A stretch of DNA of 64,000 nucleotides from an uncultured Phycisphaerae bacterium (GTDB taxonomy: Bacteria > Planctomycetota > Phycisphaerae > UBA1845 > PWPN01). Shown one piece after another: positions 1 through 64,000 of this stretch. The position numbers and the translations under genes were made by a program. Location: assembly GCA_938005315.1 (NCBI GenBank), contig CALLOB010000014.1:3705-67704 (forward strand). Direction: 5' to 3'. The notes beneath the pieces are model-generated. The model made no database searches, was not told where the DNA came from, and was given only the letters and a program-made list of their open reading frames with translations. Within the stretch, counting starts at the first letter, position 1. Each line of letters starts with the position of its first letter.

Positions 1-1779
1 CGGCTGCTGGCCCTGGCCGCGGGGCGTCGTGACGCTTCTTTCGACCGGCTGCTTCTGTTCGCCGCGGCCGCCGGAGCCCTGTTCTTCGCCCTGCATCCCC
101 TGCGGGTCGAGGCGGTGGCCCGGGCCAGTTCGCGCGGCTACCTGCTGGCCGGTACATTCTTCCTGCTGATGCTGTGGAGCCACCTGGCGGCCCATGCGTC
201 CGGAGGCGTCGCCCCAGGCCGACCGTCGAGCCGCCGGCTGCATCGACTGCTGGTCTGGTTGTGGCTGGGCTGCGGGCTGCTGTGCGGGCCGGCCAGGGTG
301 GCCGCGCCGCTGGTCCTGCTGATCCTGGACGCCTGGCCGCTGGGTCGTCTCGGCCCGGCCGCCGGCGGCTGGCTGAACCGCCGCACCGCCGGCCTGTGGG
401 CCGAGAGGCTGCTCATGCTCGGCATGGTCGCCGGTGTGGCCAACGCCGCCGGCTGGCGCGAGGACCTTCGCGCCGCCATCAACATCGGCTACCCCGCCCG
501 GCAGGCTCTGGACGTGGCTGTGTATCGCATCGTCTTCGGGCTGCGGGCGACGCTGGTGCCCGCGGGGCTCAGTGCGTTCCGCGACTTTCCCCGCGACTAC
601 GTTCCGATGTCCGCCGACGGGTGGATCAACCTGGCGGCTGTGGCGGTGATCACTGCTGCCGCGGTCATGCCTGGCCGCCGGGTGCCGGGGCTGACCGCCG
701 GTTGGCTGGCGTACCTGGCTCTGTGCGGCGCCCGGCTGGGCCTGCTGTGCCAGGAACCGCAGATGGCCAGCGACCGTCACACCTATCTGCCCGGTATGGC
801 GACGGCTCTGCTGGCCGCCGGAGGCCTGCTGGTCTGGCTGCAGCGCGCGACGGCCGGGGGGCGAACCCCCCGGCTGCTGCCGGTGGCCGCGGCCGGGCTG
901 GTGCTGGCACTGTCAGCCAACGCGACCGTCCGGCTGGCGGTGCTCTGGCGCGACACGGAGTCGGTCTGGGGTCGCGTGCTGGCCGTGAACCCGCGCTGCG
1001 ACAACGCGTGGCTTCACCTCGGCGGATACCACATGGAGGGCGGCCGCAGGTCCGAGGCGATGGCGGCCTTCGAGCAGATGCTGGCCCTGCGGCCGGACGA
1101 TCCCTGGCCCTATCTGCGACTAGGAACCCTGCTGGCCGACGAAGGCCGGCACGAGGAGGCCCTGACCCGCTTCGAAAAGGCGGTGGAGCTGGCTCCCGAC
1201 AGCGAGGAATGCCGCCTGGGGCTGGGGCTGGCCCTGTTCCGGGTCAACGAGCCGGCCCGGGCTCTCGAGCAGCTCGAACCGTGCATGCGCGGCGAGCCGC
1301 CGGCGGGCTGGCTGAGCCGTCTGGCGAACCATTTCATGGTCACCGGCGAGGACATGATGGCCGTGCGGGTGCTGCTCGAGGCGGTGCGGCTGATGCCCGA
1401 CGACGCGGGACTGCTGAACAACCTGGTCTGGAAGCTGGCCACCTCGCCGGACCGGGCGGCGCGCGACGAATCCCGGGCCGCGGAGCTGGCCGTGCGCCTC
1501 GCGGGCATGGAGGAAACCGCGCGCGAGGCCCACATGCTCGACACCGTGGCTACCGCCTATGCCAACGCGGGCCGTTTCGACGAGGCCGTGATCTACCAGC
1601 TCAAGGCCATCGAGGTCATGGAGCAGTACGGGGCCACGGGCGATCCGGTCGAGTACAGGCGGCGGCTGGAGCTTTTCCGCAACCGCAGGTCTTATCACGA
1701 GCGCCGGGCCGGCGAGCCGGCGGGTCCCGACACGGCGGAAGCCGCTGATCCGGTCCCGTCCTCCCGTCCGGGCGGGTGA
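1..1779 (+). CDS. Polytopic membrane protein with C-terminal TPR repeats (TMTC/PMT-type glycosyltransferase-like architecture); 5' end lies outside the window
   Basis: Frame 1 is open from nt 1 (RLLALAAGRRDASFDRLLLFAAAAGALFFALHPLRVEAVA precedes the listed ORF start at 115). Many hydrophobic helices are followed by TPR-like units (AWLHLGGYHMEGGRRSEAMAAFEQMLALRPDD; PYLRLGTLLADEGRHEEALTRFEKAVELAPD). Family assigned from motif recall only. Confidence 0.6.
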   Translation, partial: RLLALAAGRRDASFDRLLLFAAAAGALFFALHPLRVEAVARASSRGYLLAGTFFLLMLWSHLAAHASGGVAPGRPSSRRLHRLLVWLWLGCGLLCGPARVAAPLVLLILDAWPLGRLGPAAGGWLNRRTAGLWAERLLMLGMVAGVANAAGWREDLRAAINIGYPARQALDVAVYRIVFGLRATLVPAGLSAFRDFPRDYVPMSADGWINLAAVAVITAAAVMPGRRVPGLTAGWLAYLALCGARLGLLCQEPQMASDRHTYLPGMATALLAAGGLLVWLQRATAGGRTPRLLPVAAAGLVLALSANATVRLAVLWRDTESVWGRVLAVNPRCDNAWLHLGGYHMEGGRRSEAMAAFEQMLALRPDDPWPYLRLGTLLADEGRHEEALTRFEKAVELAPDSEECRLGLGLALFRVNEPARALEQLEPCMRGEPPAGWLSRLANHFMVTGEDMMAVRVLLEAVRLMPDDAGLLNNLVWKLATSPDRAARDESRAAELAVRLAGMEETAREAHMLDTVATAYANAGRFDEAVIYQLKAIEVMEQYGATGDPVEYRRRLELFRNRRSYHERRAGEPAGPDTAEAADPVPSSRPGG

Positions 1780-1964
1780 ACACCGCGTCGGCTTGGCCCT
1801 CGCCCGGGCCCGCTCCCCGCCGCCGGAGCTGACGGCGACCCGGTGAGGGCCTTACCGTGCTGCCCGGTCACGTAGATTCGTCCGCCAGCAGGTCCGCGAG
1901 CGTCCGCAACAAGGAAGCGGAGTCCTTCATCGCTCGCCGACGGGTCCCTGTCGGGTTTTACGCC

Positions 1965-2525
1965 ATGAAAATGCTCCTTGCTCTGGCCGTCGTGGTGCTG
2001 GTGTTCGTTGTTGTCCGTCGGGTCCGCGGACGGATGTCGGCCGGACCTTTTCCGCAGGCCGGAAACTCCCGGGCTGAGGTGGTATTCTCTCCGGAGGAGT
2101 ACGAGCGTCACGTCGAAGCCGGGCAGGCCGGGCTGGAGCGCGTCCTGAGGCGGATGCACAATCTCGTGAGCCATGCGATCATTCCGTTCGAGATCGGCGG
2201 CCCCGTGGATCTTTACTACTTCCCCGGCGCCATTCCGGCGACCGGCTTGGCAACCATGGAACTGGTCCGCCCGGACGGCAGCGGGCCGAAGCCCGGCCGG
2301 ATCGGCACCTATGAGCCTGTGGCTTTCACCCGGCTCCTCATGCCGCCGCCGGATTGCAGGGAGGGGCAATATCCTTTCCGCAGGATCGAACGCCGTCTCC
2401 GCAGCATCTTCACCACCCTCGGGAGGCACTCGTGCGACTACTGGAGGCCGATAGTCTGCTACACCATGTGGCTGATGGTCGAACGGCAGACCGACCCCGG
2501 ACCGCCAGTCGCCCAGAGCGGCTGA
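1965..2525 (+). CDS. Membrane-anchored hypothetical protein, possibly SUFU-like fold
   Basis: ATG at 1965 gives MKMLLALAVVVLVFVVVRRVRG (N-terminal TM anchor). The core HAIIPFEIGGPVDLYYFPGAIPATGLATMEL resembles the bacterial Suppressor-of-fused-like pattern, recalled rather than searched. GC3-rich codons. Confidence 0.45.
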   Translation: MKMLLALAVVVLVFVVVRRVRGRMSAGPFPQAGNSRAEVVFSPEEYERHVEAGQAGLERVLRRMHNLVSHAIIPFEIGGPVDLYYFPGAIPATGLATMELVRPDGSGPKPGRIGTYEPVAFTRLLMPPPDCREGQYPFRRIERRLRSIFTTLGRHSCDYWRPIVCYTMWLMVERQTDPGPPVAQSG

Positions 2526-2762
2526 AGGCCGCTAAGCCCCGGCGGGGGGCTCGACCTCGAGCTCCGGGCGTCCCGGCCCGTGAGGCACCACACGCAGGCG
2601 GTGCCGGGCAGCCTGCGGGGGCCTTGACGCCGTACCACCCGGCCGGGCGCGTTTGACAGGCCAGGTTGCGGTCCTCTAGAATGCCGGCCTGCCGAAGCAT
2701 CGGCAGACCCGCCCCGCAGGCCCGCGCCTGCCGCGGTTCGCGTTCCCACAGGAGAGGCTGGA

Positions 2763-2981
2763 ATGATCTGGCGAATGATGCTGCTTGCCGCGGTCGCGGT
2801 CACGGGCCTTCTGAGCACAGGCTGTGCCGACGGCATCGCCTACAGTGGCCGGGAGCGTGAGGAGCGCTATCGCCGCATCATGGACAATGACGCCAAGATG
2901 CTGACCGACGACATCGACCTGTTCCTGCTGGGCGACGACACTTCGCGGCTGAGCCCCTGGCGGATCCATTCGGCCCGCTGA
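2763..2981 (+). CDS. Small lipoprotein (72 aa)
   Basis: Signal peptide plus lipobox MIWRMMLLAAVAVTGLLSTGC. GGAGAGG lies 5-6 nt upstream of the ATG. Confidence 0.55.
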   Translation: MIWRMMLLAAVAVTGLLSTGCADGIAYSGREREERYRRIMDNDAKMLTDDIDLFLLGDDTSRLSPWRIHSAR

Positions 2982-3189
2982 CCGGGGACGCGGGCATCCT
3001 GGCATTCCAGGCTTGGGTTTTCGGGGTCCCAGGCCGCACCTTTCGCTGTTTTGCCCCGCAGCTGCGGGTTTTGGGCTTCAGATTCCCGGTGCCAGCTCCG
3101 ACCGTTTTCGCACGGGCGGGTTTTGACGTGTGCCGGGTCGGCCCGGCCTTCTTCCCGGCGTGTTTCCGTCCATCAGCCTCCCTGGGATG

Positions 3190-3280
3190 GTCGATAATGA
3201 TGGCAGGAACGCCTTAAATCCAGGATGCAATAATTACACTCAAGGAATATGCCACAGGCCAGTTGGGAGTTCGTACAATG
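3190..3280 (+). promoter_or_regulatory. GC-poor island (probable promoter/5' leader) in front of the giant GspK-like gene
   Basis: gataatgatggcaggaacgccttaaatccaggatgcaataattacactcaaggaatatgcc...tcgtacaatg stands out against the GC-rich background. It contains TACAAT (3274..3279) and TAATTACACT. GGAGG at 3286..3290 precedes ATG 3301. Confidence 0.3.
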
Positions 3281-3300
3281 GGTGCGGAGGTAGCCTGGAG

Positions 3301-6300
3301 ATGACCGACGTGAGGATCAGCCCGGCCAGCCGGCGGCCCGGACGCCGCGGAACGGTGCTCATCATGGTGGTGGGCGTCCTGGCGATGCTGTTTGTCATCG
3401 GGGCGACGCACCTGATCGTGGCCCGTTTCGAGCGCAAGACCACCGAGCAGAAGCAGGCGTCGCGCAACATCCGGGGTATTGCCGACGCGGTCGACACCCC
3501 CACGCTGGTCCAGCTCCGCCAGGATATCGTCGGCCACGACGGCATCCCCTACAACGCCTGGGGTCCCTTGAACCCGGCCACCGGCAACGACCAGGTGCCG
3601 GCGGAGGATTACGCGGATTTCGCGGGATATATCGGCAGTGGGAACCTTGCGACAGCTTTCCGCAACGGTGACCTGCTGATCTCGAGCCCGGAGGTTTACC
3701 CCACCGGGTCCGGTTGGCAGGACTGGCGTATCTTCGCCCTGTCCTGGGGCCTCGACGTGCTTCGGGTCAACAGCCCGATCGAGCCGCCCCCCAACCACAT
3801 GGAGGTTTTCCGCCCAGAGTGGCAGGCGGGCCATCCACTCCTCGACGCCGACGCCGATGGAGTGCCTGACGCCCCGTCTGTCAACACTCTGGGCACCTCA
3901 GCCATGTTCGGCGGGACCTACCTGACGTATAACCGTGTCGTTCCGCATGGCGGCATGGTCCTGCTGGACAAGCTGACGCATCCGGCACTGCTGGCCCAGG
4001 TCATCCACCCTGAGGACCGCTACGCCGGCAACGCATTCTACTTCCAGGAGCCGCGGCTGCTGTGGGCCAACTGGTGGGGCCTGGACAACCGCTACCCGGA
4101 CCTCGTGACCGGCAGCGAGGACGAGCGCAAGCTGCGCCGGCGCTTCATGCTGCCGACCAACGAGGACCACACCGTTCTGGCGAGCACCTCGCTGATCGCC
4201 CGGCTGCCGGTGACGTTGGGCTACGCGGCCCCGTCGGGTGCGGGCACCACGTTTCGAACCTGGACGCCGCACTGGTGGCCGATCAACGGCAGCCAGGTCT
4301 TCTACGGCGGCTACAGCGACTGGGACTGGATGCGCGAGCGGCTGGCGCCGCCGGCACCGCTCAGCTCGACAGCCTACAACCCCGGCCGGGACACCTACGA
4401 CCGCCGGCGGCTGGTTACCACGGTCAACAGCGACGACCTGCTCCGCCCGCAGAGGCAGGAGGAGCGGCTCAGGAACGTGGTCACCGCCCCGCTGTACTAC
4501 GTGCTCAACCCCGCATCGGCCGCGGGCGTGGACACCACCACGGTGCCCGGCGTCTCGATCGACACCCGGCCGGACAACGCCTACGGTTCCGTGCGCGTGC
4601 CGGTCCAGACGCCCTACATTGAGCCGGGGGTTTTCAACGTGCCCGGCCTGCGGACGCAGTTCAGTCTGCGGGACGTGCTTGAGCCGGTGCTGAACACCTC
4701 GCTGGGCGGCTTCGAGGGTCTGCCCTCCTACCGCCGGGCCGAGCAGCTCACCGCGTACTTCCTGGCGATGATCCAGCACACCACCGTGCCGGGCAGCGCG
4801 GCGGAGAATCCCAGTCCGCCGCAGCTCCTCGAGCAGCTCCGCACGGCCGCCCAGCTGGCCGTCAACGCGATCGACTTCGCGGACACGTCGGCCGACTACT
4901 GGAACGCGGCCACGGCCGGCGTGGGCCAGGACGGCACGTTCGATGTCGATCTCCCGACCTACTTCGAGTGGCCGCAGGGGCCGGGCGCGACCCCCCAGGT
5001 CCGCGTTCTCGGCGTCGAGAAGCAGCCGTACATCACCGAGGCGTACGTGCGGTTCGTGGTCGAGCCGGACGACAGCGTGCCCCCCAAGTGGCGCAAGCAG
5101 GGCGCCGAGGCGGCGATCTCCGCCGAATCCGTCTGGGCGGTCGAGCTGTACAACCCCTACGACACGGCGATCGCCCTTTCGGACGCCGAGGGTTCGATCA
5201 TCGAGCTTCAGGTGAAGGACGACACCGAGCAGATCACCTGCCGCCTTGGACTGCTGGGGCCCATCCCCGCCGGGCAGTACCTCGTGATCACCAACGCCGC
5301 CGGGGCGCTGACCGCGGAGTTGCAGGCCCTGCTGGGCCCCGCGCTGCCCGGCCAGGTGGTCGATGTGACCGACGGCAGCCGTGTGACGATTGTCGAGCCA
5401 CTGGACCTCCCGGCCGGCGATCTGGGGCCCGGCAGCAGCATCCGACTGGTGCAGCGCCGGGCACTGGCCATCGGCCCGGCCGGCCTGGCCGTTGTGGATC
5501 CGCAGATGGAGATCGACCGGCTCGCCCCGGTGAGGGGTGCCTGGGAGCACGCCCACCCTGTCTACGGCCCCAACGGCGACCGCTGGGCCCAACGGCCGAA
5601 GCTGTCGCTTCGCGATACTCCTGACGGCACGGAGGACAGGTTCATCTGGGACAGCAGTCTGCAGCGCCGCAAGGAGCCGGTTCCGGCCCGACCGGTGTAC
5701 TGGCACTTTACGCTCGCGCGGCAGATGAGCTTCCCGCTGCCTTATGACGAGGACGCCAACAACGAGCACGGGGCCCTGGTGATCGCGGGCGTGCCGAACG
5801 TCGTGCGTACCCGGCCGACCGACCGTCCGCCGCAGCACAACCTCATGGGCAGCCGGCCGCGATATCCGGACGCGGTTCCCCCGGCGGAGTTCTTCGGTCA
5901 CCAGGTGTACCTGGACGGCGAGAATAAGGCGTTCATCAGCAACCAGGAGTTGCTGGCCTGGGAATCCGACGGCCGCTCGATCTACCTCCGCAAGCCCGGC
6001 AGCGTGACGATGCCGGTCGAGCATTTCGCGCTGATCGATATCCCGGCCAACCGCGGTCCGCTGGCCTCCTGCCCGGTCCTCGTCGCTGACGCCGGGGTGG
6101 ACGGCCGCAGCGGCGGAGCCCTGGCCTTCCCGACCACCGGCACGCTGCTGCTGGTCAGCCGCTACGCCCACGAACGCCGGCAGGACCTGGCCGGGACGGC
6201 CAACGAGTGGCTGCCGGCCACCGTGGCCGCGACCCGGGATCCCGGCGACAAGACCAGTGGCATGGTCACCGCCCAGATGCTCAAGCTCGACAACGGCCAT

Positions 6301-7377
6301 CTGCCGGTGTTCGACGCCGTCCAGAGATGCCAGGACAAGTCCGCCGGCAAGGGTCGGCTCGACGTGCCCTGGGGGCAGCTGGTATTCAACTACTTCACGG
6401 CCCTGCCGCTGGAGGAGCTGTATTACTTCGGCGACCTGACCGACCCGCAGTACGAGCAGCAGTACGCGGGGGCGCTGGCCTACGTCAACCCTGTGTTCAA
6501 CAGTCTGTACCTGCCGTCGTTCCCGTACTATCCGGCGGTGGACCGGCTGAGCGACGCCCCGGCGGCGTTCGGGCCCAGGGTGCGCGGGCGGATCAACCTG
6601 AACTACGCCCCCTGGTGGGTGCTGGACGGCCTGCCGGTGCTGCCGGACGCGGTCCGGGGGACGACGGCGGCCAACACGGCCGCGGGAGCGACGACGCGGG
6701 CGTTGCCGGCCGGGGGCGAGGCTCTGCCGGTGGCCGGCGTGCCGGTGCGCGAGATCCTCTCGGGTCGGCTGGATACTGCGGGAGCCGTGAACAGGCCGGG
6801 GCAGGCTCTGGTTCGCGCGGTGATGGACGACCAGAGCGGCGAGGTCGCGCCCACGCAGGTGGCCCGCACTGCCGGACTGCCGACCATCGGCCCGGCGCTG
6901 GCCAAACACATCGTCGCCCGGCGCGAGATCCGGCCGGTGGACGAGCACGGCACGTCGGCCGAGGTGCCCGGCCTGCTGACGGTCGGGACGCTGTGCGAGG
7001 TGGTGGCCGAGGTACGGCTGCCGGACCACGGGATCGGCTCGACGACCGTGACGAGGCCGACGCTCCCGGCCCTGCGTCTGGCGTACGACACCCGGACCTT
7101 CAACACGCCGGAGCTGGCGAGGATCGCCCCGCGGCCGTTCAGCTACCTGGGCTACCTGCAGCTGGTGACGCCGGTGGTGCGGTTGCAGGACTGGGCCACG
7201 GTCAAGAACCACGCGTACACGATCTATACCGTGGTCGGCGACACCGCCGAGCCGCCGGTCTGGCTGAAGACGCAGACCACGGTGGACCGCACCCGCTGCC
7301 TTTACAGCAACGAGCTGCCCGACCGCGTGGTGGTCACCGAGCCGGTGGGCTACCACAACGCCGTCAGCGACCAGTAA
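3301..7377 (+). CDS. Giant (1358 aa) type II secretion minor-pseudopilin GspK-like protein
   Basis: Start chosen at ATG 3301 (MTDVRISPASRRPGRRGTVLIMVVGVLAMLFVIGATHLIV), the GspK-type N-terminus (basic residues plus one TM). The C-terminal region has a GspK-like GRINLNYAPWWVLDGLPVLP and a helix-hairpin-helix-like LPTIGPALAKHIVARREIRP. About 1000 aa of unassigned sequence lies between them. Confidence 0.6.
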   Translation: MTDVRISPASRRPGRRGTVLIMVVGVLAMLFVIGATHLIVARFERKTTEQKQASRNIRGIADAVDTPTLVQLRQDIVGHDGIPYNAWGPLNPATGNDQVPAEDYADFAGYIGSGNLATAFRNGDLLISSPEVYPTGSGWQDWRIFALSWGLDVLRVNSPIEPPPNHMEVFRPEWQAGHPLLDADADGVPDAPSVNTLGTSAMFGGTYLTYNRVVPHGGMVLLDKLTHPALLAQVIHPEDRYAGNAFYFQEPRLLWANWWGLDNRYPDLVTGSEDERKLRRRFMLPTNEDHTVLASTSLIARLPVTLGYAAPSGAGTTFRTWTPHWWPINGSQVFYGGYSDWDWMRERLAPPAPLSSTAYNPGRDTYDRRRLVTTVNSDDLLRPQRQEERLRNVVTAPLYYVLNPASAAGVDTTTVPGVSIDTRPDNAYGSVRVPVQTPYIEPGVFNVPGLRTQFSLRDVLEPVLNTSLGGFEGLPSYRRAEQLTAYFLAMIQHTTVPGSAAENPSPPQLLEQLRTAAQLAVNAIDFADTSADYWNAATAGVGQDGTFDVDLPTYFEWPQGPGATPQVRVLGVEKQPYITEAYVRFVVEPDDSVPPKWRKQGAEAAISAESVWAVELYNPYDTAIALSDAEGSIIELQVKDDTEQITCRLGLLGPIPAGQYLVITNAAGALTAELQALLGPALPGQVVDVTDGSRVTIVEPLDLPAGDLGPGSSIRLVQRRALAIGPAGLAVVDPQMEIDRLAPVRGAWEHAHPVYGPNGDRWAQRPKLSLRDTPDGTEDRFIWDSSLQRRKEPVPARPVYWHFTLARQMSFPLPYDEDANNEHGALVIAGVPNVVRTRPTDRPPQHNLMGSRPRYPDAVPPAEFFGHQVYLDGENKAFISNQELLAWESDGRSIYLRKPGSVTMPVEHFALIDIPANRGPLASCPVLVADAGVDGRSGGALAFPTTGTLLLVSRYAHERRQDLAGTANEWLPATVAATRDPGDKTSGMVTAQMLKLDNGHLPVFDAVQRCQDKSAGKGRLDVPWGQLVFNYFTALPLEELYYFGDLTDPQYEQQYAGALAYVNPVFNSLYLPSFPYYPAVDRLSDAPAAFGPRVRGRINLNYAPWWVLDGLPVLPDAVRGTTAANTAAGATTRALPAGGEALPVAGVPVREILSGRLDTAGAVNRPGQALVRAVMDDQSGEVAPTQVARTAGLPTIGPALAKHIVARREIRPVDEHGTSAEVPGLLTVGTLCEVVAEVRLPDHGIGSTTVTRPTLPALRLAYDTRTFNTPELARIAPRPFSYLGYLQLVTPVVRLQDWATVKNHAYTIYTVVGDTAEPPVWLKTQTTVDRTRCLYSNELPDRVVVTEPVGYHNAVSDQ

Positions 7378-7429
7378 CCGTCGCCGTGGGGCGTCGGCCG
7401 GGAACACCGGCGCCGAGGGCGGCGGCGGG

Positions 7430-9316
7430 TCAGTCCGGGGCCACGAGGTTCAATTCGCCCAGTTCCACCGCCTGTCGGCCGGTGGACAGGGTCTGCGGCC
7501 GGCTGCCGGGCGGCAGGTGGAAAAGGAATACGAAGATGTAGTCCCGGCCGGGTCCGAGGTGTTCCTTGCGGATCCGCTGGAACTTGGGCAGCCGGGCGTT
7601 GGCGTTGCGCTCGGTCTCGTTGAAGTACCGCAGCTCGAAGACCTGCTTGCCATCGACGACCGCGATCGCATAGGCCCCGACCGGCGGATACTCCCGGCCG
7701 TCAGCGTCCTTGAGGCTGTTGACCGGCAGGTTGTCGCTGGCCACGCTGTAGATGTTGCCCAGCCAGCTTTCGGCCCTGAGTTTCTCGACGCTCAGCTGCA
7801 GGAGGCGCATGTTCGGCGGCACCGCGAGCCTGGAGATCGGCTGCTTGTCGCCGTCGAGCGGCTCGCCGTCCCCGCCGAGTTCGGCCATCACGTAGCCGCC
7901 CTCCAGGGCCTGGCCGCGGAGTTCCGCATCGCGTGCCGAATAGCTGGTCAGCGGCCTGGCGAAGGGCAGTTCGTCGCTGAATCGGGCCTCGCGGGCCGGT
8001 CCGACGCCCGAGACGCGGTCCTGGCGGCGGCTCGGGGGCCTGGACTGGCGGCGTTCTCCGGGGTTGCTGTCGTCGGCCGCCTCGGGGTCGGGCTCGCCCC
8101 TGGCCGTGCCGCCCTTCCTGGACCTGGCGTCGGGCGACCGCAGCGCCGGCAGGGGCTTGGGGATGAGCTTGACGGGGTCGAGCGCCGCCCGGGCGGTCAT
8201 CTTGTACTCGACGAAAAGCGGCTCGAAGTCGCGTTCGCCGGGGATCAGAAAGACGACGTCGAACTGGCTGCCTATTCTGGCCTTGAGCACGTGCCCCTCG
8301 GCCGGGCCGACCAGCACCAGTGGTTGAGGGTCGAGGTTCTCGTCGCTGATGGCCCAGGGGAAGTACTCGACGACCGGTCCACCCTTGCCCTGGCGGCCGA
8401 CCAGCCGGATCTGCTCGGTGGAGAAGCGCAGCAGCTGGCCGTCGTCCCGGGCCTTGGCGTCGACCGACAGCCGCAGGTACAGCGGCGCGGCCTGGCGATC
8501 GAACGGCACGTGCTTGAGCCTGACCATCATCTTGCCGGTGGCTTTATCCTTCTCGCGGACGCGTGCGAAGATGCGGCAGGAGTCGGGGACCCGGTTTTCC
8601 GGCAGTTTCCATGTCGCGACCAGCTGGAGACTGTCCGGCGGCACGGCGATGCGGGCCTGCCCGAAGGGGTTGTACCGCCCGCGTTGCAGACGGCCGAGGA
8701 AATCGGGATACACGTCCGTCAGGGGCGTCGTACCGGCCAGGGCATGGCTGGAGAGGTGGGAGACGAGGGCCACCGTGAAACCATCGGGGTTGAGCCACAG
8801 GCTCCGGCGTCGGAACCTGGCCCGGCTCAGATCGACGCGGTTCAGGACGTCCCTGAGGGTTTCGCGCTCGTTCTGGGGTTCCAGGGACACCTCGTTGCCG
8901 CCGTCGTCCAGCAGGACGAACCTGGAGAAGCCCAGGAAGCTGGCCGGGAAGCCGAGCATCTGGGTCCCGGTGGCCAGGATGCCCACGATGATCATGGAGG
9001 TCACGAATCCGAAGACCCCTCCGCCGATGCGGTCGACCATGACCGGAAAGTGGAGGTTGCCGGTGATGAGCCGGTCATAGAGGTTGCGCAGCAGCAACAG
9101 GGCGATGACGAAGATGGACACCAGGGCGATGCCCGCGCCGCGGTCGGGGTTGCGGTCTGCCAGGAACGAGAGGTAGAGATCCTCGTGGAGGCCGAAGGCC
9201 AGGGCCGCCGACAGCACGGTCAGGATGCAGGTGATGACCGCGCTGAACAGGCCGGTCAGCCCCTGATAGAAGGTCATCGCCAGGATCAGGACGATTGCGA
9301 AGAACGAGAACCACAT
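7430..9316 (-). CDS. CvpA-family membrane domain fused to a ~450-aa uncharacterised C-terminal region
   Basis: ATG at 9316 (MWFSFFAIVLILAMTFYQGLTGLFSAVITCILTVLSAALAFG...) with GAGG 8 nt upstream. Four TM helices follow the CvpA arrangement. The remainder has no motif I recognise. Confidence 0.6.
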   Translation of the reverse strand: MWFSFFAIVLILAMTFYQGLTGLFSAVITCILTVLSAALAFGLHEDLYLSFLADRNPDRGAGIALVSIFVIALLLLRNLYDRLITGNLHFPVMVDRIGGGVFGFVTSMIIVGILATGTQMLGFPASFLGFSRFVLLDDGGNEVSLEPQNERETLRDVLNRVDLSRARFRRRSLWLNPDGFTVALVSHLSSHALAGTTPLTDVYPDFLGRLQRGRYNPFGQARIAVPPDSLQLVATWKLPENRVPDSCRIFARVREKDKATGKMMVRLKHVPFDRQAAPLYLRLSVDAKARDDGQLLRFSTEQIRLVGRQGKGGPVVEYFPWAISDENLDPQPLVLVGPAEGHVLKARIGSQFDVVFLIPGERDFEPLFVEYKMTARAALDPVKLIPKPLPALRSPDARSRKGGTARGEPDPEAADDSNPGERRQSRPPSRRQDRVSGVGPAREARFSDELPFARPLTSYSARDAELRGQALEGGYVMAELGGDGEPLDGDKQPISRLAVPPNMRLLQLSVEKLRAESWLGNIYSVASDNLPVNSLKDADGREYPPVGAYAIAVVDGKQVFELRYFNETERNANARLPKFQRIRKEHLGPGRDYIFVFLFHLPPGSRPQTLSTGRQAVELGELNLVAPD

Positions 9317-9389
9317 ATCGCCAGCCTCGAGGGACGGTGTTTCCAGGCCGCTTCCCCGGACTTTCGCGGGGGGACGGCCCCGCGGCGCG

Positions 9390-11168
9390 CTACTCGCCGC
9401 GGATGACCCGCAGCACCTCATTCATGCTCGTGACGCCTTCGATCACCCGCTGAACGCCGATCTCCTGCATGTACAGCATGCCGGCCTTGCGGGCGGCGGC
9501 GCGGATCGCCTCCACGGGCTGCCCGTTGCGGATCTGCTCGCGCACGCCGGCGTCGGTGATCATCACCTCGAACAGGCCGGTCCGTCCGAAGTAGCCGCTG
9601 CCCTGGCAGTTCGGGCAGACCTTCGGGCGACCCTTCTCGTCGACCTGTTCCTCGGGGCGGGGCGGTCGGTAGAACACGTCGATCTTCTCGGCCGGCAGGT
9701 TGACCTTCTTCAGCAGCTCGGCATCCGGCTTGTAGGCCACGCGGCAGGCGATGCACAGCTTGCGGATCAGCCGCTGGCAGGTCACCGCCAGGATGGTGTC
9801 GGCGACGCCGTCGGTGTCGCCGGCGAGGCTGACCAGCCGCTTGAGGGCATCCAGGCTGTCCTTGGCCACGCAGCCCATGTAGATCTTCTTGGACCGGGCG
9901 GCCGAGACGGCCAGGTGGGCGGTCTCGCGGTCTAGGCAGTCGCTGACCATGACCACATCCGGCTCGCGGCGCAGCACGGTCTGCAGCTGGCGGGCATAGC
10001 TGCCCTCATGTTTGGTGGAGTCGTACGTGTACTGAGTGATGTTCTCGAGGTCCATCAGCGGCGACTGCTCGATGGTCAGCAGGTTCTGCATGAAGGCGTC
10101 GTGCGAGCGGAGGGCGGCATACAGCGTGGTGGTCACGCCGGAGGCCCGCGGCCCGGCGACGAGAATCAGCCCGGTGGGCTCCTTGAGCACCGGCTCCAGC
10201 CGCTCGAGCTGCCGGGCGTGCAGGCCCAGATCGGCGATCCGGAGGCGGTTCTGGGCGCCCACGATCCGCAGGGCGAGCTTTTCGTGCTGGGTGGTGCCGC
10301 TGGTCCGCACCTCGATCTCGGTGGTGCCGCCCGATCCGCCGGTGATGGCCGCACCGATGTTGGCCTGCTGGGGTTTGCGGCGTTCCTGGACGTCCAGTCC
10401 GGCGACGGTCTTGATGAAATCGATGGCCGCCCGGGCGGCCTCGGGGGTCAGCAGGTCATTGCGGGCCTGGACCAGTCCGTCGATGCTGTAGGCCAGGCGG
10501 GCGGCGGTGGCGCTGCAGATGAGCTCCACGTCCGTGGCCCGCCGCCACAGGGCGTCGAACAGCAGCACCTGGGCGGCCTCGAAAGCGTCGGTCTGGGTCG
10601 GGTCGGTCGGCGGAGGAACGCGCTTGCCGCGGTGGTCGTTCACCCGGACGCGTTCGACCGCGTCCATCTTCTGTTCCTTCTTCCTGGTCAGGCTCCCCAG
10701 CCAGGCCTTGATGTGCCGCGGGGTGAAGACCCGGCTGGAGGAATCGACCATGCCGTTGCGGACCGCGACGTAGGCCCCGCAGCTTCCGGCGGTGACCAGG
10801 AACCACAACCCGAAACCCGCCCAGAAGAGCCACGGCCCCTGCCAGGGCATCAGGATCCACAGGGCCAGCCCGACGACTCCGCCGCCCAGGACCACGCCGT
10901 TCCACAGCTCGCGCTTCACACGGCGAAGAAAAAGCGCGTCCTTGTCCACCCACTGGCAGAACAGCAGCCAGGGCACGATGGCCACCAGCACGCCGAGGAC
11001 CCGCCAGTAGCTGATGTATCCGCCGAAGGTCGGGCTTCCGGCCTGGGCGGTCGCGGCCGGGACGGCCCCGACGGCTGCGGGAACCAGCCACAGGCCCACC
11101 GCCGCGGCCGTGAGGGCCGACCGGTTCCAGGAGACTTCAGGATCGAAGTTGCGGTGCATGGGATACAC
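9390..11168 (-). CDS. Membrane-anchored GspE/PilB-like protein with degenerate NTPase motifs (predicted pseudo-ATPase)
   Basis: About four N-terminal TM helices, then the GspE-type N2/CTD fold. The Walker A position reads GPRASGVTTTLY (GTG Val codon at 10134..10136 where Lys is expected). The Asp box is IEQSPLM, Walker B is EPDVVMVSDCLD and the His box is KKIYMGCVAKD. The tetracysteine CIAC...CPNC and GRTGLFEV are retained. Start is GTG 11168 or ATG 11159. Confidence 0.7.
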   Translation of the reverse strand: MYPMHRNFDPEVSWNRSALTAAAVGLWLVPAAVGAVPAATAQAGSPTFGGYISYWRVLGVLVAIVPWLLFCQWVDKDALFLRRVKRELWNGVVLGGGVVGLALWILMPWQGPWLFWAGFGLWFLVTAGSCGAYVAVRNGMVDSSSRVFTPRHIKAWLGSLTRKKEQKMDAVERVRVNDHRGKRVPPPTDPTQTDAFEAAQVLLFDALWRRATDVELICSATAARLAYSIDGLVQARNDLLTPEAARAAIDFIKTVAGLDVQERRKPQQANIGAAITGGSGGTTEIEVRTSGTTQHEKLALRIVGAQNRLRIADLGLHARQLERLEPVLKEPTGLILVAGPRASGVTTTLYAALRSHDAFMQNLLTIEQSPLMDLENITQYTYDSTKHEGSYARQLQTVLRREPDVVMVSDCLDRETAHLAVSAARSKKIYMGCVAKDSLDALKRLVSLAGDTDGVADTILAVTCQRLIRKLCIACRVAYKPDAELLKKVNLPAEKIDVFYRPPRPEEQVDEKGRPKVCPNCQGSGYFGRTGLFEVMITDAGVREQIRNGQPVEAIRAAARKAGMLYMQEIGVQRVIEGVTSMNEVLRVIRGE

Positions 11169-11472
11169 GTTCCGTCACGGTCGGGGTGAACGAATGATTC
11201 GCCGCGTCCGGGTTCGCCGGCCGCAGCCGGTTCTTCCGCAGGCGCGGCTCCGGCGGCCGACGCCGATCGGCCGGGACGCCTGCCGGGCACCCGGCGCGAA
11301 AGCGGCTCCCGACGCTCCGGTCGGGGCATGATAACCGGTCCGGCCGACGGTGAGTAGCCTCGGACCGGCGGCGGGGGAAGTCGGGTCGTGACAGGTCAGG
11401 CGCCTGAAAGTCACCCCGGGCGGTCACGAATGGCCCCTGCGGGTCTGGAGAGCATTTTCGCCCCCCGGGCGT

Positions 11473-11590
11473 CTGGAGGGCCCGCTCCGTCAGGTCCGTG
11501 AAGAATGGAGGCGATCAGGTCCGCCATCGCGGACGCGAGGGACGGCGTCCCGCCGGGCGGAAGGGGACGCGCCGGAGCGCGTCCTTCGGC
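11473..11590. repeat. Diverged, compressed copy of the hairpin-repeat unit found around tRNA-Ala
   Basis: ggagggcccgctccgtcaggtcc (hairpin 11478..11497, loop CTCCGT), ggacgcgagggacggcgtcc (11531..11550) and ggacgcgccggagcgcgtcc (11565..11584). Order and orientation match the 30.7-31.7 kb units. Confidence 0.6.
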
Positions 11591-11615
11591 GGCCGGGGGA
11601 GGTTGCCGGAAGAGC

Positions 11616-13010
11616 TCAGCCGGTCGAGGCCGCGGCGAAGACGGTCTTGTTCCGGCCGGCCTGCTTGGCTGCGTACAGGGCCACGTCGGCCTCGTGGATC
11701 AGGGCCTCGGCGGTGGCCGCGTGGGTGGTGCGAAGGCTGGCGATGCCGATGCTCAGCGTGGCCGGAAGCTCCGGTCCCAGCCGGGCGAGTTCCTCGGTGA
11801 AACGGGCGGTGATCCGGCGGGCTAGGGCGGCTGCGGCGGGGGCGGAGGTCTGCGGCAGCAGGACCACGAACTCGTCCCCGCCGAACCGCGCGGCCACGTC
11901 GGCGTCGCGCAGTTCGCCGGCGATCACGTTCGCGGCGGTCAGGAGGACCTCGTCGCCCTTGCGGTGACCGAACCGGTCGTTGATCTCCTTGAAGCGGTCC
12001 AGGTCGAACATCATGCAGGTCAGGTCCGAGTCGTAGCGTTCCGCGGCCGCGAACTCCCGGGCGATGACCTCGGTGAAGTAGCGGCGGTTATAGACGCAGG
12101 TCAGCGGATCCCGGGCCGCGAGCTGCTCGAGATCCCGGGTGCGCTCCTGGACGCGGCGCTCCAGCTCGGCGTTGAGCTTCAGCAGCTCGTACCGCGACTG
12201 CGAGAGCCGGTCGGCCATGTCGTTGAAGGCCCGGGCCAGATCGCCGATCTCGTCGCGCGAGACCACCTTCGCGCGGGCCTCCATGCTGCCCTCGGCCAGG
12301 GCCCGGGCGGTGCGGGCCAGTTCGTTGAGCGGCGCGACCACCCGGCGGACGACCAGCAGGCTCAGGGGCACGACCAGCAGCAGCAGCAGGATGATCGCCC
12401 GGGTGAGGTAGTCGGCCACCTGATCGAGATTGGCTCGGATGTCGGACACGTCGGTGGCCAGTCGCAGGTAGCCGCGGATGCTGGCCCGGGCCGGGTCGCG
12501 TCCGGCGGACTGGGGGCTGAAGACCGGCACGGTGACGTCGATGCATACCGGTCCGCGGCCGCCGGCGAGGGTCCGCAGGGCCGGACGACCGGGGTTTTCG
12601 ATCGCCATTTTCGAGCGGCCTTCGGCTAGCACCTCGTCCAGCAGTCCGGCCGAGGCTTCGCCGGCCGCCAGGACGTGCCCGGTGGGGTCGGTGAACACCG
12701 CGTACGCCACACGCTGGGAGCGGATCAGATCGTTGACATGCCCCACCAGGCCGGAGAGGTCCGGCTCGGCCACGGCGGCGGCCGCGGCGGTCGCCTGAGA
12801 AACCGCCCAGTCCCGTGCCCAGCGTAATTCGTTGCCGTATAGCCGCAGGGCGGTGGTTCGCAGCGTGACCGCCACGCCGGCGCCGGTGATGACCAGCGTC
12901 GAGACCGTAAACAGCAGCGAGGCCTTGAACTGCAGCGAGCCGAAGACGTCTCGCCAGCCTCCCCGCCGGACGGGATTCTCCGGCTCAGTCATCATCCCTG
13001 ACGATTCCAT
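11616..13010 (-). CDS. Diguanylate cyclase (membrane sensor-HAMP-GGDEF)
   Basis: C-terminal DPLTCVYNRRYF...FDLDRFKEINDRFGHRKGDEVL...RDADVAARFGGDEFVVLLP has an intact GGDEF and an RxxD I-site. TM plus HAMP-like region (VVRRVVAPLNELARTARALAEG). Start is uncertain: ATG 13010, ATG 12995/12992 or TTG 13079. Confidence 0.8.
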   Translation of the reverse strand: MESSGMMTEPENPVRRGGWRDVFGSLQFKASLLFTVSTLVITGAGVAVTLRTTALRLYGNELRWARDWAVSQATAAAAAVAEPDLSGLVGHVNDLIRSQRVAYAVFTDPTGHVLAAGEASAGLLDEVLAEGRSKMAIENPGRPALRTLAGGRGPVCIDVTVPVFSPQSAGRDPARASIRGYLRLATDVSDIRANLDQVADYLTRAIILLLLLVVPLSLLVVRRVVAPLNELARTARALAEGSMEARAKVVSRDEIGDLARAFNDMADRLSQSRYELLKLNAELERRVQERTRDLEQLAARDPLTCVYNRRYFTEVIAREFAAAERYDSDLTCMMFDLDRFKEINDRFGHRKGDEVLLTAANVIAGELRDADVAARFGGDEFVVLLPQTSAPAAAALARRITARFTEELARLGPELPATLSIGIASLRTTHAATAEALIHEADVALYAAKQAGRNKTVFAAASTG

Positions 13011-13385
13011 TGTTGACGCCGCAACTCCCGCTCTTGTTCGACCGCAAGGACCATACGATTCATTTCCGGCCTCGGGCAAACACCCCCAACGGGTTTTCCT
13101 GCCCTGCGGATCGTTTCTGCCGGCGTCGAAGACTCCCGGCGCCCCTGGGACCGTCCTCCGCGGGCCGGGCGTCGAGGCCGGGCGGGGAAGATCGGGCGGC
13201 TCGGAACACGCGGCGGCGCGCGGTGAGTCCCCCCGGAGAATCGACCGGAAAACAGCGGGACTTGATCCGGGAAGGTCCGAAAAAACGGGTTCAACCGCTT
13301 CTCCCCGGCTTCGACGGCGGGTCCGGGCCGGTTCGGCGGGTGGGGCAGGAGGTTCCCGGAGCCTCTGGAGAAGCCCCCGAGCGGC

Positions 13386-14819
13386 TCACCGGCGGTGCTT
13401 TTTTCGACGCTTGCGCTTGTCGGCCTTGGTTTCGCGTCGCTTCTTGACCGTGGAGGAGGCCTTGAAACGCGGCATGACCCCGCTGGCGGCCATTTTGGCG
13501 ATCTGCCCGACGGAACGCATGCGGTCGGCCAGGGACATCCGGCCCATGACCTTCATCATGTCGCGGACCTGGGCGAAGCTCTTGAGCAGCTGGGACACGT
13601 CCTTCACGTCGGTGCCGCTGCCCCGGGCGATCCGTCGCCGCCGCGAGGCCTCGATGATTTCCGGTCGGCGCCGCTCGCGCGGGGTCATGGAGTGGATGAT
13701 GGCCTCGTAGCGGGCCAGCTCGTCCTCGTCGACGTCGGCATTGGCCAGTTCGGCCGACATCCCGGGGATCATCTTGATCAGGTCCTTCATCGACCCCATG
13801 GCCTTCATCTTGCGCATCTGAGCGAGGAAGTCCTCGAGATCCAGGCCCTTGACCATCTTCTGTTCGAGGCGGGCGGCCTCCTTCGCGTCGTACTGCTTCT
13901 GGGCCTTCTCGACCAGCGTGACCACGTCGCCCATGCCCAGGATACGGCCGGCGATGCGGTCGGGGTGGAACTCCTCGAGGGCATCCAGCTTCTCGCCGAT
14001 GCCGATGAACTTGATCGGCTTGCCGGTGATGGTCTTGGCCGACAGGGCCGCTCCGCCGCGGGTGTCTGAATCGAACTTGGTCAGGATCAGGCCGTCCAGT
14101 TCCAGCCGCTCGTTGAACCGCCGGGCGGTGTTGACCGCGTCCTGGCCGGTCATCGCGTCGATCACCAGATAGATCTGGTGCGGCGCGGTGACCTGGGCGA
14201 TCTGAGCGACCTCGGCCATGAGCTCCTCGTCGATGGCCAGTCGTCCGGCGGTGTCCAGCACGACCACGTCCCGGTCGGTCCGGCGGGCCTGGGCGACGCC
14301 GTTGCGGCAGACCTTGACCGGGCTGTCATGCCCGCGTTCGGTGTAGCAGGGAGCGCCCACCTGCGAGGCGATGACCTCGAGCTGGTCGATGGCCGCGGGG
14401 CGTTTGAGGTCCGCGGCGACCAGCAGGGGCCGCTTGCCGCGGTTGATCATGTAGCGGGCGAGCTTGCCGCAGGTGGTCGTCTTGCCCGAGCCCTGCAGGC
14501 CGGCGAGCATCACGACCGTCGGTCCCGGCGTGACGTAGGGGATCCGGGCGTCCACCGGTCCCATCAGCCGCACCAGCTCGTCGTGGACGATCTTGATCAG
14601 CACCTGCTCGGGATGGAGCGTCTCGATGACCTTGGCGCCCAGGGCCTTGGCCAGGACCTCGTCGCAGAACTGCTTGACCACCTGGACGTGGACGTCGGCC
14701 TCCAGCAGCGCGGTGCGCACGTCGCGCATGGCCTCGGCCACGTTGGCCTCGGTGATGCGCCCGCGTCCGCGGATCTGCCGGAAGATGCTGCCGAATCGCT
14801 CGGTGAGACCTTCAAACAT
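13386..14819 (-). CDS. ffh: Signal recognition particle protein Ffh
   Basis: MFEGLTERFGSIFRQIRGRGRITEANV..., GLQGSGKTTTCGKLA, DTAGRL, and an M-domain with a basic tail. Unmistakable Ffh pattern. Confidence 0.95.
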   Translation of the reverse strand: MFEGLTERFGSIFRQIRGRGRITEANVAEAMRDVRTALLEADVHVQVVKQFCDEVLAKALGAKVIETLHPEQVLIKIVHDELVRLMGPVDARIPYVTPGPTVVMLAGLQGSGKTTTCGKLARYMINRGKRPLLVAADLKRPAAIDQLEVIASQVGAPCYTERGHDSPVKVCRNGVAQARRTDRDVVVLDTAGRLAIDEELMAEVAQIAQVTAPHQIYLVIDAMTGQDAVNTARRFNERLELDGLILTKFDSDTRGGAALSAKTITGKPIKFIGIGEKLDALEEFHPDRIAGRILGMGDVVTLVEKAQKQYDAKEAARLEQKMVKGLDLEDFLAQMRKMKAMGSMKDLIKMIPGMSAELANADVDEDELARYEAIIHSMTPRERRRPEIIEASRRRRIARGSGTDVKDVSQLLKSFAQVRDMMKVMGRMSLADRMRSVGQIAKMAASGVMPRFKASSTVKKRRETKADKRKRRKKHRR

Positions 14820-14887
14820 CGCTGCTGCCCGCCCGTCGGGTCCGATGGCCCCCCGACGCCGCGATCATAGGGCTCCTGCGGCCCGGT

Positions 14888-16174
14888 TCACAAGTCGTTC
14901 TGCTCGGCGGCCACCAGATCCTGGTAAGTCTCCCGGCGCCGGATGACGCGGAAGGCGGACCCGTCGACGAGCACCTCGGCCGCGTTGGGCCGGGAGTTGT
15001 AATGGCTGGCCATGACGAACCCGTACGCCCCGGCGGTGAACACCGCCAGCAGGTCCCCGCGCCGCATCGGCGGCAGGTGGCGCTCCCTGGCCAGGTAGTC
15101 GGCGCTTTCGCAGACCGGGCCGACGACGTCCACCTTCCGCGTGCCCGGCAGCCGGGTGTCGCGGCGGCGGTCCGGAGGCACCGCCTCGGGCCCGGGGACG
15201 ACCGGCCATACGAAATGGTAGGCGTCGTACAGCGCCGGGCGGATCAGTTCGGTCATCGAGCCGTCCACGATCACGAACTGCTTATCGCCGCCCTGTTTCA
15301 CATGCACTGTCCGGGCCAGCAGGATCGCGGCGTTGGCGGCGATCGACCGGCCGGGCTCGAGGATCAGCCGCAGGCTCCGGTCGCGCAGCAGCGGAACGAT
15401 CGCCGCGGCATACGCGGTCGCCGGGGGTGCCTCGCCGCCCTCGTAGTGGGCGCCGAAGCCGCCGCCGATATCGAGCGTGTCGATGGGATAGCCGGCATCG
15501 CGCAGCTCGTCGATCAGCCCGAGGGTCTTGGTGACGGCTTCCACGTAGGGCTCGACGGTGTTCACCGGCGAGCCGATGTGCAGGTGGATTCCGCTGAGGG
15601 TCACGCCGAGCCGACGGCCGAAGGTCTCGAATACCCGCCGGGCCCGCTCGAGATCAACGCCGAACTTGGTCTCGCGCTTGCCGGTGGTGGTGTGGCGGTG
15701 GGTCCTGGGGTCCACGTCGGGGTTGATCCGCAGGGCGGCCCGGGCCGTGCCCCCCAGCGACCGGACGAGCTCGGCGAGATTGTCCAGCTCCGACTCCGAT
15801 TCGATGTTGAACAGCCCGATGCCGGTGCGCAGCGCCTCGCGGAGTTCGGCGTCGGTCTTGCCCACGCCGGCGAACACGATCCGCGCCGGGTCCGCCCCGG
15901 CCCGCAGCGCCCGGAACAGCTCGCCGCCGCTGACCACGTCCATGCCCGCTCCGCGCTCGACGAGCAGGCGGAGAATATGGATGTTCTGGCAGCTCTTGAC
16001 CGAGAAGCAGATCGTCGGGTCGAGCGCGGCGAAGGCCGCGGCCATGCGGTCGTAGTGGTCCCGGAAGGTGGCCGCGGAGTAAACGTAGGTCGGCGTGCCG
16101 ACGGCTTCGGCCACCGCGCGGACGGGGACGTTCTCGCAGTAGAGCTCGCCGTCGCGGTATTCGAAGCGGTCCAT
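14888..16174 (-). CDS. lysA: Diaminopimelate decarboxylase
   Basis: Start at ATG 16174 (MDRFEYRDGELYCENVPVRAVAEAVGTPTYVYS). Has FSVKSCQN (PLP Lys), HIGS, DIGGGF and CESAD motifs. Confidence 0.9.
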   Translation of the reverse strand: MDRFEYRDGELYCENVPVRAVAEAVGTPTYVYSAATFRDHYDRMAAAFAALDPTICFSVKSCQNIHILRLLVERGAGMDVVSGGELFRALRAGADPARIVFAGVGKTDAELREALRTGIGLFNIESESELDNLAELVRSLGGTARAALRINPDVDPRTHRHTTTGKRETKFGVDLERARRVFETFGRRLGVTLSGIHLHIGSPVNTVEPYVEAVTKTLGLIDELRDAGYPIDTLDIGGGFGAHYEGGEAPPATAYAAAIVPLLRDRSLRLILEPGRSIAANAAILLARTVHVKQGGDKQFVIVDGSMTELIRPALYDAYHFVWPVVPGPEAVPPDRRRDTRLPGTRKVDVVGPVCESADYLARERHLPPMRRGDLLAVFTAGAYGFVMASHYNSRPNAAEVLVDGSAFRVIRRRETYQDLVAAEQNDL

Positions 16175-16337
16175 GGCCCGAAGAACTCCACTCTGGTCCA
16201 CTCTGGCCGCGGACGGCGGCACAGAGCGTTCATTACACCCGATCCGGCATGCTGAATCAACGCCCCGTGCACCGCATCCCTGAGCGTGTCGCTGACGGGT
16301 CGGGCGACCACGAGTTGTCCTCGGCGGCCGGGGAAGC

Positions 16338-16357
16338 GGACGCGACGGAGCGCGTCC
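16338..16357. repeat. Solo copy of the 20-nt hairpin module GGACGCG-ACGGAG-CGCGTCC
   Basis: Exact ggacgcgacggagcgcgtcc followed by ctcc, in the lysA / BatA-like divergent intergenic region. Confidence 0.7.
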
Positions 16358-16521
16358 CTCCAAACGGGCCCGGCGCCGTCGGGGTCACGGACATCGGGAC
16401 GCGGGCTGTAGGACAACCCGATCGCCGGGCCGGGAACGCGGACGGCCGCACTTCCGCCGGCCGGCCGCGCGGGTATACTCGTGCATCGTTGCGAGGTTCC
16501 GCCCTGCACGGACGCGTTCCG

Positions 16522-18873
16522 ATGAATCCGCCGGATCCCCTGGCTGTTTTCGTTTCGCCCGCACTGGCCTGGGCGGGACTGCTGGCCATGAGCGTCCCGA
16601 TCCTGATTCATCTGCTGAGCCGGCGCCGCCTTCGCCGCGTGCGTTGGGCGGCCATGGATTTCCTGCTTCAGGCCGCCGGCCGCAACCGCCGCCGCCTGCG
16701 CTTCGAGGAGCTGATCCTGCTGACCCTGCGCTGCCTGGCGGTGCTGCTGGCCGGTCTGATGACCGCCCGGTGGTTCACCGAGCCGTCTGCGATCCGCGCC
16801 CTCGATGGCGGCGCCGGCCCGACGCGGCGCTTCGTGCTGATCGATGACTCGCTGAGCATGGGTCTTCGGGTCGGGGAACCGCCGGGCGGCGGCGGGACGA
16901 TCGCCGAGGACCGCGACGCCGGATCGGTCTTTGATCTGGCCGCGCGGGTCGCCGAAGACACCCTCCGCCGGTGGCGTCGACAGGCTCCGCAGGACCCCGT
17001 CACCGTGATGCGGACTTCCGCGCCGTCCGAGCCGCTGTGCCGCGCGGTCCCGCTGGAGTCGCTCGACGTCGCCGCCTTGGGCGAACAGCTCGCCAACGCG
17101 GGGCCGTCGAATCTCCCGGCCCGTTTCCCGTCGGCTTTTCGGGCCCTGCAGGCCCTCATCGAGAGCGACCGCTCCGGACGCCCGGCCCTGGTGCACGTGA
17201 TCAGCGACTTCCGCCGGATCGACTGGCCGCCGGAGGCCGCGCCGGCGGCGCCACTGGCGGACGCCGCCCGGGCGGGGGCGCCGATCTCGCTCGTGCTCGT
17301 CGATGTCGGGCGCGAGGCACGAGTGAACCTCAGCGTCGAGGAACTCCGCCTGGAGGGGGCCCCCGCGGTCGCGGGCGTGGGAACCCGGATGGTCGCCCGC
17401 GTCGCCAACCGCGGTATGCAATCTTCCGCTCCCGGCACGATGCGGATCCACGTCGGCGATGCCGTGGCTCCGCCGCAGCCGCTGCCGTCCATGGCTCCGG
17501 GACAGGCGGTCGATCTGACCTTCGAGATCATCCTGCCCCGCCCGGGGGGGGAAGCCGTCGGCGTCGAGCTTCCGCCGGACGCACTGGCCGCCGACAACGC
17601 GGCCGTGCGCGGGCTGGAGGTGCTGCCGTCGCTGCGCGTGCTGGTGGCGGACGGCGAGCCGGCCGGCGACCCGTATGACGACGAGGTCTTTCTGCTGGCT
17701 ACGGCTCTGCGGCCGGAGGGCCCGCAATTCAGCGGGAATGAGGTCACGGTGGTCGGCGAGAGCGAGTTTGAGAGCCTGGATTTTGCGGACTACCACCTCG
17801 TGATCGCCGCCAATCTGACGGCCTTCGATGAGCAGCTCGCGGCCCGGCTGGAGGCCTTCGTGGCCGGCGGGGGGGGGCTGCTACTTTTCGCGGGCGACCA
17901 GGTGGACGTCGCCGCATGGAATCGCGTGCTTGGCCGCGAGGGCCGGGGGCTGTTGCCGGCCCGGCTGGGCGAGGCGGCGGTCGTGTCGGACGGCCGGCCC
18001 GGGCGGCGGCTGAGCGTGGCCGATGGACTGCATCCGCTCACGCGCAGGCTGCTGGAGTCCGGCGACGCCCTGCTGAGCGGCCCGCTGGTGCATGCCTGGA
18101 TGACCGCCGTTCCGGCGGAAGCCGTCGCCGCGTCGCCTGTCTCGACGGCGACTTCCTCCGCACCCGCGGGGGAGCAGGCCCGGACGCTGCTGGCCCTGGA
18201 CGAACCGGACGGCCCGCCGCTGCTGATCGAGCGGGCTTTCGGGGCCGGGCGTGTCGCCCTGGTGACCACCTCGGCCGACAAGGAGTGGAACACGCTGGCC
18301 GACCATCCGTTGTATGTGGTACTAGCCATGGAGCTGGCCTCGCACTTGGCCCGGCGACCGGCCGACCAGGGCCGGATTCTGGCGGGCGAGCCCATCCGGC
18401 TGGTTCTTGACCCGGCCCGGTATCGCCCGGAGGCGATGCTGCGCACGCCCGGCTTTCCGGCCGAACCGGCCGTGCCACTGGGGATTCGCACCGACGAGGC
18501 GACGGGAAGGCCGGCGTTGCAATGGGGCGGGACGCAGGCCCTGGGACCCTACGAACTGCTGTTGACCACCGTCGCCGGCTCGACGGAGAAACGCGTCGTG
18601 GGCGTGAACCCCGACCCGCACGAGAGCGATCTGAGCCCGGCCGACCGAGACGCGGTGCTTGCGGGGATCGCGGGGCTCGAGGGGATCAGCGTGCGTTTCG
18701 CCACGGCCGACGAGCCGGGCGATGCCGGCGACCGGGCGATCCGCAGGGAGTGGTGGCGGCATGTTCTGGCGGCGCTGGTCGCCGTGCTGATGATGGAGCA
18801 GGCCGCAGCCTGGTGGTTCGGCGGGCGGCGGCATGTCGGGCGGCTGCGCGAGCTGCTGGGGATTCGCTCATGA
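16522..18873 (+). CDS. BatA-type N-terminal double-TM protein with vWA-like and glutamine-amidotransferase-like regions
   Basis: ATG 16522: MNPPDPLAVFVSPALAWAGLLAMSVPILIHLLSRRRLRRVRWAAMDFL (aerotolerance-regulator N-terminal pattern). DxSxS-type RFVLIDDSLSMG, a later YHLVIAANLTAFDEQLAARLEAFVAGGGGLLLFAGD, and a C-terminal TM. Confidence 0.7.
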   Translation: MNPPDPLAVFVSPALAWAGLLAMSVPILIHLLSRRRLRRVRWAAMDFLLQAAGRNRRRLRFEELILLTLRCLAVLLAGLMTARWFTEPSAIRALDGGAGPTRRFVLIDDSLSMGLRVGEPPGGGGTIAEDRDAGSVFDLAARVAEDTLRRWRRQAPQDPVTVMRTSAPSEPLCRAVPLESLDVAALGEQLANAGPSNLPARFPSAFRALQALIESDRSGRPALVHVISDFRRIDWPPEAAPAAPLADAARAGAPISLVLVDVGREARVNLSVEELRLEGAPAVAGVGTRMVARVANRGMQSSAPGTMRIHVGDAVAPPQPLPSMAPGQAVDLTFEIILPRPGGEAVGVELPPDALAADNAAVRGLEVLPSLRVLVADGEPAGDPYDDEVFLLATALRPEGPQFSGNEVTVVGESEFESLDFADYHLVIAANLTAFDEQLAARLEAFVAGGGGLLLFAGDQVDVAAWNRVLGREGRGLLPARLGEAAVVSDGRPGRRLSVADGLHPLTRRLLESGDALLSGPLVHAWMTAVPAEAVAASPVSTATSSAPAGEQARTLLALDEPDGPPLLIERAFGAGRVALVTTSADKEWNTLADHPLYVVLAMELASHLARRPADQGRILAGEPIRLVLDPARYRPEAMLRTPGFPAEPAVPLGIRTDEATGRPALQWGGTQALGPYELLLTTVAGSTEKRVVGVNPDPHESDLSPADRDAVLAGIAGLEGISVRFATADEPGDAGDRAIRREWWRHVLAALVAVLMMEQAAAWWFGGRRHVGRLRELLGIRS

Positions 18874-21320
18874 CGTCTTGCGGACCGCTGGCGGTCTCGG
18901 TAACCCTGGAGACGCGGCTGGAACTGGCCGGTCTGCCGGAGGGCTGGACGGCGCTGGCTGGCCTGGCGATCCTCGGCCTGCTGACCGCCGCGGTGGTTCT
19001 GCTGTACCGGGCCGAACAACGGGCCGGCTCTTTTGCGGCCGCGCGTCGCCTGCCGGCCGGGCTGCGTTGCCTGGTGCTCTGGCTGCTGGCCCTGGCCTGG
19101 CTGGAGCCGGTGCTGGCGACCTATGTCCGCCGCTCCGTAGATGCCCGCACGATCGTCCTGATCGACCGCTCGGCCAGCATGGGGCTCTGCGACCGCTACG
19201 CCGGTCCCGGCGGCCAGGGGCTCTCCGAGGCCGGACGACGCGTGCGGAGGGCGCTGGACCGGCCGGATCTGCAGCCGACGGAACTGACGCGCCGCGGCAT
19301 CGCCGAGTCGATCCTGTTCGGAGGGGAATCAGGGTTGTTGCGGCGGCTGGCGGAATCCAACACGCCGGTGGTGTTCGATTTCGCCGACGACCTTCTGCCG
19401 CGGAGGCCTGAAGCGCAGGATGCGCGGTCCGCGGAGCCTGCGGCGACGGATCCGGCCGCAGCTTCACGTCCGGCGGACGGTCCGGCCACGGACATCGGTC
19501 AGGCGATTCGGGCCGCGGTGGAGTCGGATCTCTCGACGCCGGTGGCCGCGGTGGTGGTGTTCTCCGACGGACGATTCAATCGCGGCGAGCCCGTCGACGT
19601 GGTGGCCCGCTACGCCCGCGAGAAGCGGATCGGGGTCTGGACCGTGGGCATCGGCGATCCGTCGCCCCCGCGAAACGTCGCCATTGCCGGCGTCGAGGCC
19701 CCCGGCGGGGCGTTCGTGGACGATCCGGTGTCCATCCGGGCCCGCCTGCGGGTCGAGCACGCCGGCGAGGCGACCGTGACCGTCGAACTCGCCGAGCGCA
19801 ATGCCGTGGACGGCACCTGGCGCGTGGTCGCCGAACGACAGGTCGAAACCGGCGCCGACGAGCCGGCTTCGGCGACGTTCCGGCACCGGCTGTCGACCGC
19901 CGGCCCCGTCGAGCTGGCCGTGCGGGCCCGGCCGCTGGAGGGCGAAACCCTTCTTGAGGACAATGCCCGCGAGTTCACCGTCCGCGGCTATGACAACCAG
20001 CTGAGGGTGCTGATCCTCGCGGGTTCGCCCGGCTGGGATTTCCGCTACCTGCTGAGGCTTCTCGAGCGTGATAGGACCGTGAACGTCAGCTGCTGGCTGC
20101 AGTCGGCCGACACGCAGGCGGTGCGCGACGGCGATACGGTGATCGACCGTCTCCCGCGAGGCTGCGAGGAACTCGAGGCCTACGATGCGCTGGTGCTGAT
20201 GGACCCGGACGCCGGCGGCATCGACGAGGCCTGGGCGGCGGACGTCGCCGCCCTGGTCGCCCGATCGGGTCTCGGCCTGCTGTACGCCGCAGGTGTCAAA
20301 CATACGCCTTCCTTCGTCCGCAGTCCGCAGGTCCGGCCGATCCTGGAGGTGCTGCCGGTCGCGGTCGACGCCGGGGAATCCGACCTGCTGCTCAACGAGA
20401 TGGGGCATTTCCAGCCGACCGCCTGGCCGCCGTCGATTCCTCCGCCCGCCGCGGCTCACCCGGTGCTGGCCCTGTCGGACGACGCCCTGGAGTCGCGGCG
20501 GATCTGGTCGTCCCTGCCGGGGGTGTACTGGCACTATCCGGTGCACCGGCTGAAGCCCGCGGCCACGCTGCTGCTGGAGAGCGGGGACCCGCGAACCCGC
20601 GGGCCCCGCGGACCGGCGGTGCTTCTGGCCACGCAGTTCGCCGGCACGGGCCGCACCGGCTTCCTGGCGTTCGACGGCACCTGGCGGTGGCGCCGCCAGA
20701 GCGACCACTGCTTCAACCGCTTCTGGATCCAGCTGCTGAGACACCTTGTCGAAGGTCGCCTGGCGGGGGAAGACCGCCGGGGCATGGTTCGTGCCGAGCG
20801 CGACCGTTATCAGGCGGGCGAAACGGTGGTGATCGAGGCCCGGTTGGCGGACGACTCCGCCGGGCCGGGGGCCCCGGCCGCGCTTCAGGCGGCCGTCGGT
20901 CGGGAGGGCCGTGACCCGATCAGCGTGCCTCTGGCCGCCCAGCCCGGGCGTGAGGGCTGGTACCGCGGTCACTTTCAGGCCGGCGAGGCCGGGCGCTACG
21001 AGATCCGGCTGGAACCGCCGCCGCCGGCGGTCGGCCCACCCCTGCGCGGCGAGGTGCGGGTCGTGAAACCGGACCTCGAGTTCCGCGAGGTATCCCTGGA
21101 CAAGGCCAGCCTGCGGCTGCTGGCCTCGCAGTCGGCCGGCGGGCAGTATCTGGAAGTCGACGAGGCCGGCCGGCTGGCGGACCTGATCCCCGCCCGGCGT
21201 ACTTCCACGGTGGTGCCGGGATCGATCGTTCCGCTGTGGGATCGCTGGTGGGCTCTGGCCCTGATCGTCGGCCTGCTGGGCGTGGAATGGTCGCTGCGCA
21301 AGCGTCTGAACCTGCTCTGA
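18870..21320 (+). CDS. Membrane vWA-domain protein of the Bat-like cluster
   Basis: ATG 18870 overlaps the upstream stop (ATGA). Two TM helices, then TIVLIDRSASMGLCD (MIDAS-like DxSxS). Large C-terminal region. Confidence 0.65.
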   Translation: MTSCGPLAVSVTLETRLELAGLPEGWTALAGLAILGLLTAAVVLLYRAEQRAGSFAAARRLPAGLRCLVLWLLALAWLEPVLATYVRRSVDARTIVLIDRSASMGLCDRYAGPGGQGLSEAGRRVRRALDRPDLQPTELTRRGIAESILFGGESGLLRRLAESNTPVVFDFADDLLPRRPEAQDARSAEPAATDPAAASRPADGPATDIGQAIRAAVESDLSTPVAAVVVFSDGRFNRGEPVDVVARYAREKRIGVWTVGIGDPSPPRNVAIAGVEAPGGAFVDDPVSIRARLRVEHAGEATVTVELAERNAVDGTWRVVAERQVETGADEPASATFRHRLSTAGPVELAVRARPLEGETLLEDNAREFTVRGYDNQLRVLILAGSPGWDFRYLLRLLERDRTVNVSCWLQSADTQAVRDGDTVIDRLPRGCEELEAYDALVLMDPDAGGIDEAWAADVAALVARSGLGLLYAAGVKHTPSFVRSPQVRPILEVLPVAVDAGESDLLLNEMGHFQPTAWPPSIPPPAAAHPVLALSDDALESRRIWSSLPGVYWHYPVHRLKPAATLLLESGDPRTRGPRGPAVLLATQFAGTGRTGFLAFDGTWRWRRQSDHCFNRFWIQLLRHLVEGRLAGEDRRGMVRAERDRYQAGETVVIEARLADDSAGPGAPAALQAAVGREGRDPISVPLAAQPGREGWYRGHFQAGEAGRYEIRLEPPPPAVGPPLRGEVRVVKPDLEFREVSLDKASLRLLASQSAGGQYLEVDEAGRLADLIPARRTSTVVPGSIVPLWDRWWALALIVGLLGVEWSLRKRLNLL

Positions 21321-21352
21321 CGGGAGCGGCGGGAACCCGCCGGCCGGGCAGC

Positions 21353-23539
21353 ATGATGCCGCGAACCGAAGAATCGTCGGCCGCCTTGGTCATCGGCTGC
21401 CTGCGCGGACTGGGCCGGCGCCTGCGGTTCTATGCGCTGCTGGACGGGCTGGCGCTGGTCGCCTGCAGCCTGCTGCTGCTGGCCGGCGCCACCCTTCTGA
21501 TCGATCGCACCTTCCGGCTCGACCGGGACATGCGGGTCGTCCAGCTGATGTCGGTGCTGGCGATCGCCGCCGTGGCGGTCTGGAGGGGCGTGGTCTCCTT
21601 GCCGGTCTGGCGAATCCGGCCGGTGGACTTGGCCGTAGGGGTGGAACGGCGACATCCGCGCCTGCAAAGCCGCCTGGTCACGGCCGTCGAGGCCGGCGAT
21701 ACGTCCCCGGCGCCCCGGCACGCGATTCCCTGCGCTGCACGAGGTTCGCCGGCGATGTTCCGGCAGGTCTGCGACGAGGCCGCGCAGGCCTTGAGCAGCT
21801 TGCGGCTGGGCGATCTGCTGGCCCACGAGCGGGCGGTTCGGAAAGGACTGCTTGTCGTCGGCTGTGTGGGTGCTTGGCTGGTCGCTCAATGGGCCGCCCC
21901 GGCGACCGTTGCGGTCTGGGCGCAGCGCAACCTGCTGCTGCGCGACGTGCCCTGGCCGACGCGCAACCGCCTGGTGGTCGAGAACCTCGTCGACGGCCGC
22001 CTGATCGCGGCCCGGGACGACGACCTGACGATCACGGCGGCGGTGGACCACGGCCAGGAGCCGCCGCGGCAGGCGTTCATCGAGTATCGACCCGAGGGGG
22101 GGACGATCCGCCGGGCCCAGATGCCGGCCATCGGGCGAGAGCGGCTGCGTTTCGCCCACACGTTCGAGCGGCTTGCCGGCGACCTGTCGTTCCGTGTCGT
22201 CGGGGGCGACGCGGTCACGGAATGGTTTACGGTTCAGGTAGTGGATCGCCCGTCGCCCGCATCGCTGGGCGTGCGCATCCTTCCGCCGGCGTATACTGGT
22301 CAGGAGCCCTACGAACTCCGCGAAGGCCAGACGGTGGCGGAGGTCCTGCGGGGCAGCAGCGTGGAGTTTGCATTCACCTGCGCCCGGCCGCTGAGCCTGG
22401 CGCGACTGGCCTGCCGGGAGGCATTATCCGGCGAGGTCCGGACGCTTGACGCCGGTCTGGAGGAGGGCGCATACCGGGTGCGGGACCGGCCGATGGTCGA
22501 AACCGCCTACGAGGTGATCCTGCGCGACACCCACGGCCTGGAAAACTCCGGCCCGCGGGCCGGCCCGCCGCGGCTGTTGATCAGGCCGGTGCCGGATGAG
22601 CCTCCCGAGGCCCGGCTTCGCCTGCGCGGGGCCGGCGAACTGATCACCCCGGCGGCCGTGCTGCCGCTGGAGCTCTTTTTCAGCGACCGCCACGGGCTGG
22701 GATCGGCGGCGGTGGCTTTCGCCGCGGTTCGTGATGGGCGGGAAGACCCGTTCGTGACCGAGCCTCTCGCGGATGTGGCGGCCGGAACGCGGTCGCTGGG
22801 CCGGACGCTGGAGTGGCGCGTCGATGCCCATGGGTTGGTGCCCGGCGACCGCCTGCGGCTCAAGGCGGTGGCCACGGACCTGGATGATGTCGCCGGGCCC
22901 AACACCGGCGAGTCGCCGGTGGTCACACTGCGCGTGGCGACCCGCGAGGAGGTGCTGGCCGCCCTGGGCCGCCGTCAGGCCGAGCACCGCCACGACCTCG
23001 AGCGGCTGCTGCGTGCCCAGGAGAACCTGTACAACGAGCTTCTCAGGGAATTCGCCGCCTCCGCGCCGCCGGACGACGGCGCCGTGCAGGCCCTGGTCCG
23101 CCGTCAGCGCGACGCCGCCCGCCGGGTGGAGGTCCTGCGGCAGCAGTTCGAACAGGTGCTCGCCGAGTTCCGGGTCAACCGCCTGGACGTGCCGGAGACT
23201 GAGCGCCGGTTGGGCACCGGCGTGGTCGAGCCCCTGGCGCGGCTCGCCAGGCAGACCATGCCCCAGGCCGCGGACGACATCCGGCGGTGGCCTGGCGATG
23301 CCGGGGCGGACCGCGACGTCCGACGGTCGCAGGAGCGTGTGCTGGAGGAACTCAAGGCCGTGCTGGCCGGTCTGGTAGACTGGGAGAGCTACAATGAGGC
23401 CGTGATCCTGCTGCGCGACGTGCTGCGCATGCAGGAAGAACTCAAGGCCGATGTCGAACGCCGGATCCGCACCGACATCCTCGGGCTCGATGCGGCCGAT
23501 GCTCCGGCCCGCGGCCCGTCGGGGCCGGAAACACCATGA
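21353..23539 (+). CDS. Membrane protein of the Bat-like cluster (DUF4175-like pattern)
   Basis: ATG 21353. LRFYALLDGLALVACSLLLLAGATLLIDRTFRLDRDMRVVQLMSVLAIAAV...VERRHPRLQSRLVTAVE resembles the conserved membrane protein that follows vWA genes in such clusters (recall). Confidence 0.55.
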   Translation: MMPRTEESSAALVIGCLRGLGRRLRFYALLDGLALVACSLLLLAGATLLIDRTFRLDRDMRVVQLMSVLAIAAVAVWRGVVSLPVWRIRPVDLAVGVERRHPRLQSRLVTAVEAGDTSPAPRHAIPCAARGSPAMFRQVCDEAAQALSSLRLGDLLAHERAVRKGLLVVGCVGAWLVAQWAAPATVAVWAQRNLLLRDVPWPTRNRLVVENLVDGRLIAARDDDLTITAAVDHGQEPPRQAFIEYRPEGGTIRRAQMPAIGRERLRFAHTFERLAGDLSFRVVGGDAVTEWFTVQVVDRPSPASLGVRILPPAYTGQEPYELREGQTVAEVLRGSSVEFAFTCARPLSLARLACREALSGEVRTLDAGLEEGAYRVRDRPMVETAYEVILRDTHGLENSGPRAGPPRLLIRPVPDEPPEARLRLRGAGELITPAAVLPLELFFSDRHGLGSAAVAFAAVRDGREDPFVTEPLADVAAGTRSLGRTLEWRVDAHGLVPGDRLRLKAVATDLDDVAGPNTGESPVVTLRVATREEVLAALGRRQAEHRHDLERLLRAQENLYNELLREFAASAPPDDGAVQALVRRQRDAARRVEVLRQQFEQVLAEFRVNRLDVPETERRLGTGVVEPLARLARQTMPQAADDIRRWPGDAGADRDVRRSQERVLEELKAVLAGLVDWESYNEAVILLRDVLRMQEELKADVERRIRTDILGLDAADAPARGPSGPETP

Positions 23540-25011
23540 CGCATCCCTGCGGATATACGCGCGGCTCTTTACCCGTCCCGTCGCCGGGAGCCCGGTCCGT
23601 GGCGGCGGCGGTACTGTTGCTTGCCGGGATTGCGGCGACCGCGCGGGCCGACGGGGCGACCCCGGCAGGCGAAGCCGACGCCCTGGCCGCCCGGCAGGTC
23701 CTGGTCCGCGAACGCCTGAACCAGCTGGAGGACCGCCTCTTCCGCCTCGCCCGTCGCGAGTCCGGTGTCGATCCCGATCAGCGCCGGCGGCTGGAAGATG
23801 CTCTGCGACGCTCGCGGGAACTGCTGATCCGCCGGGTCATGGACCAGGCGGCACAGGCCCTGCAGCAGGCTGACCTCAGTGTTGCCGTAGACCGCCAGGA
23901 AGAGGCCGCCAGAGCCGTGGAGCTCGTACTCCAGCTGCTACTGAGCGAACCCGACCCGGCAGCCGAACGTCAGGCCGAGCGCCGACGCCTGGCCGAGAGG
24001 CTTCAGCAGGTCCAGGCCTTGCTGGCCCGCCAGCGTGAGCTGACGCAGCGTACGCGCGAGCAGGCCTCCGGATCGCCGACGGCCTCGGCGCCGGACCGCA
24101 CCGGTCTGGCCGACGCGCAGCGACAACTGCAGCGTTCGACCGAAGCCTTGGCCGTGGCCGGGACCTCCGATTGGCCGTCCCACGCTCCCGCATCGCCCGA
24201 CGCCGCGCCGGCCGGCGACGAACTGAAACAGGCCGCCGACCACATGGCCGACGCCACCGGAAAGCTGGAACGAGCCTCGCCTGCCGAAGCCTTGGACCCG
24301 CAGCAGCGCGCCGCCCGGGCCCTGGAGCAGGCCGCAGACCGGCTCCGGGGGATGCTCGAGGCGGCTGACCAGGAGTTGAGCGAGCTGCTCCGCAAGGCCA
24401 TCCTGCAGCGGCTCCGCGCCATGGCCGACCGCCAGGCGGAAATCAACGCCGCCACCGCGAGAATGGATCGCTCCGCGACTGAGAACGGCCATCGGCCCGA
24501 CGGGCAGAGCTTGGCTGAACTGGCCGGCAACCAGGACAGGCTCGCCGGCGAGGCCGGGGCGTTGCTGGACATGCTGGCCGACCGGGACGACGTGGTGGCC
24601 CTGCCGCTGGTGCTCGACACCGTGCGGACGGACATGGCCGCCTCCGCCGTTCGCCTGAAACGCGCCGAGCTGGGCCGGTCCACACTGAACCTGCAACAGC
24701 GTATCCTGGAGAACCTGCGAAACTGCCTGGAAAGCCTCGAGATGTCGGCCGCCGTCGCCGACGAAAACCGGTCCGACCGGCAACCGGCCGGCGATTCGCA
24801 GGGCGGATCGTCGGGCCTGCTGCCCGCCGCGGCCGAACTGAAGCTTCTGCGGGCGGCGCAGATGCAGCTGCTGACGCTGACCGCCGGTCTTGACGAGGCT
24901 GCGGACCTCTCCGCCGAGGCCCGCGGCGAAGCGATCAGGGATGCCTCCGATCGCCAGTCGCGTCTGGCCGAGGCGACGCGGCGGTTGGCCGGAATTCTGG
25001 AGGGCCCGTGA
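23536..25011 (+). CDS. Secreted coiled-coil protein
   Basis: ATGA overlap with the upstream gene. Signal peptide SVAAAVLLLAGIAATARADG, then long A/E/L/Q/R-rich helical sequence. Confidence 0.55.
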   Translation: MTHPCGYTRGSLPVPSPGARSVAAAVLLLAGIAATARADGATPAGEADALAARQVLVRERLNQLEDRLFRLARRESGVDPDQRRRLEDALRRSRELLIRRVMDQAAQALQQADLSVAVDRQEEAARAVELVLQLLLSEPDPAAERQAERRRLAERLQQVQALLARQRELTQRTREQASGSPTASAPDRTGLADAQRQLQRSTEALAVAGTSDWPSHAPASPDAAPAGDELKQAADHMADATGKLERASPAEALDPQQRAARALEQAADRLRGMLEAADQELSELLRKAILQRLRAMADRQAEINAATARMDRSATENGHRPDGQSLAELAGNQDRLAGEAGALLDMLADRDDVVALPLVLDTVRTDMAASAVRLKRAELGRSTLNLQQRILENLRNCLESLEMSAAVADENRSDRQPAGDSQGGSSGLLPAAAELKLLRAAQMQLLTLTAGLDEAADLSAEARGEAIRDASDRQSRLAEATRRLAGILEGP

Positions 25012-25661
25012 GTCCTGATGCACCGTTCATTGCGAAGGGACCGGGGCGTGGTCCGCATGCCGCCGCCCTCGTTCGACCGCGCCTCATGGCCGGCGGCGCC
25101 GCGACAGTCGTTCTTCTCGCGGCCTGTGCGGCCGCGGCCGCCGATCCGTCCGCTGCTACCCGCGATGCGCAGGAGTTGCTGACCGGGGCGGTACGGCAGG
25201 CCATGCGGCGGCCATCGACCGCCCTGATCGAGGTCGCGGACCTCATGGCCGAGGCCGGGCGCGGGCTGGGAGCCGGGCAGACGGGGGTTTCGACCCGCCA
25301 GAGACAGCAACGCGCCGTGGAGATGCTCGACGCCCTGATTCGGAAGGCCGAGCAGCAGCAGGGCGACCGGCCTCAGCCCGGCGCCTGCCCGCAGTGTCGG
25401 GGCCGGGGCTGCCCGGCGTGTTCGGCGGGCCGGGTCCAGGCATCCGGTCGGCCGCAGGGTCCGGCGCAGTCTTCCGGCGCGGTGCAGGGCACCGCCCAGG
25501 CCGGTCGGTTGCGCGACGCCGCTGATGCCCGGCCCGGCGAGATGTGGGGCCGCATGCGTCCGGAGGAACGCGACCGCATCCTGCAGTCGCTCAACCAGGC
25601 CTTTCCCGGTCGTTACCGCTCGCTGGTGGAACAGTACTATCGCCGGCTGGCCACGGAGTGA
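25008..25661 (+). CDS. Exported protein of the Bat-like cluster with a conserved C-terminal tail
   Basis: GTGA overlap start (alternative ATG 25086 gives MAGGAATVVLLAACAAAAADP). Tail PEERDRILQSLNQAFPGRYRSLVEQYYRRLATE is typical of this cluster position (recall). Contains CPQCRGRGCPAC. Confidence 0.55.
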   Translation: MSPDAPFIAKGPGRGPHAAALVRPRLMAGGAATVVLLAACAAAAADPSAATRDAQELLTGAVRQAMRRPSTALIEVADLMAEAGRGLGAGQTGVSTRQRQQRAVEMLDALIRKAEQQQGDRPQPGACPQCRGRGCPACSAGRVQASGRPQGPAQSSGAVQGTAQAGRLRDAADARPGEMWGRMRPEERDRILQSLNQAFPGRYRSLVEQYYRRLATE

Positions 25662-25667
25662 GGTTGC

Positions 25668-26924
25668 ATGAGCAGACCCTGCATCAGAGGTTCTTCGATG
25701 CGTCGAGGGGGGCTCATCGCAGCCGGTCTGCTGCTGGGCCTGTGCCCGGCCGCTCACGCGGCGGCGGTGGAGGCCGAGTTGATCGACGGCACCGGCGTCC
25801 GCGGCACCTTCGCTGGGGTGCGGGCCGGAGGCGACGCGGTGCACGTTCGCGTGACCGGCGAGGAGGGGGATCGCCTCCTGCCTTCGGACGAGCTGCTGCT
25901 GTTGCGGTTCACGGCGTCGGCATCCGCCACGGCCCCGGATGCCGGCTCGATCGGCCGAGACCCTCCCGAAGGTTTCGTGACCGTATGGCTCGACGATGGC
26001 GGCCGTCTTGAAGGACGGATGGTCGATGCGCCCGGGCCCGGCCTGGTGGTGGATTCGACCGCCGGACGTTTCGAGCTGCATCGCGAAGATCTCGCTGCCG
26101 TGCGGTTCGGTGATCCGCGGGCAGAGGTCGCCCGGCAGGCTCTGGAGGAGGCGCTGCGTCGGCGCGACGCGGGCGAGGATGTCGTACTGCTTTTCCAGGA
26201 CGGCCGGGTCAGCACGCTCAAGGGCACGGTCCAGACCCTTGCCGCCGGCGGCGGTGAGTTCACCTGGCGCGGGCAGACCGCGCCGCTCCGCCCGGAACGT
26301 ACCTACGCCGTGGTCTTCGCGGCCCGGTCGTCGCCCATGCCTGCGCCGCCGGTCCGCTGCATGCTGATCGACGGCTCGGTGCTCGCCGGACGGCTGGTCG
26401 GGGGCGATCAGCAGGCCTTGGAGCTGGAGGTCCACGGATCGCGGCACAGGCTCGAGCCGGCCCGGCTGTCCCGGATCGCCTTCGCCTCCGCCCGGGTGAC
26501 CTGGCTGAGCGATCTGGAACCGGTCGCCTACCGGTTCGAGCCGATGGGCGGGGCTCGATGGCCCTACCGCCGCGACCGCTCGACGGCCAACCGGCCGATC
26601 CGCATCGGCCAGGCTTCCTTCGACCGCGGCATCGGCATGCACGCCTCGGCGAGCCTCGACTATGCCCTGGCTGGATCCTATCGACTGCTGGTCGCGGTGA
26701 TCGGCATCGACGCCGCGGCCGCGCCCCGCGGGAACGCGGTCTTCCGCGTGCTGGTCGACGGGCAGGAGCGTTTCAGTAGCGGCCCGGTCACCGGCCGGGA
26801 CCCCCCGCGGACGATCCGCGTTCCGATCGAGGGGGCCAGCGCCCTGACTTTGCGCGTCGATGCCGGGGAGGAACTGGACATCGGCGACCAGGCCGACTGG
26901 GCCGCCGCCCGGCTGGTGCGGTAA
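25668..26924 (+). CDS. Exported NPCBM (NEW2) domain protein
   Basis: Signal peptide GLIAAGLLLGLCPAAHAAA. C-terminal FDRGIGMHASASLDYALAGSYRLLVAVIGIDAAAAPRGNAVFRVLVDGQERFSSG...LTLRVDAGEELDIGDQADWAAARLV is the NPCBM pattern. Confidence 0.7.
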   Translation: MSRPCIRGSSMRRGGLIAAGLLLGLCPAAHAAAVEAELIDGTGVRGTFAGVRAGGDAVHVRVTGEEGDRLLPSDELLLLRFTASASATAPDAGSIGRDPPEGFVTVWLDDGGRLEGRMVDAPGPGLVVDSTAGRFELHREDLAAVRFGDPRAEVARQALEEALRRRDAGEDVVLLFQDGRVSTLKGTVQTLAAGGGEFTWRGQTAPLRPERTYAVVFAARSSPMPAPPVRCMLIDGSVLAGRLVGGDQQALELEVHGSRHRLEPARLSRIAFASARVTWLSDLEPVAYRFEPMGGARWPYRRDRSTANRPIRIGQASFDRGIGMHASASLDYALAGSYRLLVAVIGIDAAAAPRGNAVFRVLVDGQERFSSGPVTGRDPPRTIRVPIEGASALTLRVDAGEELDIGDQADWAAARLVR

Positions 26925-27010
26925 AGCGATGCTCGAGGCGGCAGGCCGGGGCCGCCGATCGATGATATGATCACGGCCTGGCGGTCCGGCGCGCCGGCCG
27001 GGCCCGCCCC

Positions 27011-27742
27011 ATGGGCGAGGATCGGGGCTTGTACCTGGATTTCGAGATCACCCCCCAGCCCGACGACACCGCCTGCGGCCCGTCGTGCCTGCATGCGGTT
27101 TATCGGTTTTTCGGCGATCCCATCGACGTCAGGCAGGTCATCCGCGAGATCCCTCAGTTGGAGGGCGGCGGAACCCTGGCGTCCTTTCTCGGCCTGCACG
27201 CCCTGCGGAGAGGGTATGACACGACCATTTATACCTGCAATCTGCAGCTTTTCGACCCGACCTGGTTCGCGCCGGACGGCCCGCCGATCCGCGAGCGCCT
27301 CCTCGCCCAGATGCGGGCCAAGAGCGATCCCAAGCTCCACCAGGCTTCGCGGGCCTACCTGGAGTTCCTCGAACTCGGCGGGCATCTGCACATGGAGGAC
27401 ATCACCGCCGAACTGATGGGCGGCATCCTGCAGCAGGGTCTGCCGCTGATTACCGGCCTGAGCGCCACATGGCTCTACGCCGCCTGCCGCGAGCGTCCCG
27501 GCGATTGCCAGCCCGACGACGCGGCCGGCGAGCCGGTGGGGCACTTCGTCGTCGTACACGGCCTGGACCCCGTCACGCGGCGGGCGAGCCTGGCCGACCC
27601 CTATCTGCACATGCCCTATCCGGCCAGCCATCATTACGAGGTGCATGTGGATCGCCTGGTCGGGGCCATCGCCCTGGGCATCGTCACCTACGACGCCAAG
27701 CTCATCGTCATCCGGCCGGGCGCGAACCGGCGAGGCCGCTGA
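27011..27742 (+). CDS. Papain-like (C39-like) cysteine peptidase associated with the RimK-type ligase
   Basis: Catalytic-type Cys context QPDDTACGPSCLHAVYRFFG and His context PVGHFVVVHGLD. Stop lies 1 nt before the next gene start. Confidence 0.6.
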   Translation: MGEDRGLYLDFEITPQPDDTACGPSCLHAVYRFFGDPIDVRQVIREIPQLEGGGTLASFLGLHALRRGYDTTIYTCNLQLFDPTWFAPDGPPIRERLLAQMRAKSDPKLHQASRAYLEFLELGGHLHMEDITAELMGGILQQGLPLITGLSATWLYAACRERPGDCQPDDAAGEPVGHFVVVHGLDPVTRRASLADPYLHMPYPASHHYEVHVDRLVGAIALGIVTYDAKLIVIRPGANRRGR

Positions 27743-27743
27743 C

Positions 27744-29219
27744 ATGCCCATCCTGATGGTCTTCAACGACCCTGACGACTGGCCGCTCTCCGTCCCCGGC
27801 GTGCAGGTGGTCTCGGCCCGGCGCTATCTGACCGACCCGGCGTTCCACCGTCTGGCGAACACGCGGCTGTTCAATCTCTGCAACTCCTACAGCTACCAGA
27901 GCCGCGGCTACTACGTCTCGCTGCTGGCCGAAGCGCGCGGGCACCGTCCCCAGCCCGACGTGGTCACCATCCAGGACATGAAGTCCTCCGCCCTGGTGCG
28001 GGCCATCGCCGAGGACCTCGACGAGCTCATTCAGAAGACCCTCCGGCCGGTGCACCCGGATCACTTCACGCTGAGCATCTACTTCGGCCGCACGCTGGCC
28101 AGGCGCGACCAGCTCCTGGGACGCCGCCTGTTCGGCCGGTTCCGCACGCCGCTGCTGCGGGCCCAGTTCGACCGGCGGCACGACCGCTGGCACCTGCGCG
28201 GCGTCCGGCCGATTCCGGCCAGCGAGATTCCCGACAACCACCGTCCATTCGTCATCGAGGCCGCGGCCGAGTACTTCGCCCGACGGCAGCGGCCCGGCAA
28301 CACGGCCTCGCCCCCGCGGTATTACCTGGCCATCCTGCACGACCCCGAGGAGCGCGACCCGCCGTCGGATGCGGCGGCCCTCAAGCGCTTCATCCGTGCC
28401 GCGGACCGCCTGGGCTTCGGCTCCGAGCTGATCATCCGCGACGACTACGAGCGGCTCGCCGAGTTCGACGCCCTCTTCATCCGCACCACGACCTTCGTCA
28501 ACAACTACACCTACCGCTTCGCCCGCCGCGCGGTCGCCGAGGGCATGGCGGTCATCGACGATCCCCTGTCCATCGCCCGCTGCACGAACAAGGTTTACCT
28601 GGCCGAGCTGCTCACCCTGCACCAGGTACCCGTGCCGCGCACCATCATCGTGCAGCGCGACAACGCCGACGAGGTCATCGACCGGCTGGGCCTGCCGCTG
28701 GTGCTCAAGCAGCCCGACAGCGCGTTTTCGCAGGGCGTGGTGAAGGTCGCCGACCACCATGCCTACCGCAACGCCATCGACGCCCTGCTGGACCGGTCCG
28801 AGGCCGTGGTCGCCCAGGAGTACATCCCCACCAGCTTCGACTGGCGCGTCGGGCTGATCGACGGCGAGCCGCTGTACGCGTGCAAGTACCACATGGCCCG
28901 CGACCACTGGCAGATCGTCAATCAGCAGGCCGACGGCCGCCACCGCTACGGCAAGACCGAGGCCGTGCCGCTGGAGGAGGCCCCCAAGCGCGTCATCGCC
29001 ACCGCCGTCCGGGCCGCCCGGCACATCGGCGACGGGCTCTACGGCGTGGATCTCAAGCTCGTCGGCGACGCCGCCTATGTCATGGAAGTCAACGACAACC
29101 CCAACATCGACGCCGGATGCGAGGACGCGGTGCTCAAGGACGAGCTCTATGAGCGGATCATCGGCTCGTTCATCCGCCGCATCGAGCGTCTCCGCGAGGG
29201 AGCTGCGCCAGGTGCCTGA
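27744..29219 (+). CDS. RimK-type ATP-grasp ligase with RLAN-type N-terminal domain
   Basis: N-terminal domain NLCNSYSYQSRGYYVSLLAEARGHRPQP (RimK-like ATP-grasp N-terminal pattern). ATP-grasp core KVYLAELLTLHQVPVPRT, LPLVLKQPDSAFSQGV, VVAQEYIPTSFDWRV, GVDLKLVGDAAYVMEVNDNP. Confidence 0.8.
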   Translation: MPILMVFNDPDDWPLSVPGVQVVSARRYLTDPAFHRLANTRLFNLCNSYSYQSRGYYVSLLAEARGHRPQPDVVTIQDMKSSALVRAIAEDLDELIQKTLRPVHPDHFTLSIYFGRTLARRDQLLGRRLFGRFRTPLLRAQFDRRHDRWHLRGVRPIPASEIPDNHRPFVIEAAAEYFARRQRPGNTASPPRYYLAILHDPEERDPPSDAAALKRFIRAADRLGFGSELIIRDDYERLAEFDALFIRTTTFVNNYTYRFARRAVAEGMAVIDDPLSIARCTNKVYLAELLTLHQVPVPRTIIVQRDNADEVIDRLGLPLVLKQPDSAFSQGVVKVADHHAYRNAIDALLDRSEAVVAQEYIPTSFDWRVGLIDGEPLYACKYHMARDHWQIVNQQADGRHRYGKTEAVPLEEAPKRVIATAVRAARHIGDGLYGVDLKLVGDAAYVMEVNDNPNIDAGCEDAVLKDELYERIIGSFIRRIERLREGAAPGA

Positions 29220-30615
29220 CGCGCCGTCCAGCCCGGGGTTGTTCGAGGCCTTCGGCATCGAGCTGGAATACATGATCGTCGATGCCGAAGGCCTGGACGT
29301 GCGTCCGCTGTGCGACCGGGTGCTGGAGGCGGTCGCGGGGCCCGGCGCCGGCGACGCGGTCTTCGACGACACCGCCTGGTCCAACGAGCTGGTCGCCCAC
29401 GTCATCGAGCTCAAGACCGCCGCCCCGGCGCCGCGCCTGGCCGGTCTGGCCGAGGCATTCCAGCGCGACGTGCGGCGGATCAACGAGCTGCTGGCCCCGT
29501 CGGGCGCCCGGCTGATGCCCGGGCCGATGCACCCCTGGATGGATCCGGCGACCGAAACCCGCCTCTGGCCGCATGGCGGCGGCGAGATCTACCGGACCTT
29601 CGACGCCATCTTCGGCTGCCGCGGCCACGGCTGGTCGAACCTGCAGAGCATGCATGTCAACCTGCCGTTCCGCGACGACGCCGGCTTCGGCAGGCTGCAC
29701 GCGGCGGTCCGGCTGGTGCTGCCGATCCTGCCGGCCCTGGCCGCCGGGTCGCCGATCGTCGATGCCAGGATCACCGGCCTGCGCGACAGCCGCCTGGTGG
29801 CCTACAGGACCAACTGCGCGCGGATCCCCAGCATCACCGGCCGGGTCATTCCCGAGCCGGTGTTCACCGAGGAGGAGTACCGCGCCCGCATCCTCGAGCC
29901 CATCTATCGCGACACCGCGCCGTACGACCCGGAGGGCATCCTCGCCTGCGAGTGGGCCAATGCCCGCGGAGCCATCGCCCGTTTCGAGCGCCGCACCATC
30001 GAGATCCGCGTGCTGGACGTCCAGGAGTGCCCGGCGGCCGATCTGGCCGTCGCGGCCGCGACCGTCGCGGCCATCAGGCTCCTGGCCGAGGAAACCTGGT
30101 GCCCGCCGGCCGCGCTGCAGGCCTGGCCGGTCGATCCGCTGGGCGACCTGCTGGAGGCCTGCATCCGCGACGGCGAGGACGCGGTGATCGGGAACGCCGC
30201 GTACCTGAAGACCTTCGGCCTTACAGGTGTGTCCGTCTGCACCGCCGGCCAGCTGTGGCGCCACCTCGTCGAGCAGGCCGAGCGCCGTCTGCCCGGTGAG
30301 CTGGACCACTGCCGCGAGGCCCTGACCGTGCTGCTGGAGGAAGGCCCTTTGGCGACGCGCATCCTGCGAATCACCGGACAAGATCCGCCGTCGCGGCGGC
30401 ACGGACATCCCTTGCCGGTTCTGCGCGCGGATCACTCGCCGGGCGAGTCTCCGCATCCTCCACTGCACGAGCCCTCCGCAGCGGCATTCTTGCCCCCGGG
30501 CGCCCCGCGGCAACCATCCTTGCCCCCGGCGGCCCTGCGCCGCGTCGCCGAAGCCCTCTGCGCCTGCCTGGACGAGGGGCGCATGCTTCATGCCGACCCC
30601 CCTGCAGCATCCTGA
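29212..30615 (+). CDS. Carboxylate-amine ligase, glutamate-cysteine ligase family 2 (GCS2)
   Basis: GTG 29212 (GAGGGAG 9 nt upstream) overlaps the RimK-like stop by 8 nt. FGIELEYMIVD, NELVAHVIELKT, WSNLQSMHVNLPF and RTIEIRVLD are GCS2-type motifs. The C-terminus carries a ~50-aa Pro-rich insert. Confidence 0.75.
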   Translation: MPDAPSSPGLFEAFGIELEYMIVDAEGLDVRPLCDRVLEAVAGPGAGDAVFDDTAWSNELVAHVIELKTAAPAPRLAGLAEAFQRDVRRINELLAPSGARLMPGPMHPWMDPATETRLWPHGGGEIYRTFDAIFGCRGHGWSNLQSMHVNLPFRDDAGFGRLHAAVRLVLPILPALAAGSPIVDARITGLRDSRLVAYRTNCARIPSITGRVIPEPVFTEEEYRARILEPIYRDTAPYDPEGILACEWANARGAIARFERRTIEIRVLDVQECPAADLAVAAATVAAIRLLAEETWCPPAALQAWPVDPLGDLLEACIRDGEDAVIGNAAYLKTFGLTGVSVCTAGQLWRHLVEQAERRLPGELDHCREALTVLLEEGPLATRILRITGQDPPSRRHGHPLPVLRADHSPGESPHPPLHEPSAAAFLPPGAPRQPSLPPAALRRVAEALCACLDEGRMLHADPPAAS

Positions 30616-30669
30616 CGGCCGCGGCTCGGTCCGCCGATTGCCCCACGGCAGGCAAGGCTTCAGGACCGA

Positions 30670-31050
30670 CGCCCCCTGCGACGCAGCGCGTCCGCCAGGA
30701 GGGCCCCGCTCTGTCGGGGCCGCCGGAATGGACACGAGAAAGCCCGTGATATGTTTCCCCAGGACCGGGGGCGCGACGGAGCGCGTCCCTCCGGAAGATG
30801 GATTCGGACAGCCCGACGGCGGACGCGACGGAGCGCGTCCCTCCGGGGGCCGCCGATCCCGGCGCGACGCGGTGCGTTTCATCGGAGGGCCCCGCTCTGT
30901 CGGGGCCGCCGGAATGGACACGAGAAAGCCCGTGATATGTTTCCCCCAGGACCGGGGGCGCGACGGATCGCGTCCCTCGCGGGGCCGCAGACGGGGACGC
31001 GAGGGAGCACGTCCCTGCAGGGTCGTGGATCGGGACGCTACTGTCGCCCG
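30670..31050. repeat. About 1.9 tandem units of a 186-187-bp repeat, on the tRNA-Ala 3' side
   Basis: ggccccgctctgtcggggcc at 30702 and 30888. gggcgcgacgga(g/t)cgcgtcc at 30769 and 30956. ggacgcgacggagcgcgtcc at 30821, with a diverged version at 30994..31015. A 1-nt indel (tttcccc vs tttccccc) separates the units. Confidence 0.85.
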
Positions 31051-31160
31051 CCGTCCTGGCTCAGGCGAGTGGCTCTACCGGCTTTAGGTACTGGGTCTAC
31101 TGCCGCTTCGCGCCGCGGGCCGTGTTCGTAAGCCTTGCAAGAAAAGGAAATTGCAGTCAA

Positions 31161-31233
<73 letters not shown>

Positions 31234-31294
31234 GGGGAAGCTTTCGTGTCACCTTTCCGGTCGGGACGCGGCTGACCGGCGTCCACGAGGCACT

Positions 31295-31323
31295 ATTAGA
31301 CCGCCAAGGAGGCGGTCCGTCAA
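31295..31323 (-). promoter_or_regulatory. Putative sigma70-type promoter of tRNA-Ala
   Basis: On the minus strand, TTGACG (31323..31318), 17 nt, then TCTAAT (31300..31295). This lies about 60 nt upstream of the mature tRNA 5' end. Confidence 0.35.
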
Positions 31324-31394
31324 GGGCGGCTGATGGCTGGTCGGGAAGCCGGGTTCGTGGCAAGTCAGGGACCACGCGTCGCTCGGGGGGGCCG

Positions 31395-31668
31395 GGCGAA
31401 GGGGCGCGACGGAGCGCGTCCCTCCGGAGGATGGATTCGGACCGCGTGACGGCGGACGCGACGGAGCGCGTCCCTCCGGGGGCCGCCGATCGCGGCGCGA
31501 CGCGGCGCGTTTCATCGGAGGGCCCCGCTCTGTCGGGGCCGCCGGAATGGACACGAGAAAGCCCGCGATATGTTTCCCCGAGGACCGGGGACGCGACGGA
31601 GCGCGTCCCTCCGGAGGATGGATTCGGACCGCGCGACGGCGGACGCGACGGAGCGCGTCCCTCCGGGG
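31395..31668. repeat. About 1.5 tandem units of the same 186-187-bp repeat, on the tRNA-Ala 5' side
   Basis: Hairpins at 31402, 31454, 31521, 31589 and 31641. Same plus-strand orientation and near-identical sequence to 30670..31050. Confidence 0.85.
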
Positions 31669-31764
31669 CCACAGATAACCGGGCCCAGGCCGTCACGTGG
31701 CCAGGGAAGCCTGGGGCGGTCCGAAATGCCGGGGGGCACGGCGCGTGGCAGCGGGCCCCGTGTC

Positions 31765-33108
31765 TCACGTTGCCGGATCGGCTGGGACCAGAGGGGGCAG
31801 GTGGTCGATGGGGACCGCCTTCTGCGAGGCCTCATCCCACCCGTACATGCGTCCGTCGAACCACGACTGGTTGCCCATGCACATCGCGGCCACGCCGTAA
31901 AGCCCTAGCTGCGCCGGGCAGTTCAGGGGGGCGTCATGGCGGATGGCGGCCTGGAGGTTGCGGTGGTGCAGGCCGACGTCTTCGCCGCCGGTGCGGACGT
32001 GGCGCTCGACCTCGCGGCCGGCGGGATCGAGGATCTTCCAGCCCTCGAAGTCCCACCCCTGATGGGGGCTGAAAACCAGCGTGCCGTCCTGCCCCCGGAT
32101 GCAGTGGTCGTAACGGTGATGGTTGGACATGGTGCCCAGCAGATGCACGGTGAGCCCCGGCGAGACGCCCTCGATGGGGGGATACTCCAGAAGGATCTGA
32201 AAGTTGTCGGGCAGGTCCCGGCCGTCCGGCCAGATGAGAATGCCGCCCATGCCGGCGACGCGTCGAGGGAAGGTGAACCCCAGGGCTTTCATCAGCCGGG
32301 TCAGGCGGTGGATGAAAAGGTCCGAGGCGATCCCGCCGCTGTAGTCGCGGTAGCATCGCCAGTCCCGGTATCGCCGCGGGTCCCAGGGGCGAGGGGGAGC
32401 CGGTTTCAGCCAGGTTTCCCAGTCCAGGTCGGGCGGCTTGGGGCTCCGGGGGTCGATGCCGGATCGCATGGCCCCGGGAACGCGCTCATAGTGACGGGCG
32501 TACTCGATCTGGGCGGCGACCACCGGGCCGATGCGGCCGGCGCGGATCGCCTCGCAGGCCCGGGCGTAGCTGTCGTCGCTCATGCCCTGGACGCCGACCT
32601 GCAGCTTCAGGCCGGTCTTGCGCACGGCCTCAAGGACCTCCTGGGCCTCCTGGATGGTATGGGTCAGCGGCTTCTCGCAGTAGACGTGCTTTCCGGCGGT
32701 CAGGGCATCCAGGGTGACGAGGTGGTGGCTGTGTTCCGGCGTGGCGACCACGACGTAATCCAGGTCTTTCGACTCGACCAGTGAGCGATGGTCGGAGAAG
32801 ACCCGGGCCTGCCCGCCGGCGGCGGCCACCCGCTCGGCGAATCGACGGGCCCTGGTTTCATAGACGTCGGCCACGGCCGTGACCGCGACGTTCTGGGCCT
32901 CGCCCATCTGCAGCAGGGCCCCGAGGTGTGCCTCGGCCATTCCGCCGCAGCCGACGATGCCCACGCGCAGCCGGTCGCCGGCCCCGAGAGCTTGTGACGA
33001 GGGCGCTGTGGTCTGGGCCCGGGCCCTGGCGGCTTGAACGGCGGCGCCGGCTGCACAGACGGAGGCGGCCAGAAAACGTCTTCGCGTAACCGAACTGGCT
33101 GGGTTCAT
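31765..33108 (-). CDS. Gfo/Idh/MocA-family oxidoreductase with Tat signal
   Basis: MNPASSVTRRRFLAASVCAAGAAVQAARA (twin-arginine). Rossmann LRVGIVGCGGMAEAH and EKPL motif YCEKPLTHT. Confidence 0.8.
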   Translation of the reverse strand: MNPASSVTRRRFLAASVCAAGAAVQAARARAQTTAPSSQALGAGDRLRVGIVGCGGMAEAHLGALLQMGEAQNVAVTAVADVYETRARRFAERVAAAGGQARVFSDHRSLVESKDLDYVVVATPEHSHHLVTLDALTAGKHVYCEKPLTHTIQEAQEVLEAVRKTGLKLQVGVQGMSDDSYARACEAIRAGRIGPVVAAQIEYARHYERVPGAMRSGIDPRSPKPPDLDWETWLKPAPPRPWDPRRYRDWRCYRDYSGGIASDLFIHRLTRLMKALGFTFPRRVAGMGGILIWPDGRDLPDNFQILLEYPPIEGVSPGLTVHLLGTMSNHHRYDHCIRGQDGTLVFSPHQGWDFEGWKILDPAGREVERHVRTGGEDVGLHHRNLQAAIRHDAPLNCPAQLGLYGVAAMCMGNQSWFDGRMYGWDEASQKAVPIDHLPPLVPADPAT

Positions 33109-33132
33109 GGTGGGGTCATCCTTTCGCAGGTT

Positions 33133-33864
33133 TCAGGTGGCAAACAGGGGAATCACGGCGAGGTCGCGGAGGTGTCCTTCCAGTACCGACCGGGCCGAGG
33201 CTACATCGCCGGCGGCCATGGCCGAGAGGATCTGGCGGTGTTCGGAGACCGCTCGGGCGACCTGGGCGGTCCAGGCCTGGGCCTCGATGACTGTCGTGGA
33301 GATCAATGGCAGGGTGACGCGCAGATACAGCATCGAGATCCGCCGGCTGCGGGCGGTGGCGACCAGCAGATCGTGAAAGCGCCGATCCATCTCGGCGACG
33401 CCCAGTGCCAGGCGCTCGGCCAGGAGCCGCTCAAGCTGGTCGCAGGTCTGGTGCAGGTTCTGCAGGTTCTCGGGGGTATTCAAACCGTGTCGGCAGATGC
33501 GTTCGACGGCTCCGCATTCGAGCATTACGCGGGTTTCGATGGTTTCAAGCCGTTCCCGTTCGCCGAAAGAGGGGATGAAGTAGCCGGTGACCGGTCCCTT
33601 CTCGATAAGCCCCTCGGCCTCCAGGCGGGCGAAGGCCTCGCGCAGAGCGGTGCGGTTGACCTGGAGCCGGTCGGACCACTCTGCCTCCCGGAGACGTCGG
33701 CCCTGCGGGGGCTGGCGCAGGAGCAGCATCAGCCGCAGCCGGGCGCAGGCCTGCTCGCGCCGGGCCGATTCGCGCGGGCGGCTCTGGCTCCGGTCGGGGG
33801 AGGCTGGCGTGATTTCCTGTTCCGGCACGACCGGTGGCTTTCTCCCGGGCGGGGCCAATAGCAC
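33133..33864 (-). CDS. GntR-family (FadR/FCD-type) transcriptional regulator
   Basis: wHTH LREAEWSDRLQVNRTALREAFARLEAEGLIEKGPVTGYFIP and a helical C-terminal FCD-like domain. The N-terminal ~45 aa and the start are uncertain. Confidence 0.7.
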   Translation of the reverse strand: MLLAPPGRKPPVVPEQEITPASPDRSQSRPRESARREQACARLRLMLLLRQPPQGRRLREAEWSDRLQVNRTALREAFARLEAEGLIEKGPVTGYFIPSFGERERLETIETRVMLECGAVERICRHGLNTPENLQNLHQTCDQLERLLAERLALGVAEMDRRFHDLLVATARSRRISMLYLRVTLPLISTTVIEAQAWTAQVARAVSEHRQILSAMAAGDVASARSVLEGHLRDLAVIPLFAT

Positions 33865-33997
33865 CCGGCGTTACGCCCGTCGCCGGCGCTCGGGGTTTGC
33901 CGGCAGTTGCATTCCGCAACCGGGGGAAACGGGAAATGGAGAAATCCGAAGCGGGAACCGCGAAGCATGAGTTCGCCGCTCGTCAGTCAGCCATGCC

Positions 33998-34084
33998 CCG
34001 GCGTTGCGACAAGCCGCGCCGGGGTTTTCCGTCCCCGCGTCTCCGTGCGCCGGGGTTGCGCGACGCGACTCCGGGGTTTACAAT
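33998..34084 (+). promoter_or_regulatory. Phased CCGG(G/C)GTT repeats overlapping a putative promoter of the aminotransferase gene
   Basis: CCGGCGTT at 33998 and CCGGGGTT at 34019, 34050 and 34071 (spacings 21, 31, 21 bp). Two are embedded in GCGCCGGGGTT. TTGCGC (34056..34061), 17 nt, then TACAAT (34079..34084). Confidence 0.3.
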
Positions 34085-34208
34085 GTCGTTCCGGCCTCCG
34101 GCCCTGTCAAGCGACCGGCCCGGCGAGGTCCGCAAACGGGTTCTGGAGCCGGGCGTTGCCGGCGCGACGAGGTCGGGGTGAACTTCAACCCTCGGGAGGG
34201 ATGACCGC

Positions 34209-35345
34209 GTGGACAAGCTGCGGCTCATGACCCCCGGACCGACGATGGTGCCGCCGCAGGTGCTGGCGGCCATGGCCGGCCCGATGCACCATCACCGCAC
34301 GGCCGAGCACCGCCGGATCTTTCGGGAGGTGACCGACCAGCTGCGGTACGTCTTCGGGACGTCCGGCGACTGTCTGGTGATCACCGGCAGCGGCACGGCG
34401 GCGATGGAGGCGGCCATCGTGGGCGTCGGCGGGCCGGGCAACAAGGCTCTGGTCTTCGACGGCGGCAAGTTCGGCCGGCGCTGGGCCAAGGTTTGCGCCG
34501 TTTACGGCATCGCCCACGTGGTCTGCGAGCTGGAGTGGGGCACGGGGGCCAAGGCGGCCATGGTCGAGGAGCACCTGCGCCGCGATCCGGCCATCGACAC
34601 GGTCATCGTGACGCACAGCGAGACCAGCACGGCGGCGGTCAGCGATCTGGAGGGGATCGCGGCGGTTACCCGCTCCCGCGGCGCGGTGCTGGTGGTGGAC
34701 GGCATCACCAGCGTGGGGGCCCTGCCGGTGAAAATGGACGAGTGGGGCGTGGACGTCGCGGTCACCGGCTCGCAGAAGGCCCTGATGACGCCGCCGGGGC
34801 TGGGGATCGTGGCGGTGAGCCCGCGGGCCTGGGAACGGATCGAGTCGTTCAGTTCGACGTCGCTGTATCTGTGCCTCAAGGCCTACCGCAAGGCCCTGGC
34901 CACCGACGACTCGCCCTACACGCCGGCGATCACGCTGATGATGGGTCTGAGGGCGGCCCTGGAGCTGATCCGGGCCGAGGGCATCGAAAGAGTCTGGTCC
35001 AGGACCGCGTGTCTGGCCCGGGCGACGCGTGCCGCGGTGCAGGCCATGAATCTGCGGGTCTTCGCCCGTGATCCGGCCGACTCGCTGACCGCCGTCATGG
35101 TGCCCGAGGGGTTTGATGAAACCGCCCTTCGCCGGCGGCTGCGCGAACGATTCGGCATCGTTGTGGCCGGCGGTCAGGATCAGCTCAAGGGGCGGGTATT
35201 CCGCGTCAACCACATGGGCTATGTGGACGAGGTGGACGCGCTGGGCCTGATCGGGGCCCTGGAGCTGGTGCTGGCCGAGATGCGCCACGCCTTTCCGCCC
35301 GGGGCGGGCCTGGCCGCGGCCGTGGAGAGCCTGGCCGGGGCGTGA
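34209..35345 (+). CDS. Class V aminotransferase (serine-pyruvate / alanine-glyoxylate type)
   Basis: GTG start. LRLMTPGPTMVPPQVLAAMAGPMHHHRTAEH, VVDGITSVGALP, VAVTGSQKALMTPPGLG (PLP Lys). Confidence 0.8.
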   Translation: MDKLRLMTPGPTMVPPQVLAAMAGPMHHHRTAEHRRIFREVTDQLRYVFGTSGDCLVITGSGTAAMEAAIVGVGGPGNKALVFDGGKFGRRWAKVCAVYGIAHVVCELEWGTGAKAAMVEEHLRRDPAIDTVIVTHSETSTAAVSDLEGIAAVTRSRGAVLVVDGITSVGALPVKMDEWGVDVAVTGSQKALMTPPGLGIVAVSPRAWERIESFSSTSLYLCLKAYRKALATDDSPYTPAITLMMGLRAALELIRAEGIERVWSRTACLARATRAAVQAMNLRVFARDPADSLTAVMVPEGFDETALRRRLRERFGIVVAGGQDQLKGRVFRVNHMGYVDEVDALGLIGALELVLAEMRHAFPPGAGLAAAVESLAGA

Positions 35346-35390
35346 GCGGCATCGAGGCTCGCCTTTTGCCGCCAGGGGCCGGGGCGCAGT

Positions 35391-38300
35391 TCAGTCCGCG
35401 CAGCGCAGATCGTAGAATTCCATTCCCGACAGACATCGCTGGAACGGGCCGAAATCGCGCTGGTCCACGTCGCCGTCGAGGTCTTCGTCGAAGCGGTCGC
35501 ACGCCACCGGCCCGCCGGTGGGGTAGGGCAGGCCGGAGCCCGTGAGACAGGCCTGGAACGCGCCGAAGTCGTTGCCGTTCACCCGGCCATCGTTGTCGGT
35601 GTCGTAGGTGAACACCGCGATGCCGTCGGAGGCCCCGACCTCGCTGACGCCGCCGACATGGTTGGTGGCCCGGACCTCGAACACATACGTCCGACCCAGC
35701 AGCAGCGGCAGCGCGGTGGCATGGACGGACGTGGCCGGGCCGACGTCGGTCCAGTCGCGGATCACCGGCCCGCCCTGTTCGACCACGCGGTACTCATAGC
35801 CGCGGATGCCGCTCTCGGGGTCCTCGGCCGACCAGGCGGCATTCAGCGTGGAGCGGCTGACCGACAGCGTCCCGTCGTCGGTGACCACCGGCGTGCTCGG
35901 CGGGCTGGGCTCGGGCCCCTTGTAGACGAAGCGGGCCGCGTCCGCGCTGACGAAGCGGTCCGTCTGACCGGTGTTGTTGGACACCTGGACGTAGCCGCCG
36001 GTTCCGGGGGCGAACAGCAGGTCCTGGCCGATCAGGAACCACCCGCCCTGGTTGGGGGTCGAGGAGTACTGGTTCTGGATGCTGACGACCTGCCCGCCGT
36101 GGTGCACGACCTTGTAGGGTGCCGCGGAGGTGCGGTTGCTGCCGATCTGATAGTACACGTACACGTCGTAGAGGCCCCAGTCGGGGATGTTCGGTGTCCA
36201 GCGGCAGGATCGGGTGGCGTCGGCCTCCTGCGTACTGCTGACGCCGTAGCCGTAAAGATAGTTAGTTCCGATCCTGGGCACCGAGGAGCTGCTGCCGACG
36301 CTCCAGGTGTTGGGCGGGACGGAGGTATTGGACCATCCCGGGTCGGTGTTGTCGATCAGGATCTCCGAGGCCATGTCCAGGGTGGTGAAAGTGCCGTCGG
36401 CGGACTCGTCGGAGCCGTAGCTGTTGGCCGAGACCGCCTGGAAGTGGTAGAGCGTGGCCGGCGACAGGCCGGTGACGACTACCGAATGATTGTTGACCAG
36501 GGCGGGGTCCACGGGCGTCTGGCTTCCATAGGCCGGTGTGGTGCCGTAGCGGACCATGCCGTCGGCCCTGGCGCTGGTGGTCCAGGTGATCGTGGCCGAG
36601 GAGGCGGTGACCTGGGCGACCTGCACGTTGGAGATCACCGGGGGTCCGTCGGTCGAGAAGGTGAAGTCTTCGGACATGCCGGTGCCGTTGGCGTTGGTGG
36701 AACGGGCCCGGCAGTGGTAGAGGGTTCCGGGGGTCAGTCCGCTGAGCGTGACGGTGTGGCCGGTGACCAGGGCGGGGTCGACCGGCGTGGACTGGCCGTA
36801 CGAGGGCGTGGTGCCGTACTCGACCTGCGAGGTCGAGGCCTGGTCGGTGTTCCAGATGATGGTCGCGGCGTCCTGGGTCACGTTGGTCGCCTGGAGGTTG
36901 AAGATCGACGGCGGGGCGGTGCTGCCCAGGGCGAGGTTGCGGGTGAACATGTTGCCGGTCACCTGGCCCAGGGCGACGGTGACCGTGCCGACGGCGTCGG
37001 CATAGCCGGCCTTGGAGGCGGTGACGGTGTAGGTTCCCGGCGTCAGGTCGATGAAGGCGTAGAAGCCCGTGCCGTCGACGTACATGCTGCGGTTTTCGGG
37101 GCCGGTCAGGGTCACGACGGCGTGGTCGGCCGGCGTGGTGCCCGGGTGGTAGGTGACGGTGCCTTTAATATGCCCTTTTGTGGGCGACGCCTTCCAGGGC
37201 ATGACCGGGATGTTGTCGGGTGTCGGCGTCACATGGGCGACCAGCTGCGGGGAGAAGCTCGACCAGGTTCCGCCGCTGTAGGGCACGCGATAGGAGTAGC
37301 CGCAGAAGCCGTTGGCGTAGTTGCCGGCCGGCGAGGGGTCGCGGGTCATGAGGATCTCGTTGATGGCGTTGGTCAGCGAGTTCAAGTAGATGCCCGGCCC
37401 GATGACCATGAAGCGGTTGAACTTTCGGTCCTTCTCGAAGTTCATCCAGCGCACGTAGTCGTTGGGCAGCGAGGCCCAGTTGTAGTAGGTCATGGGTACG
37501 GCGATATCGATGATGCCCTCCTGCATCCAGGCGTCCCAGTCGCTGTAGACGTCGTAGTACGGGCGGGTGCCCTGGAAGGCCGTCCGGGTCGAGGCGGTGG
37601 GCGAGGGGTTCCAGGTGACGAAAGCGCCGGAGATCTTCACGTGCGGCTTGACGGCCTGGGTGTCGGCATAGACCTTGCGCACCAGGGAGGTGATCTGGTC
37701 GCGCCGCCACTGCTTGAACAGCTCGCTGGTGGGGGACGGCTGGCCCGTCAGGCCGTGGCGGGTGTTGTAGCGCGCGACGCTTGTGGGGTTGTAGCCCTGG
37801 TCGTAGCCGGTGAAGCGGATATAGTCGTAGTGCAGGCCGTCGATGTCGAAGTTCTGGACCAGGTCCATGCACACGTCGTGGATGTACTGCAGGCAGCCGG
37901 GGTGCCCGGGGTCGAAGGCCTTGTCGGCGGTCTCGTTGCCGGCGTCGTCGAGCGTGACCCAGTAGTTGGCCGGGTCGGCGGGGTCGTTGTGCAGGTAGTA
38001 CACCGGCGAGGTACCGCTGCTGCTGGCGGTGGCGAAGGTCACGATCCAGGCGTGCACCTCGATGCGCTGCTTGCCGCCGGTGGTGTCGTGGGCGGCGTTG
38101 ATCATGGCCTGAAGGGCGTTGAAGTTCGAGGGGCTCAGGCCGCTGAAGTAGGGCTCGCCCATGGCCGAGGGATAACACACGTCGGCCCGGCGGCGGACCT
38201 GCACGAAGACCGCGTTGCAGTTGGCGTTGCGGATCTGTCCCTTGCTGGAGGCGTTGCCCGGCACGCCCAGCAGCGTGTCCACCTGGCTCTGGCTGAGGAA

Positions 38301-38429
38301 GCCGGTGCCCCAGGCGTCCACCCAGAACGCGCGGTACTCGTCGGCCCGGGTCGCCGAAATCCAGGTGATTCCCGTGACCAGGGCCGTACAGACGGTCCAC
38401 CGCAGTCCATTCGACGCTGGGGTCATCAT
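35391..38429 (-). CDS. Exported multidomain protein: GHL10 glycosyl-hydrolase-like, CarboxypepD_reg-like, 2x FN3, unassigned beta domain, FN3-like, dockerin/EF-hand-like
   Basis: ATG 38429/38426 with AGGAG upstream. YRAFWVDAWGTGF...VFVQVRRRADVCYPS...IEVHAW (GHL10 pattern). GTVTY...TPGTYTVTASKAGY. Two IIWNTDQASTSQVEYGTT / ITWTTSARADGMVRYGTT FN3 units. C-terminal DTDNDGRVNGNDF...DEDLDGDVDQRDF. Confidence 0.75.
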   Translation of the reverse strand: MMTPASNGLRWTVCTALVTGITWISATRADEYRAFWVDAWGTGFLSQSQVDTLLGVPGNASSKGQIRNANCNAVFVQVRRRADVCYPSAMGEPYFSGLSPSNFNALQAMINAAHDTTGGKQRIEVHAWIVTFATASSSGTSPVYYLHNDPADPANYWVTLDDAGNETADKAFDPGHPGCLQYIHDVCMDLVQNFDIDGLHYDYIRFTGYDQGYNPTSVARYNTRHGLTGQPSPTSELFKQWRRDQITSLVRKVYADTQAVKPHVKISGAFVTWNPSPTASTRTAFQGTRPYYDVYSDWDAWMQEGIIDIAVPMTYYNWASLPNDYVRWMNFEKDRKFNRFMVIGPGIYLNSLTNAINEILMTRDPSPAGNYANGFCGYSYRVPYSGGTWSSFSPQLVAHVTPTPDNIPVMPWKASPTKGHIKGTVTYHPGTTPADHAVVTLTGPENRSMYVDGTGFYAFIDLTPGTYTVTASKAGYADAVGTVTVALGQVTGNMFTRNLALGSTAPPSIFNLQATNVTQDAATIIWNTDQASTSQVEYGTTPSYGQSTPVDPALVTGHTVTLSGLTPGTLYHCRARSTNANGTGMSEDFTFSTDGPPVISNVQVAQVTASSATITWTTSARADGMVRYGTTPAYGSQTPVDPALVNNHSVVVTGLSPATLYHFQAVSANSYGSDESADGTFTTLDMASEILIDNTDPGWSNTSVPPNTWSVGSSSSVPRIGTNYLYGYGVSSTQEADATRSCRWTPNIPDWGLYDVYVYYQIGSNRTSAAPYKVVHHGGQVVSIQNQYSSTPNQGGWFLIGQDLLFAPGTGGYVQVSNNTGQTDRFVSADAARFVYKGPEPSPPSTPVVTDDGTLSVSRSTLNAAWSAEDPESGIRGYEYRVVEQGGPVIRDWTDVGPATSVHATALPLLLGRTYVFEVRATNHVGGVSEVGASDGIAVFTYDTDNDGRVNGNDFGAFQACLTGSGLPYPTGGPVACDRFDEDLDGDVDQRDFGPFQRCLSGMEFYDLRCAD

Positions 38430-38572
38430 CTGCTCCTGCCTGACGGCCAGGGTGCTCAACGCGGACGCGCGGTCCGGTCGTCGTCTGCCGTCGCCCGTGT
38501 GCCGGTGCTGCCTGTCGGTCCGTTGTCCGGACCGACCGAGGTGCGTTCACCCCCCTGGAAACCTGTGCCATA

Positions 38573-38602
38573 ATTCTATCGTCTGGATGAAGGCGGGATC
38601 AA
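38573..38602 (-). promoter_or_regulatory. Putative promoter of the GHL10 multidomain gene
   Basis: Minus strand TTGATC (38602..38597), 18 nt, then TAGAAT (38578..38573), inside a local AT-rich patch (ccataattctatcg). Confidence 0.25.
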
Positions 38603-38717
38603 CGCGGGATCCGCTGAAAAGGCGTCTGCCGTCGCGTTTTTTCGGACCGCGGATATCGCGCGACATCCACGGCCCGCCCGTCCGGCGGGGCCGCGCAACC
38701 GCCGGGCCCGTCGGGTC

Positions 38718-38746
38718 TTGCCGCCCTTGCGGGGCTTGCGTAACAT
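38718..38746 (+). promoter_or_regulatory. Putative promoter of the symporter-amidase-GT2 gene string
   Basis: TTGCCG (38718..38723), 17 nt, then TAACAT (38741..38746). Confidence 0.25.
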
Positions 38747-38815
38747 GAGCCCGTCGCGTCCGGGTTTTCTCCGCAGCCGCGTCGATCCCGAGCTCTTGTT
38801 GCCGGAGCCGCCGCC

Positions 38816-40681
38816 TTGGACATCCTGGCTGAAAGCCTGCAGGGCCGGTTCACCTGGATCGACTGGGCGGTGCTGGCCGGTTACCTGGCGGCCACCACCG
38901 CCATCGGCGCCGCCATGGCCGGCCGGCAGGCGACGATTCGCGATTTTTTCCTGGGCGGCCGCAAGCTTCCCTGGTACGCCGTCAGCGGATCGACCATCGC
39001 CACCGAGATCAGTGCCGTCACTTTCGTCGGGGTGCCGGCGATCGTGTTCGCCGGCGGGCTGGAGGGCAATTTCAAGTACCTGCAGCTGTGCCTGCTGGGC
39101 AACGTGCTGGCCCGGGTGATCGTCGGATGCGTCTTCGTGCCCGCCTACTACCGCCGCGAGATCTACAGCCCGTATGACTACATGGCCGGGGCCCTGGGCG
39201 AGCGGGTGCGCACGCTGACCACGGTGCTGTTCATCTTCGGCGGGGCCCTGGCCCAGGGAGCCCGCGTCTACCTCACCGCCCTGATCCTGGATCTGATCGT
39301 GGGCGAGCCGCTGTTCGGGCGTCTGGCCGCGGCCACCGGCGTGTCCACGCTCAGCTGGTCGATCTACCTGGTGGGGGTCATCGCCGTGGGCTGGGCGTGG
39401 ATCGGGGGCATCACCACGGTCATCTGGACGGACGTGATTCTGTTTCTGGTGTTCGTGTTCGGGGCACTGGCGGCGCTGCTGGCGATCATCATCCGGCTGC
39501 CGGGCAGCCCGCTGGAGGGCGTGAGCTACATGATCCAGGCCGGCTGGGCGGCCAGGGACGCCGGGCCCTGGGGGCGGTTCACCTTCTTCGATTTCGACTG
39601 GAGCCCGGCCAGGCAATACACCTTCTGGACGGCCGTTTTCGCAACCACCTGGGGAGGGCTCTACGCATACGGCACCGACCAGATGATGGCCCAGCGGATG
39701 TTCTGCTGCCGCGGGCCCCGCGAGGCCCGGCTGGCGATCATCAGCAGCACCGCCGGTCAGGTCGTCACGGTGATGATGTGTTTCGTGGGCGTCGGGCTGT
39801 ACGCGTTCTACCGGGTCTTTGAGCTTCCGGACGATCTGGCCGCCAGGGTCGCCGGGAAACCGGATCTGATCTTTCCGATCTTCATCCTCCGCGAGCTGCC
39901 GGCCGGCGTCACCGGGCTGGTCATTGCGGGCATCTTCGCGGCCGCCCTGTCGACGCTGGTGTCGGTGGTGGCGGCCTACAGTCAGACGACGATTTCGGCT
40001 TTCTACCTGCCGTGGCGACGGCGCCGCCGGACCGGCGGCGCGGGTGACCCGCTGGACGATCCGGCCGAGCAGCGCCGCCTGGTTCTGCTCTCGCGGGTGC
40101 TGGTGGTCCTGTGGGGTGCGATCCTCTGCGCGATGGCCCAGGTGGCCGAGGCGGCCAGCGGAAAGTTCCCCGAGATTCTGAATCTGGCCCTGGCCATGGC
40201 CGGCTACACCGGCGGAGCCCTGCTGGCCGGGTTCCTCCTGGCCTTTCTGCGGCTGAACATCGACGACCGCGGGTTCCTCTGGTCGGCGCCGCTGTCGGTA
40301 CTGACGGTCTTCGCCCTGGTCTGGCACGAGTCCTGGGCTCATGCGGTCTGCTGGGTGGGCGCGGGCCTGATCCTGGCCGGCTGGCTGTGGATGCTGGCCC
40401 GCGAACGCATCGGGGGCGGACCGGACCCCGGTCGAGGCGTCCGGAACCTGCTGCAGACCGTTCTGCTGGTTGCGGGGCTGGTGCTGATGCTGTGGTTGAG
40501 CTACCGGGGCTGGTTCGACGTCCGCGAGGATCCGATCAGGGGAACGAGGCACTACGTCACGGTCGCCTGGCCGTGGTTCGTGCCGATCGGATCGACGGTG
40601 GCGTTCGTCTTCGGTTATGCACTGGCACGGCCCGCCCGGCGTCCGGTCAGTTCGACACCGACCGAGCGAGAGGGGGCATGA
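38816..40681 (+). CDS. Sodium:solute symporter (SSF) family transporter
   Basis: TTG start with GGAG 9 nt upstream. FFLGGRKLPWYAVSGSTIATEISAVTFVGVPA and about 13 TM helices. Confidence 0.8.
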   Translation: MDILAESLQGRFTWIDWAVLAGYLAATTAIGAAMAGRQATIRDFFLGGRKLPWYAVSGSTIATEISAVTFVGVPAIVFAGGLEGNFKYLQLCLLGNVLARVIVGCVFVPAYYRREIYSPYDYMAGALGERVRTLTTVLFIFGGALAQGARVYLTALILDLIVGEPLFGRLAAATGVSTLSWSIYLVGVIAVGWAWIGGITTVIWTDVILFLVFVFGALAALLAIIIRLPGSPLEGVSYMIQAGWAARDAGPWGRFTFFDFDWSPARQYTFWTAVFATTWGGLYAYGTDQMMAQRMFCCRGPREARLAIISSTAGQVVTVMMCFVGVGLYAFYRVFELPDDLAARVAGKPDLIFPIFILRELPAGVTGLVIAGIFAAALSTLVSVVAAYSQTTISAFYLPWRRRRRTGGAGDPLDDPAEQRRLVLLSRVLVVLWGAILCAMAQVAEAASGKFPEILNLALAMAGYTGGALLAGFLLAFLRLNIDDRGFLWSAPLSVLTVFALVWHESWAHAVCWVGAGLILAGWLWMLARERIGGGPDPGRGVRNLLQTVLLVAGLVLMLWLSYRGWFDVREDPIRGTRHYVTVAWPWFVPIGSTVAFVFGYALARPARRPVSSTPTEREGA

Positions 40682-41790
40682 CGGCGGTGGGGCGGATCAC
40701 GCGGCGAAGGTTGTTGTTCCTCGCACCGACGTTCTGGGCGGTCTCGGGCTGCCGCCGATCCGCGCCGCCGCCGGCGGCTCCGGCCACCCGGCCGGCGGCT
40801 TCGCTGGAGGCCGGGCCCGCGGCGGCCTACGCCCGCTATCTGGCCGGTATGCGGATCTGCCTGGATCCCGGGCACGGAGGCGACGCCGACCGCCCGGGTT
40901 ACAAGCGCGGACCCACGGGCCTGCGCGAGGCCGAGGTCAATTTGCGGGTGGCCCTGATGCTGCGCGAGATGCTGACGGAGGCCGGGGCGGCGGTGTTCAT
41001 GACGCGTGAAAACGACACCGCGCTGTCAGACGCCGGGGCCGAGGATCTGCGTTTGCGGGCCGAGGTGGCCAACCGCAACGACTGCGACCTGCTGCTCTCC
41101 ATCCACCACAACGCCAGCGCCACCAATCCCGACGCGAACTTCGCCAGCGTCTGGTATCACGGCGACGTGGACGACAACCCCGCGAGCCTGGATGTCGCGC
41201 GACACCTGGCCGTGGCGCTGATCGACGCCCTGGATCTGCCCCAGACGCTCGGTTGCCCGGTGCTCAGCGACGAGCTGATCGCCCGCACGGGCTTTGCGGT
41301 GCTGCGGCATGCCCGGGTGCCGGCGGTGCTGACCGAGGCTTCGTTCCATTCGAACCCCGACGAGGAGCGGAGACTGGCCGATCCCGTGTATAATCGCCGC
41401 GAGGCCCGGGCCCTGTTCGCCGGCCTGGCGCGGTACGCCTACGGCGGTCTGCCGCGGGCGCGACTTGTCGCTCCGGCCGACGGCGTGGTGATCGCGGGCG
41501 GCAGCCGCTCGGTGCAGGTCGAGCTCCAGGACGGGCTCGCCCAGCGCCGCAGCTGGGGCTGGGATCGACGACAGATCCTGCGCGACAGCATCCGCGTCCG
41601 CCTCGGCGACCGCGTGCTGCCGCACGTGTACGAAGAGCAGCCCGACCGGGTGTGGTTCATCATCCCGCCGGACGTGCCGCCCGGTCGTCCGCGTGTGAGG
41701 CTGCAGTTTCAGAACGTGTTCAAGCACTCCAACACCCGCCCCGACCTGGGGATCGAGTTGCGCGAAGGCGGGGCGGGGGGGGCGTCGTGA
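40678..41790 (+). CDS. N-acetylmuramoyl-L-alanine amidase (Amidase_3)
   Basis: ATGA overlap with the symporter. Signal/lipobox [67 protein letters not shown]. Confidence 0.8.
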
Positions 41791-41842
41791 ACCATGGGCC
41801 GGCCGGGCCGGCCGGCGGATGGCAGCCCCAAGAGGGATCAGC

Positions 41843-43327
41843 ATGAGTCGTCTCACGGTGGTGATGCAGGGTATGGCCGAACCTGTCCACGCGCTCATGG
41901 CGCAGCTGGAGACGTCTCCGCTGGTCGAAGGGTTCGTGGTGCTGGCCGCCCCCGGGCAGGGGGTCGAGGGCCCGGCGGCGGTGATTCGCCACGACCGGCC
42001 CGCCGGAAGCGAGGCCGTCGGGCGGGTGTTGGAGGCCGTGCGCGGCAGCCACGCGCTGTTCATCGATGTCGAGCGGCCGCTGACCCTTGGCCGGCACGCC
42101 CTGCAGCGGATGCTCGATGTCGCCACCGAGAGCGGGGCGGGCATCGTGTATGCCGACCATCGGCGCCGCACGGCCTGGGGCACGGCCGAGCATCCGGCCA
42201 TCGACTGTCAGCTCGGCGGCATCCGCAGCGACTTCGATTTCGGTCCGCTGCAGATGGTGTCGATGCAGGCGGTGCGGCGCGTTCTGGATGCCTGGGGACC
42301 GCTGGGCGATTTCGCCTGGGCCGGCCGCTACGACCTGCGGCTGCGGATATCCGTGGAACACCCCGTGGTGCGCATCCCGGAATACCTCTGTTGCACGGAT
42401 GCCTCCGGGGCGTCGGGCCACGACCAGCACTTCGCCTACGTCGATCCGCGGAACGCGGCCGTACAGGCCGAAATGGAGCAGGCGGTTACCGCTCACCTGA
42501 AGCGCATCGGGGCCTGGCTGCCGCCCCGCCGCGAGCTTGCGCCGCCGTGCCGCGAGTCCTTTCCCGTGGAGGCCAGCGTGGTGATTCCGGTCCGCAACCG
42601 TGAAAAGACCATCGCCGACGCGGTGAACAGCGTGCTCGGCCAGCGGGCGACGTTCGCCTTCAACGTGATCGTGGTCGACAACCACTCCACCGACGGCACC
42701 ACCGCGATCCTGCGGGACCTTGCGGCCCGGGACCGCCGCGTGGTGCACATCGTCCCGCAGGCCGTGGACCTGGGCATCGGCGGGTGCTGGAACGAGGCGG
42801 TGTTTTCGCCGCATTGCGGCCGCTATGCGGTGCAACTGGACTCCGACGACCTCTACGACGGCCCCGATGCCCTGGCCAGAGTCGTGGCCGAGCTGCGGCG
42901 CGGACCTTATGCGATGGTCGTCGGCTCTTATCGCCTCGTGGATTTCCAGCTCAACGAGCTGCCCCCCGGCCTGATCGATCACCGCGAGTGGACGCCCGAG
43001 AACGGGCACAACAACCTGTTGCGGGTCAATGGATTGGGCGCCCCGCGGGCTTTCGACACCGCGGTGCTCCGCGACCACCCGCTGCCGGACGTGAGCTACG
43101 GGGAGGACTACGCCGCCGGGCTGCGGATCACCCGCACCTACGTCTTGGGGCGCATTTACGAGCCGACTTACCTGTGCCGCCGCTGGGAGGGCAACACCGA
43201 CGCGGCCCTGCCGGTCGCCGAGGTCAACCGGCACAACACCTACAAGGATTGGCTCCGGACGATGGAGATCATGGCCCGGCAGGAACTCAACCGCCGGTCG
43301 GAGAGCGGGTCGGCAGACCGCCGCTGA
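41843..43327 (+). CDS. Family 2 glycosyltransferase with an extra N-terminal domain
   Basis: ATG 41843 (AGAGGGA 5 nt upstream; alternative ATG 41819). [24 protein letters not shown]...[12 protein letters not shown]...QLDSDDLY. Confidence 0.75.
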
Positions 43328-44168
43328 CCGCCTGGGCCTGTGCCGCCGGCGGCAGGATGTGACGGGAGAGGACGACGCGCACGAAGGGCTCGCTGGTGGC
43401 GTCGGTGTGGGCCCCGGTCCAGCCGTAACGCTCATATTGTGGGGACCAGCGGATGTTGTGGATTTTTCCCTGGTCGCCGCCTGGCGGGTGCAGGCCCACC
43501 AGGCCTGCCGCGTCCACGCCTGTCTGCCCGTCGATCGTGCCGAGCGTGCGCACCGGTCCCTGGAGGACGCCGTCGGCCTGCGAGTGATAGACGTAGACGC
43601 CGCCGGAGATGTTGGCCAGGGCCTTGCGCATGTCGTAGTTCGAGGCGATGCTGGAGCCCAGCATCACCAGGCTGTGCACCGTCGCCGGCGGCGTGAGGTT
43701 CTCGCAGGCCCAGACTCCCACGCCCGTGCCGGCCGACAGGCAGATGATGTTCACCTGGACGCCGGGGTAGCGCTGGAGGTAGGCGGTGATCTCCCGGCCG
43801 AGTTCCGCGCCTTTCTGCCGGGCGACCGGCCGGCCGATGGTCTGGTCCAGTGCCGGATTGAAGGTCGGCGACCAGCGGTAGTTGATGATGCTGCCCCGGT
43901 AGCCGGCGGCCCGCAGGCCGTTGTACACGTCGGCCACGCCGTAGCCCCAGTTGCCCGCGCCGTCGATGTAATACGTCCGCCCGAAGCGGTCGCCGGTCGA
44001 CTCGCCTGGGCCTCCAGCGGCGCAGCCCGTGAGCGGTGCCGCGGCCAAGACGACCAGCGCCGCGACGATGCGCGGGCCGGGTCCTGACGGGCGTGCGGCA
44101 TTTCGGCGGTCGATGGAGCTGCCCTGCACGCGCGTTCCCTCGCCCGCAGCGGCCGGCCGACGAACCAT
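43287..44168 (-). CDS. Lipoprotein, alpha/beta-hydrolase-like
   Basis: Lipobox [10 protein letters not shown] and a nucleophile-elbow-like ICLSAGTGV. The 3' end overlaps the convergent GT2 gene by 41 nt. Start uncertain. Confidence 0.5.
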
Positions 44169-44281
44169 CGAGGACGGGCTGCCCGGGACCTCGCCTTGGC
44201 ACGGCCCGGGCCGGTTCGTATGCTGACGCGGTCGGTCGGGTCAGTGCGGATTGTAGGCCCGGCGGCAGGCTTGTCAAAAGG

Positions 44282-44971
44282 ATGCACGGCGTGAGGATCA
44301 AGGTCTGCGGAATCACATGCCTGGAGGACCTGCGGGCGGCCGCCGAGGCCGGCGTGGACGCCGTCGGCTTCAATTTCGTGGGTGGTCCTCGATGCCTCGA
44401 CCCGGCCCGGGCGGCCGAACTGCTCGGAGCGCTGCCTCCGCTGGTCACGCCGGTGGCTCTGGTGCGGCTGGAGGAGGGCCGCGTGCCCGACAGCCTGCTG
44501 GAATTGCTGGGCGAGTTCTGGGTTTCGCACGTTCAGCTCTACGGCGACCTGACCCCGGCCGTCATGGCCGCTCTCGCCCGCGACGGCCTGCGGCCGATCC
44601 CGGTGGTTGCGGTGCGCGACGTCCAGACCCTGCGGGAGGCCGGCCGGCTGGTAGGAGCCGAGGGGGGCTTCAGGCCCGCGGCCGTGGTCCTCGATGCCTG
44701 GGTCCCCGGGCGCGAGGGAGGCACCGGTCGGACGCTGCCGTGGTCGATGATCGCCGCCGAGCAGTCCGCCGGGCACATGCAAGGCTGGCCGCCGATCATC
44801 CTTGCCGGGGGCCTGACGCCCGACAACGTGGCCGAGGCCGTCCGCCAGGTCCGGCCTTGGGCGGTGGACGTGTCCTCCGGCGTCGAACGCGAGGGTGCTC
44901 CCGGGCGCAAGGATCGGGCCCTGATGGAGGCCTTCGTGCGCCAGGCACGCCGGGCGATGTCGGATGCGTGA
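44282..44971 (+). CDS. trpF: Phosphoribosylanthranilate isomerase
   Basis: MHGVRIKVCGITCLEDLRAAAEAGVDAVGFNFV...LAGGLTPDNVAEAVRQVRPWAVDVSSGVE. Confidence 0.85.
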   Translation: MHGVRIKVCGITCLEDLRAAAEAGVDAVGFNFVGGPRCLDPARAAELLGALPPLVTPVALVRLEEGRVPDSLLELLGEFWVSHVQLYGDLTPAVMAALARDGLRPIPVVAVRDVQTLREAGRLVGAEGGFRPAAVVLDAWVPGREGGTGRTLPWSMIAAEQSAGHMQGWPPIILAGGLTPDNVAEAVRQVRPWAVDVSSGVEREGAPGRKDRALMEAFVRQARRAMSDA

Positions 44972-45878
44972 GCCGATGAGCCACAGGCGACCGACGCATG
45001 CGTGTGCCGCGATCTTCCTGACGTCGTTGACGCTGCTGGCGGCCTGCGGCTGCGTCGGCGCCTGGAGGCCCGCGACCGAACACCTCAGCATCGAGCCGCC
45101 CCCTGAACCGTCCACTCTGGCCGACAGCCTCCGCGCCTCCCGCTGCGGTCGGTGGATCTATGAACGGCAGGAGCTGCCGGAGCAGCCGGGCCGGCCGGTC
45201 GGCGCCTATGTGCGGCGGGGCCTGCCCGAACGCATGACCGAAGGCATCCTCGTATGGCGGCCGCTGCGGTCCATCGCCGCCATCCTGGCTCAACCGGCCA
45301 CGCAGCCGACGGCGGCCGATCGGACCGGCACCGCCGGGTGGGGCGGGGGGCGGCGTTACGCCCCGCACATCTACGTTGTGCTCGACGAGGCTCTGGCTCC
45401 GATCCCGACCGACCTGCAGTGGGGCGAGCCGTCGGAAGCGACCACGGGGGTGACTTATTACGACGCCCTCGGGCGTCCGCAGGCGTCCGGGACGCTCCGC
45501 CGGGTCGCCCGGCTGGAGGGCATCGAGGACATCACCTGCCCGGCCGGCATGTTCCGCGGCTGCCTGCGGGTCCGCGTGGATCTGACGGTCGAGATGCCCT
45601 GGGTGCTGTTGTTCAACCTGACCGGTTACATGTGGCTGTCGCCCGAGGCCGGCGAGGTCCGGCGCGTCCAGCGGATGTCCGGGTGGTTCCTGGTCTTCTG
45701 GTTCGGCAGCGCCCACGAGTACCGGCTCGCGGAGTACCGCCCCGCAAGGGAGGTTTCCGCATGCGGCGATCCCTGCCCGCGCTGGAAGCGGATCGGTGTG
45801 CTGTTCGACCGGGTCGCGCCGCGCCCGCAGATCGGCGGCCTGGTGGTGGACTACGAGGACGCACCGGCCGGGCCGTGA
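44964..45878 (+). CDS. Hypothetical lipoprotein
   Basis: 8-nt overlap with trpF. AAIFLTSLTLLAACGC lipobox. No recognisable domain. Confidence 0.5.
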   Translation: MREPMSHRRPTHACAAIFLTSLTLLAACGCVGAWRPATEHLSIEPPPEPSTLADSLRASRCGRWIYERQELPEQPGRPVGAYVRRGLPERMTEGILVWRPLRSIAAILAQPATQPTAADRTGTAGWGGGRRYAPHIYVVLDEALAPIPTDLQWGEPSEATTGVTYYDALGRPQASGTLRRVARLEGIEDITCPAGMFRGCLRVRVDLTVEMPWVLLFNLTGYMWLSPEAGEVRRVQRMSGWFLVFWFGSAHEYRLAEYRPAREVSACGDPCPRWKRIGVLFDRVAPRPQIGGLVVDYEDAPAGP

Positions 45879-45978
45879 CTGCCCGCCCCGGGAAGCGCTG
45901 TTGCGGATCGCAGCCGGGGGGTATAGTCGTTGATGCGTGTCCGACCCGCGGCGGGCGGGAGCACAGGCGGCAGACCGG

Positions 45979-46602
45979 ATGTCGAACCAGGGTGTGGTGC
46001 TCTTCGGCGGAACGTTCAACCCGATCCACATCGGACACCTGGTCGTCGCGCGGGCCGCGGCCGAGCACCTCGGCGCCGGGCGGGTGGTGCTCATCCCCTC
46101 GGCCAACCCCCCGCACAAGTCCGGCGAGGAACTGGCCGATCCGGCCGACCGCCTGGAGATGGCCCGGGCCGCCACGGCCGGAGAGCCCGGTTTCGAGGTG
46201 GACGACATCGAGCTGCGCCGCGACGGCCCCAGTTACACGGTGCTCACCGTCCGCGCGTTCCGCGAGCGCCTGGGCGACGAGGTGCCGCTGTTCTGGCTGA
46301 TCGGGGCCGACACGCTCGGCGAACTGTCCACCTGGTACCGCACGGCGGAGCTGGTGAGCCTCTGCCGGATCGTCACCGCCGTCCGCCCCGGGTACGACCG
46401 CCCGGACACCACCGCTCTGCGTCGCGTGCTGTCGGCCGAGCACGTGCGGCGGCTGGAGGAGGACATCATCCCCACCCCGCGGATCGACATCTCGGCCACC
46501 GTCATCCGGCGGCGCGTGCGCGAGGGGCGGTCGATCCGTTTCCTGGTGCCGGATGCCGTGGCCGACTGCATCGCCGCCCGCGGCCTGTACCGCCGGGTCT
46601 GA
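45979..46602 (+). CDS. nadD: Nicotinate-nucleotide adenylyltransferase
   Basis: MSNQGVVLFGGTFNPIHIGHL...IPSANPPHK...ISATVIRRR. The GTG at 45937 is a possible alternative start. Confidence 0.85.
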   Translation: MSNQGVVLFGGTFNPIHIGHLVVARAAAEHLGAGRVVLIPSANPPHKSGEELADPADRLEMARAATAGEPGFEVDDIELRRDGPSYTVLTVRAFRERLGDEVPLFWLIGADTLGELSTWYRTAELVSLCRIVTAVRPGYDRPDTTALRRVLSAEHVRRLEEDIIPTPRIDISATVIRRRVREGRSIRFLVPDAVADCIAARGLYRRV

Positions 46603-46717
46603 CCTCCGATGACTGCCATGGACGAGCCCGGTAAACCTCCGGGGCATGCGCCCTGGTCTGCTGTGGCATGGGGCAACACCAGAGCCCACAACCACGCTGC
46701 GCCGCGGACGTGCGGGC

Positions 46718-47605
46718 TCAGGCCAGGGCATCGGCGACCGTCTTGCCGATGTCGGCCGGCGAAGACACGACGGTGATGCCGGCGGCCTCTAGGGCCGCGA
46801 TTTTGCTCGCCGCGGTGCCTTCGCCTCCGGAGATGATCGCCCCGGCGTGGCCCATCCGCCGCCCCGGAGGGGCGGTTCGCCCGGCGATGAAGGCCACCAC
46901 CGGCTTGGTGACGTGCCGGCGGATGTAGGCCGCGGCCTGCTCCTCGTCCGAGCCGCCGATCTCGCCGATCAGCACGATGCCGTCTGTTTCCGGATCCGCC
47001 TGGAACATCTCCAGCAGCTCGATGAAGTTCAGGCCCTTGACCGGGTCTCCGCCGATGCCCACACAGGTGGACTGGGCGATTCCCCGCGTCGTGCACTGCC
47101 AGACGGCCTCGTAGGTCAGCGTGCCGCTGCGCGAGATCAGTCCGATGGTTTTCGATCCCGGTTCCGGCGGGCGGTGGATGTAGCCCGGCATGATCCCGAT
47201 CTTGCACCGGCCCGGGGAAATCACGCCGGGGCAGTTGGGCCCGATCAGGCGAACGCCCCGGTCGTCGAGCACCTTGCGCAATCGAACCATGTCCAGCGTC
47301 GGGATGCCCTCGGTGATCAGCACGATCAGACGGATACCGGCGTCGGCGGCCTCCATGGCCGCGTCGGCCGCGAATCCCGCGGGCACGAAGATCATCGTGG
47401 CGTCGGCCCCGGTCGCGGCCACGGCTTGGTGGCAGGAGTCGAATACCGGCAGCCCCGGACCGGCGACGGTTCCGCCCTTGCCGGGGGTGACGCCGCCGAC
47501 GAGTTTCGTGCCGTAATTCAGACACTGTTCGGCGTGGAACGCACCGGCCTTGCCGGTGATGCCCTGGCAGATGACTCTCGTGTCCGCGTCGACCAGAATG
47601 CTCAT
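46718..47605 (-). CDS. sucD: Succinyl-CoA synthetase alpha subunit
   Basis: [27 protein letters not shown]...SRSGTLTYE...[10 protein letters not shown] (phosphohistidine loop). Confidence 0.92.
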
Positions 47606-47659
47606 GCTCGGCTCCCCGGTTACGGTCGCCGCGTCCCGCGCCTGCGGGCCCCGGAAGCG

Positions 47660-48544
47660 TCAGGTCCCGTCGATATACGGTTGCAGGTGCCGCAGCGAGA
47701 TCAGCAGTCCGCGGTCTTCCAGAGCCGGACCATCGGGGTGGTCGCGGAAGACCGCGTCGTGCCAGCCCTCGATGTTCAGATCCCCGCCGTATCCCGCGCG
47801 GTACAACTCCTTGATGACCAGCCGCCAGTCGGTGTCGCCCAGCCCCGCGAAGCAGTGCTCCACGACTCCCGGATGGTACAGCCCGTCGCGAGCCAGTCGC
47901 AGGCGGTCGATCCGCGCGTCCTTGACATGGACATGGCACACCCGGTCGGCGTAGCGGGTCAGGTTGGCCACCGGATCGATCATCTGGCAGACCAGATGGG
48001 ATGGATCCCACTCCAGACCCAAGGCCGGCGAGGGCACGGCGTCGAAGCAGCGATCCCACATCGCCGGCGTGCAGATGCAGTTGATGCCGCCGCAGGGGCC
48101 GTGAAACGCCCCCATGGGGCAGTGCTCCAGGGCGATCCGGACCCCGTGGTCCTCGGCGAAACGGGCGTGATCGCTCCAGACTTCCTTGAAGCGCGGAAGC
48201 GAGGCCTCCAGCTCGGCGTTCACCACCCGGCCGGCAAAGCCCGCCACCACCGGCACCTGCATCGTCTCGGCCAGCAGGATCGTGTTGCGGACGCGGTCGC
48301 GATGAGCGGCGGCCACCAACGGATCGTTGTCCAGATGATTGACGTAAAAGCCCGCCAGGCAGCTGATACGCACGTCCGCGTGGTGAAACGCGTCCTTCAC
48401 CTCGGCGGCCCGTGACTGCCAGCCGTCGTGCCCGGGAAAGAACGAGCCGTCCGGATCGACGATCAGCTCCACGCAGCCGAAGCCGTGTTGTCGCGCGAAA
48501 GCCAGCCGCTGGGGGTCCCAGCGGGTCATGAAACCAAGCCGCAT
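47660..48544 (-). CDS. Sugar phosphate isomerase/epimerase (xylose isomerase-like TIM barrel)
   Basis: ATG 48544 with GGAGGG upstream. MRLGFMTRWDP...GFGCVEL...IALEHCP...HVHVKD...GDLNIEGWHD. Confidence 0.7.
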   Translation of the reverse strand: MRLGFMTRWDPQRLAFARQHGFGCVELIVDPDGSFFPGHDGWQSRAAEVKDAFHHADVRISCLAGFYVNHLDNDPLVAAAHRDRVRNTILLAETMQVPVVAGFAGRVVNAELEASLPRFKEVWSDHARFAEDHGVRIALEHCPMGAFHGPCGGINCICTPAMWDRCFDAVPSPALGLEWDPSHLVCQMIDPVANLTRYADRVCHVHVKDARIDRLRLARDGLYHPGVVEHCFAGLGDTDWRLVIKELYRAGYGGDLNIEGWHDAVFRDHPDGPALEDRGLLISLRHLQPYIDGT

Positions 48545-48858
48545 GACCGTAACGCCCTCCGGCCGCCCGACCGCCGTTGTCTTCCGGCGGCAGCAGCCAC
48601 GGTTCGCGGCATTGTAGTGCCGGGGTTTCCAACGCGACAGTCGACCGACAACGCACGGCTCATCCCCGGGGGCCCGGTGCCCGACCGGTCCCCGATGCTG
48701 CGGTGTTCCCATGATTTTACAGGTCATCCGTTTCCCGAATGACTGCCGAAGCATGACGTTGCGCAAAGCGGATTATTCGCGCGGTTCTCGCCGGTATGCC
48801 GGCCGTTGCGCGCCGCTGGTTTTCGATCGGACTTTACCGGACGTCCCGGCGCGAGCGT

Positions 48859-48896
48859 GACGTCGCGGCGTCAGCTGTCCTGACGCCGGCGACGTC
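48859..48896. repeat. Long imperfect inverted repeat (16/17-nt arms, 5-nt loop)
   Basis: gacgtcgcggcgtcag-ctgtc-ctgacgccggcgacgtc with a single-nt bulge. It lies in the 595-bp intergenic region upstream of the PilZ pair. Confidence 0.7.
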
Positions 48897-49139
48897 CTGT
48901 AAACCGGCCGAATCCGGGAAAAACCCCTTGCCCTGCGCGCGGCGCCGCACTAACCTGTCGACCGTCTGGCATATCGCCGGCCTGCGTCCGATGGGTTCGG
49001 GTGTGGGCGGTTTGTATCAAAGACCACCCCCGATCAGGACGACGCACCACAGGGACCAGCATCGAACGACGGATGTCGGGCACGCCAGGGACGGCGCCGC
49101 GGACGTTCACGAAGGATCCATCGTGAGGGCGACCGGACC

Positions 49140-49439
49140 ATGAACGCACGGCAGCATCGGTGGGAGCGGAGGTCGTCGCAGCGGTTCCCCTGCCCCGGCA
49201 AGCTCTGGTACCTCGGGGAGAAGGACGGCGACTTCATGCAGGGATGGACCTCGGACACCTCGCGCAGCGGCGTCGCCTTCATCACCGCGTGCGATGATTC
49301 GCTCCAGATCGGCCAGCGGGTTTCGATCTGCACCGACAGCCCGCAGGAGCGCGTCCCGCAGTGCGAGGAGTTCCGCGTGTGCCGCATCGAGCCGGCCGGT
49401 CCGCTGCGCCGGTTCGTGGCCTGCACGCGTTTCGCATGA
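49140..49439 (+). CDS. PilZ-domain c-di-GMP receptor (99 aa)
   Basis: RRSSQR (RxxxR) followed 24 aa later by DTSRSG (DxSxxG). Confidence 0.7.
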   Translation: MNARQHRWERRSSQRFPCPGKLWYLGEKDGDFMQGWTSDTSRSGVAFITACDDSLQIGQRVSICTDSPQERVPQCEEFRVCRIEPAGPLRRFVACTRFA

Positions 49440-49972
49440 GCGTCATCACGCCGGTCGTGTCCACGGATGCGAATCCCCCGCGGGCGGGGGAGTCTCCGAT
49501 CTCGCCGCGCGTACACCCCGTCGGGGAACACTCCGGTCTGCACCCCCGCGGCGAGCATCTTCCGGTGCCGCTGGCCGCCCTGCGGCTGGCCGACCGGTAT
49601 CCCTTCGACCTCTACACCCGCGACCTCGTCGACGGCCGCCCGCGCTTCGTGCTCTTCCGCAGCCCCGCGCCGATGAACGTAAGGCTCGAGCAGCTGACGC
49701 CAGGCTCGGCCGAGGTCGCGACCCGTCGCCTCGGCCGGATGCTGGATCTCTCGAGCAGCGGGGTCCGCGTTTTCTCTCCTGTAGCCCTGCCGGCCGGCAC
49801 GGGCGTTCGCCTGATACCGCCGGATGGGCTGCGTCTGCGGCGGGACCTGATCGCCGAAGCGGTCCGCTCCCAGGCCGATCCGGTCTCGGGGGGTTACGTG
49901 GCCGGTCTGTGTTTCCGCATGTCTCCGCCGCCGAGCCGCCCTTTGGAAACGGTACCCGCCCCGACATCCTGA
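49436..49972 (+). CDS. PilZ-like protein (non-canonical motif spacing)
   Basis: ATGA overlap with the first PilZ gene. RRLGRMLDLSSSGVRVF has RxxxR only 3 aa from DxSxxG. Confidence 0.5.
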   Translation: MSVITPVVSTDANPPRAGESPISPRVHPVGEHSGLHPRGEHLPVPLAALRLADRYPFDLYTRDLVDGRPRFVLFRSPAPMNVRLEQLTPGSAEVATRRLGRMLDLSSSGVRVFSPVALPAGTGVRLIPPDGLRLRRDLIAEAVRSQADPVSGGYVAGLCFRMSPPPSRPLETVPAPTS

Positions 49973-50030
49973 CTCGGGGCTCCCCGACGGTTCGGCAATC
50001 GCCCGGTCGATCCCACCGGCGTTCCCGCAT

Positions 50031-51119
50031 TCATCGCAGCGACGGCAGCGGACAGGAGCCTCCGTGCCTGCGGTGGTAATCCTGGTGGTAGTCTTCCGCC
50101 TCGTAGAACGGTCCGGCCGGCTCGACGGTGGTCACAATCCGCCGTTTGCCGAAAGCCCCGGAGGCGGCCATTTCATCGATGAAGGCCCTGGCCTCGCGCA
50201 ACTGAGCCTCGTCGGCGGCGAAGATGGCCGAGCGGTACTGCGTGCCCACGTCGGGGCCCTGGCGGTTGAGCTGCGTGGGATCGTGGAAGCGGAAGAACCA
50301 CTCCAGCAGCCGACGGTAGGTCACCCGGTTCGGATCGAAGGTCACCCGCACCGTCTCGGCATGGCCGGTGCGGCCGGTGCACACCTGCTTGTAGGTCGGG
50401 CGGGGGGTCTTGCCGCCCTGATAGCCGGAGGTGGCGTCGATCACGCCGGGCACCTGCTGGAACCGGTCCTCGATTCCCCAGAAGCAGCCGCCGGCGAAGT
50501 AGGCGACCTGCACGACCGGCCGCGACTCCGGCGGCAGTTCGGCGTCGCGGGCGTAGAAGCGCAGCGCGGCGGAGTTGAGGCAGTAACGCTGTCCCGTGGG
50601 CGGGGGGCCGTCGGGAAACACGTGACCCAGGTGGGAGCCGCAGCGCCGGCAGAGGATCTCGGTGCGGATCATGCCGTGGCTGGTGTCCCGCCGCTCGGCC
50701 ACGTGGTCGGGGTCGAACGGCCGGAAGAAGCTCGGCCAGCCGGTGCCGGAGTGGAACTTGGCCTCGGAGGAAAACAGCGGCAGCCCGCACAGCCGACAAA
50801 CATAGACGCCGGCTTCCTTGTGGTCGGTCAGCCCGCCGCAGAAGGCCCTTTCCGTGCCCTTGTTAAGCAGAATCTCGCGTTCCTGGGGCGTCAGCCCGGC
50901 GGCCAGTTCCCTGATGCGTTCTGGAGCCAGCGGGCCGAGGTCGTAACCCGACGTGGAATACATGTTTCGTTGCTCCCTGGCTTGGGGGGCCGGCGCAGCA
51001 GGCGGATCCGTGGCGGCTCGGGCATCCGGGCGATCACAGGACCAGACGGCTGCAAAAGTGGCGGAAAGCATCGCGGCAACGCGAGCAAGCCGGCGATAAG
51101 GGTTCTGCGATCCGGGCAT
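50031..51119 (-). CDS. msrBA: Exported bifunctional methionine sulfoxide reductase (MsrB-MsrA fusion)
   Basis: ATG 51119 (AGGTGAG upstream) with a signal-like N-terminus. MsrB: CRLCGLPLF...GWPSF...[12 protein letters not shown]. MsrA: [15 protein letters not shown]...GYQGG. Confidence 0.88.
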
Positions 51120-51208
51120 CTCACCTGATTTATAGGCCTGCCGTCGGGGCGGGACCAAGCGTCGCCGATCGCAGGCCCCTTCGCAGGCGTTCCGGCCGTG
51201 GCTGGTGA

Positions 51209-52321
51209 TCAGCCGGCGGCAGGGGGCCCGTCGGCGTGGTCGAGCATGCGCTGCAGTGCGATCCTGGCGTCGTGTCTGGTCCGGGGATCGACCGAGATGC
51301 GGTTGACCACCCGCCCGGCGGCCAGCTCGTCCAGCGCCCAGGCCAGGTGGGGCAGATCGATACGGTACATGGTGGTGCAGAGGCACTGGAGGCCGGCCAG
51401 GGAGCGGATGTGCTTGCGCCCGGCGTGCAGGCGGATGAGCCGGTTGACCAGGTTCGCCTCGGTGCCCACCGCCCAGTGCGAACCGTCCGGCGCCTCCTCC
51501 AGAATCCGGATGATCGCCTCGGTGCTGCCGGTCAGATCCGCCTTCAGGACGACCTCGCGGCGGCACTCCGGGTGCACGAGGATGCGGCATTCCGGGTCGG
51601 CGGCCCGCACGGCGTCGCAGTGGGCCTCGGTGAACAGCTGGTGCACGCTGCAGTGGCCCTTCCAGAGGATGAACTTCGCCCGCTCGATCTGGTCGTCGGT
51701 CAGCCCGCCGGCGGGCGCCGCGGGGTCGTAGAGCACCATCGCCGCGGGATCGTAGCCCATGGCGCAGGCGGTGTTGCGCCCCAGGTGCTGGTCGGGCACG
51801 AAGAGCACCTTTTCGCCGAGGGTCAGTGCGTATTCCAGGACCCGCCGGGCGTTCGAGCTGGTGCAGCAGGCTCCGCCCCGGCGGCCGCAGAAGGCCTTGA
51901 CGGCCGCGCTGCTGTTGACGTAGGTGATCGGCACGATGGTCGCGTCGGTGGCCGCTTCGAGCCGTTCCCAGGCTTCCTCGAGCTGGTCGATCGCGGCCAT
52001 GTCGGCCATGCTGCAGCCGGCGGAGAGGTCCGGAAGAATCACCGCCACCTCGTCACGGGTGAGGATGTCGGCCGACTCGGCCATGAAATGGACGCCGCAG
52101 AAGACGACGTATTCGGCGTCGGCCTGGGCGGCCGCCAGCCGGCTGAGCTTGAGGCTGTCGCCGGTGAAGTCGGCGTGGCGGATGACGTCGTCCTGCTGGT
52201 AGTGGTGCCCGAGGATGACGAGCCTTCGGCCCATGGCGGCGCGGACCGAAGAGATGCGCTCATCCAGTGCTTCGCGGCTCAGAGCGGCGTACGCGCGTGG
52301 CAAGGGAGGCTGAAAAGGCAT
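51209..52321 (-). CDS. nadA: Quinolinate synthase
   Basis: ATG 52321. [13 protein letters not shown]...FCGVHFMAE...CSMA...CCTSSNA...WKGHCSVH...VHPEC. Confidence 0.88.
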
Positions 52322-52573
52322 GGCGACTGCCGGAATCCACGGAGGCGACCGGCGCGACTCGCGTTTCCAGTGCGGCCGCGCCGAGGCAGGGGGCCCGGAA
52401 TGAAGGCCGCCAGCCGTGCCCGGGTCCGCCCATCGCCTGCTCAGTCCAAGTAAGTATAGGCGCATCGGCACCGGATTCCAGGATGTCGGCCCGCGGTGCC
52501 GCACCGGAGACAGATCGATCCGGCCGGTGGTGCTCTTCGCCCCGGGCGTCCGGGCGATCCCGCCGCGCGGGTC

Positions 52574-53239
52574 TCATTCCTCCGGAGAATCCGGGGGGGC
52601 CTCCGCATCGAACGGAGAAACAAGCACATGGCCGGAACACAGGGCTGCCGCCGGCCGAAGCTCCACGCGGGCCTCGGAGGCATCGTCGCCCCCGAGCAGG
52701 CGGCCGTCGCACGGGGCCAGGTGGACCTCGAACCTCTCGGCCCGGCGGCCGATGGCGACCATGAGCTCCAGATCCATCTCATCGGTGAGATCGTCGCGAT
52801 CCAGGAGCCGCGCGGCCGTCACCCGCGGTGCATCGGGCTTGGCTTCCACGGGAACGATGGCCGCCTGAGGCGGAGAGAGGCCGACGGCCAGCTGCAGCGG
52901 CACGGTCAGCGGGCTCTCGGCGTCGCAGACCTTCAGCGTACCGACCCAGAAGCCCGCCGGGCCGCGGTCGGGCTCGAGCGAATCGGCGGAGATGTCCGTT
53001 TCGTCACCGGGCGGCGGCAACGGCACCAGGAACAGCCGTGTCCGGGTGGTGGAGGCGTGTGTTCTCCGCCGCATCTGGCGGTAGGCCAGCAGGTGGATCG
53101 GCGTCCACAGCGCCGCCGCGCAGATGATCAGCGCCAGAACGATCCATCCGCGATCCACGACCGGGTCGTCGGAGGCGGTCGCCAGAGCGACCCCGATCGT
53201 TGTCGCCAGGACCAGAAATGCCGGGGCCAGCGAACGCAT
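52574..53239 (-). CDS. Two-TM hypothetical protein co-transcribed with the ExeA-like giant
   Basis: Starts 14 nt after the upstream stop. TM1 LAPAFLVLATTIGVALATA, TM2 WIVLALIICAAALWTPIHLLAY. GC3-rich codons throughout. Confidence 0.55.
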   Translation of the reverse strand: MRSLAPAFLVLATTIGVALATASDDPVVDRGWIVLALIICAAALWTPIHLLAYRQMRRRTHASTTRTRLFLVPLPPPGDETDISADSLEPDRGPAGFWVGTLKVCDAESPLTVPLQLAVGLSPPQAAIVPVEAKPDAPRVTAARLLDRDDLTDEMDLELMVAIGRRAERFEVHLAPCDGRLLGGDDASEARVELRPAAALCSGHVLVSPFDAEAPPDSPEE

Positions 53240-53253
53240 CGGTTTCTCGTAGG

Positions 53254-56200
53254 CTATGGCGCCGGGTTGTTGGCGGGCTCCGGCGGTCCGATCGCGACGG
53301 TCTCCGCGCGGGCACGTTGATGCCTCAGCAGCGTCTCACGCAGCGCGGCCAGGGCCTCGACGGAGCGGGTGGCCTTTCCGGTCAGCCGTCCCGACAGAGG
53401 CCTGTCCGGCGATGCGGACGGGGGAAGGACGACCCCGGCCGTCGCCGCCTGGCTCAGCAGCTCCTCCAGCCGCCGGCAGGCCGACTCGGCCAGGGCCCGC
53501 TGCTGGGCGAGCTCCGCGGCCTGGGCGCGCGTGACCTCCCGGGCGGAGTCGATCTGGCGGGTGCGGGCCTCCAGCTCGGCGCACAGCCGGGATGCCCGCT
53601 CCAGCATCGCGGCGGTGTCGCCGGCCTGGACCTTGCTCTCAGATACCCGGGCCGCGAGCTCCGCGGCCCGTGCCGCGGTCTCGGATTCGGCCAGTTGTGC
53701 GGAGCGGACGGTCTGCTGCAGCCGCAGGACCAGTTCCCGGGCCTGGCCGAAGCCTGCGTCCATGCGGTCCACCACGGCGGCCGCGCGGGCCACGGCATCC
53801 AGAATGCTTTTCTGGCCGCTCCGGGCGTCGGCCTGGGCAGCGGACAGGATCTCGCGGATACCATTTGACTCGGCCGCCGCAGCAGTGATCTCCTTCCGGA
53901 CGGCGGCGGCTTCGTCCAGCGTGCGGGCCAGAGCCTGATGCTGTTGGGAGGTGCGCTCGAACAGGTCGGCCATTCGTTCCTGCCGCTGTTTGAGAGCGTC
54001 CAGCGCTTCGGACGCCAGCATGCCACTGATGTGCCGGTCGAGAGTCTGCAGCTGCGCGATCCGGTCTTCGGCGCCCGACAATTGCGTGCTCAAGGCCGCC
54101 GCATCGGCCTTTGCCTGCTCCAGAAGCGTCGCGAGTTGCGTCGCACGGTCGGCCATGGCCCGGTGGGCGGCGGAGACCTGGGCGGCGATTCGGCCGCCGG
54201 CGGCGTTGACGGCCTTGAGCAGTTCGTCGATGCGCGTCCGGGACTCGGCGACCTGCCGCTCAACGCGACCGGCGGCATCTTCAGCGGTCCGTTCGACCCG
54301 GTCGGCGATGGAATCCAGCCTCGCGGCTTCCTCGACGGCCGCCCGCTGAGCGGCCAGGAGGTCGGCAGCGGCGGCCCCGAGGTTGCCTTCGAGCCCGGCC
54401 AGCTGGTCCGCGAGACGGCGTCCCTCGGCCACCTGGGCGGTCAGTGTTTCCAGCAGCTCGCCGGCCTGGGAAGCGGCGGATTGTCCCGCGGCCGTGGCGG
54501 CCCGGGCCTGGTCGATCAGCCCGGCGACCTGTTGCTGCGCCTGGGAAAGGCGGTTTCCAAGATCGTCGTGGGTCTGGAGCAGCCTTTGCTCGAGTTCACT
54601 GACGCTTTCGGCGCCTGTCCGCGCGGCCTCGGCGGCCTTCTCGGCGCGGAGGGCCTGGGCCAGGGCGGCCGCGGCGCGGGTTTGCAGGGTATCGAGGGTC
54701 TGTGCAGCCTGCCCGATCCCGGCCTCCAGGCGTGCGGCGCGTTCATCGGCCTGTCGGGTGAGGTCGTCGCAACGGCCGGCGGCGGTTTCGAGCCGGGCGG
54801 CCAGTTGTGCGGAGGACTGTCCCGCGGCTTCCGCGCGGCCGATCCACTCGGCCAGCTCTGCCTTCAGTGTCTCGGCGCGGCTGACGCCGGTATCCAGATC
54901 CTTTTCACGGACCTCGGCCCGGTTGATGAGCTCTTGCAGGCCCGCCTGGCGGCATTCCGAGAGGTGTATCCCGCTGAGCAGCCGGTCCACTGCTTCCCTG
55001 GCATCGCCGGTGGCCTGCCGAACCTGCTGGGCGACCTGCCGACCTGAAGCCGAGGCCTCGCCGAGCGCATCAACAGCCTTGGAGGCCTCGGCCAGCACCG
55101 TGTTGGCGTGCGCCAGTCGTCCGAGGGATTCCTCGGAGGCGGCCAGCAGCTTTTCAAGAGCCTCCTGCCGGGAGGCACATCGTTCGTTCAGGGCCGACAG
55201 GTTCTCGACCTGTCGGTCGGCGCGGATCGAAGCGTCTTCCACTCCCGCCCGCAGTTCCTGGACGGTCCGGCTCGCCTCCAGAAGGCTTGCGCGGGCGCTC
55301 AGGGCCTCCTCGGCCGCGGCACGAGCGGCCGTGCAGGCGGCGTGCGTTTCGTTGAGAAGGGCCTCGAGGGAGGCGGCCTGCTCCTGGATGTCCCTGAATC
55401 GGGCCGGATCCAGCAGTGCCTCCAGCTTTCCGCTGCCGGCCGCAAGGCGGACCAGCAGGTCCTGCGCGGTTCGACATCCCCGGTTGAGATCCTCGAGCTG
55501 TCCGGCGACCTGGGCCGTCAGTCCGGCCAGAGCGCCCCCGCGCTGTTCGAGGGAGGCGGTTTCCTCGCCCAGCCTGGTTCGCGCGAGCTCGGATGCAAGC
55601 GTGGCCTGCTGCAGTGCCTGTTCCTGTTCGGCCGCCTCGGCGAGTCGGCGTGCCAGACGCCCGATGTCCTCGGCACATTGTGCCGCGATCAGTCGCGCAC
55701 GGCGGCGGAGCCGGGCATAGCGTTCCCCGGCGGCGGCCGAACCGACTGCGGCCTCCTGGAGCGTTGCCTTCTGCCGGTCCGCCTGGCGAATCAGCTCCCG
55801 GAGTTCCTCGATGCGATCGGCCAGAGCCTGGGCGGCCGGTCGGCTCTCGCGGCACTCGTCCCGGAGGTTGCGAAGCGTGCCCTGCAGATCGGCCTGCAAT
55901 GTCGTTCCCTGCCGGACGACGTTTTCGAGATCCCGGCACTGCGCGGCGGCGCGTTCGATGACCCGCTCGGCCATCTGGGCCTGTCCCTGGAGATGCTGGG
56001 TGGCCCACAAGGCATGGGCGTCCACGGGATGGCTCGGTGCGCCGGCGATCAGGCGGGGATCGACCGATGGGGCGGACTGTCCGATGAGCAGCGGAGCGGC
56101 GGGGTGACCGGCAGGACCCGTGTCGGCGGCAGGCCCCGGCGCGGCGGTTTCGGGGCCCTCGAGCAGGTCCTGGAGCGCCGAGACCACGCAGTCCCGATCG

Positions 56201-56961
56201 ACTTCCGCCAGGCCCCGGCCGTAGGCCGCCAGCAGGGCGCCGTCGGCGATCTGGTTGATCAGCCGCGGGATGCCCCCGGAGCGGTCGTGAATCAGATCGA
56301 CGGCTTCGTCGTTGATGATGGACGCATCCTTCGCCCCGGCGACGGTCAGGCGATGGCGGATGTAGTTGCGCGTCTGGTCGTGTTCCATCGGTGTCAGCCG
56401 ACAGAAATCCGCGATCCGCTGCCGAAGCGGGGTCATCTCCGGCCGCTGCAGTGTCTGCAGGAGCCCGGGTCGGCCGAGAAGCACGACCTGGACCAGCTTG
56501 GACGCCTCCTGTTCCAGGTCCCCGAGCATCCGCACGTATTCCAGCATCGCGGGGCTCATGTCCTGGGCGTCGTCCAGCAGCACGACCACGAAGCGGTCCA
56601 GCAGCAGCTGGGCCCGCAGGTGAGCCTTGAGCCGCTCCAGCAGTTCGCCGTCGCTCTGTGCGGGCCGGTGGCGGATCTCCAGGGCCCGCAGGACGGCGCA
56701 CAGCAGCTCGTGCCCGTCGGCCGGAATGTGGTCCACCGCGGCGACGTCCGCGCGCCCGGCGAGGCTGGCGACCAGCATGCGGGCCAGCAGCGTCTTGCCC
56801 ATGCCGGCCTCGCCGGTCACCACGGTGATGCCGCGGCGCTGGGTCACGCCGTAGAGCAATGCCGCCAGCGTTTCCTCGTGCCCGGCGGTGCGAAAGTAGA
56901 AGGCCGGGTCCGCCGTGTTCGCGAACGGCACGCGCTCGAGCTGGAAGTGTTCAGCGTACAT
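53254..56961 (-). CDS. ExeA/GspA-like AAA+ ATPase fused to a ~900-aa coiled-coil region (1235 aa)
   Basis: ATG 56961. MYAEHFQLERVPFANTADPAFYFRTAGHEETLAALLYGVTQRRGITVVTGEAGMGKTLLAR (ExeA N-terminal signature, Walker A), VVVLLDDAQ (Walker B). From about aa 330 on, uninterrupted A/E/L/Q/R-rich heptad-like sequence. Confidence 0.75.
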   Translation of the reverse strand: MYAEHFQLERVPFANTADPAFYFRTAGHEETLAALLYGVTQRRGITVVTGEAGMGKTLLARMLVASLAGRADVAAVDHIPADGHELLCAVLRALEIRHRPAQSDGELLERLKAHLRAQLLLDRFVVVLLDDAQDMSPAMLEYVRMLGDLEQEASKLVQVVLLGRPGLLQTLQRPEMTPLRQRIADFCRLTPMEHDQTRNYIRHRLTVAGAKDASIINDEAVDLIHDRSGGIPRLINQIADGALLAAYGRGLAEVDRDCVVSALQDLLEGPETAAPGPAADTGPAGHPAAPLLIGQSAPSVDPRLIAGAPSHPVDAHALWATQHLQGQAQMAERVIERAAAQCRDLENVVRQGTTLQADLQGTLRNLRDECRESRPAAQALADRIEELRELIRQADRQKATLQEAAVGSAAAGERYARLRRRARLIAAQCAEDIGRLARRLAEAAEQEQALQQATLASELARTRLGEETASLEQRGGALAGLTAQVAGQLEDLNRGCRTAQDLLVRLAAGSGKLEALLDPARFRDIQEQAASLEALLNETHAACTAARAAAEEALSARASLLEASRTVQELRAGVEDASIRADRQVENLSALNERCASRQEALEKLLAASEESLGRLAHANTVLAEASKAVDALGEASASGRQVAQQVRQATGDAREAVDRLLSGIHLSECRQAGLQELINRAEVREKDLDTGVSRAETLKAELAEWIGRAEAAGQSSAQLAARLETAAGRCDDLTRQADERAARLEAGIGQAAQTLDTLQTRAAAALAQALRAEKAAEAARTGAESVSELEQRLLQTHDDLGNRLSQAQQQVAGLIDQARAATAAGQSAASQAGELLETLTAQVAEGRRLADQLAGLEGNLGAAAADLLAAQRAAVEEAARLDSIADRVERTAEDAAGRVERQVAESRTRIDELLKAVNAAGGRIAAQVSAAHRAMADRATQLATLLEQAKADAAALSTQLSGAEDRIAQLQTLDRHISGMLASEALDALKQRQERMADLFERTSQQHQALARTLDEAAAVRKEITAAAAESNGIREILSAAQADARSGQKSILDAVARAAAVVDRMDAGFGQARELVLRLQQTVRSAQLAESETAARAAELAARVSESKVQAGDTAAMLERASRLCAELEARTRQIDSAREVTRAQAAELAQQRALAESACRRLEELLSQAATAGVVLPPSASPDRPLSGRLTGKATRSVEALAALRETLLRHQRARAETVAIGPPEPANNPAP

Positions 56962-57498
56962 CCTGATCGCGCCTCTGGTCCCGCCGTCAGGCACGCGTGG
57001 TCGGGAAGCCCCGCGTTGGCGGGCGTCCCGCCGGCGAGGCGGTGCCTGGGCAGACGGACTCCTCCCCAGCGGGATATCGGACAGGCGCCCGGCGGACCGG
57101 AGTTATTGGGCGGAGGATCGATGGGCCGCTCGCGCGCAAGCATGTCCGGACGCGCGGCGGCAGGATACTATCGGACCTTGATGGACGCCCGTTCCGGGCT
57201 TCAGCGGGGCCGGGCACGCCGGCGGATTGTTCCGCGAAAACCCCTGTGACGTCCTTCTGTCCGGCAAGCCGCGAAGACCGGCGCATGCGATCGCGGCGCG
57301 GGTCTTTATCGGTCGGGCGGATCCGGGTCTGCTCCGTCGGTCCGGGAGGTCCGGCAAATACGTCAATTGCGCGCCGCATCGCTTCGATATTACCGGGGAC
57401 GAATCGTGCACCGAGGGGGCGGCGCTTCCAGCGCGCCGGCCCCGGCAGGGCAGATCCGCCGGGGAGCGTGCGTCCCGGGCGGGAACCCAGGCGGCCGG

Positions 57499-58848
57499 AT
57501 GCGGGCCGGGAGGTCCTTGATCGTGAGCGGTTGGATGCCCATATGGCTGGCGGCCGTCGGGTTGCTGTCGGTGGTCGGGTGGCTGTGCTGGCGGCGGTGC
57601 GGGCGGCGGAGCCCGGCAGGGTCGATCGACCTGATCGGCCGCAACCTGTCGCGGGTGCCCGCGGAGATCGCCGGGGACCTGCGCCGGCTGCAGCTGGACG
57701 ATTCGGCCGACGAGCTGGCCCGCGGGTGGAACATGCTTCTGCAGGCGGTGACGGCCGCCCGGAAGGAGCTCGAGGAACTGCGGCTGAGCCGGCACGCCCG
57801 CGAGACCCTCGAACGCTACCAGGCCCGCTGGATGACCGGCTTGGTGGCCCGGATGCCCTGCGGCCTGATCACCGTGTCGGACGACTGGACGATCACGTAC
57901 GCCAACGCGGCGGCCGAGCGCATGCTGCATGCCGGCAACGGGGGCCTGAAAGACCGGTCGCTGCGCGATTTCATCCGTAACGACCTGAGCCCCTTCCATC
58001 CCGGGCGGGGCATCGCCCTGGACCGCACCTTCGAGCTCAAGACGGCCGACGCGGCGGTCCGGCTGACCTCGCTGGCGAACGACGACGCCGAGTGCGGCGA
58101 GGCGGTGTTCTTCCTGCACGACGTCAGCCAGCAGAAGGCCGTCGAGCGGGAACGCAGCCAGTTTCTCTATCATGTGACCCACGAGCTGCGGACGCCGCTG
58201 ACCAACATCCGGGCGTACGCCGAGACGCTCTCCGAGGGCGTGCTCAAGGACGAGGCGATGCTCCGGGAGTGCTACAACGTCATCGTCGGCGAGACCCAGC
58301 GGCTTTCGCGGCTGGTGGAGGACATCCTCAGCCTCTCCCAGCTGGAGGCCGGGGCGGCGCGGCTGACGATGGACGATGTCAACACCGCCCGGCTGGTGCG
58401 GCAGGTCGTCGAGGACATGCAGGCTCAGGCGGACGACAAGGGTGTCGAGCTGATCCTCTCGCTTCCGGCCAAGATGCCCACCATCCGCGGCGACAAGGAC
58501 CGCCTGGCGGTGGTGCTGACCAACCTCATCGGCAACGCCGTCAAGTACACCCCTTCGCGCGGCCGTGTTGAGGTTCGTTGCGAGGATGACGGGCAGCGCT
58601 TCCGGGTCGAGGTGCGCGACACCGGCATCGGCATCGCGCCCGAGGACCAGCCCCGGGTGTTCGAGAAGTTCTACCGTTCGGCGGACGAGCGCGTGGCCCA
58701 GCAGCCGGGAACCGGGCTGGGCCTGGCCCTGGCCATGGAGATCGTCCGGGCTCACGGGGGAACGATCGAGCTGCGCAGTACGCCGGGCGAGGGCTCGGTT
58801 TTCACCGCGATTCTGCCGGTGGGCCGGCTGGCGGCCGTGCGGACGTGA
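57499..58848 (+). CDS. Membrane sensor histidine kinase (PAS-HisKA-HATPase_c)
   Basis: FLYHVTHELRTPLTNIRAYAETL (H-box), LIGNAVKYT (N-box), DTGIGI, GTGLGLA. Start may instead be GTG 57523 (GGGAGG 9 nt upstream) or ATG 57535. Confidence 0.85.
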   Translation: MRAGRSLIVSGWMPIWLAAVGLLSVVGWLCWRRCGRRSPAGSIDLIGRNLSRVPAEIAGDLRRLQLDDSADELARGWNMLLQAVTAARKELEELRLSRHARETLERYQARWMTGLVARMPCGLITVSDDWTITYANAAAERMLHAGNGGLKDRSLRDFIRNDLSPFHPGRGIALDRTFELKTADAAVRLTSLANDDAECGEAVFFLHDVSQQKAVERERSQFLYHVTHELRTPLTNIRAYAETLSEGVLKDEAMLRECYNVIVGETQRLSRLVEDILSLSQLEAGAARLTMDDVNTARLVRQVVEDMQAQADDKGVELILSLPAKMPTIRGDKDRLAVVLTNLIGNAVKYTPSRGRVEVRCEDDGQRFRVEVRDTGIGIAPEDQPRVFEKFYRSADERVAQQPGTGLGLALAMEIVRAHGGTIELRSTPGEGSVFTAILPVGRLAAVRT

Positions 58849-58956
58849 GTCCCCGGCTCCGGGCCCGTCACCGGTCGCGGGCGGCACCGGAATTGCCTCG
58901 TGCCGGGCTCGGCGATCGACCGGCGGGCCGGACGGAAGGAGGCAAGGCGACAGACG

Positions 58957-59337
58957 ATGGCGACGATCGTGGTGGCCGAGGACGACGCCCACATCAGCCG
59001 GGTGGTCTGCATGTGGCTGGCCCAGAAGGGGCACCGGGTGCTGGAGGCCCACAACGGAGCCCGGGCGCTGGAGATCCTCCGCGGCCAGGCGATCGACATC
59101 CTGATCAGCGACGTGAACATGCCGGTGATGAACGGCATCGATCTGGTTATCACCGCGTGCCGCGAGCGGCTGGTGGGAACCGGTGTGATCCTGCTGTCCA
59201 GCCGCGCGGACCAGGCGGGAATCCGGCAGGCGCTGGCCGGTCAGAAGGTGACGCTCAGACCCAAGCCGTTCAGCCCTTCGGGGCTGGCCAGGGACGTCGA
59301 GCGGATGCTGGTGGAAGACAGCATGGCGGCCGGGTGA
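58957..59337 (+). CDS. Single-domain response regulator (REC only)
   Basis: GGAAGGAGG upstream. MATIVVAEDDAHI...ILISDVNMPVMNG...RPKPF. Confidence 0.85.
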   Translation: MATIVVAEDDAHISRVVCMWLAQKGHRVLEAHNGARALEILRGQAIDILISDVNMPVMNGIDLVITACRERLVGTGVILLSSRADQAGIRQALAGQKVTLRPKPFSPSGLARDVERMLVEDSMAAG

Positions 59338-59366
59338 GGCCGTTCGTCGGCGAGAAGGAACCGCGG

Positions 59367-60899
59367 ATGCCCAGCAGCGAGGTGATGGAACCCCGGACCG
59401 GTACCCCTGCGGAGGCCATTGTCTCCACCCGCGCCCTTCTGGAGGAGGTCCTCGGGGTGGAGGTGGGGGTCTTCTCGCGCGACGCCGCCGAGCCGGGGGC
59501 GACCTGCCGCCGGTTGTGCATTTCGGGCGACGGCCCGAACCGGCTGGCCGGGGCGTGTGTCCTCATCCGGCTGGCGGCCTCGGACGCCGCCGTGGCCGGC
59601 AGCGGGGTGCCCCGGATCTGCGAACGGGGCTTCGCGGTCAGCGTGCATGATGGAGAGGTTTCCAACCGCCGGGTGGTCCTGCTGGAGCGGGCCAGCGCGG
59701 GCCGCGGAGAGGGGTTGTCGATCGAGCGGCTCCGGGCGGCGGCCGGGCTCGTCGAGCGAAGCGAGCGGCTGGCGGATGAAAACCGCGGGCTGATCGCCGA
59801 GGTGCTCAGCGGTTACGAGCAGCTCAACGTGATTTTCGAGGTGACCCAGCAGTTCGGCCGGGCCCGCGACGCCGCGGAGGTCAAGCACTTCCTGGTGCGG
59901 CGGCTGGCCGAATCCCTCAACTGCGACTGGGGCGTCTGCCTCTCGGAGGCCGACGGCGTGCTGTGGTGGTCCAACGAGCAGGACATCGATCGCGACCGCT
60001 GCGTGGCGGAGATCCGCGGTCGGCACGCCGACGCCGTGGAGGAGGTGTTCGGCCAGCAGTCGATCGTCGCGCGGAACGCGGACAGCGCGTCCGGCCCTCA
60101 CGGATCGCGTCTGCTGTTCTGCCCGCTGGGAGCCAGCGACGAGCGTACCGACCTGGTGGTCTTCTCGCGGGGCGGCGATCGCCCGGACTTCACGTCGGGC
60201 GAGATCCGGATGGTGGACTCGGTTCTGCAGCACGGTCAGCAGGTGATCTTCAACCTCCGGCTCAACGATCGCCTGCGGACCATGGCCTACGGCGCCGTGC
60301 AGGCCCTGGTCAGCGCGATCGAGAAGAAGGACGACTACACCAGCGGCCACTCGGAGCGGGTCGGGCTGCTGTCGCGGCTGATCGGCGAGGAGATGAAGCT
60401 TCCCCCCGAGCAGCTGCAGGATCTGGAGTGGGCCGGCCTGCTGCACGACGTCGGCAAGATCGGCATTCCCGATGGGGTGCTGACCAAGCCGGGCTCGCTG
60501 ACGCCGGAGGAGTTCGCCCAGATCAAGGGCCATGCCCGGATGAGTTACGACATCGTCGCTCCGATCGAGGCCTTCGCCACGGTCCGCGACGTGGTGCTGT
60601 ACCATCACGAGGTGCCCGACGGCACCGGCTACCCCGAGGGCCTTCGCGGCGATCAGATTCCGCTGCTGGCCCGCATTGTGCACGTCGCCGACACATTCGA
60701 CGCCCTGACATCCACACGGTCGTACCGTCAGGCGTTTCCCATCGCCCGGGCCCTGGAGATCATGCGGCGCGAGAAGCACACCAAGCTGGACGCCCAGGTG
60801 GTGGACGCCTTCGAGCGGGCCCTTCAGCGGTACCAGGCTGCACACCCGGATGCGTTTCACGCGACATTCCAGCATGCGCTGGAGGAGGCGACGCCATGA
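59367..60899 (+). CDS. HD-GYP c-di-GMP phosphodiesterase with GAF-like N-terminal region
   Basis: TSGHSERVG...LLHDVGKIGIP...YHHEVPDGTGYPEGL...HVADTFDALTSTRSYR (complete HD and GYP signatures). Confidence 0.85.
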   Translation: MPSSEVMEPRTGTPAEAIVSTRALLEEVLGVEVGVFSRDAAEPGATCRRLCISGDGPNRLAGACVLIRLAASDAAVAGSGVPRICERGFAVSVHDGEVSNRRVVLLERASAGRGEGLSIERLRAAAGLVERSERLADENRGLIAEVLSGYEQLNVIFEVTQQFGRARDAAEVKHFLVRRLAESLNCDWGVCLSEADGVLWWSNEQDIDRDRCVAEIRGRHADAVEEVFGQQSIVARNADSASGPHGSRLLFCPLGASDERTDLVVFSRGGDRPDFTSGEIRMVDSVLQHGQQVIFNLRLNDRLRTMAYGAVQALVSAIEKKDDYTSGHSERVGLLSRLIGEEMKLPPEQLQDLEWAGLLHDVGKIGIPDGVLTKPGSLTPEEFAQIKGHARMSYDIVAPIEAFATVRDVVLYHHEVPDGTGYPEGLRGDQIPLLARIVHVADTFDALTSTRSYRQAFPIARALEIMRREKHTKLDAQVVDAFERALQRYQAAHPDAFHATFQHALEEATP

Positions 60900-62341
60900 G
60901 TCACGCCGCCGGCGGCGAATCGAAAACGACGCATCCGGTGCTGATCGGTTCGGCCGGAGCCATCGGCGCGGTGACGCTGCTGAGTCTGGGCGACCAGAAC
61001 CCGGCATTCTTCCAGCTGGGGACGGTGGTGCTGACCCTTTCGCTGGTGCCGTTGTCAATCGGGCTGAACCGCCGCTGTGGGGCGATGCTGGGGCTGCTCT
61101 TCGGCGTGGTCTGGGCCGCGACCCGCCACGTGATGATCGAGGATACCGGCGGCTGGGTGCTGCTTTCGCCGATCAGCCTGCTGGCGATGGGCTCGCTGAC
61201 CGCGCTGGGTTCGCTGGCCGGGTCGGTGCTCGAGTCCGGGCCCGACCCCGCGTCCCCGGAAGGCGTGGTCGCAGACGGGACCGGCTTCGCGACCCGTACG
61301 CGGCGGGCCTCCGGCCGCGAGCGGCCCGAGATCGTCTCGGCCGTGCAGGCGATCCTGGCGGGCAACCGGGACTGGCTCCTGCAATGGGACCAGCAGGGCG
61401 ACCCATGGGTCTCGTTCGACAACCACGTCCGGCAGTGGATTCATACGGCCACCGGCGCGCGGCGGGTGCGCTGCTTCAGGCTCGACGAGCACGGACGGCC
61501 GACGCCCATGAACCGCTCGACCGCCGACCAAGCCGCGAGACCGTCGAATGAGGCCCTGGTCGCTCACGTCCTGGCCCACAACCGCCGCTACGTGGCCGAC
61601 GGCCCCGGCTCGGGTCCGCTGCTGCGGGAGCTGGCCGAGCGGAGCGGCGGCTCGCCGGCGTGGATCGTGCCGATCCGCGACCGCGAGGGCCCGATCGGAG
61701 TCATGACCGCCGAAGAACTGCCCGCGGGTGCCGACCAGGACCGGCTCGAGCTGGTCGCCGACCTGCTGGAGGCCCTCTGGCTGCACGTGCATCACGCCAA
61801 CCAGCTGCGCACCGCGTGGCTGCTCGACCGGGCCTCGGGGGTCCTGAACCGCGGCGAGTTCCTGGGGCTGCTGGAGGAGACCGTGGCTGCCGGGCATGAG
61901 CTGCGCGAGCCGGTGGTGGTGATGGCGGTGAGCATCGAGGGCCTGCGCGGGCTGGACGACACCGGCCAATGGCAGGTGCGCGACGAGGTGGTGTGTGCCG
62001 TGGGGCAGGCCATCCGCAACGGCCTGCGGAAGGACGACGCGGTCGGGAGGTTCAGCGACGCCCAGTTCGTCGCCGTGATGCGCAGGCTCGACGCGGGTCT
62101 GGCCGAGCTCATCGCCCAGAAGATCGTGGGCGCGATCCAGGACATCATCGCCCGGCTGGACGCGCGAACGCCGCTGCAGCTCCGCGCCGGCCTGGCCGGA
62201 ACCGGTTTCGAGAAGATCGAGCCGGAGGAACTGTTGCGGCAGGCGATGGCCGCCCAGCAGCGCGCCCGGCGCGAAAACGTGCCGATCAGGATCGCACCGG
62301 CCCGCGGGCGGGGCGAGGCGGTGGAGGTGGCCCGGCGGTGA
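60896..62341 (+). CDS. 4-TM / GAF-like / degenerate GGDEF protein (RxxD I-site retained)
   Basis: ATGA overlap. GGDEF-fold region LLDRASGVLNRGEF...VVMAVSIEGLRGLDD. The active-site position reads RKDDAVGRFSDAQF (62027..62068), so GGDEF has become SDAQ while RxxD sits at the canonical 5-aa distance. Confidence 0.75.
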   Translation: MSHAAGGESKTTHPVLIGSAGAIGAVTLLSLGDQNPAFFQLGTVVLTLSLVPLSIGLNRRCGAMLGLLFGVVWAATRHVMIEDTGGWVLLSPISLLAMGSLTALGSLAGSVLESGPDPASPEGVVADGTGFATRTRRASGRERPEIVSAVQAILAGNRDWLLQWDQQGDPWVSFDNHVRQWIHTATGARRVRCFRLDEHGRPTPMNRSTADQAARPSNEALVAHVLAHNRRYVADGPGSGPLLRELAERSGGSPAWIVPIRDREGPIGVMTAEELPAGADQDRLELVADLLEALWLHVHHANQLRTAWLLDRASGVLNRGEFLGLLEETVAAGHELREPVVVMAVSIEGLRGLDDTGQWQVRDEVVCAVGQAIRNGLRKDDAVGRFSDAQFVAVMRRLDAGLAELIAQKIVGAIQDIIARLDARTPLQLRAGLAGTGFEKIEPEELLRQAMAAQQRARRENVPIRIAPARGRGEAVEVARR

Positions 62342-62673
62342 AGGTCAACCGTTACGAGCTGGCCGGCGTGCCGGTGGTGTGTCCCCGGGAGGCCCTGACG
62401 CAGGCGGATTGCGCGCAGGTCCGGGCCGCCCTCGAGGAGGCCTTCGGGGGCGGGCAGGCGGCGGTGGTGCTGGACCTCGCGGAGGTGGCCTTCATCGACA
62501 GTGCCGGCCTGGAGATGCTGTGCGAGGTGTCGGCAGGGCAGCGCGCCCGCGGTGGTCGCCTCAAGCTGGCGGCCTGCGGCGAGATCTGCGAGGAAGCCCT
62601 CCGGATCACCGACCTGCGGGGCCGGTTCGAGCTGTTCGCCTCGCCGGAGGAGGCCGCGGCGAGCGTGGTGTGA
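62338..62673 (+). CDS. STAS-domain protein (anti-sigma-factor-antagonist-like)
   Basis: GTGA overlap start. VVLDLAEVAFIDSAGLEMLCEV carries the conserved Ser. Confidence 0.7.
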   Translation: MKVNRYELAGVPVVCPREALTQADCAQVRAALEEAFGGGQAAVVLDLAEVAFIDSAGLEMLCEVSAGQRARGGRLKLAACGEICEEALRITDLRGRFELFASPEEAAASVV

Positions 62674-62675
62674 CC

Positions 62676-64000
62676 ATGGAAACGACCATCAAGACGCAGG
62701 AACGCCTGGGAACCCTCCTGCTCCGCTCCGGGGCGATCACGGAGGAGGATCTCAAGGCGGCGCTGAAGCTCCAGCGTCAGGACCGCGGCCGGCTGGGCGA
62801 GACCCTGATCGAGATGGGCGTGCTCTCGCCGCAGACGCTGCTGGACATCCTGGCCAGGCGTCTGGGGGTCAAGGGCTGTCTGTTGCGGCACGGGCTGGTG
62901 GACCCCGCGCTGCGCGACCTGATCGACCGCGACGAGGCCCGGCGGTTGAAGGTGCTGCCGCTGTTCAAGGTTCACAACCGGCTCACCGTCGCGATGGTCG
63001 AGCCGCAGCGTCTGCCGGTGATCGACCGCCTGGCGGCCCTGACCGGCTGTGAGATCAACCCGGTGCTGGTGCTGGAGCGCAACTACGCGGAGTTCGCCGA
63101 TCGCTACCTCTCGGAGGAAGTGTCGGTGGACTCGTTCCTGCTCAGCCTGAAGGAACAGAACGTCGAGTTCGTCAACAAGGAGACGGTGGACGACGACGTG
63201 CTGACCGACCTGTCGCGCACCGACAGCAGCCCGGTGGTGAACCTGGTCAACCTCTCGCTGCTGACGGCGATCCGCGACCGGGCCAGCGACGTGCACATCG
63301 AGCCGGACCGCAAGCATATGCGCGTCCGCTACCGTATCGACGGCGTGCTTCGCGAGCTGCTGACCGCCCCGCTGGCCATGCACGCGGGCGTGACCTCGCG
63401 CATCAAGGTCCTGGCCAAGATGGACATCGCCGAGAAGCGGTTGCCGCAGGAGGGACGCGTGCGGATCATCGCCGAGGGGCGCGACGTCGATCTCCGCGTC
63501 TCGACGATGCCGACGCTGCTGGGCGAGAAGGTGGTCGTGCGGCTCCTGGACCGCCAGAACCTCAATCTGGACATGGCCGGGCTGGGACTGCGCGACGCGG
63601 CGCTGGAGAAGTTCCGCCGGATGCTGCTGCGTCCCCACGGCCTGGTGCTGGTCACCGGACCGACCGGCAGCGGCAAGACCACCACGCTGTACTCCGCGCT
63701 GGATCTGCTGCGTTCCATGACGATCAACATCGTGACCGTCGAGGATCCCGTCGAGTACCAGCTGGACATGATCAACCAGATCAACGTCCAGGAGCACATC
63801 GGCCTGACCTTCAGCCGGGCGCTGCGTTCGATCCTGCGGCAGGACCCCGACGTGATCATGGTCGGCGAGATCCGCGACACCGACACCGCCCGCGTGGCCG
63901 TCCAAGCGGCGCTCACTGGCCATCTGGTGCTCAGCACGCTGCACACCAAGGACTGCGTGGGCGCCCTGGCCCGGCTGACGGACATGGGCACAGAGCCTTA
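62676..64000 (+). CDS. GspE/PilB/MshE-family secretion ATPase with tandem MshEN-type motifs; 3' end outside the window
   Basis: Not in the ORF track because no stop lies in the window; I translated it by hand from ATG 62676. METTIKTQERLGTLLLRSGAITEEDLKAALKLQRQDRGRLGETLIEMGVLSPQTLLDILARR...ASDVHIEP...LPQEGR...LVTGPTGSGKTTTLYS...VEDPVEY...QDPDVIMVGEIRD...TGHLVLSTLHT. Confidence 0.9.
   Translation, partial: METTIKTQERLGTLLLRSGAITEEDLKAALKLQRQDRGRLGETLIEMGVLSPQTLLDILARRLGVKGCLLRHGLVDPALRDLIDRDEARRLKVLPLFKVHNRLTVAMVEPQRLPVIDRLAALTGCEINPVLVLERNYAEFADRYLSEEVSVDSFLLSLKEQNVEFVNKETVDDDVLTDLSRTDSSPVVNLVNLSLLTAIRDRASDVHIEPDRKHMRVRYRIDGVLRELLTAPLAMHAGVTSRIKVLAKMDIAEKRLPQEGRVRIIAEGRDVDLRVSTMPTLLGEKVVVRLLDRQNLNLDMAGLGLRDAALEKFRRMLLRPHGLVLVTGPTGSGKTTTLYSALDLLRSMTINIVTVEDPVEYQLDMINQINVQEHIGLTFSRALRSILRQDPDVIMVGEIRDTDTARVAVQAALTGHLVLSTLHTKDCVGALARLTDMGTEP

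Follow-up and report, generated by a model that had tools for sequence, protein, structure and literature searches.

A BIME-like cluster of GGAG-tagged palindromes in an uncultured Phycisphaerae bacterium, very probably part of a widespread REP/RAYT family

Introduction

What kind of element is the array of short palindromes that surrounds a tRNA-Ala gene in the genome of an uncultured Phycisphaerae bacterium of the Planctomycetota? The array lies between two convergent genes within the window, i.e. the whole stretch of 64,000 nucleotides that was analysed. The Ffh protein encoded in the window shares 77-82% identity with proteins from MAGs named as Phycisphaerae. An initial annotation had likened its hairpins to REP/BIME-type elements, but palindromes of this sort could also represent a structured RNA, the ends of a classical MITE or the product of local duplication. 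The evidence presented here indicates that the modules are very probably REPs in a BIME-like cluster, belonging to a widespread family of GGAG-tagged REPs and RAYTs. Members of this family are recognised by GGAG as the 5' tag, followed by a 7-bp stem rich in G+C and by a loop of 6 nt, most often CTCCGT. Two stem types occur per genome in opposite orientation and form inverted heterodimers of the REPIN/BIME kind.

Architecture of the main cluster

Eleven modules of 24 nt lie around the tRNA-Ala gene in the 1.15-kb gap between the two convergent genes (window 30616-31764), eight of them B-type and three A-type, with the two types oppositely oriented. The module is laid out as a 7-bp stem beginning with GG, a 6-nt loop, a second arm ending in CC and a CTCC tail, which is GGAG on the other strand. 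The B-type, with the stem GGACGCG, reads stem-loop-stem-CTCC on the + strand; the A-type, with the stem GGCCCCG, is inverted and reads 5'-GGAG-GGCCCCG-CTCTGT-CGGGGCC. In the following list, the strand of a module is the one that reads the tag first, and modules said to be recovered by both methods were found by pattern and by covariance model.

29077-30615, + strand: GCS2-family gene, bordering the cluster gap
30670..31668, no strand: BIME-like cluster of REP modules, between the convergent genes and surrounding the tRNA gene
near 30672-30694: possible truncated module, seen by eye
30698..30721, + strand: A-type REP, GGAG then GGCCCCG-CTCTGT-CGGGGCC, 34.7 bits
30769..30792, - strand: B-type REP, GGGCGCG-ACGGAG-CGCGTCC-CTCC on the + strand, G:T at stem position 3, 35.2 bits
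30821..30844, - strand: B-type REP, canonical GGACGCG-ACGGAG-CGCGTCC-CTCC, 37.2 bits
30861..30880, - strand: possible decayed B-like module GGCGCGACGCGGTGCGTTTC, seen by eye and not recovered by the model
30884..30907, + strand: A-type REP, second copy, both methods
30956..30979, - strand: B-type REP, degraded, loop ACGGAT, tail CTCG, 20.1 bits
30995..31018, - strand: B-type REP, degraded, GGACGCG-AGGGAG-CACGTCC-CTGC, 22 bits
31161..31233, - strand: tRNA-Ala, anticodon GGC, between the cluster halves, not repeat material
31402..31425, - strand: B-type REP, GGGCGCG variant, both methods
31454..31477, - strand: B-type REP, canonical, both methods
31494-31513: second possible decayed module, seen by eye
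31517..31540, + strand: A-type REP, third copy, both methods
31589..31612, - strand: B-type REP, canonical, both methods
31641..31664, - strand: B-type REP, canonical, last module, about 100 nt past the oxidoreductase stop codon, both methods
31765-33108, - strand: GFO/IDH/MocA oxidoreductase gene, bordering the cluster gap

The three hairpins that the initial annotation had described at 30702-30721, 30769-30788 and 30821-30840 are present as it gave them. Its first loop, CTCTGT, is one base off CTCCGT, the exact reverse complement of ACGGAG, and the inversion of the first module is confirmed by the GGAG that precedes it, the complement of the CTCC found after the other modules. The two stem differences of this module are both compensated, and a G:T pair at stem position 3 does arise from GGGCGCG/CGCGTCC. 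The pattern given there, GGNCNCG-N6-CGNGNCC, has 14 matches in the window against 1.57 expected, with 0 of 100 shuffles reaching this number; the matches at 10646 and 27718 are treated as chance because they lie within coding regions, have no tail and are not recovered by the covariance model described below. Longer strings are also enriched in the window, the A-type 24-mer with 3 matches and the 25-mer that includes the CTCCG tail with 8 matches at ≤3 mismatches, against 0 expected for either.

Within the cluster the order A, B, B is repeated, with A and B alternating in orientation, conserved spacers between them and a repeat unit of about 186 nt, which by eye seems to hold a decayed module (30861-30880) as its fourth. 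The units are 85-95% identical, and a direct repeat of 211 nt (95% identity, spacing 633 nt) flanks the tRNA gene, which shows that the array was built by local duplication or recombination. Tandem Repeats Finder does not report the ~186-nt unit in the window, since the array is short and interrupted. When 30690-30850 is folded as single-stranded DNA, the second B is predicted to be the partner of A, giving a single long hairpin of the REPIN kind (z = -3.2). No intrinsic terminators and no sigma-70 promoters were found in 30400-31900. The short-read contig covering the cluster region terminates at the cluster. GC skew places the whole window on one replichore, and as A and B point in opposite ways no strand bias with respect to replication is derived from this.

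Further copies in the window and a present/absent site

A covariance model trained solely on RAYT-flanking modules of other metagenomes recovers 15 modules in the 64-kb window, all of them within three intergenic regions. Ten of the matches are strong (E ≤ 1.1e-4) and five are weaker (E 0.03-0.3), and the next one, at E 0.63, is noise. The copies away from the main cluster are the following.

11475..11588, no strand: diverged A, B, B cluster, intergenic, with a GGDEF gene and a T2SSE ATPase gene as neighbours, 16.7-20.1 bits
11475-11497: A-like module with the exact loop CTCCGT, in the 11.5-kb cluster
11531-11554 and 11565-11588: B-like modules, in the 11.5-kb cluster
16295..16422, no strand: segment of about 128 nt, bracketed by the 8-bp inverted repeat GTTGTCCT/AGGACAAC, absent from three relatives
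16338-16361: canonical B REP, intergenic, within the ~128-nt segment
16367-16387: decayed A-like partner within the ~128-nt segment, seen by eye

The copies at 11.5 kb are diverged and the one at 16.3 kb is separate, which argues against recent duplication of a single unit, an outcome that the initial annotation had allowed for. It also bears on the explanation that one hairpin unit was duplicated purely locally, in tandem, round the tRNA gene, with neither a family nor a function behind it. The similarity of the cluster units and the direct repeat on either side of the tRNA gene fit such an origin, but it accounts for the growth of the array and not for the family, as identical modules occur in many unrelated genomes and beside RAYT genes; as a full explanation it is extremely unlikely.

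The ~128-nt segment is missing from the equivalent site, upstream of an Orn/DAP decarboxylase gene, in three close relatives (L219-L221). This one present/absent site bears on the mobility of the modules, and as a comparison among close relatives alone it can be read as insertion or as deletion. No clear target-site duplication or other signature is seen at this one site, and the segment folds no better than its shuffles (z = -0.7). L216, another relative, with an oxidoreductase that clusters at ≥90% identity, lacks both the REP cluster and the tRNA downstream of that gene; it was considered for the orthologous site of the main cluster and found not comparable, since the gene order breaks exactly there.

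Distribution in other genomes and organisation in doublets

The further copies that the initial annotation had expected are found in the window and, judged by record titles among the matches listed, in about ten bacterial phyla. In a scan of genome collections, the 20-mer CGACGGAGCGCGTCCCTCCG occurs at ≥91 loci. The matches listed include Verrucomicrobiota (among them the isolate Chthoniobacter flavus Ellin428), Kiritimatiellae, Lentisphaerae, Planctomycetota, Chloroflexi, several Desulfobacterota lineages, Bacteroidota, Calditrichaeota, Zixibacteria and Poribacteria, and several MAGs among them contribute 8-15 contigs each. Two matches, in Streptomyces and Thermoplasmata, look like chance, with the 5' arm missing. 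In viral contigs a degenerate pattern gave 43 matches, nearly all of them unpaired chance matches and 0 with the GGACGCG stem, which argues that the element is not phage-borne. The same scan doubles as a null for pairing. Repeats free of stop codons extend spurious ORFs at 55-70% G+C, and ORF-based context counts of foreign loci were set aside.

In other genomes an inverted A-type partner (GGAGG-stem-CTCCGT-stem') usually lies beside the B module, with the loop exactly CTCCGT in most of them. Among the matches listed, such a partner lies ≤120 nt away in 51 of 85 full B modules; the tags point outward in 38 of these doublets (median gap 28 nt) and inward in 13. The stem of the partner is never GGACGCG and always fully paired (GGCCACG, GGCTGCG, GGTCACG, GGGCAAC, GGCCATG and others), so that every doublet found among the matches listed is a heterodimer whose arms have different stems. 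Modules are also found singly or as direct pairs, and either relative order occurs. In Kiritimatiellae the doublet is the core of an element of about 170 nt with longer outer inverted repeats. One copy lies in frame, translated as DGGTRSVAS, inside an RHS-repeat ORF.

A doublet of near reverse complements, often 5-100 nt apart, could be taken for a classical MITE that goes back to a DDE-type insertion sequence and is moved in trans, in which A and B would be the terminal inverted repeats. The ~170-nt element of Kiritimatiellae and the 8-bp inverted repeat that brackets the 16.3-kb segment are in keeping with this explanation. It is nevertheless very unlikely, because each arm is itself palindromic and is found alone, in direct pairs and in both orders, and because a target-site duplication is not evident at the one filled/empty site. 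Over the 91 matches listed, no neighbouring gene family of any kind recurs, DDE transposases included. The sole recurrent associated gene encodes a RAYT of the HUH/Y1 type.

The associated RAYT clade

The ORFs of the listed loci were searched by motif and with phmmer, which yielded two RAYT-like proteins. One of them, from a Smithellaceae locus (L022), is a strong RAYT, but it is flanked by classical GTAG REPs of different sequence and was rejected as the cognate enzyme. The other, from a Kiritimatiellae MAG (L033), scores 91.7 bits against NF047646 (REP_Tyr_transpos, cut-off 80) and 23 bits against PF01797. Upstream of its gene lie a B module, then B and A separated by 19 nt, then a B module abutting the ORF; downstream, B and A are again separated by 19 nt.

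In the databases 3130 homologues of the protein are found, some 155-165 aa long, and the alignment of the clade contains the invariant motifs MPDH(I/V)H(L/F)F, WQxxxWD(T)QxR and (E)Y(V)xxNP. Against PDB 4ER8, the structure of the E. coli TnpA-REP, the clade profile gives a match at E = 1.8e-11 in which both the HUH and the catalytic tyrosine regions align. The annotated N-termini of several homologues are translations of modules: GGPRSVVA comes from A, GRDGARPS from B and ERTRQSASLQ from B in another frame.

The association was tested on 80 independent metagenome loci that were chosen only by RAYT similarity, with a strict module defined by 7 paired positions, a 6-nt loop and CTCC. Strict modules lie ≤400 nt from the RAYT gene in 53 of the 80 loci and on both sides of it in 46, at a median distance of ~30 nt. 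Most of the remaining 27 loci carry GGAGG-tagged palindromes of other geometry, as judged by eye, and wherever a repeat is visible in the 80 loci the tag of the palindrome is GGAG or GGAGG. The structure-blind pattern GG-N16-CCCTCC occurs 233 times in the 51 kb of RAYT flanks as compared to 29 times in the remaining 193 kb, i.e. at 4.5 per kb against 0.15 per kb, an enrichment of ~30-fold. In 165 of the 233 flank matches the five free stem pairs are all Watson-Crick, and they represent some tens of stem sequences. The orientation of the modules closest to the RAYT genes is mixed and not uniformly inverted. The REP/BIME-type reading put forward in the initial annotation is thus supported by a RAYT clade that is flanked by the same modules in independent loci. 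Its suggestion to look for such an enzyme was borne out in other genomes, where RAYT genes are bracketed by these modules, but not locally, as no RAYT is encoded in the 64-kb window.

RAYT clusters defined at ≥65% identity carry cluster-specific stem pairs, and most RAYTs are accompanied by two stem types, for instance GGACGTG with GGACATG, GGACGAC with GGACGGG, or GGACGCG with GGCCA(C/T)G. Such cluster-specific stems are as expected for the co-evolution of cognate RAYTs and REPs. The module-flanked RAYTs are 55-69% identical to one another. In the E. coli TnpA-REP, the segment that contacts GTAG includes W94, Q95, E100, H101 and R104 (PMC6006769). The RAYT clade keeps W, Q and R in this segment and has D at the position of E100 and T at that of H101. 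The threonine at the His101 position may, judging from the alignment, account for the change from T to G in the tag.

Stem covariation and the role of the tail

For 117 distinct modules from RAYT loci, the stem is paired in 88.5% of cells as compared to 62.6% after shuffling, and there are 223 double-change cells against 76 in shuffles, with all five variable pairs changed on both sides. The observed stem pairing is attained by 0 of 500 shuffles, and controls in which the register was slid reach 36-55%. This test is not circular, as the modules were picked blind to pairing, and stem covariation, for which the initial annotation had asked, is thus strong.

The same does not hold for the alternative CGGAG/CTCCG stem that the initial annotation had postulated. 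The loop GGAG is complementary to the CTCC tail in ~79% of cells, but loop and tail do not covary: the tail is constant and 20-30 of the 117 distinct modules have loops unable to pair with it, such as CAGAAG, GAGGCC or ACGGCG, in a test that is one-sided because the search pattern fixed the tail and made compensation unobservable. A pseudoknot arising from the loop/tail complementarity was also considered and ruled out on geometry, as zero linker nucleotides between stem and tail would leave it no room. CTCC is better read as the complement of a 5' GGAG tag that is conserved and corresponds to the GTAG guide in classical REPs.

A covarying stem with a loop complementary to its tail also invites an explanation as a structured RNA family, either a small RNA or a cis-regulatory element, in which a loop/tail switch would influence the binding of ribosomes or the stability of transcripts. 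GGAGG corresponds to the Shine-Dalgarno sequence and CCTCC to its complement, so that the CCUCC tail resembles an anti-Shine-Dalgarno, and the cluster lies immediately 3' of two convergent genes. However, a DNA hairpin that is read by a protein would covary equally, tail-incompatible loops are common and uncompensated, and a true pseudoknot would be barred by the zero-length linker. The modules occur in both orientations within one cluster with neither fixed relative to neighbouring genes, they are linked to a transposase gene rather than to a regulated gene family, and one copy is in frame within the RHS-repeat ORF. The Rfam search points in the same direction, with only the tRNA found in the window at the gathering score and otherwise, even at E ≤ 5, only sX7 at 15.6 bits against a gathering score of 55. 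A structured RNA is therefore an improbable explanation, and the modules are taken as REPs in what follows.

Comparison with known REP systems

The modules combine a paired palindrome, multiple extragenic copies, inverted doublets and, in other genomes, a flanked RAYT of the Y1 HUH type, all of which characterise REPs and BIMEs. The tag is GGAG instead of GT[AG]G, the defining tag of classical REPs linked to RAYTs, and differs from it in the second base. In E. coli BIMEs, the Y and Z REP types alternate. The likeness to the REP/BIME and TnpA-REP system of E. coli extends to the short G+C-rich imperfect palindrome with its unpaired 5' tetranucleotide tag, to the two sequence types alternating in orientation with conserved linkers, to the extragenic position, often 3' of genes, and to the single small HUH/Y1 gene bracketed by repeats; conservation between 4ER8 and the clade covers the WQ..FW..R segment as well as the HUH motif and the region of the catalytic tyrosine. 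In contrast to E. coli, GGAG takes the place of GTAG as the tag, the 7-bp stem is perfect and free of bulges with a loop of 6 nt, E100 and H101 are replaced by D and T in the clade, and the same 24-mer is found in many phyla.

The REPINs of Pseudomonas (Bertels and Rainey) are likewise inverted REP doublets with a short spacer that can fold into a long hairpin and are linked to a RAYT. The doublets described here differ in being all heterodimers, whose different stems make the long hairpin imperfect, and in their spread across phyla, as opposed to a limit at species groups. The subterminal hairpins of IS200/IS605 resemble the modules in that a hairpin and a guide tetranucleotide at its foot are recognised on ssDNA by a Y1 HUH enzyme. 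However, the L033 protein scores 22.5 bits against the IS200 cut-off of 55, yet lies above the RAYT cut-off; neither a TnpB gene nor a structure with distinct left and right ends was seen, and there are vastly more repeats than copies of the gene. In L033, the stretch enclosed by the flanking modules shows no second large ORF.

The GTAG and CGTC REP superfamilies, as set out in the text of Di Nocera et al. 2013 (PMC3733652), share with the present family the tagged stem-loops of 6-9 bp, the sub-families with alternative complementary stems, the head-to-head and tail-to-tail dimers, often heterodimers, with spacers of 20-100 bp, the occasional in-frame intragenic copies and the presence in the PVC superphylum and Chloroflexi. 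The tags given in that text are different ones, namely GTAG (GYAG, GYRG, GTRG, GTMG, GTGG) and CGTC, and across REP surveys, as far as their available text goes, tags are GTAG variants, CGTC, CnGA or 'atypical' structures. Figures excepted, the main texts of Di Nocera 2013 (PMC3733652), Quentin 2018 and Nunvar 2010 do not contain the GGAG tag, and neither the text nor the available supplements of Di Nocera 2013 contain this tag or the module strings. Nunvar 2010 names none of the phyla that were looked for in it. A literature search with four 14-15-mers of the module sequences found no paper.

Across about ten phyla the 24-nt B module stays identical, and yet the flanked RAYTs share only 55-69% identity, which would imply either that whole REPtrons were transferred repeatedly between phyla or that an unusually strong constraint acts on one arm of an obligate heterodimer. 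All of this could be joined in a single reading, namely a third tag superfamily beside GTAG and CGTC with a RAYT clade of its own, a threonine behind the change of the tag, and transfer or constraint behind the identity of the B module. As a whole, this joint reading is put forward tentatively and is somewhat more doubtful than not.

A proposed mechanism

By analogy with the E. coli REP and TnpA-REP, the hairpins would form on single-stranded DNA, where a cognate RAYT, an HUH/Y1 nuclease, would bind the hairpin together with its tag. By nicking and rejoining the DNA the enzyme could spread or remove doublets, and arrays could then grow through local recombination. The RAYTs of the clade would accordingly be expected to bind and cleave the modules in a sequence-specific manner, with indirect support from the stem types that are particular to each RAYT cluster. 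We infer that the source genome carries such a RAYT as well. The modules may also have a role for the host, e.g. in shielding the 3' ends of mRNAs that lie beyond the two convergent genes.

Implications

Overall, this is an ordinary kind of bacterial repeat, with the GGAG tag as its distinctive feature. The repeats in the window are selfish or domesticated REP elements rather than a new RNA gene or a regulatory switch, if the very probable assignment made above is correct, and they explain both the break of the short-read assembly at the cluster and the difference in gene order from a close relative exactly there. In many database proteins of the RAYT clade, the N-terminus is falsely extended by a translated REP. 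Specialists might find three points of note: a GGAG tag that goes with a matching change in the recognition segment of the RAYT, doublets that are strictly heterodimeric, and a B module that is identical across phyla despite the divergence of the RAYTs.

The family thereby widens the REP/RAYT system, which now takes in a GGAG tag as well as little-studied phyla, including Planctomycetota, Verrucomicrobiota, Kiritimatiellota, Chloroflexota and Desulfobacterota. If true, transfer between phyla or a strong constraint on one arm would fit poorly with RAYTs that are vertically inherited and domesticated. The change in the recognition segment of the RAYT, the change of one base in the tag and the stem types that track the RAYT clusters amount to a natural experiment, which could reveal how Y1 nucleases read their guide tetranucleotide.

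The tRNA-Ala gene and the REP array

The REP array at 30670-31668, between the convergent genes of a GCS2-family protein and a GFO/IDH/MocA oxidoreductase, contains a tRNA gene as well as palindromic modules:

30768-30978, direct repeat of 211 nt, copy 1
31161-31233, tRNA-Ala(GGC) gene
31401-31611, direct repeat of 211 nt, copy 2

The two repeat copies are 95% identical with a spacing of 633 nt and lie on either side of the tRNA, which places the tRNA-Ala gene within the REP array. The 3' CCA is not encoded, as the sequence after the discriminator base A reads TTG (31161-31236).

In a relative whose neighbouring oxidoreductase clusters with that of the window at 90% identity or more (L216), the tRNA and the REP array are both missing at this site, and it is precisely here that the gene order of the two diverges. 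A short-read assembly of the locus around 31765 (L092, Logan contig from ERR9287621) stops just past the oxidoreductase gene, about 120 nt beyond the stop codon and at the start of the REP cluster; this is consistent with an assembly broken by the repeat.

Other features of the window

The GCS2-family ORF carries a short duplication at its 3' end:

30485-30539, two direct repeats of 25 nt, 30 nt apart

In the protein, these repeats (CATTCTTGCCCCCGGGCGCCCCGCG and CATCCTTGCCCCCGGCGGCCCTGCG) would appear as a short duplication, rich in proline, within the C-terminal tail. The cumulative GC skew climbs over the entire window, which therefore lies on one replichore. At 36001-38000, within a minus-strand gene of 1022 aa (GHL10, CarboxypepD_reg and fn3 domains), the GC and AT skews (0.21 and -0.16) stand well above those of the remaining window.

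REP modules in other genomes

In six loci from Kiritimatiellae MAGs (L005, L024, L026, L032, L066 and L074), the B module (GGACGCG stem) and its oppositely oriented A-type partner form the core of a repeat of about 170 nt, with additional outer inverted repeats of about 32 nt (CCAGTTTCCAATACTTTTCAGTCTATTCTCAG...); this repeat is a composite element around the REP doublet. B modules also occur in frame, as the peptide DGGTRSVAS, within very long RHS-repeat ORFs of two MAGs, one of Kiritimatiellae and one of Lentisphaerae:

L076, 3645-3668, inside the minus-strand ORF 966-7529
L009, 6282-6305, inside a very long RHS-repeat ORF

These represent either in-frame REP insertions or a conserved coding segment.

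Translated REP modules appear as N-terminal extensions of database RAYT proteins from the clade linked to the GGAG-type modules (P0002, P0005, P0007, P0012, P0015, P0021 and P0027 in alignment A1), with upstream modules giving the peptides GGPRSVVA, GRDGARPS and ERTRQSASLQ. As the modules lack stop codons, the start codons of these extended proteins were probably mis-called.

A Smithellaceae MAG rich in GGAG-type modules encodes a strong RAYT match (L022, 1-730; 195 bits) flanked by REPs of a different, classical type, GTAGGGTGCGTTA...TAACGCACC. Two REP/RAYT systems seem to coexist in this one genome.

Follow-up and report, generated by a model that had tools for sequence, protein, structure and literature searches.

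What brings a sensor kinase, a cyclic di-GMP (c-di-GMP) phosphodiesterase and a STAS protein to stand in front of the gene for a pilus or secretion motor? The question is raised by the end of the window, by which we mean the whole 64,000-nt stretch of an uncultured Phycisphaerae contig that was analysed. Six genes on the forward strand at 57499-64000 had been proposed there by a first-pass annotation, and Pfam and NCBIfam profile searches of their products confirm all six families. The features are as follows.

56995..57498, no strand: divergent intergenic region of 504 nt, 5' of the HK gene; presumed operon promoter region
57499..58848, + strand: histidine kinase (HK), first gene of the operon; PAS-like, PhoR/PnpS-like architecture, one N-terminal transmembrane (TM) segment
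58957..59337, + strand: REC-only response regulator (Response_reg, 60.3 bits)
59367..60899, + strand: HD-GYP phosphodiesterase (HD_5, 138 bits)
60896..62341, + strand: 4-TM/GAF/degenerate-GGDEF protein (GGDEF, 45 bits)
62338..62673, + strand: single-domain STAS protein, 111 aa (STAS, 47.2 bits)
62676..64000 (window end), + strand: PilB/GspE-family assembly ATPase (T2SSE, 359 bits)
62703..62861, + strand: tandem MshEN c-di-GMP-binding motif in the ATPase N-terminus, residues 10-62 (NF053729)

The genes had been described as joined by overlaps or short gaps, and this stands for the ATGA overlap between the HD-GYP and degenerate-GGDEF genes, the GTGA overlap between the latter and the STAS gene, the 2 nt that precede the ATPase gene and the 29 nt from REC to HD-GYP, but the 108 nt between HK and REC exceed what can be called short. 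There is no terminator-like site in 56800-64000, and within the divergent region neither a sigma-70 consensus, a terminator nor an Rfam family (riboswitches included) was found, while its repeats do not rise above chance-like short matches. The five signalling proteins show no DNA-binding domain in Pfam and NCBIfam searches.

Clues to the machine that the ATPase serves lie beyond the window. The missing pilin, platform and secretin genes, true as an observation inside the window, are an artefact of its end, which interrupts the ATPase gene at residue 441 of 590. A second contig (L003) overlaps the window with 2 mismatches over 3162 nt and then runs past its end; it supplies the full ATPase of 590 aa and adds behind it PilC/GspF (T2SSF, 150.7 bits), PilM (45 bits), PilN-like, PilO/GspM-like and 186-aa proteins. 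Close relatives (L057/L058) add a prepilin of 158 aa, and other relatives a TPR protein, a secretin and GspH-like minor pilins, so that the downstream genes are indeed those of pili and secretion. The ATPase has its boxes intact as first reported, with Walker A (GPTGSGKTTT), Asp box, Walker B and His box all visible. We put at roughly one in two the reading, taken as a whole, that a 12-gene operon (HK, REC, HD-GYP, degenerate GGDEF, STAS, PilB-like ATPase, PilC/GspF, PilM, PilN, PilO/GspM, 186-aa bitopic protein and prepilin) encodes a type IVa-pilus-like filament machine together with a cis-encoded, post-translational module for its control by c-di-GMP.

The same genes might instead form a type II secretion system, the module then gating protein secretion by c-di-GMP, which we hold to be possible though unlikely. 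In its favour, GspF fits the platform protein better than PilC does (291 against 240 bits), and a GspM match of 31 bits is obtained for the fifth machine protein. Downstream, L011, L013 and L061 carry GspH-like pseudopilins, and PilT is not seen near any locus. The full-length ATPase, N1 domain included, is however closer to type IVa PilB: its best PDB matches are the PilB proteins of Geobacter and Myxococcus (residues 9-567, 501 bits), whereas GspE is matched over residues 179-567 only (421 bits), and all equivalog scores, those for GspE as well as those for PilB, are under their cut-offs. PilM and PilN are moreover separate genes with no fused GspL, PilO Pfam matches occur in L004 and L060, and the convergent TPR protein and secretin resemble a PilF/Tgl-PilQ pair.

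The order HK-REC-HD-GYP-degenerate GGDEF-STAS-ATPase-PilC-PilM recurs in almost all observable loci of 47 Planctomycetota/Phycisphaerae species, and about 35-40 related species keep the gene order. As originally noticed, proteins of the two-component, c-di-GMP and STAS kinds are encoded immediately before the ATPase, and the six genes are one conserved unit. Counted at observable positions only, HK is present in 37/37, REC in 35/38, HD-GYP in 40/40, STAS in 37/41, the ATPase in 33/37, PilC in 32/35 and PilM in 31/34. Two loci picked by ATPase similarity alone (L060 and L061) carry the whole module too. All host organisms are uncultured. Mirror-tree residuals, an exploratory and weak method, reach 0.36 for HK-REC (the positive control), 0.34 both for STAS and for the degenerate-GGDEF protein against the HD-GYP middle domain, and 0.24 for STAS against the ATPase N-domain; by the same weak method a signal between STAS and the domains of the degenerate-GGDEF protein is absent (0.09 and -0.07) despite the overlap of their genes.

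How would five signalling genes act on such a motor? Observed are the genes themselves, their motifs, their conserved order and their tight coupling; from these we infer each binding event, phosphotransfer step and sign of regulation of a circuit in which the five genes probably turn the pilus motor on and off via c-di-GMP. The membrane-anchored PAS kinase would phosphorylate the REC-only protein, and the phosphorylated receiver would switch the soluble HD-GYP phosphodiesterase, upon which local c-di-GMP would fall. Two receptors would sense the messenger: the first, the membrane-anchored GAF/degenerate-GGDEF protein, would use the RxxD I-site that it has retained, and the second, the ATPase, the MshEN motif at its N-terminus. 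As an adaptor, the small STAS protein may dock the signalling complex onto the motor, its translation being coupled to that of the first receptor and its gene abutting that of the ATPase; phosphorylation at its conserved Ser possibly gates it. Bound c-di-GMP would then favour filament assembly and an active phosphodiesterase would shut it off.

At the head of this putative circuit, the kinase has clear HisKA (69.9 bits) and HATPase_c (110.7 bits) domains and a TM segment at residues 8-26 by hydropathy. Its earlier label as a PAS kinase holds less firmly, as the PAS matches are slightly under the Pfam cut-off (21.8 against 23.1), though a PhoR/PnpS-type alignment spans residues 88-440; the NCBIfam scores for PnpS (275 bits) and PhoR (237 bits) are both under their cut-offs. 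The phospho-acceptor of the receiver is Asp52 (59110-59112), and D52, K103 and T/S81 are conserved in 40/40 orthologues. This receiver could target the ATPase rather than the HD-GYP protein. The latter was rightly called intact, with complete HDxGK and HHExxDGxGYP motifs in a catalytic domain at about residues 300-495 (HD at 60444-60449, GYP at 60627-60635), while its N-terminal 300 or so residues carry four conserved Cys. Its top PDB sequence matches are V-cGAP3 (5z7c) and PmGH (4mcw); the closest solved relative is a cGAMP-specific enzyme, which counts against regarding c-di-GMP as its settled substrate.

No diguanylate cyclase is encoded in the operon. The description of the fourth protein as a 4-TM degenerate GGDEF is supported by three strong and one weaker TM segment in hydropathy and by SDAQF in place of GG(D/E)EF at 62054-62068. 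All 49/49 sequences of this protein are degenerate, none with GG(D/E)EF, and the canonical DxD position is S/C-x-E; the I-site (RKDD at 62027-62038) lies five residues upstream of the degenerate motif and its RxxD is conserved in 48/49. At E<=1e-30, a comparison with 1.84 billion representatives places them in a family of their own, with about 210 clusters. PelD, the receptor for Pel polysaccharide in Pseudomonas aeruginosa, likewise combines TM helices, a GAF domain and a degenerate GGDEF domain with RxxD as its c-di-GMP site. GAF_2 scores under its cut-off in our protein (24.8 bits), and PelD chains are among the best fold matches of the GAF region with the lowest rmsd (3.8-4.8 A), at weak E-values (0.02-0.1) and from a poor structure model (pLDDT 60). 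No PelD match to the protein was found at the sequence level in the PDB at E<=1, and the genomic contexts differ, pelA-G for PelD and a pilus operon here.

The second candidate receptor is the ATPase, whose MshEN region reads RLGTLLLRSGAITEEDLKAALKLQ, spacer RQDRG, RLGETLIEMGVLSPQTLLDILARR. It reaches 63.4 bits with the MshE-related c-di-GMP motif NF053729 (NCBIfam), whose cut-off is 38 bits, aligns with MshE (5htl) and the GSPII domains of PilF, and fits the relaxed tandem motif of PMC5013675. That motif is met by only 13 of 42 ATPase sequences and one half of it by 25, with the first Arg being Gln or Lys in many orthologues, so that some of these motors may not bind c-di-GMP.

Here a second alternative has to be weighed, namely that a phosphorylation-driven complex of HD-GYP, degenerate GGDEF and adaptor regulates the ATPase by protein contact, with c-di-GMP hydrolysis and binding dispensable. 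The incomplete MshEN motif in most orthologues, the universal inactivity by motif of the GGDEF domain and the ATGA/GTGA overlaps, which suggest stoichiometric partners, all agree with it, as does the Xcc RpfG-GGDEF-PilZ complex, which controls pilus motors although neither cyclase activity nor ligand binding by PilZ is required (PMC3749722). We nevertheless find it rather doubtful: the HDxGK, HHExxDGxGYP and DxFDALxxxRxYR residues of HD-GYP are conserved in 45-46/46 sequences, the retention of RxxD would be hard to explain were ligand chemistry irrelevant, and the DxD needed for the Xcc interaction is the very position replaced in our family.

The STAS protein could also be a passenger of a classical partner-switching cascade, with kinase/anti-sigma factor and phosphatase elsewhere and transcription as its output through a sigma factor. 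Its SpoIIAA/RsbV-type pair, D54 in 44/44 and S55 (62500-62502) in 42/44 sequences, and its top PDB matches, the anti-sigma antagonists RsfB (8ih8) and TM1442, speak for this. TIGR00377 gives the protein a score of 37.8 against a cut-off of 53.45. We consider the passenger reading improbable. The Pfam annotation of the neighbouring genes at six related loci lists no partner-switching kinase or phosphatase (RsbW/SpoIIAB type, PP2C), as had been remarked for the window, and the STAS gene keeps its place at most observable loci, overlapping the degenerate-GGDEF gene by 4 nt in 31/41 and lying within 10 nt of the ATPase gene in 28/41. It is missing at exactly the loci (L046, L047 and L053) that also lack REC, ATPase, PilC and PilM, where a pilin-like gene remains. 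A last reading, that unrelated signalling genes came to lie beside a pilus operon by chance in this one genome, for which the 108-nt gap leaves room as a site of an internal promoter, is refuted by the same order in dozens of species at identities down to 54% for the ATPase and 26% for the degenerate-GGDEF protein.

Is the c-di-GMP control module for a pilus-like machine then a described one? The first-pass annotation did not recognise it, and our literature search found no published description; the principle, however, is known. MshE and PilB need c-di-GMP at MshEN for pilus function (PMC5013675, PMC11656802), and the operon ATPase shares with V. cholerae MshE, M. xanthus PilB, T. thermophilus PilF and C. 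perfringens PilB2 both the family and the N-terminal tandem 24-residue motif with a 5-residue spacer. In those systems the c-di-GMP enzymes are encoded elsewhere, whereas here HD-GYP, a second receptor and STAS lie directly upstream in the same operon; the ATPase also departs from them in its equivalog scores and in a motif relaxed or half-lost in many orthologues.

The nearest functional precedent, which had not been considered before, is Xanthomonas campestris, where RpfC-RpfG(HD-GYP)::GGDEF::PilZ docks on PilT/PilU and controls the pilus post-translationally (PMC3749722). Both chains run from kinase and receiver over HD-GYP, a cyclase-independent GGDEF partner and a small adaptor to a pilus motor ATPase. 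The Xanthomonas genes lie scattered, with receiver and HD-GYP in one fusion protein, PilZ as adaptor and retraction ATPases as targets; here there is one operon with a separate REC, a STAS protein and an extension ATPase, and the GGDEF partner is membrane-anchored, with a GAF domain and without canonical DxD. In the FimX-(PilZ)-PilB complexes of P. aeruginosa and Xanthomonas citri, a degenerate-GGDEF c-di-GMP receptor promotes pilus assembly via the extension ATPase (PMC5595344, PMC8389850, PMC11656802). The sequence matches of our protein include GGDEF structures of FimX, but FimX is a soluble REC-PAS-GGDEF-EAL protein with both last domains degenerate that binds the messenger at EAL, unlike the membrane protein here, which has no EAL and is predicted to bind at the I-site. 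In HsbR/HsbA-HsbD and SiaABCD of P. aeruginosa, a phosphorelay is connected to a GGDEF protein by a small protein of STAS or STAS-like type whose Ser can be phosphorylated, and HsbD modulates type IV pilus assembly (PMC5085249, PMC8457831). A small STAS protein with such a Ser is likewise paired here with a GGDEF-domain protein; those systems include cognate kinase, phosphatase and active cyclase, whereas the STAS gene here adjoins that of the motor, has neither a kinase nor a phosphatase gene linked to it and stands next to one for an inactive GGDEF domain.

The MshEN motif of the ATPase and the conserved I-site were both missed at first, and with them the three signalling layers beside the motor would become a coherent messenger-receptor circuit. 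Its control principle is known; what is new is the set of genes beside the motor, that of a STAS protein among them.

The G+C content of the region is approximately 70%, which gives rise to many spurious ORFs, and the six real genes were singled out by domain searches. These searches confirm the description in the first-pass annotation, which had proposed by sequence alone a signalling operon leading into a GspE/PilB-type ATPase. All six genes are on the + strand:

57499–58848, + strand: histidine kinase (HK) with HisKA and HATPase_c domains, PAS slightly below cut-off, a PhoR/PnpS-like alignment and one N-terminal TM helix
58957–59337, + strand: REC-only protein (Response_reg)
59367–60899, + strand: HD-GYP protein (HD_5, 138 bits)
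60896–62341, + strand: 4-TM/GAF/degenerate-GGDEF protein (TM helices; weak GAF; GGDEF, 45 bits)
62338–62673, + strand: STAS protein (STAS, 47.2 bits)
62676 to window end, + strand: ATPase (T2SSE, 359 bits; Walker A/B, Asp and His boxes)

HK and REC are separated by 108 nt and REC and HD-GYP by 29 nt; the HD-GYP and degenerate-GGDEF genes overlap by ATGA, the degenerate-GGDEF and STAS genes by GTGA, and STAS ends 2 nt before the ATPase. The claim that the genes are tightly joined therefore holds for the overlaps and the two smaller gaps, but not for the 108 nt between HK and REC. Between 56 and 64 kb the scan returned no terminator-like site, sigma-70 consensus or Rfam family, and the repeats in the intergenic region upstream of HK are unremarkable. 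Searches against Pfam and NCBIfam find no DNA-binding domain in any of the five signalling proteins.

The genes that follow the ATPase are provided by related contigs. A near-identical contig (L003), found by exact-protein look-up, differs from window positions 60839–64000 at 2 of 3162 positions and continues on the same strand with the remainder of the ATPase (590 aa in full), a GspF/PilC platform protein, and PilM-like, PilN-like and GspM/PilO-like proteins, ending in a 186-aa protein with one TM helix and zero family matches. Two close relatives (L057 and L058), whose STAS protein is 88% identical to that of the window, share the window's upstream genes, and here the operon closes with a 158-aa prepilin. 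The earlier remark that no pilin, platform or secretin gene lies in the window is true as stated, but the absence of platform and pilin is an artefact of the window end, since L003 and its relatives continue into platform, Pil and prepilin genes. No secretin, TPR or pilin homologue was found elsewhere in the window, and the scanned upstream genes (35.4–48.8 and 51.2–53.3 kb) are mostly housekeeping or unassigned, none of them pilus-related. In other clades a convergent TPR protein and secretin follow the pilin, or the same pair is positioned upstream of HK. Where these clades have the pair, L057 and L058 have an 814-aa protein convergent to the prepilin (L058 14804–17248, − strand; L057 17054–19498), for which Pfam and NCBIfam give zero matches. 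After the major prepilin, some clades also have a gene for a GspH-like protein and additional minor pilin (N_methyl) genes (L011 18624–21354; L013 18218–21239; L061 20190–21761), and the window's own lineage has a single prepilin after the assembly genes.

Scanning one genome per species gave 47 loci, every one from MAGs and nearly all labelled Planctomycetota, Phycisphaerae or 'Planctomycetales'. Counting only the loci whose contig lets the position be observed, HK is present in 37/37, REC in 35/38, HD-GYP in 40/40, STAS in 37/41, the ATPase in 33/37, PilC in 32/35, PilM in 31/34 and the pilin in 24/28. The genes are on one strand with constant offsets across loci, and the same array is found in two loci on megabase contigs that were chosen by ATPase similarity alone. 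The 4-nt overlap of the degenerate-GGDEF and STAS genes recurs in 31 of 41 loci, and a STAS–ATPase spacing of 10 nt or less in 28 of 41. A reduced form consisting of HK, HD-GYP, the degenerate-GGDEF protein and a pilin-like gene was observed in three loci (L046 3411–7984; L047 7326–11992; L053 7759–12104), in which REC, STAS, ATPase and assembly genes are missing together and HD-GYP is without its Cys-rich N-terminus; in L047 and L046 the genes after the module are unrelated to pili. The MAG assignment is non-planctomycete for two loci, L055 (Anaerolineaceae) and L015 (Hyphomicrobiales). In L055 (1–4614) the degenerate-GGDEF protein has the same C-terminus as in another locus, L044, without a difference in the part that aligns, and the genes after it are unrelated; this contig is probably mis-assembled or mis-binned, and it was left out of the analysis as an apparent chimera.

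The ATPase carries GPTGSGKTTT (Walker A), VEDPVEY (Asp box), DPDVIMVGEIRD (Walker B) and TGHLVLSTLHT (His box), and the L003 protein has the C-terminal tetracysteine CPAC...CKKC. It belongs to the PilB/GspE superfamily (Pfam T2SSE, 462.8 bits for the full-length L003 protein). The best-scoring family for the full-length ATPase is the PilB equivalog TIGR02538, at 579 bits against a cut-off of 675.65, and the GspE equivalog TIGR02533 reaches 575.6 bits against 630.25 in an alignment that begins at residue 88. The best PDB matches are the type IVa PilB of Geobacter and Myxococcus (501 bits, full ATPase length), with GspE matching at 421 bits over core residues 179–567 only. Of the type IVa list, PilB-like, PilC/GspF, PilM, PilN-like, PilO/GspM-like and prepilin genes are found, together with a secretin and TPR protein in some clades only; neither PilT nor a prepilin peptidase was seen in any locus. 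From this gene content and homology we class it as a type IV filament machine resembling the type IVa pilus. A role like that of a T2SS is a live rival: GspF and GspM models score slightly above PilC and PilO models in the window's lineage. The machine proteins miss every equivalog cut-off. Against the rival stand an ATPase whose full-length likeness is to type IVa PilB and whose likeness to GspE is confined to the core, PilM and PilN encoded as separate genes, and a TPR protein and secretin that recall the PilF/Tgl–PilQ pair.

On the signalling side, HK has the H-box THELRTPL and the adjacent receiver has the Asp, Thr/Ser and Lys of a two-component partner, D52, T/S81 and K103 being invariant in 40/40 sequences. 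HD-GYP carries the motifs LLHDVGK and HHEVPDGTGYP, kept in 45/46 orthologues, and by these motifs it is a predicted phosphodiesterase with c-di-GMP as its predicted substrate; its best solved relative is cGAMP-specific. In its N-terminal extension (window 59367–59700, residues ~45–90) a CxxxC...C...C pattern is observed in approximately two thirds of orthologues, the remainder missing the Cys-rich region entirely. This region gave zero matches in Pfam and PDB, and single-sequence AlphaFold2 on the N-terminal 310 residues yielded no usable model (pLDDT 36). Sensing of metal or redox state is a possible role of this Cys4 N-terminal module.

The degenerate-GGDEF protein represents a small and sharply bounded family of ~210 clusters at E≤1e-30 among 1.84 billion representatives (for comparison, generic GGDEF matches number 46,983 at E≤1e-3). 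In 49/49 sequences GG(D/E)EF is replaced by a motif of the SD(A/D)(Q/R)F type (SDAQF, SDDRF, ADDRF or a near variant), and the substrate site is degenerate too, the DxDxFKxxND region reading xxEGxRxxDD; the GG(D/E)EF and DxD/N residues of an active diguanylate cyclase are missing. The RxxD of the I-site is positioned exactly five residues before the degenerate motif in 48/49 sequences (RKDD-AVGRF-SDAQF in the window), which is the pattern of an I-site receptor, and c-di-GMP binding is predicted on this basis. An AlphaFold2 model from a 10-sequence alignment (mean pLDDT 60) mis-modelled the GGDEF domain as all-helical and is usable in its GAF part alone. The middle domain has a GAF fold, and its Foldseek matches include PelD at E values that are weak (0.02–0.1) because the model is poor. 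Membership of the PelD family was rejected, as a profile search of PDB with the family finds no PelD chain at E≤1; moreover PelD is encoded in the pelABCDEFG polysaccharide operon, whereas the neighbours of the degenerate-GGDEF gene are pilus genes in all loci.

A second candidate receptor site is found in the motor itself. Residues 10–62 of the ATPase consist of two 24-residue copies of MshEN, the N-terminal tandem c-di-GMP-binding motif of MshE/PilB-type ATPases, with a 5-residue spacer RQDRG. The window ATPase scores 63.4 bits on NF053729 (cut-off 38 bits), its MshEN region aligns with MshE (5htl) and PilF, and it fits the relaxed tandem pattern (PMC5013675), departing from the strict consensus by Ala at motif I position 11 and Arg at motif II position 24. 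The relaxed tandem pattern is found in only 13/42 ATPase sequences and one half of it in 25. The first Arg of motif I is replaced by Gln (EQLG/EQIG) in the clade nearest the window and by Lys in many others, such variants occurring in the ATPase N-termini of loci L006, L007, L013, L015, L017, L019–L022, L041 and others; in motif II nearly all sequences retain the Arg/Lys, L039 having Gln. It may be that c-di-GMP binding by the motor ATPase differs among clades.

The STAS protein has the SpoIIAA/RsbV characteristics of a STAS fold and a phosphorylatable-type Ser in IDSAGL, with D54 in 44/44 and S55 in 42/44 sequences, and scores 37.8 bits on TIGR00377, under the 53.45 cut-off. The Pfam-annotated neighbours in L004, L006, L007, L057/L058, L060 and L061, taken as far as 10 kb or the end of the contig, include no RsbW/SpoIIAB-type kinase or PP2C phosphatase, and none was found in the scanned part of the window. 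A word-indexed homologue search with the STAS protein gave 3 matches only.

The most economical reading of the array is a self-contained post-translational c-di-GMP circuit, for which we infer binding, phosphotransfer and the sign of regulation alike. HK would phosphorylate REC, and REC~P would control HD-GYP as a local c-di-GMP sink; the messenger would be received by the membrane degenerate-GGDEF protein through its I-site and by the ATPase through MshEN, and STAS, as an adaptor, would link the signalling complex to the motor. Xanthomonas offers the nearest precedent for such a chain: GGDEF proteins and a PilZ adaptor are bound there by RpfC-RpfG(HD-GYP), and the adaptor docks on PilT/PilU (PMC3749722). 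A second precedent is that MshE/PilB-type motors require c-di-GMP (PMC5013675, PMC11656802), and links from STAS to GGDEF exist in P. aeruginosa (PMC5085249). In an exploratory mirror-tree analysis the raw correlations are all high (0.5–0.87), which reflects the common history of the genes, and the residuals are small. The HK–REC pair as positive control gave a residual of 0.36 (p=0.0005), STAS and the degenerate-GGDEF protein each gave 0.34 with the HD-GYP middle domain, STAS against the ATPase N-domain gave 0.24, and STAS against the degenerate-GGDEF domains about 0. This pattern is weak evidence, compatible with a multi-protein complex that has the regulatory region of HD-GYP at its centre. 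We put at roughly 0.3 the probability of a further reading, in which STAS acts on the pilus extension ATPase as a cofactor of a new type and, with HD-GYP and the PelD-like membrane receptor, makes up a local, membrane-anchored c-di-GMP 'signalosome' of one sink and two receptors, physically docked on the motor. If true, partner-switching-type hardware would here for the first time be connected straight to the motor of a type IV filament and not to a sigma factor.

Elsewhere in the window (7430–13079, − strand) a c-di-GMP enzyme is again paired with a secretion-type ATPase, and a large protein is divergent from the operon:

11616–13079, − strand: HAMP-GGDEF protein with intact GGDEF motif and RxxD I-site (158 bits)
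9390–11168, − strand: membrane-anchored T2SSE-family protein, directly downstream of the HAMP-GGDEF gene on the same strand
7430–9421, − strand: CvpA-like membrane protein, after the T2SSE-family gene
53254–56994, − strand: 1246-aa protein with an N-terminal ExeA/MshM-like AAA_22 ATPase

The T2SSE-family protein is probably inactive, because its Walker A (GPRASGVTTT) has Val for Lys. The 1246-aa protein scores 202 bits on TIGR03015, under the cut-off, and its other ~950 residues form a coiled coil rich in Ala, Gln and Glu that gives SMC-like matches. It was rejected as a part of the machine, being absent within 10 kb in 47/47 species loci and present only in the near-identical L057.

Each component and the general principle are already known. 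What provisionally appears to be undescribed is the fixed and translationally coupled placement of HD-GYP, a PelD-like I-site receptor and STAS before an MshEN-type motor in a pilus operon. The terms 'STAS' and 'HD-GYP' are both absent from a 2024 review of PilB cofactors, and literature searches of incomplete coverage returned zero papers joining Phycisphaerae, c-di-GMP and pilus, and no described link between STAS and PilB. A central open question in c-di-GMP biology is how specific outputs arise from one diffusible messenger, and the usual answer is 'local signalling' by physically coupled enzymes and receptors. The operon is a complete candidate for such a local circuit, with sensor kinase, receiver, phosphodiesterase, membrane receptor, adaptor and receptor-bearing motor encoded in a single predicted transcription unit. 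Since one operon encodes the whole candidate circuit and the arrangement is kept across a whole class of Planctomycetota, its partners, stoichiometry and wiring are directly testable with few recombinant proteins. It suggests that STAS proteins may regulate the motors of type IV filaments, and it gives a first handle on the regulation of surface filaments in Phycisphaerae, known here from uncultured MAGs alone.

Follow-up and report, generated by a model that had tools for sequence, protein, structure and literature searches.

The MshEN domain, its motif, its role on PilB/MshE-type ATPases and its distribution over more than 10,000 proteins, Planctomycetes included, have been known since 2016. 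The motif as scored here has 24 residues, RLGxx[LVI][LVI]xxG[LVI][LVI]xxxxLxxxLxxQ, with 11 fixed positions, and two motifs separated by five residues form a module of 53 residues; a relaxed version permits [QNKRYWST], hence Arg, at the last position (Wang et al. 2016, PMC5013675). In MshE, two hydrogen bonds are made by the Gln that ends motif II, while the protein described below carries Arg there. [quoted passage not shown] The GSPII-A domain of PilF does not bind c-di-GMP, and binding was still absent when the full consensus was restored, owing to an Ncap-extended helix α1 and tight packing between the subdomains (PMC12002112). Conservation of the motif is therefore necessary but insufficient for binding.

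Phycisphaerae are a class of Planctomycetota, mostly uncultured and known largely from metagenome bins, for which surface attachment is ecologically important. The window, i.e. the whole stretch of 64,000 nucleotides analysed here, comes from a bacterium of this class and ends inside a gene whose 5' region is best explained as coding for an MshEN domain at the N-terminus of a PilB-like ATPase for type IV pilus assembly. The best-supported reading, to which we give a probability of about 0.75, is that the ATPase itself senses c-di-GMP, as the preliminary description had proposed; all in silico tests that were run agree with that interpretation, and binding is a prediction. Features of the locus are listed in Table 1.

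Table 1. Positions (in the window) and supporting evidence for the ATPase gene, its domains and motifs, and the upstream genes.
Feature	Position	Strand	Evidence and remarks
PAS-HisKA-HATPase_c sensor histidine kinase, first gene of the cluster	57367..58848	+	Pfam
Single-domain response regulator (REC)	58957..59337	+	Pfam Response_reg, E 3.7e-16
HD-GYP phosphodiesterase, 510 aa	59367..60899	+	Pfam HD_5, E 3e-40
Membrane-GAF-GGDEF protein, 481 aa	60896..62341	+	Pfam GGDEF, E 1.2e-11; GAF weak
STAS-domain protein, 111 aa	62338..62673	+	Pfam STAS, E 1.7e-11
PilB/GspE-superfamily pilus-assembly ATPase, 5' part	62676..64000	+	Translation; Pfam T2SSE, E 3e-107
MshEN motif I, aa 10-33, RLGTLLLRSGAITEEDLKAALKLQ	62703..62774	+	10/11 fixed positions; in register with MshE R9-Q32; predicted helices α1-α2
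Spacer RQDRG, aa 34-38	62775..62789	+	5 residues, same length as the MshE spacer (PMC5013675)
MshEN motif II, aa 39-62, RLGETLIEMGVLSPQTLLDILARR	62790..62861	+	10/11 fixed positions; in register with MshE R38-Q61; predicted helices α3-α4
MshEN_C / T2SSE_N1 α/β subdomain, aa 70-149	62883..63122	+	Pfam PF05157, E 1.2e-12
ATPase core, aa 182-440	63219..63995	+	Pfam T2SSE (PF00437), aa 182-440
Walker A, GPTGSGKT	63657-63680	+	ATPase core motif
Asp box, VEDPVE	63738-63755	+	ATPase core motif
Walker B, DPDVIMVGEIRD	63843-63878	+	ATPase core motif
His box, TGHLVLSTLHT	63915-63947	+	ATPase core motif

The open reading frame of the ATPase starts with an ATG (at 62676) located 2 nt downstream of the stop of the STAS gene, and 441 of about 590 codons are visible before the window end cuts the gene; a full-length homologue (P0001), 98% identical, has 590 aa. 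Walker A, Asp box, Walker B and His box were all found, as in members of the GspE/PilB/PilT superfamily (PF00437). The scores of P0001 were below the cutoff both for the PilB equivalog TIGR02538 (578.4 bits, cutoff 675.65, aa 11-567 on positions 2-563 of 564) and for the GspE equivalog TIGR02533 (575.7 bits, cutoff 630.25, the match beginning only at aa 88), and assignment to either equivalog was rejected. We call the ATPase PilB-like on the grounds of its architecture and neighbourhood and, because of the TIGR02538 score, do not file it as an equivalog.

Analysis of the N-terminal residues confirmed that residues 10-33 match the MshEN consensus except for an Ala at position 11 and that, after the spacer RQDRG, residues 39-62 match it except for the final Gln, exactly at the coordinates given beforehand (62703-62861). 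Both mismatches, Ala20 in motif I and Arg62 in motif II, lie within the relaxed motif of Wang et al. 2016; over both motifs 20/22 fixed positions are matched under the strict rule and 21/22 under the relaxed rules, and the register between the motifs is exactly 29 residues. The key contact residues (R, L, G, L17, L21 and Q24 of the motif) are complete in motif I (6/6) while motif II has 5/6, with R62 replacing Gln. Eleven of the twelve are thus identical to MshE, including Gly3 of both motifs and all four Leu of both leucine triangles, and from the six deviations that mark the non-binding GSPII-A the protein has R62 alone. A six-frame scan of the 64-kb window returned these two sites only, whether at least 10/11 fixed positions or the relaxed motif of Wang et al. 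2016 was required, while 100 codon-block shuffles gave zero matches at 10/11 or above and a mean of 0.07 relaxed matches.

Alignment of residues 6-65 with residues 5-64 of MshE (PDB 5HTL) was gap-free, R10, Q33, R39 and R62 corresponding to MshE R9, Q32, R38 and Q61, and the 73-aa N-terminus alone matched 5HTL with an E value of 8e-9. The NCBIfam model NF053729, which describes the c-di-GMP motif in 53 positions, aligned with aa 10-61 on its positions 1-52 at 63.4-67.9 bits (cutoff 38). The preliminary description had stated that its proposal would fall if a profile placed the motif residues outside the ligand-contact positions; they are in register with the contacts of MshE. The likeness to the MshE receptor domain that it had put forward is likewise borne out by the gap-free alignment, by the in-register profile match and by 5HTL being the best structural match in the PDB. 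In comparison with the 67.9 bits of this protein, NF053729 gave 63.7 for PilF GSPII-B and 62.5 for GSPII-C, both proven binders, and 55.4 for GSPII-A, the non-binder included as a control. Since the non-binder also exceeds the cutoff, a match to NF053729 indicates domain-family membership and not binding, and the model, tried as a predictor of binding, was demoted to evidence of membership. The alignment to the Pfam MshEN/T2SSE_N profile that had been suggested neither supports nor refutes the claim: PF05157 covers aa 70-149 only, without the binding helices, which is a known problem of the model boundary (Wang 2016 supplement), and NF053729 and the PDB alignments were therefore used instead.

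The AF2 model (pLDDT 89) revealed a four-helix bundle with helices at residues 11-17, 23-36, 40-46 and 52-63, followed by an α/β subdomain with strands at 93-99, 102-107 and 126-131 and flanking helices. The best Foldseek match in the PDB was 5HTL, MshE with c-di-GMP (E 2.5e-12); the structures of PilF GSPII-B/C also matched (E 1e-9), and the X. citri PilB N-domain-PilZ complexes 7LKM and 7LKO were among the structural matches. Since helix α1 begins at residue 11 in the model it has no N-terminal extension, and no Ncap box was found before it.

Homology to MshE and PilF GSPII-B/C suggests that a single c-di-GMP in extended form would lie across the four-helix bundle, which would be succeeded by the MshEN_C α/β subdomain and a hexameric ATPase core. 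Motif I would provide the half-site for one GMP moiety and motif II the second half-site. Each guanine would be held between the first Arg of a motif (R10, R39) and a leucine triangle, formed by L11, L55 and L59 or by L40, L26 and L30, and would be recognised through backbone NH groups at G12-T13 and G41-E42, while phosphate and ribose would contact Q33 and, in the second half-site, R62 in place of Gln. Occupancy of the site may alter the docking of the N-domain on the motor or the platform and so tune pilus extension. Pilus assembly would then be governed by a c-di-GMP pool whose local level depends on the HD-GYP phosphodiesterase from the same transcript, which is itself probably under the control of the histidine kinase/REC (HK/REC) pair.

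The genes of the operon are arranged in the order HK–REC–HD-GYP–degenerate GGDEF–STAS–ATPase, all on the plus strand and with the ATPase last. That an HD-GYP and a degenerate GGDEF gene precede the ATPase in one operon, as had been noticed earlier, agrees with their common strand and with stops and starts that overlap or nearly abut; the GTG start of the STAS gene overlaps the stop of the GGDEF gene. The metal-binding and catalytic motifs of the HD-GYP protein, LLHDVGK and HHEVPDGTGYP (YHHEVPDGTGYP), are intact; no domain was assigned to its first ~300 aa. Comparison of the GGDEF protein with the cyclase 3IGN revealed a degenerate diguanylate cyclase active site, SDAQF standing for GGEEF and SIE for DID, while the RxxD I-site (RKDD) is retained and R378, D380 and D381 are invariant in four orthologues. 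A divergent, ExeA/MshM-like AAA_22 coiled-coil gene (53254-56994, minus strand) was considered as a part of the system and rejected; tblastn found no match to it near the pilus ATPase in 80 related loci.

The layout of the operon is conserved in relatives at 65-82% identity, in which it is followed by PilC, PilM, PilN, pilins and secretin. As the window ends inside the ATPase, the pilus genes were identified in these relatives, which carry a type IV pilus/T2SS-like machine (T2SSF, PilM_2, PilN, N_methyl, GspH and Secretin). Gly3 of both motifs was present in 77/77 Phycisphaerae species representatives and Gln24 of motif I in 76/77, while the last position of motif II was poorly conserved (C in 25, Q in 15, S in 11, T in 8 and R in 7 of the 77). 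To judge from the aligned sequences of these representatives, the motif residues are under purifying selection. All 69 aligned relatives matched NF053729. Preservation of the motifs did not differ between loci with and without the HD-GYP/degenerate GGDEF insertion, the mean being 17.86/22 fixed positions in both groups.

Among the side results the one that stood out most concerned the STAS gene, which was found directly upstream of the ATPase in 73/76 related Phycisphaerae loci and, where checked, abuts or overlaps the ATPase start codon. When the literature was searched for a known connection between STAS and PilB in Planctomycetes, nothing relevant came up. We regard it as a speculative, rather improbable extension that the locus is a self-contained local signalling module wired to the type IV pilus motor, with STAS control. 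In such a module the HK/REC pair could control the HD-GYP protein, the membrane GAF-GGDEF protein, with catalysis lost and its RxxD site kept, could act as a second c-di-GMP receptor or as a scaffold, and the STAS protein could be a partner-switch-type regulator contacting the MshEN-bearing ATPase. The STAS layer could be ancestral in Phycisphaerae and the c-di-GMP enzymes inserted later, in one subclade. If true, regulation of a pilus ATPase by a STAS protein would add a layer of control that had not been described before.

It is also conceivable, although we consider it unlikely, that the MshEN fold was kept while c-di-GMP binding was lost or weakened, the domain then serving as a protein-docking module. 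Its partners could be PilC/PilM of the platform, the product of the adjacent STAS gene, or the degenerate GGDEF protein, in which case the actual sensing of c-di-GMP would fall to the RxxD I-site of the GGDEF protein. A model for this is provided by Xanthomonas PilB, for which c-di-GMP sensing is indirect and runs via PilZ-FimX, and the complexes 7LKM/7LKO of the X. citri PilB N-domain with PilZ match the predicted fold. The invariant RxxD of the degenerate GGDEF and the near-universal STAS gene, both encoded directly upstream, fit docking as well, and the passage of GSPII-A, which also has R62, over the NF053729 cutoff accords with a kept fold that does not bind; however, 11/12 key residues are canonical, with both Gly3 and the four triangle Leu among them, α1 is predicted to start at residue 11 without an Ncap box, and the substitutions of XpsE-type non-binders (G11V, R38G, G40L, L54H, L58C) are all absent. 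High variability across the family at the position that ends motif II also speaks for this rival, but a single change there lowers affinity while binding remains (PMC11731258). Position 1 of both motifs drifts to M, L, K or Q in relatives, yet PilF GSPII-B, with K and L at position 1, is the tightest binder known (6 nM).

Another cyclic dinucleotide, e.g. 3'3'-cGAMP, is very improbable as the physiological ligand. MshEN_N binds cGAMP detectably, with a KD of 3.3e-4 M (PMC5013675), but this affinity is about 600-fold below that for c-di-GMP, the enzyme families found in the operon (HD-GYP, GGDEF) are specific to c-di-GMP and the backbone positions that read guanine are kept in both half-sites. 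Least probable of all is that a helical, leucine-rich N-terminus encoded by a high-GC genome resembles the motif pair by chance. At 70% GC the window is enriched in codons for Arg, Leu, Gly and Ala, but neither the shuffles nor the remainder of the six frames reproduced such sites, the 29-residue register is exact, the homology to solved MshEN domains is significant and the motifs are kept in every relative; the 5HTL alignment, the shuffles, NF053729 and Foldseek had already refuted it.

If binding is confirmed, Phycisphaerae would join the bacteria in which MshEN-type control of pilus assembly by c-di-GMP has experimental support, and the operon is a small and testable example of local signalling by c-di-GMP, with a phosphodiesterase, an I-site pseudo-cyclase and a predicted receptor ATPase on one transcript. 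The protein is an ordinary new example of the domain described in 2016 and, since a curated NCBI model already recognises the sequence, the result is a correct annotation and not a discovery.

Comparison with V. cholerae MshE (5HTL; Wang et al. 2016, PMC5013675) showed that in both proteins, which belong to the GspE/PilB family of ATPases, a pair of 24-residue motifs begins at residue 9 or 10 and is divided by a 5-residue spacer, that 24/53 residues of the binding module and, as noted above, 11/12 key residues are identical, and that the same predicted fold is followed by MshEN_C and the ATPase core. The Phycisphaerae protein differs from MshE by Arg62 for Gln61 and Ala20 for Ile19; it belongs to a PilM/N-type pilus cluster of a Planctomycetota bacterium while MshE belongs to the msh operon, and its gene is co-transcribed with HD-GYP, degenerate GGDEF and STAS genes, which the msh operon does not contain (Wang 2016 supplement). 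Binding was measured for MshE and is predicted here. PilF GSPII-B/C are likewise MshEN-type domains on a type IV pilus assembly ATPase and bind one c-di-GMP, as predicted for the present domain; PilF has three such domains in tandem while the Phycisphaerae ATPase has one, and GSPII-B has K and L at position 1 and a motif II one residue short, in contrast to Arg at both positions and full-length motifs here. The best PDB sequence match to the N-domain was the non-binder T. thermophilus PilF GSPII-A (9G1W; PMC12002112), which shares the residue numbering, Arg62 and a score above the NF053729 cutoff but has H33, S39, A41, I55 and I59 in place of Q33, R39, G41, L55 and L59, and an Ncap-stabilised extra turn on α1, in contrast to the predicted helix start at residue 11 without an Ncap box. 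The T4aP PilB proteins of Myxococcus xanthus and Geobacter (3JC8, 5TSG) have the same order of MshEN, N2 and ATPase, full-length TIGR02538 coverage and similar NF053729 scores (62.5 and 68.5), while the full-length Phycisphaerae relative stays at 578 bits, below the cutoff of 675.65, its relatives lack an adjacent pilT and the upstream signalling genes differ. The N-domains of Xanthomonas XpsE (GspE) and X. citri PilB (2D27, 7LKM) have an MshEN-type fold as well; they have lost the motif, in XpsE through G11V, R38G, G40L, L54H, L58C and Q61V, and do not bind c-di-GMP directly, while the Phycisphaerae ATPase retains it.

A six-frame scan of the 64 kb window (70% GC) revealed that only two sites agree with the published MshEN motif, RLGxx[LVI][LVI]xxG[LVI][LVI]xxxxLxxxLxxQ, at no fewer than 10 of its 11 fixed positions, and that the same two sites, blocks I and II, were the only matches to the relaxed search pattern of the domain's authors. 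Both lie at the N-terminus of the PilB-like ATPase, which reads METTIKTQE-RLGTLLLRSGAITEEDLKAALKLQ-RQDRG-RLGETLIEMGVLSPQTLLDILARR-LGV... The open reading frame starts two bases past the TGA of the upstream STAS gene and is visible for 441 codons up to the window end. Block I deviates from the published motif by an Ala at position 11 and block II by an Arg for the last Gln. In 100 codon-block shuffles no match with at least 10 of 11 positions was found, and the relaxed pattern matched 0.07 times per shuffle on average. The motif pair is real and exactly placed, and chance resemblance is a negligible explanation; the coordinates and both mismatches named in the preliminary description were borne out exactly by the block positions and the scan.

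Genes and motifs of the window, with coordinates on the forward strand
Feature	Coordinates	Strand	Remarks
Sensor kinase	57367-58848	+	PAS-HisKA-HATPase_c
Response regulator	58957-59337	+	Single REC domain
HD-GYP protein	59367-60899	+	LLHDVGK and HHEVPDGTGYP intact
Membrane-GAF-GGDEF protein	60896-62341	+	ATGA overlap with HD-GYP stop
STAS protein	62338-62673	+	GTGA overlap with GGDEF stop
PilB-like ATPase	62676 onward	+	ATG start; MshEN, then ATPase core
MshEN block I (RLGTLLLRSGAITEEDLKAALKLQ)	62703-62774	+	24 residues, 10/11 fixed positions
Spacer RQDRG between blocks		+	5 residues
MshEN block II (RLGETLIEMGVLSPQTLLDILARR)	62790-62861	+	24 residues, 10/11 fixed positions
Second T2SSE-family protein	9390-11168	-	592 aa
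HAMP-GGDEF cyclase	11616-13079	-	Intact: RFGGDEF and RDAD I-site
AAA_22 protein	53254-56994	-	1246 aa

Alignment with PDB sequences (phmmer) showed that residues 6-65 match residues 5-64 of Vibrio cholerae MshE (5HTL) without gaps, with an E-value of 8e-9 when the first 73 residues alone were used, and that R10, Q33, R39 and R62 fall on MshE R9, Q32, R38 and Q61. NF053729, a 53-position NCBIfam model of exactly the MshEN motif module (curated cutoff 38 bits), placed aa 10-61 on profile positions 1-52 with 63-68 bits, and the proposed ligand-contact register held in both comparisons. The Pfam alignment suggested earlier as a check is uninformative since PF05157, the model named MshEN, matches aa 70-149 and stops short of the motifs and the binding site; according to the domain's authors it leaves out helices one to three together with the site (Wang 2016 supplement). 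The T2SSE ATPase domain follows at aa 182-440 (Pfam, E 3e-107). For aa 1-150, AlphaFold2 with 69 sequences as input gave a model of mean pLDDT 89 that has helices at residues 11-17, 23-36, 40-46 and 52-63 followed by an α/β subdomain; its top PDB match in Foldseek was MshE with c-di-GMP (5HTL, E 2.5e-12, 33% identity), and the next were c-di-GMP-bound structures of GSPII-B, one of the three tandem MshEN-type domains of Thermus thermophilus PilF.

The 24-residue motifs of MshE consist of two helices each, and each accommodates one half of a c-di-GMP molecule in extended form (PMC5013675; PMC11731258). The first Arg of the motif and three Leu arranged as a triangle sandwich the guanine, backbone NH groups of the motif Gly and of the residue after it recognise the guanine O6 and N7, and the last Gln forms hydrogen bonds with ribose and phosphate (PMC5013675; PMC11731258). 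Eleven of the 12 key residues are retained in the ATPase (RLG-L-L-Q and RLG-L-L-R), and both deviations fit the relaxed pattern, where Ala counts as h and [QNKRYWST] is accepted at the end (PMC5013675). The residue at motif position 11 packs in the hydrophobic core without touching the ligand (PMC5013675); among relatives it is L in 41, A in 28 and V in 17. At the last position, the deliberately hostile Q218E substitution in PilF GSPII-B lowered the affinity 77-fold and still left a KD of 460 nM (PMC11731258), and an Arg there could presumably still donate hydrogen bonds to the phosphate.

Among 77 species representatives Gly3 was invariant in both motifs and Gln24 of motif I was kept in 76, and NF053729 matched all 69 aligned relatives; this conservation argues that the site has been maintained. 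Of the key positions, the last residue of motif II (aa 62, window 62859-62861), which is Gln61 in MshE, varies most in the family: among the 77 it is C in 25, Q in 15, S in 11, T in 8 and R in 7. The contrast with Gln24 of motif I suggests an asymmetric binding site in the Phycisphaerae lineage. Because this residue is poorly conserved, the second half-site of the ATPase may be weaker than that of MshE.

With fold, register and residues as observed, we predict that the domain is competent to bind c-di-GMP, at a probability of roughly three in four. The ATPase would bind one c-di-GMP at its N-terminal bundle and occupancy would tune pilus assembly, up or down, the co-transcribed HD-GYP setting the local c-di-GMP pool under control of the histidine kinase and REC protein.

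Judged by sequence, the closest PDB entry of all is PilF GSPII-A, which does not bind c-di-GMP and also has Arg62 (PMC12002112). When known domains were scored with NF053729 (cutoff 38), the binders MshE, GSPII-B and GSPII-C reached 85.2, 63.7 and 62.5 bits, the ATPase, for which binding is only predicted, 67.9 bits, and the non-binder GSPII-A 55.4 bits; since GSPII-A also exceeds the cutoff, NF053729 proves family membership and not binding. PF05157 lacks the binding helices and NF053729 passes a non-binder, and neither suffices alone to call binding. In intact GSPII-A, restoring all six deviant residues did not restore binding, since helix α1 carries an additional, Ncap-capped turn which, together with tight subdomain packing, also blocks the site (PMC12002112). 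R62 is the sole GSPII-A deviation found in the ATPase, which, in contrast, has Q33, R39, G41, L55 and L59 and lacks the L-T-I-G-D-K Ncap box, its modelled helix α1 starting at residue 11. That the domain is non-binding or serves docking only, the real input being the I-site of the degenerate GGDEF protein or the STAS protein, is considered unlikely, and a different cyclic dinucleotide as ligand is very improbable, the KD of MshEN for cGAMP being 0.33 mM (PMC5013675).

Walker A, Asp box, Walker B and His box are all canonical in the visible part of the ATPase. The closest full-length relative, P0001 (590 aa), is 98% identical, and homologues at 60-83% identity are all from Phycisphaerae/Planctomycetota, are about 585 aa long and are labelled PilB or GspE. 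P0001 scored 578 bits with the NCBI PilB equivalog (cutoff 676, full-length coverage) and 576 bits with the GspE equivalog (cutoff 630, coverage from aa 88). Since both scores fall under the cutoffs, either assignment was dropped and the ATPase is, on these profiles, filed only as PilB-like.

The six plus-strand genes follow one another in the same orientation, with stop and start codons that overlap or nearly abut. Alignment of the GGDEF protein to the active cyclase 3IGN revealed that SDAQF replaces GGEEF and SIE replaces DID, while RKDD is retained at the RxxD inhibitory site; four orthologues all have R378, D380 and D381. A degenerate A-site with a kept RxxD I-site is the pattern of pseudo-cyclases acting as c-di-GMP receptors. 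The N-terminus of this protein is membrane and its GAF domain is weak. Gene order, the intact HD-GYP motifs and the SDAQF and SIE replacements thus agree with the HD-GYP and degenerate GGDEF previously assigned to the ATPase operon. The window ends ahead of the downstream genes, and the pilus cluster was read from relatives at 82%, 68% and 65% identity, where these six genes continue into genes for a platform protein (T2SSF), PilM and PilN, two small unassigned genes, and genes for proteins of prepilin type, for one resembling GspH and for a secretin; their cluster encodes a type IV pilus or T2SS-like machine.

A neighbourhood survey of 80 GTDB species representatives gave 76 Phycisphaerae loci with enough sequence, and in 73 of these a STAS gene lies immediately 5' of the ATPase. 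The REC-HD-GYP-degenerate GGDEF block was present in only 7 of 73 GTDB loci, all closest relatives, and in the remaining loci (most Phycisphaerales) the order is HK-STAS-ATPase. This distribution makes the c-di-GMP enzymes look like an insertion, specific to one clade, into an older HK-STAS-PilB unit. The block sits between histidine kinase and STAS (window 58957-62341; related loci L007-L014, L001-L005). The STAS protein has 111 aa and its gene is separated from the ATPase by 2 nt in the window, with an ATGA overlap in the related locus L051; the protein retains the Ser of the FIDSAG motif, the residue phosphorylated in SpoIIAA-type proteins. In the literature nothing was found describing a link between STAS and a pilus ATPase, or a receptor ATPase with HD-GYP, I-site pseudo-cyclase and STAS in one transcript; the arrangement itself is deduced from gene order.

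Elsewhere in the window, the second T2SSE-family protein (Pfam E 6.5e-58) has a hydrophobic N-terminal region, a degenerate Walker A (GPRASGVT, Lys to Val) and an altered Walker B (SDCLD for GEIRD), and is without an MshEN motif. Its gene lies 447 nt downstream of the HAMP-GGDEF cyclase, with which it may be paired as a pseudo-ATPase. The AAA_22 protein consists of an N-terminal ExeA/MshM-like ATPase domain and about 950 aa rich in Ala, Glu, Gln and Arg and coiled-coil-like; its gene is oriented divergently from the kinase operon, and a search of 80 related loci up to 10 kb from the ATPase yielded no homologue.

The value of these results lies in a correct, useful annotation and a tidy, testable operon. 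The MshEN module was defined in 2016 (PMC5013675), is reported from over 10,000 proteins, for the most part ATPases of the PilB/GspE/MshE type, with the Planctomycetes Rhodopirellula (RB12774) and Isosphaera already among the listed carriers, and has since been dissected in PilF (PMC11731258; PMC12002112). Since the module is long known and widespread and a curated NCBI model already recognises this sequence, the ATPase is a further case of a known kind, of low novelty and no surprise to a c-di-GMP or pilus specialist. Particular here are the co-transcription of a putative receptor ATPase with an HD-GYP, an I-site-bearing pseudo-cyclase and a STAS protein, and the near-universal pairing of STAS with the ATPase in Phycisphaerae; the c-di-GMP enzymes were apparently inserted in one subclade only.
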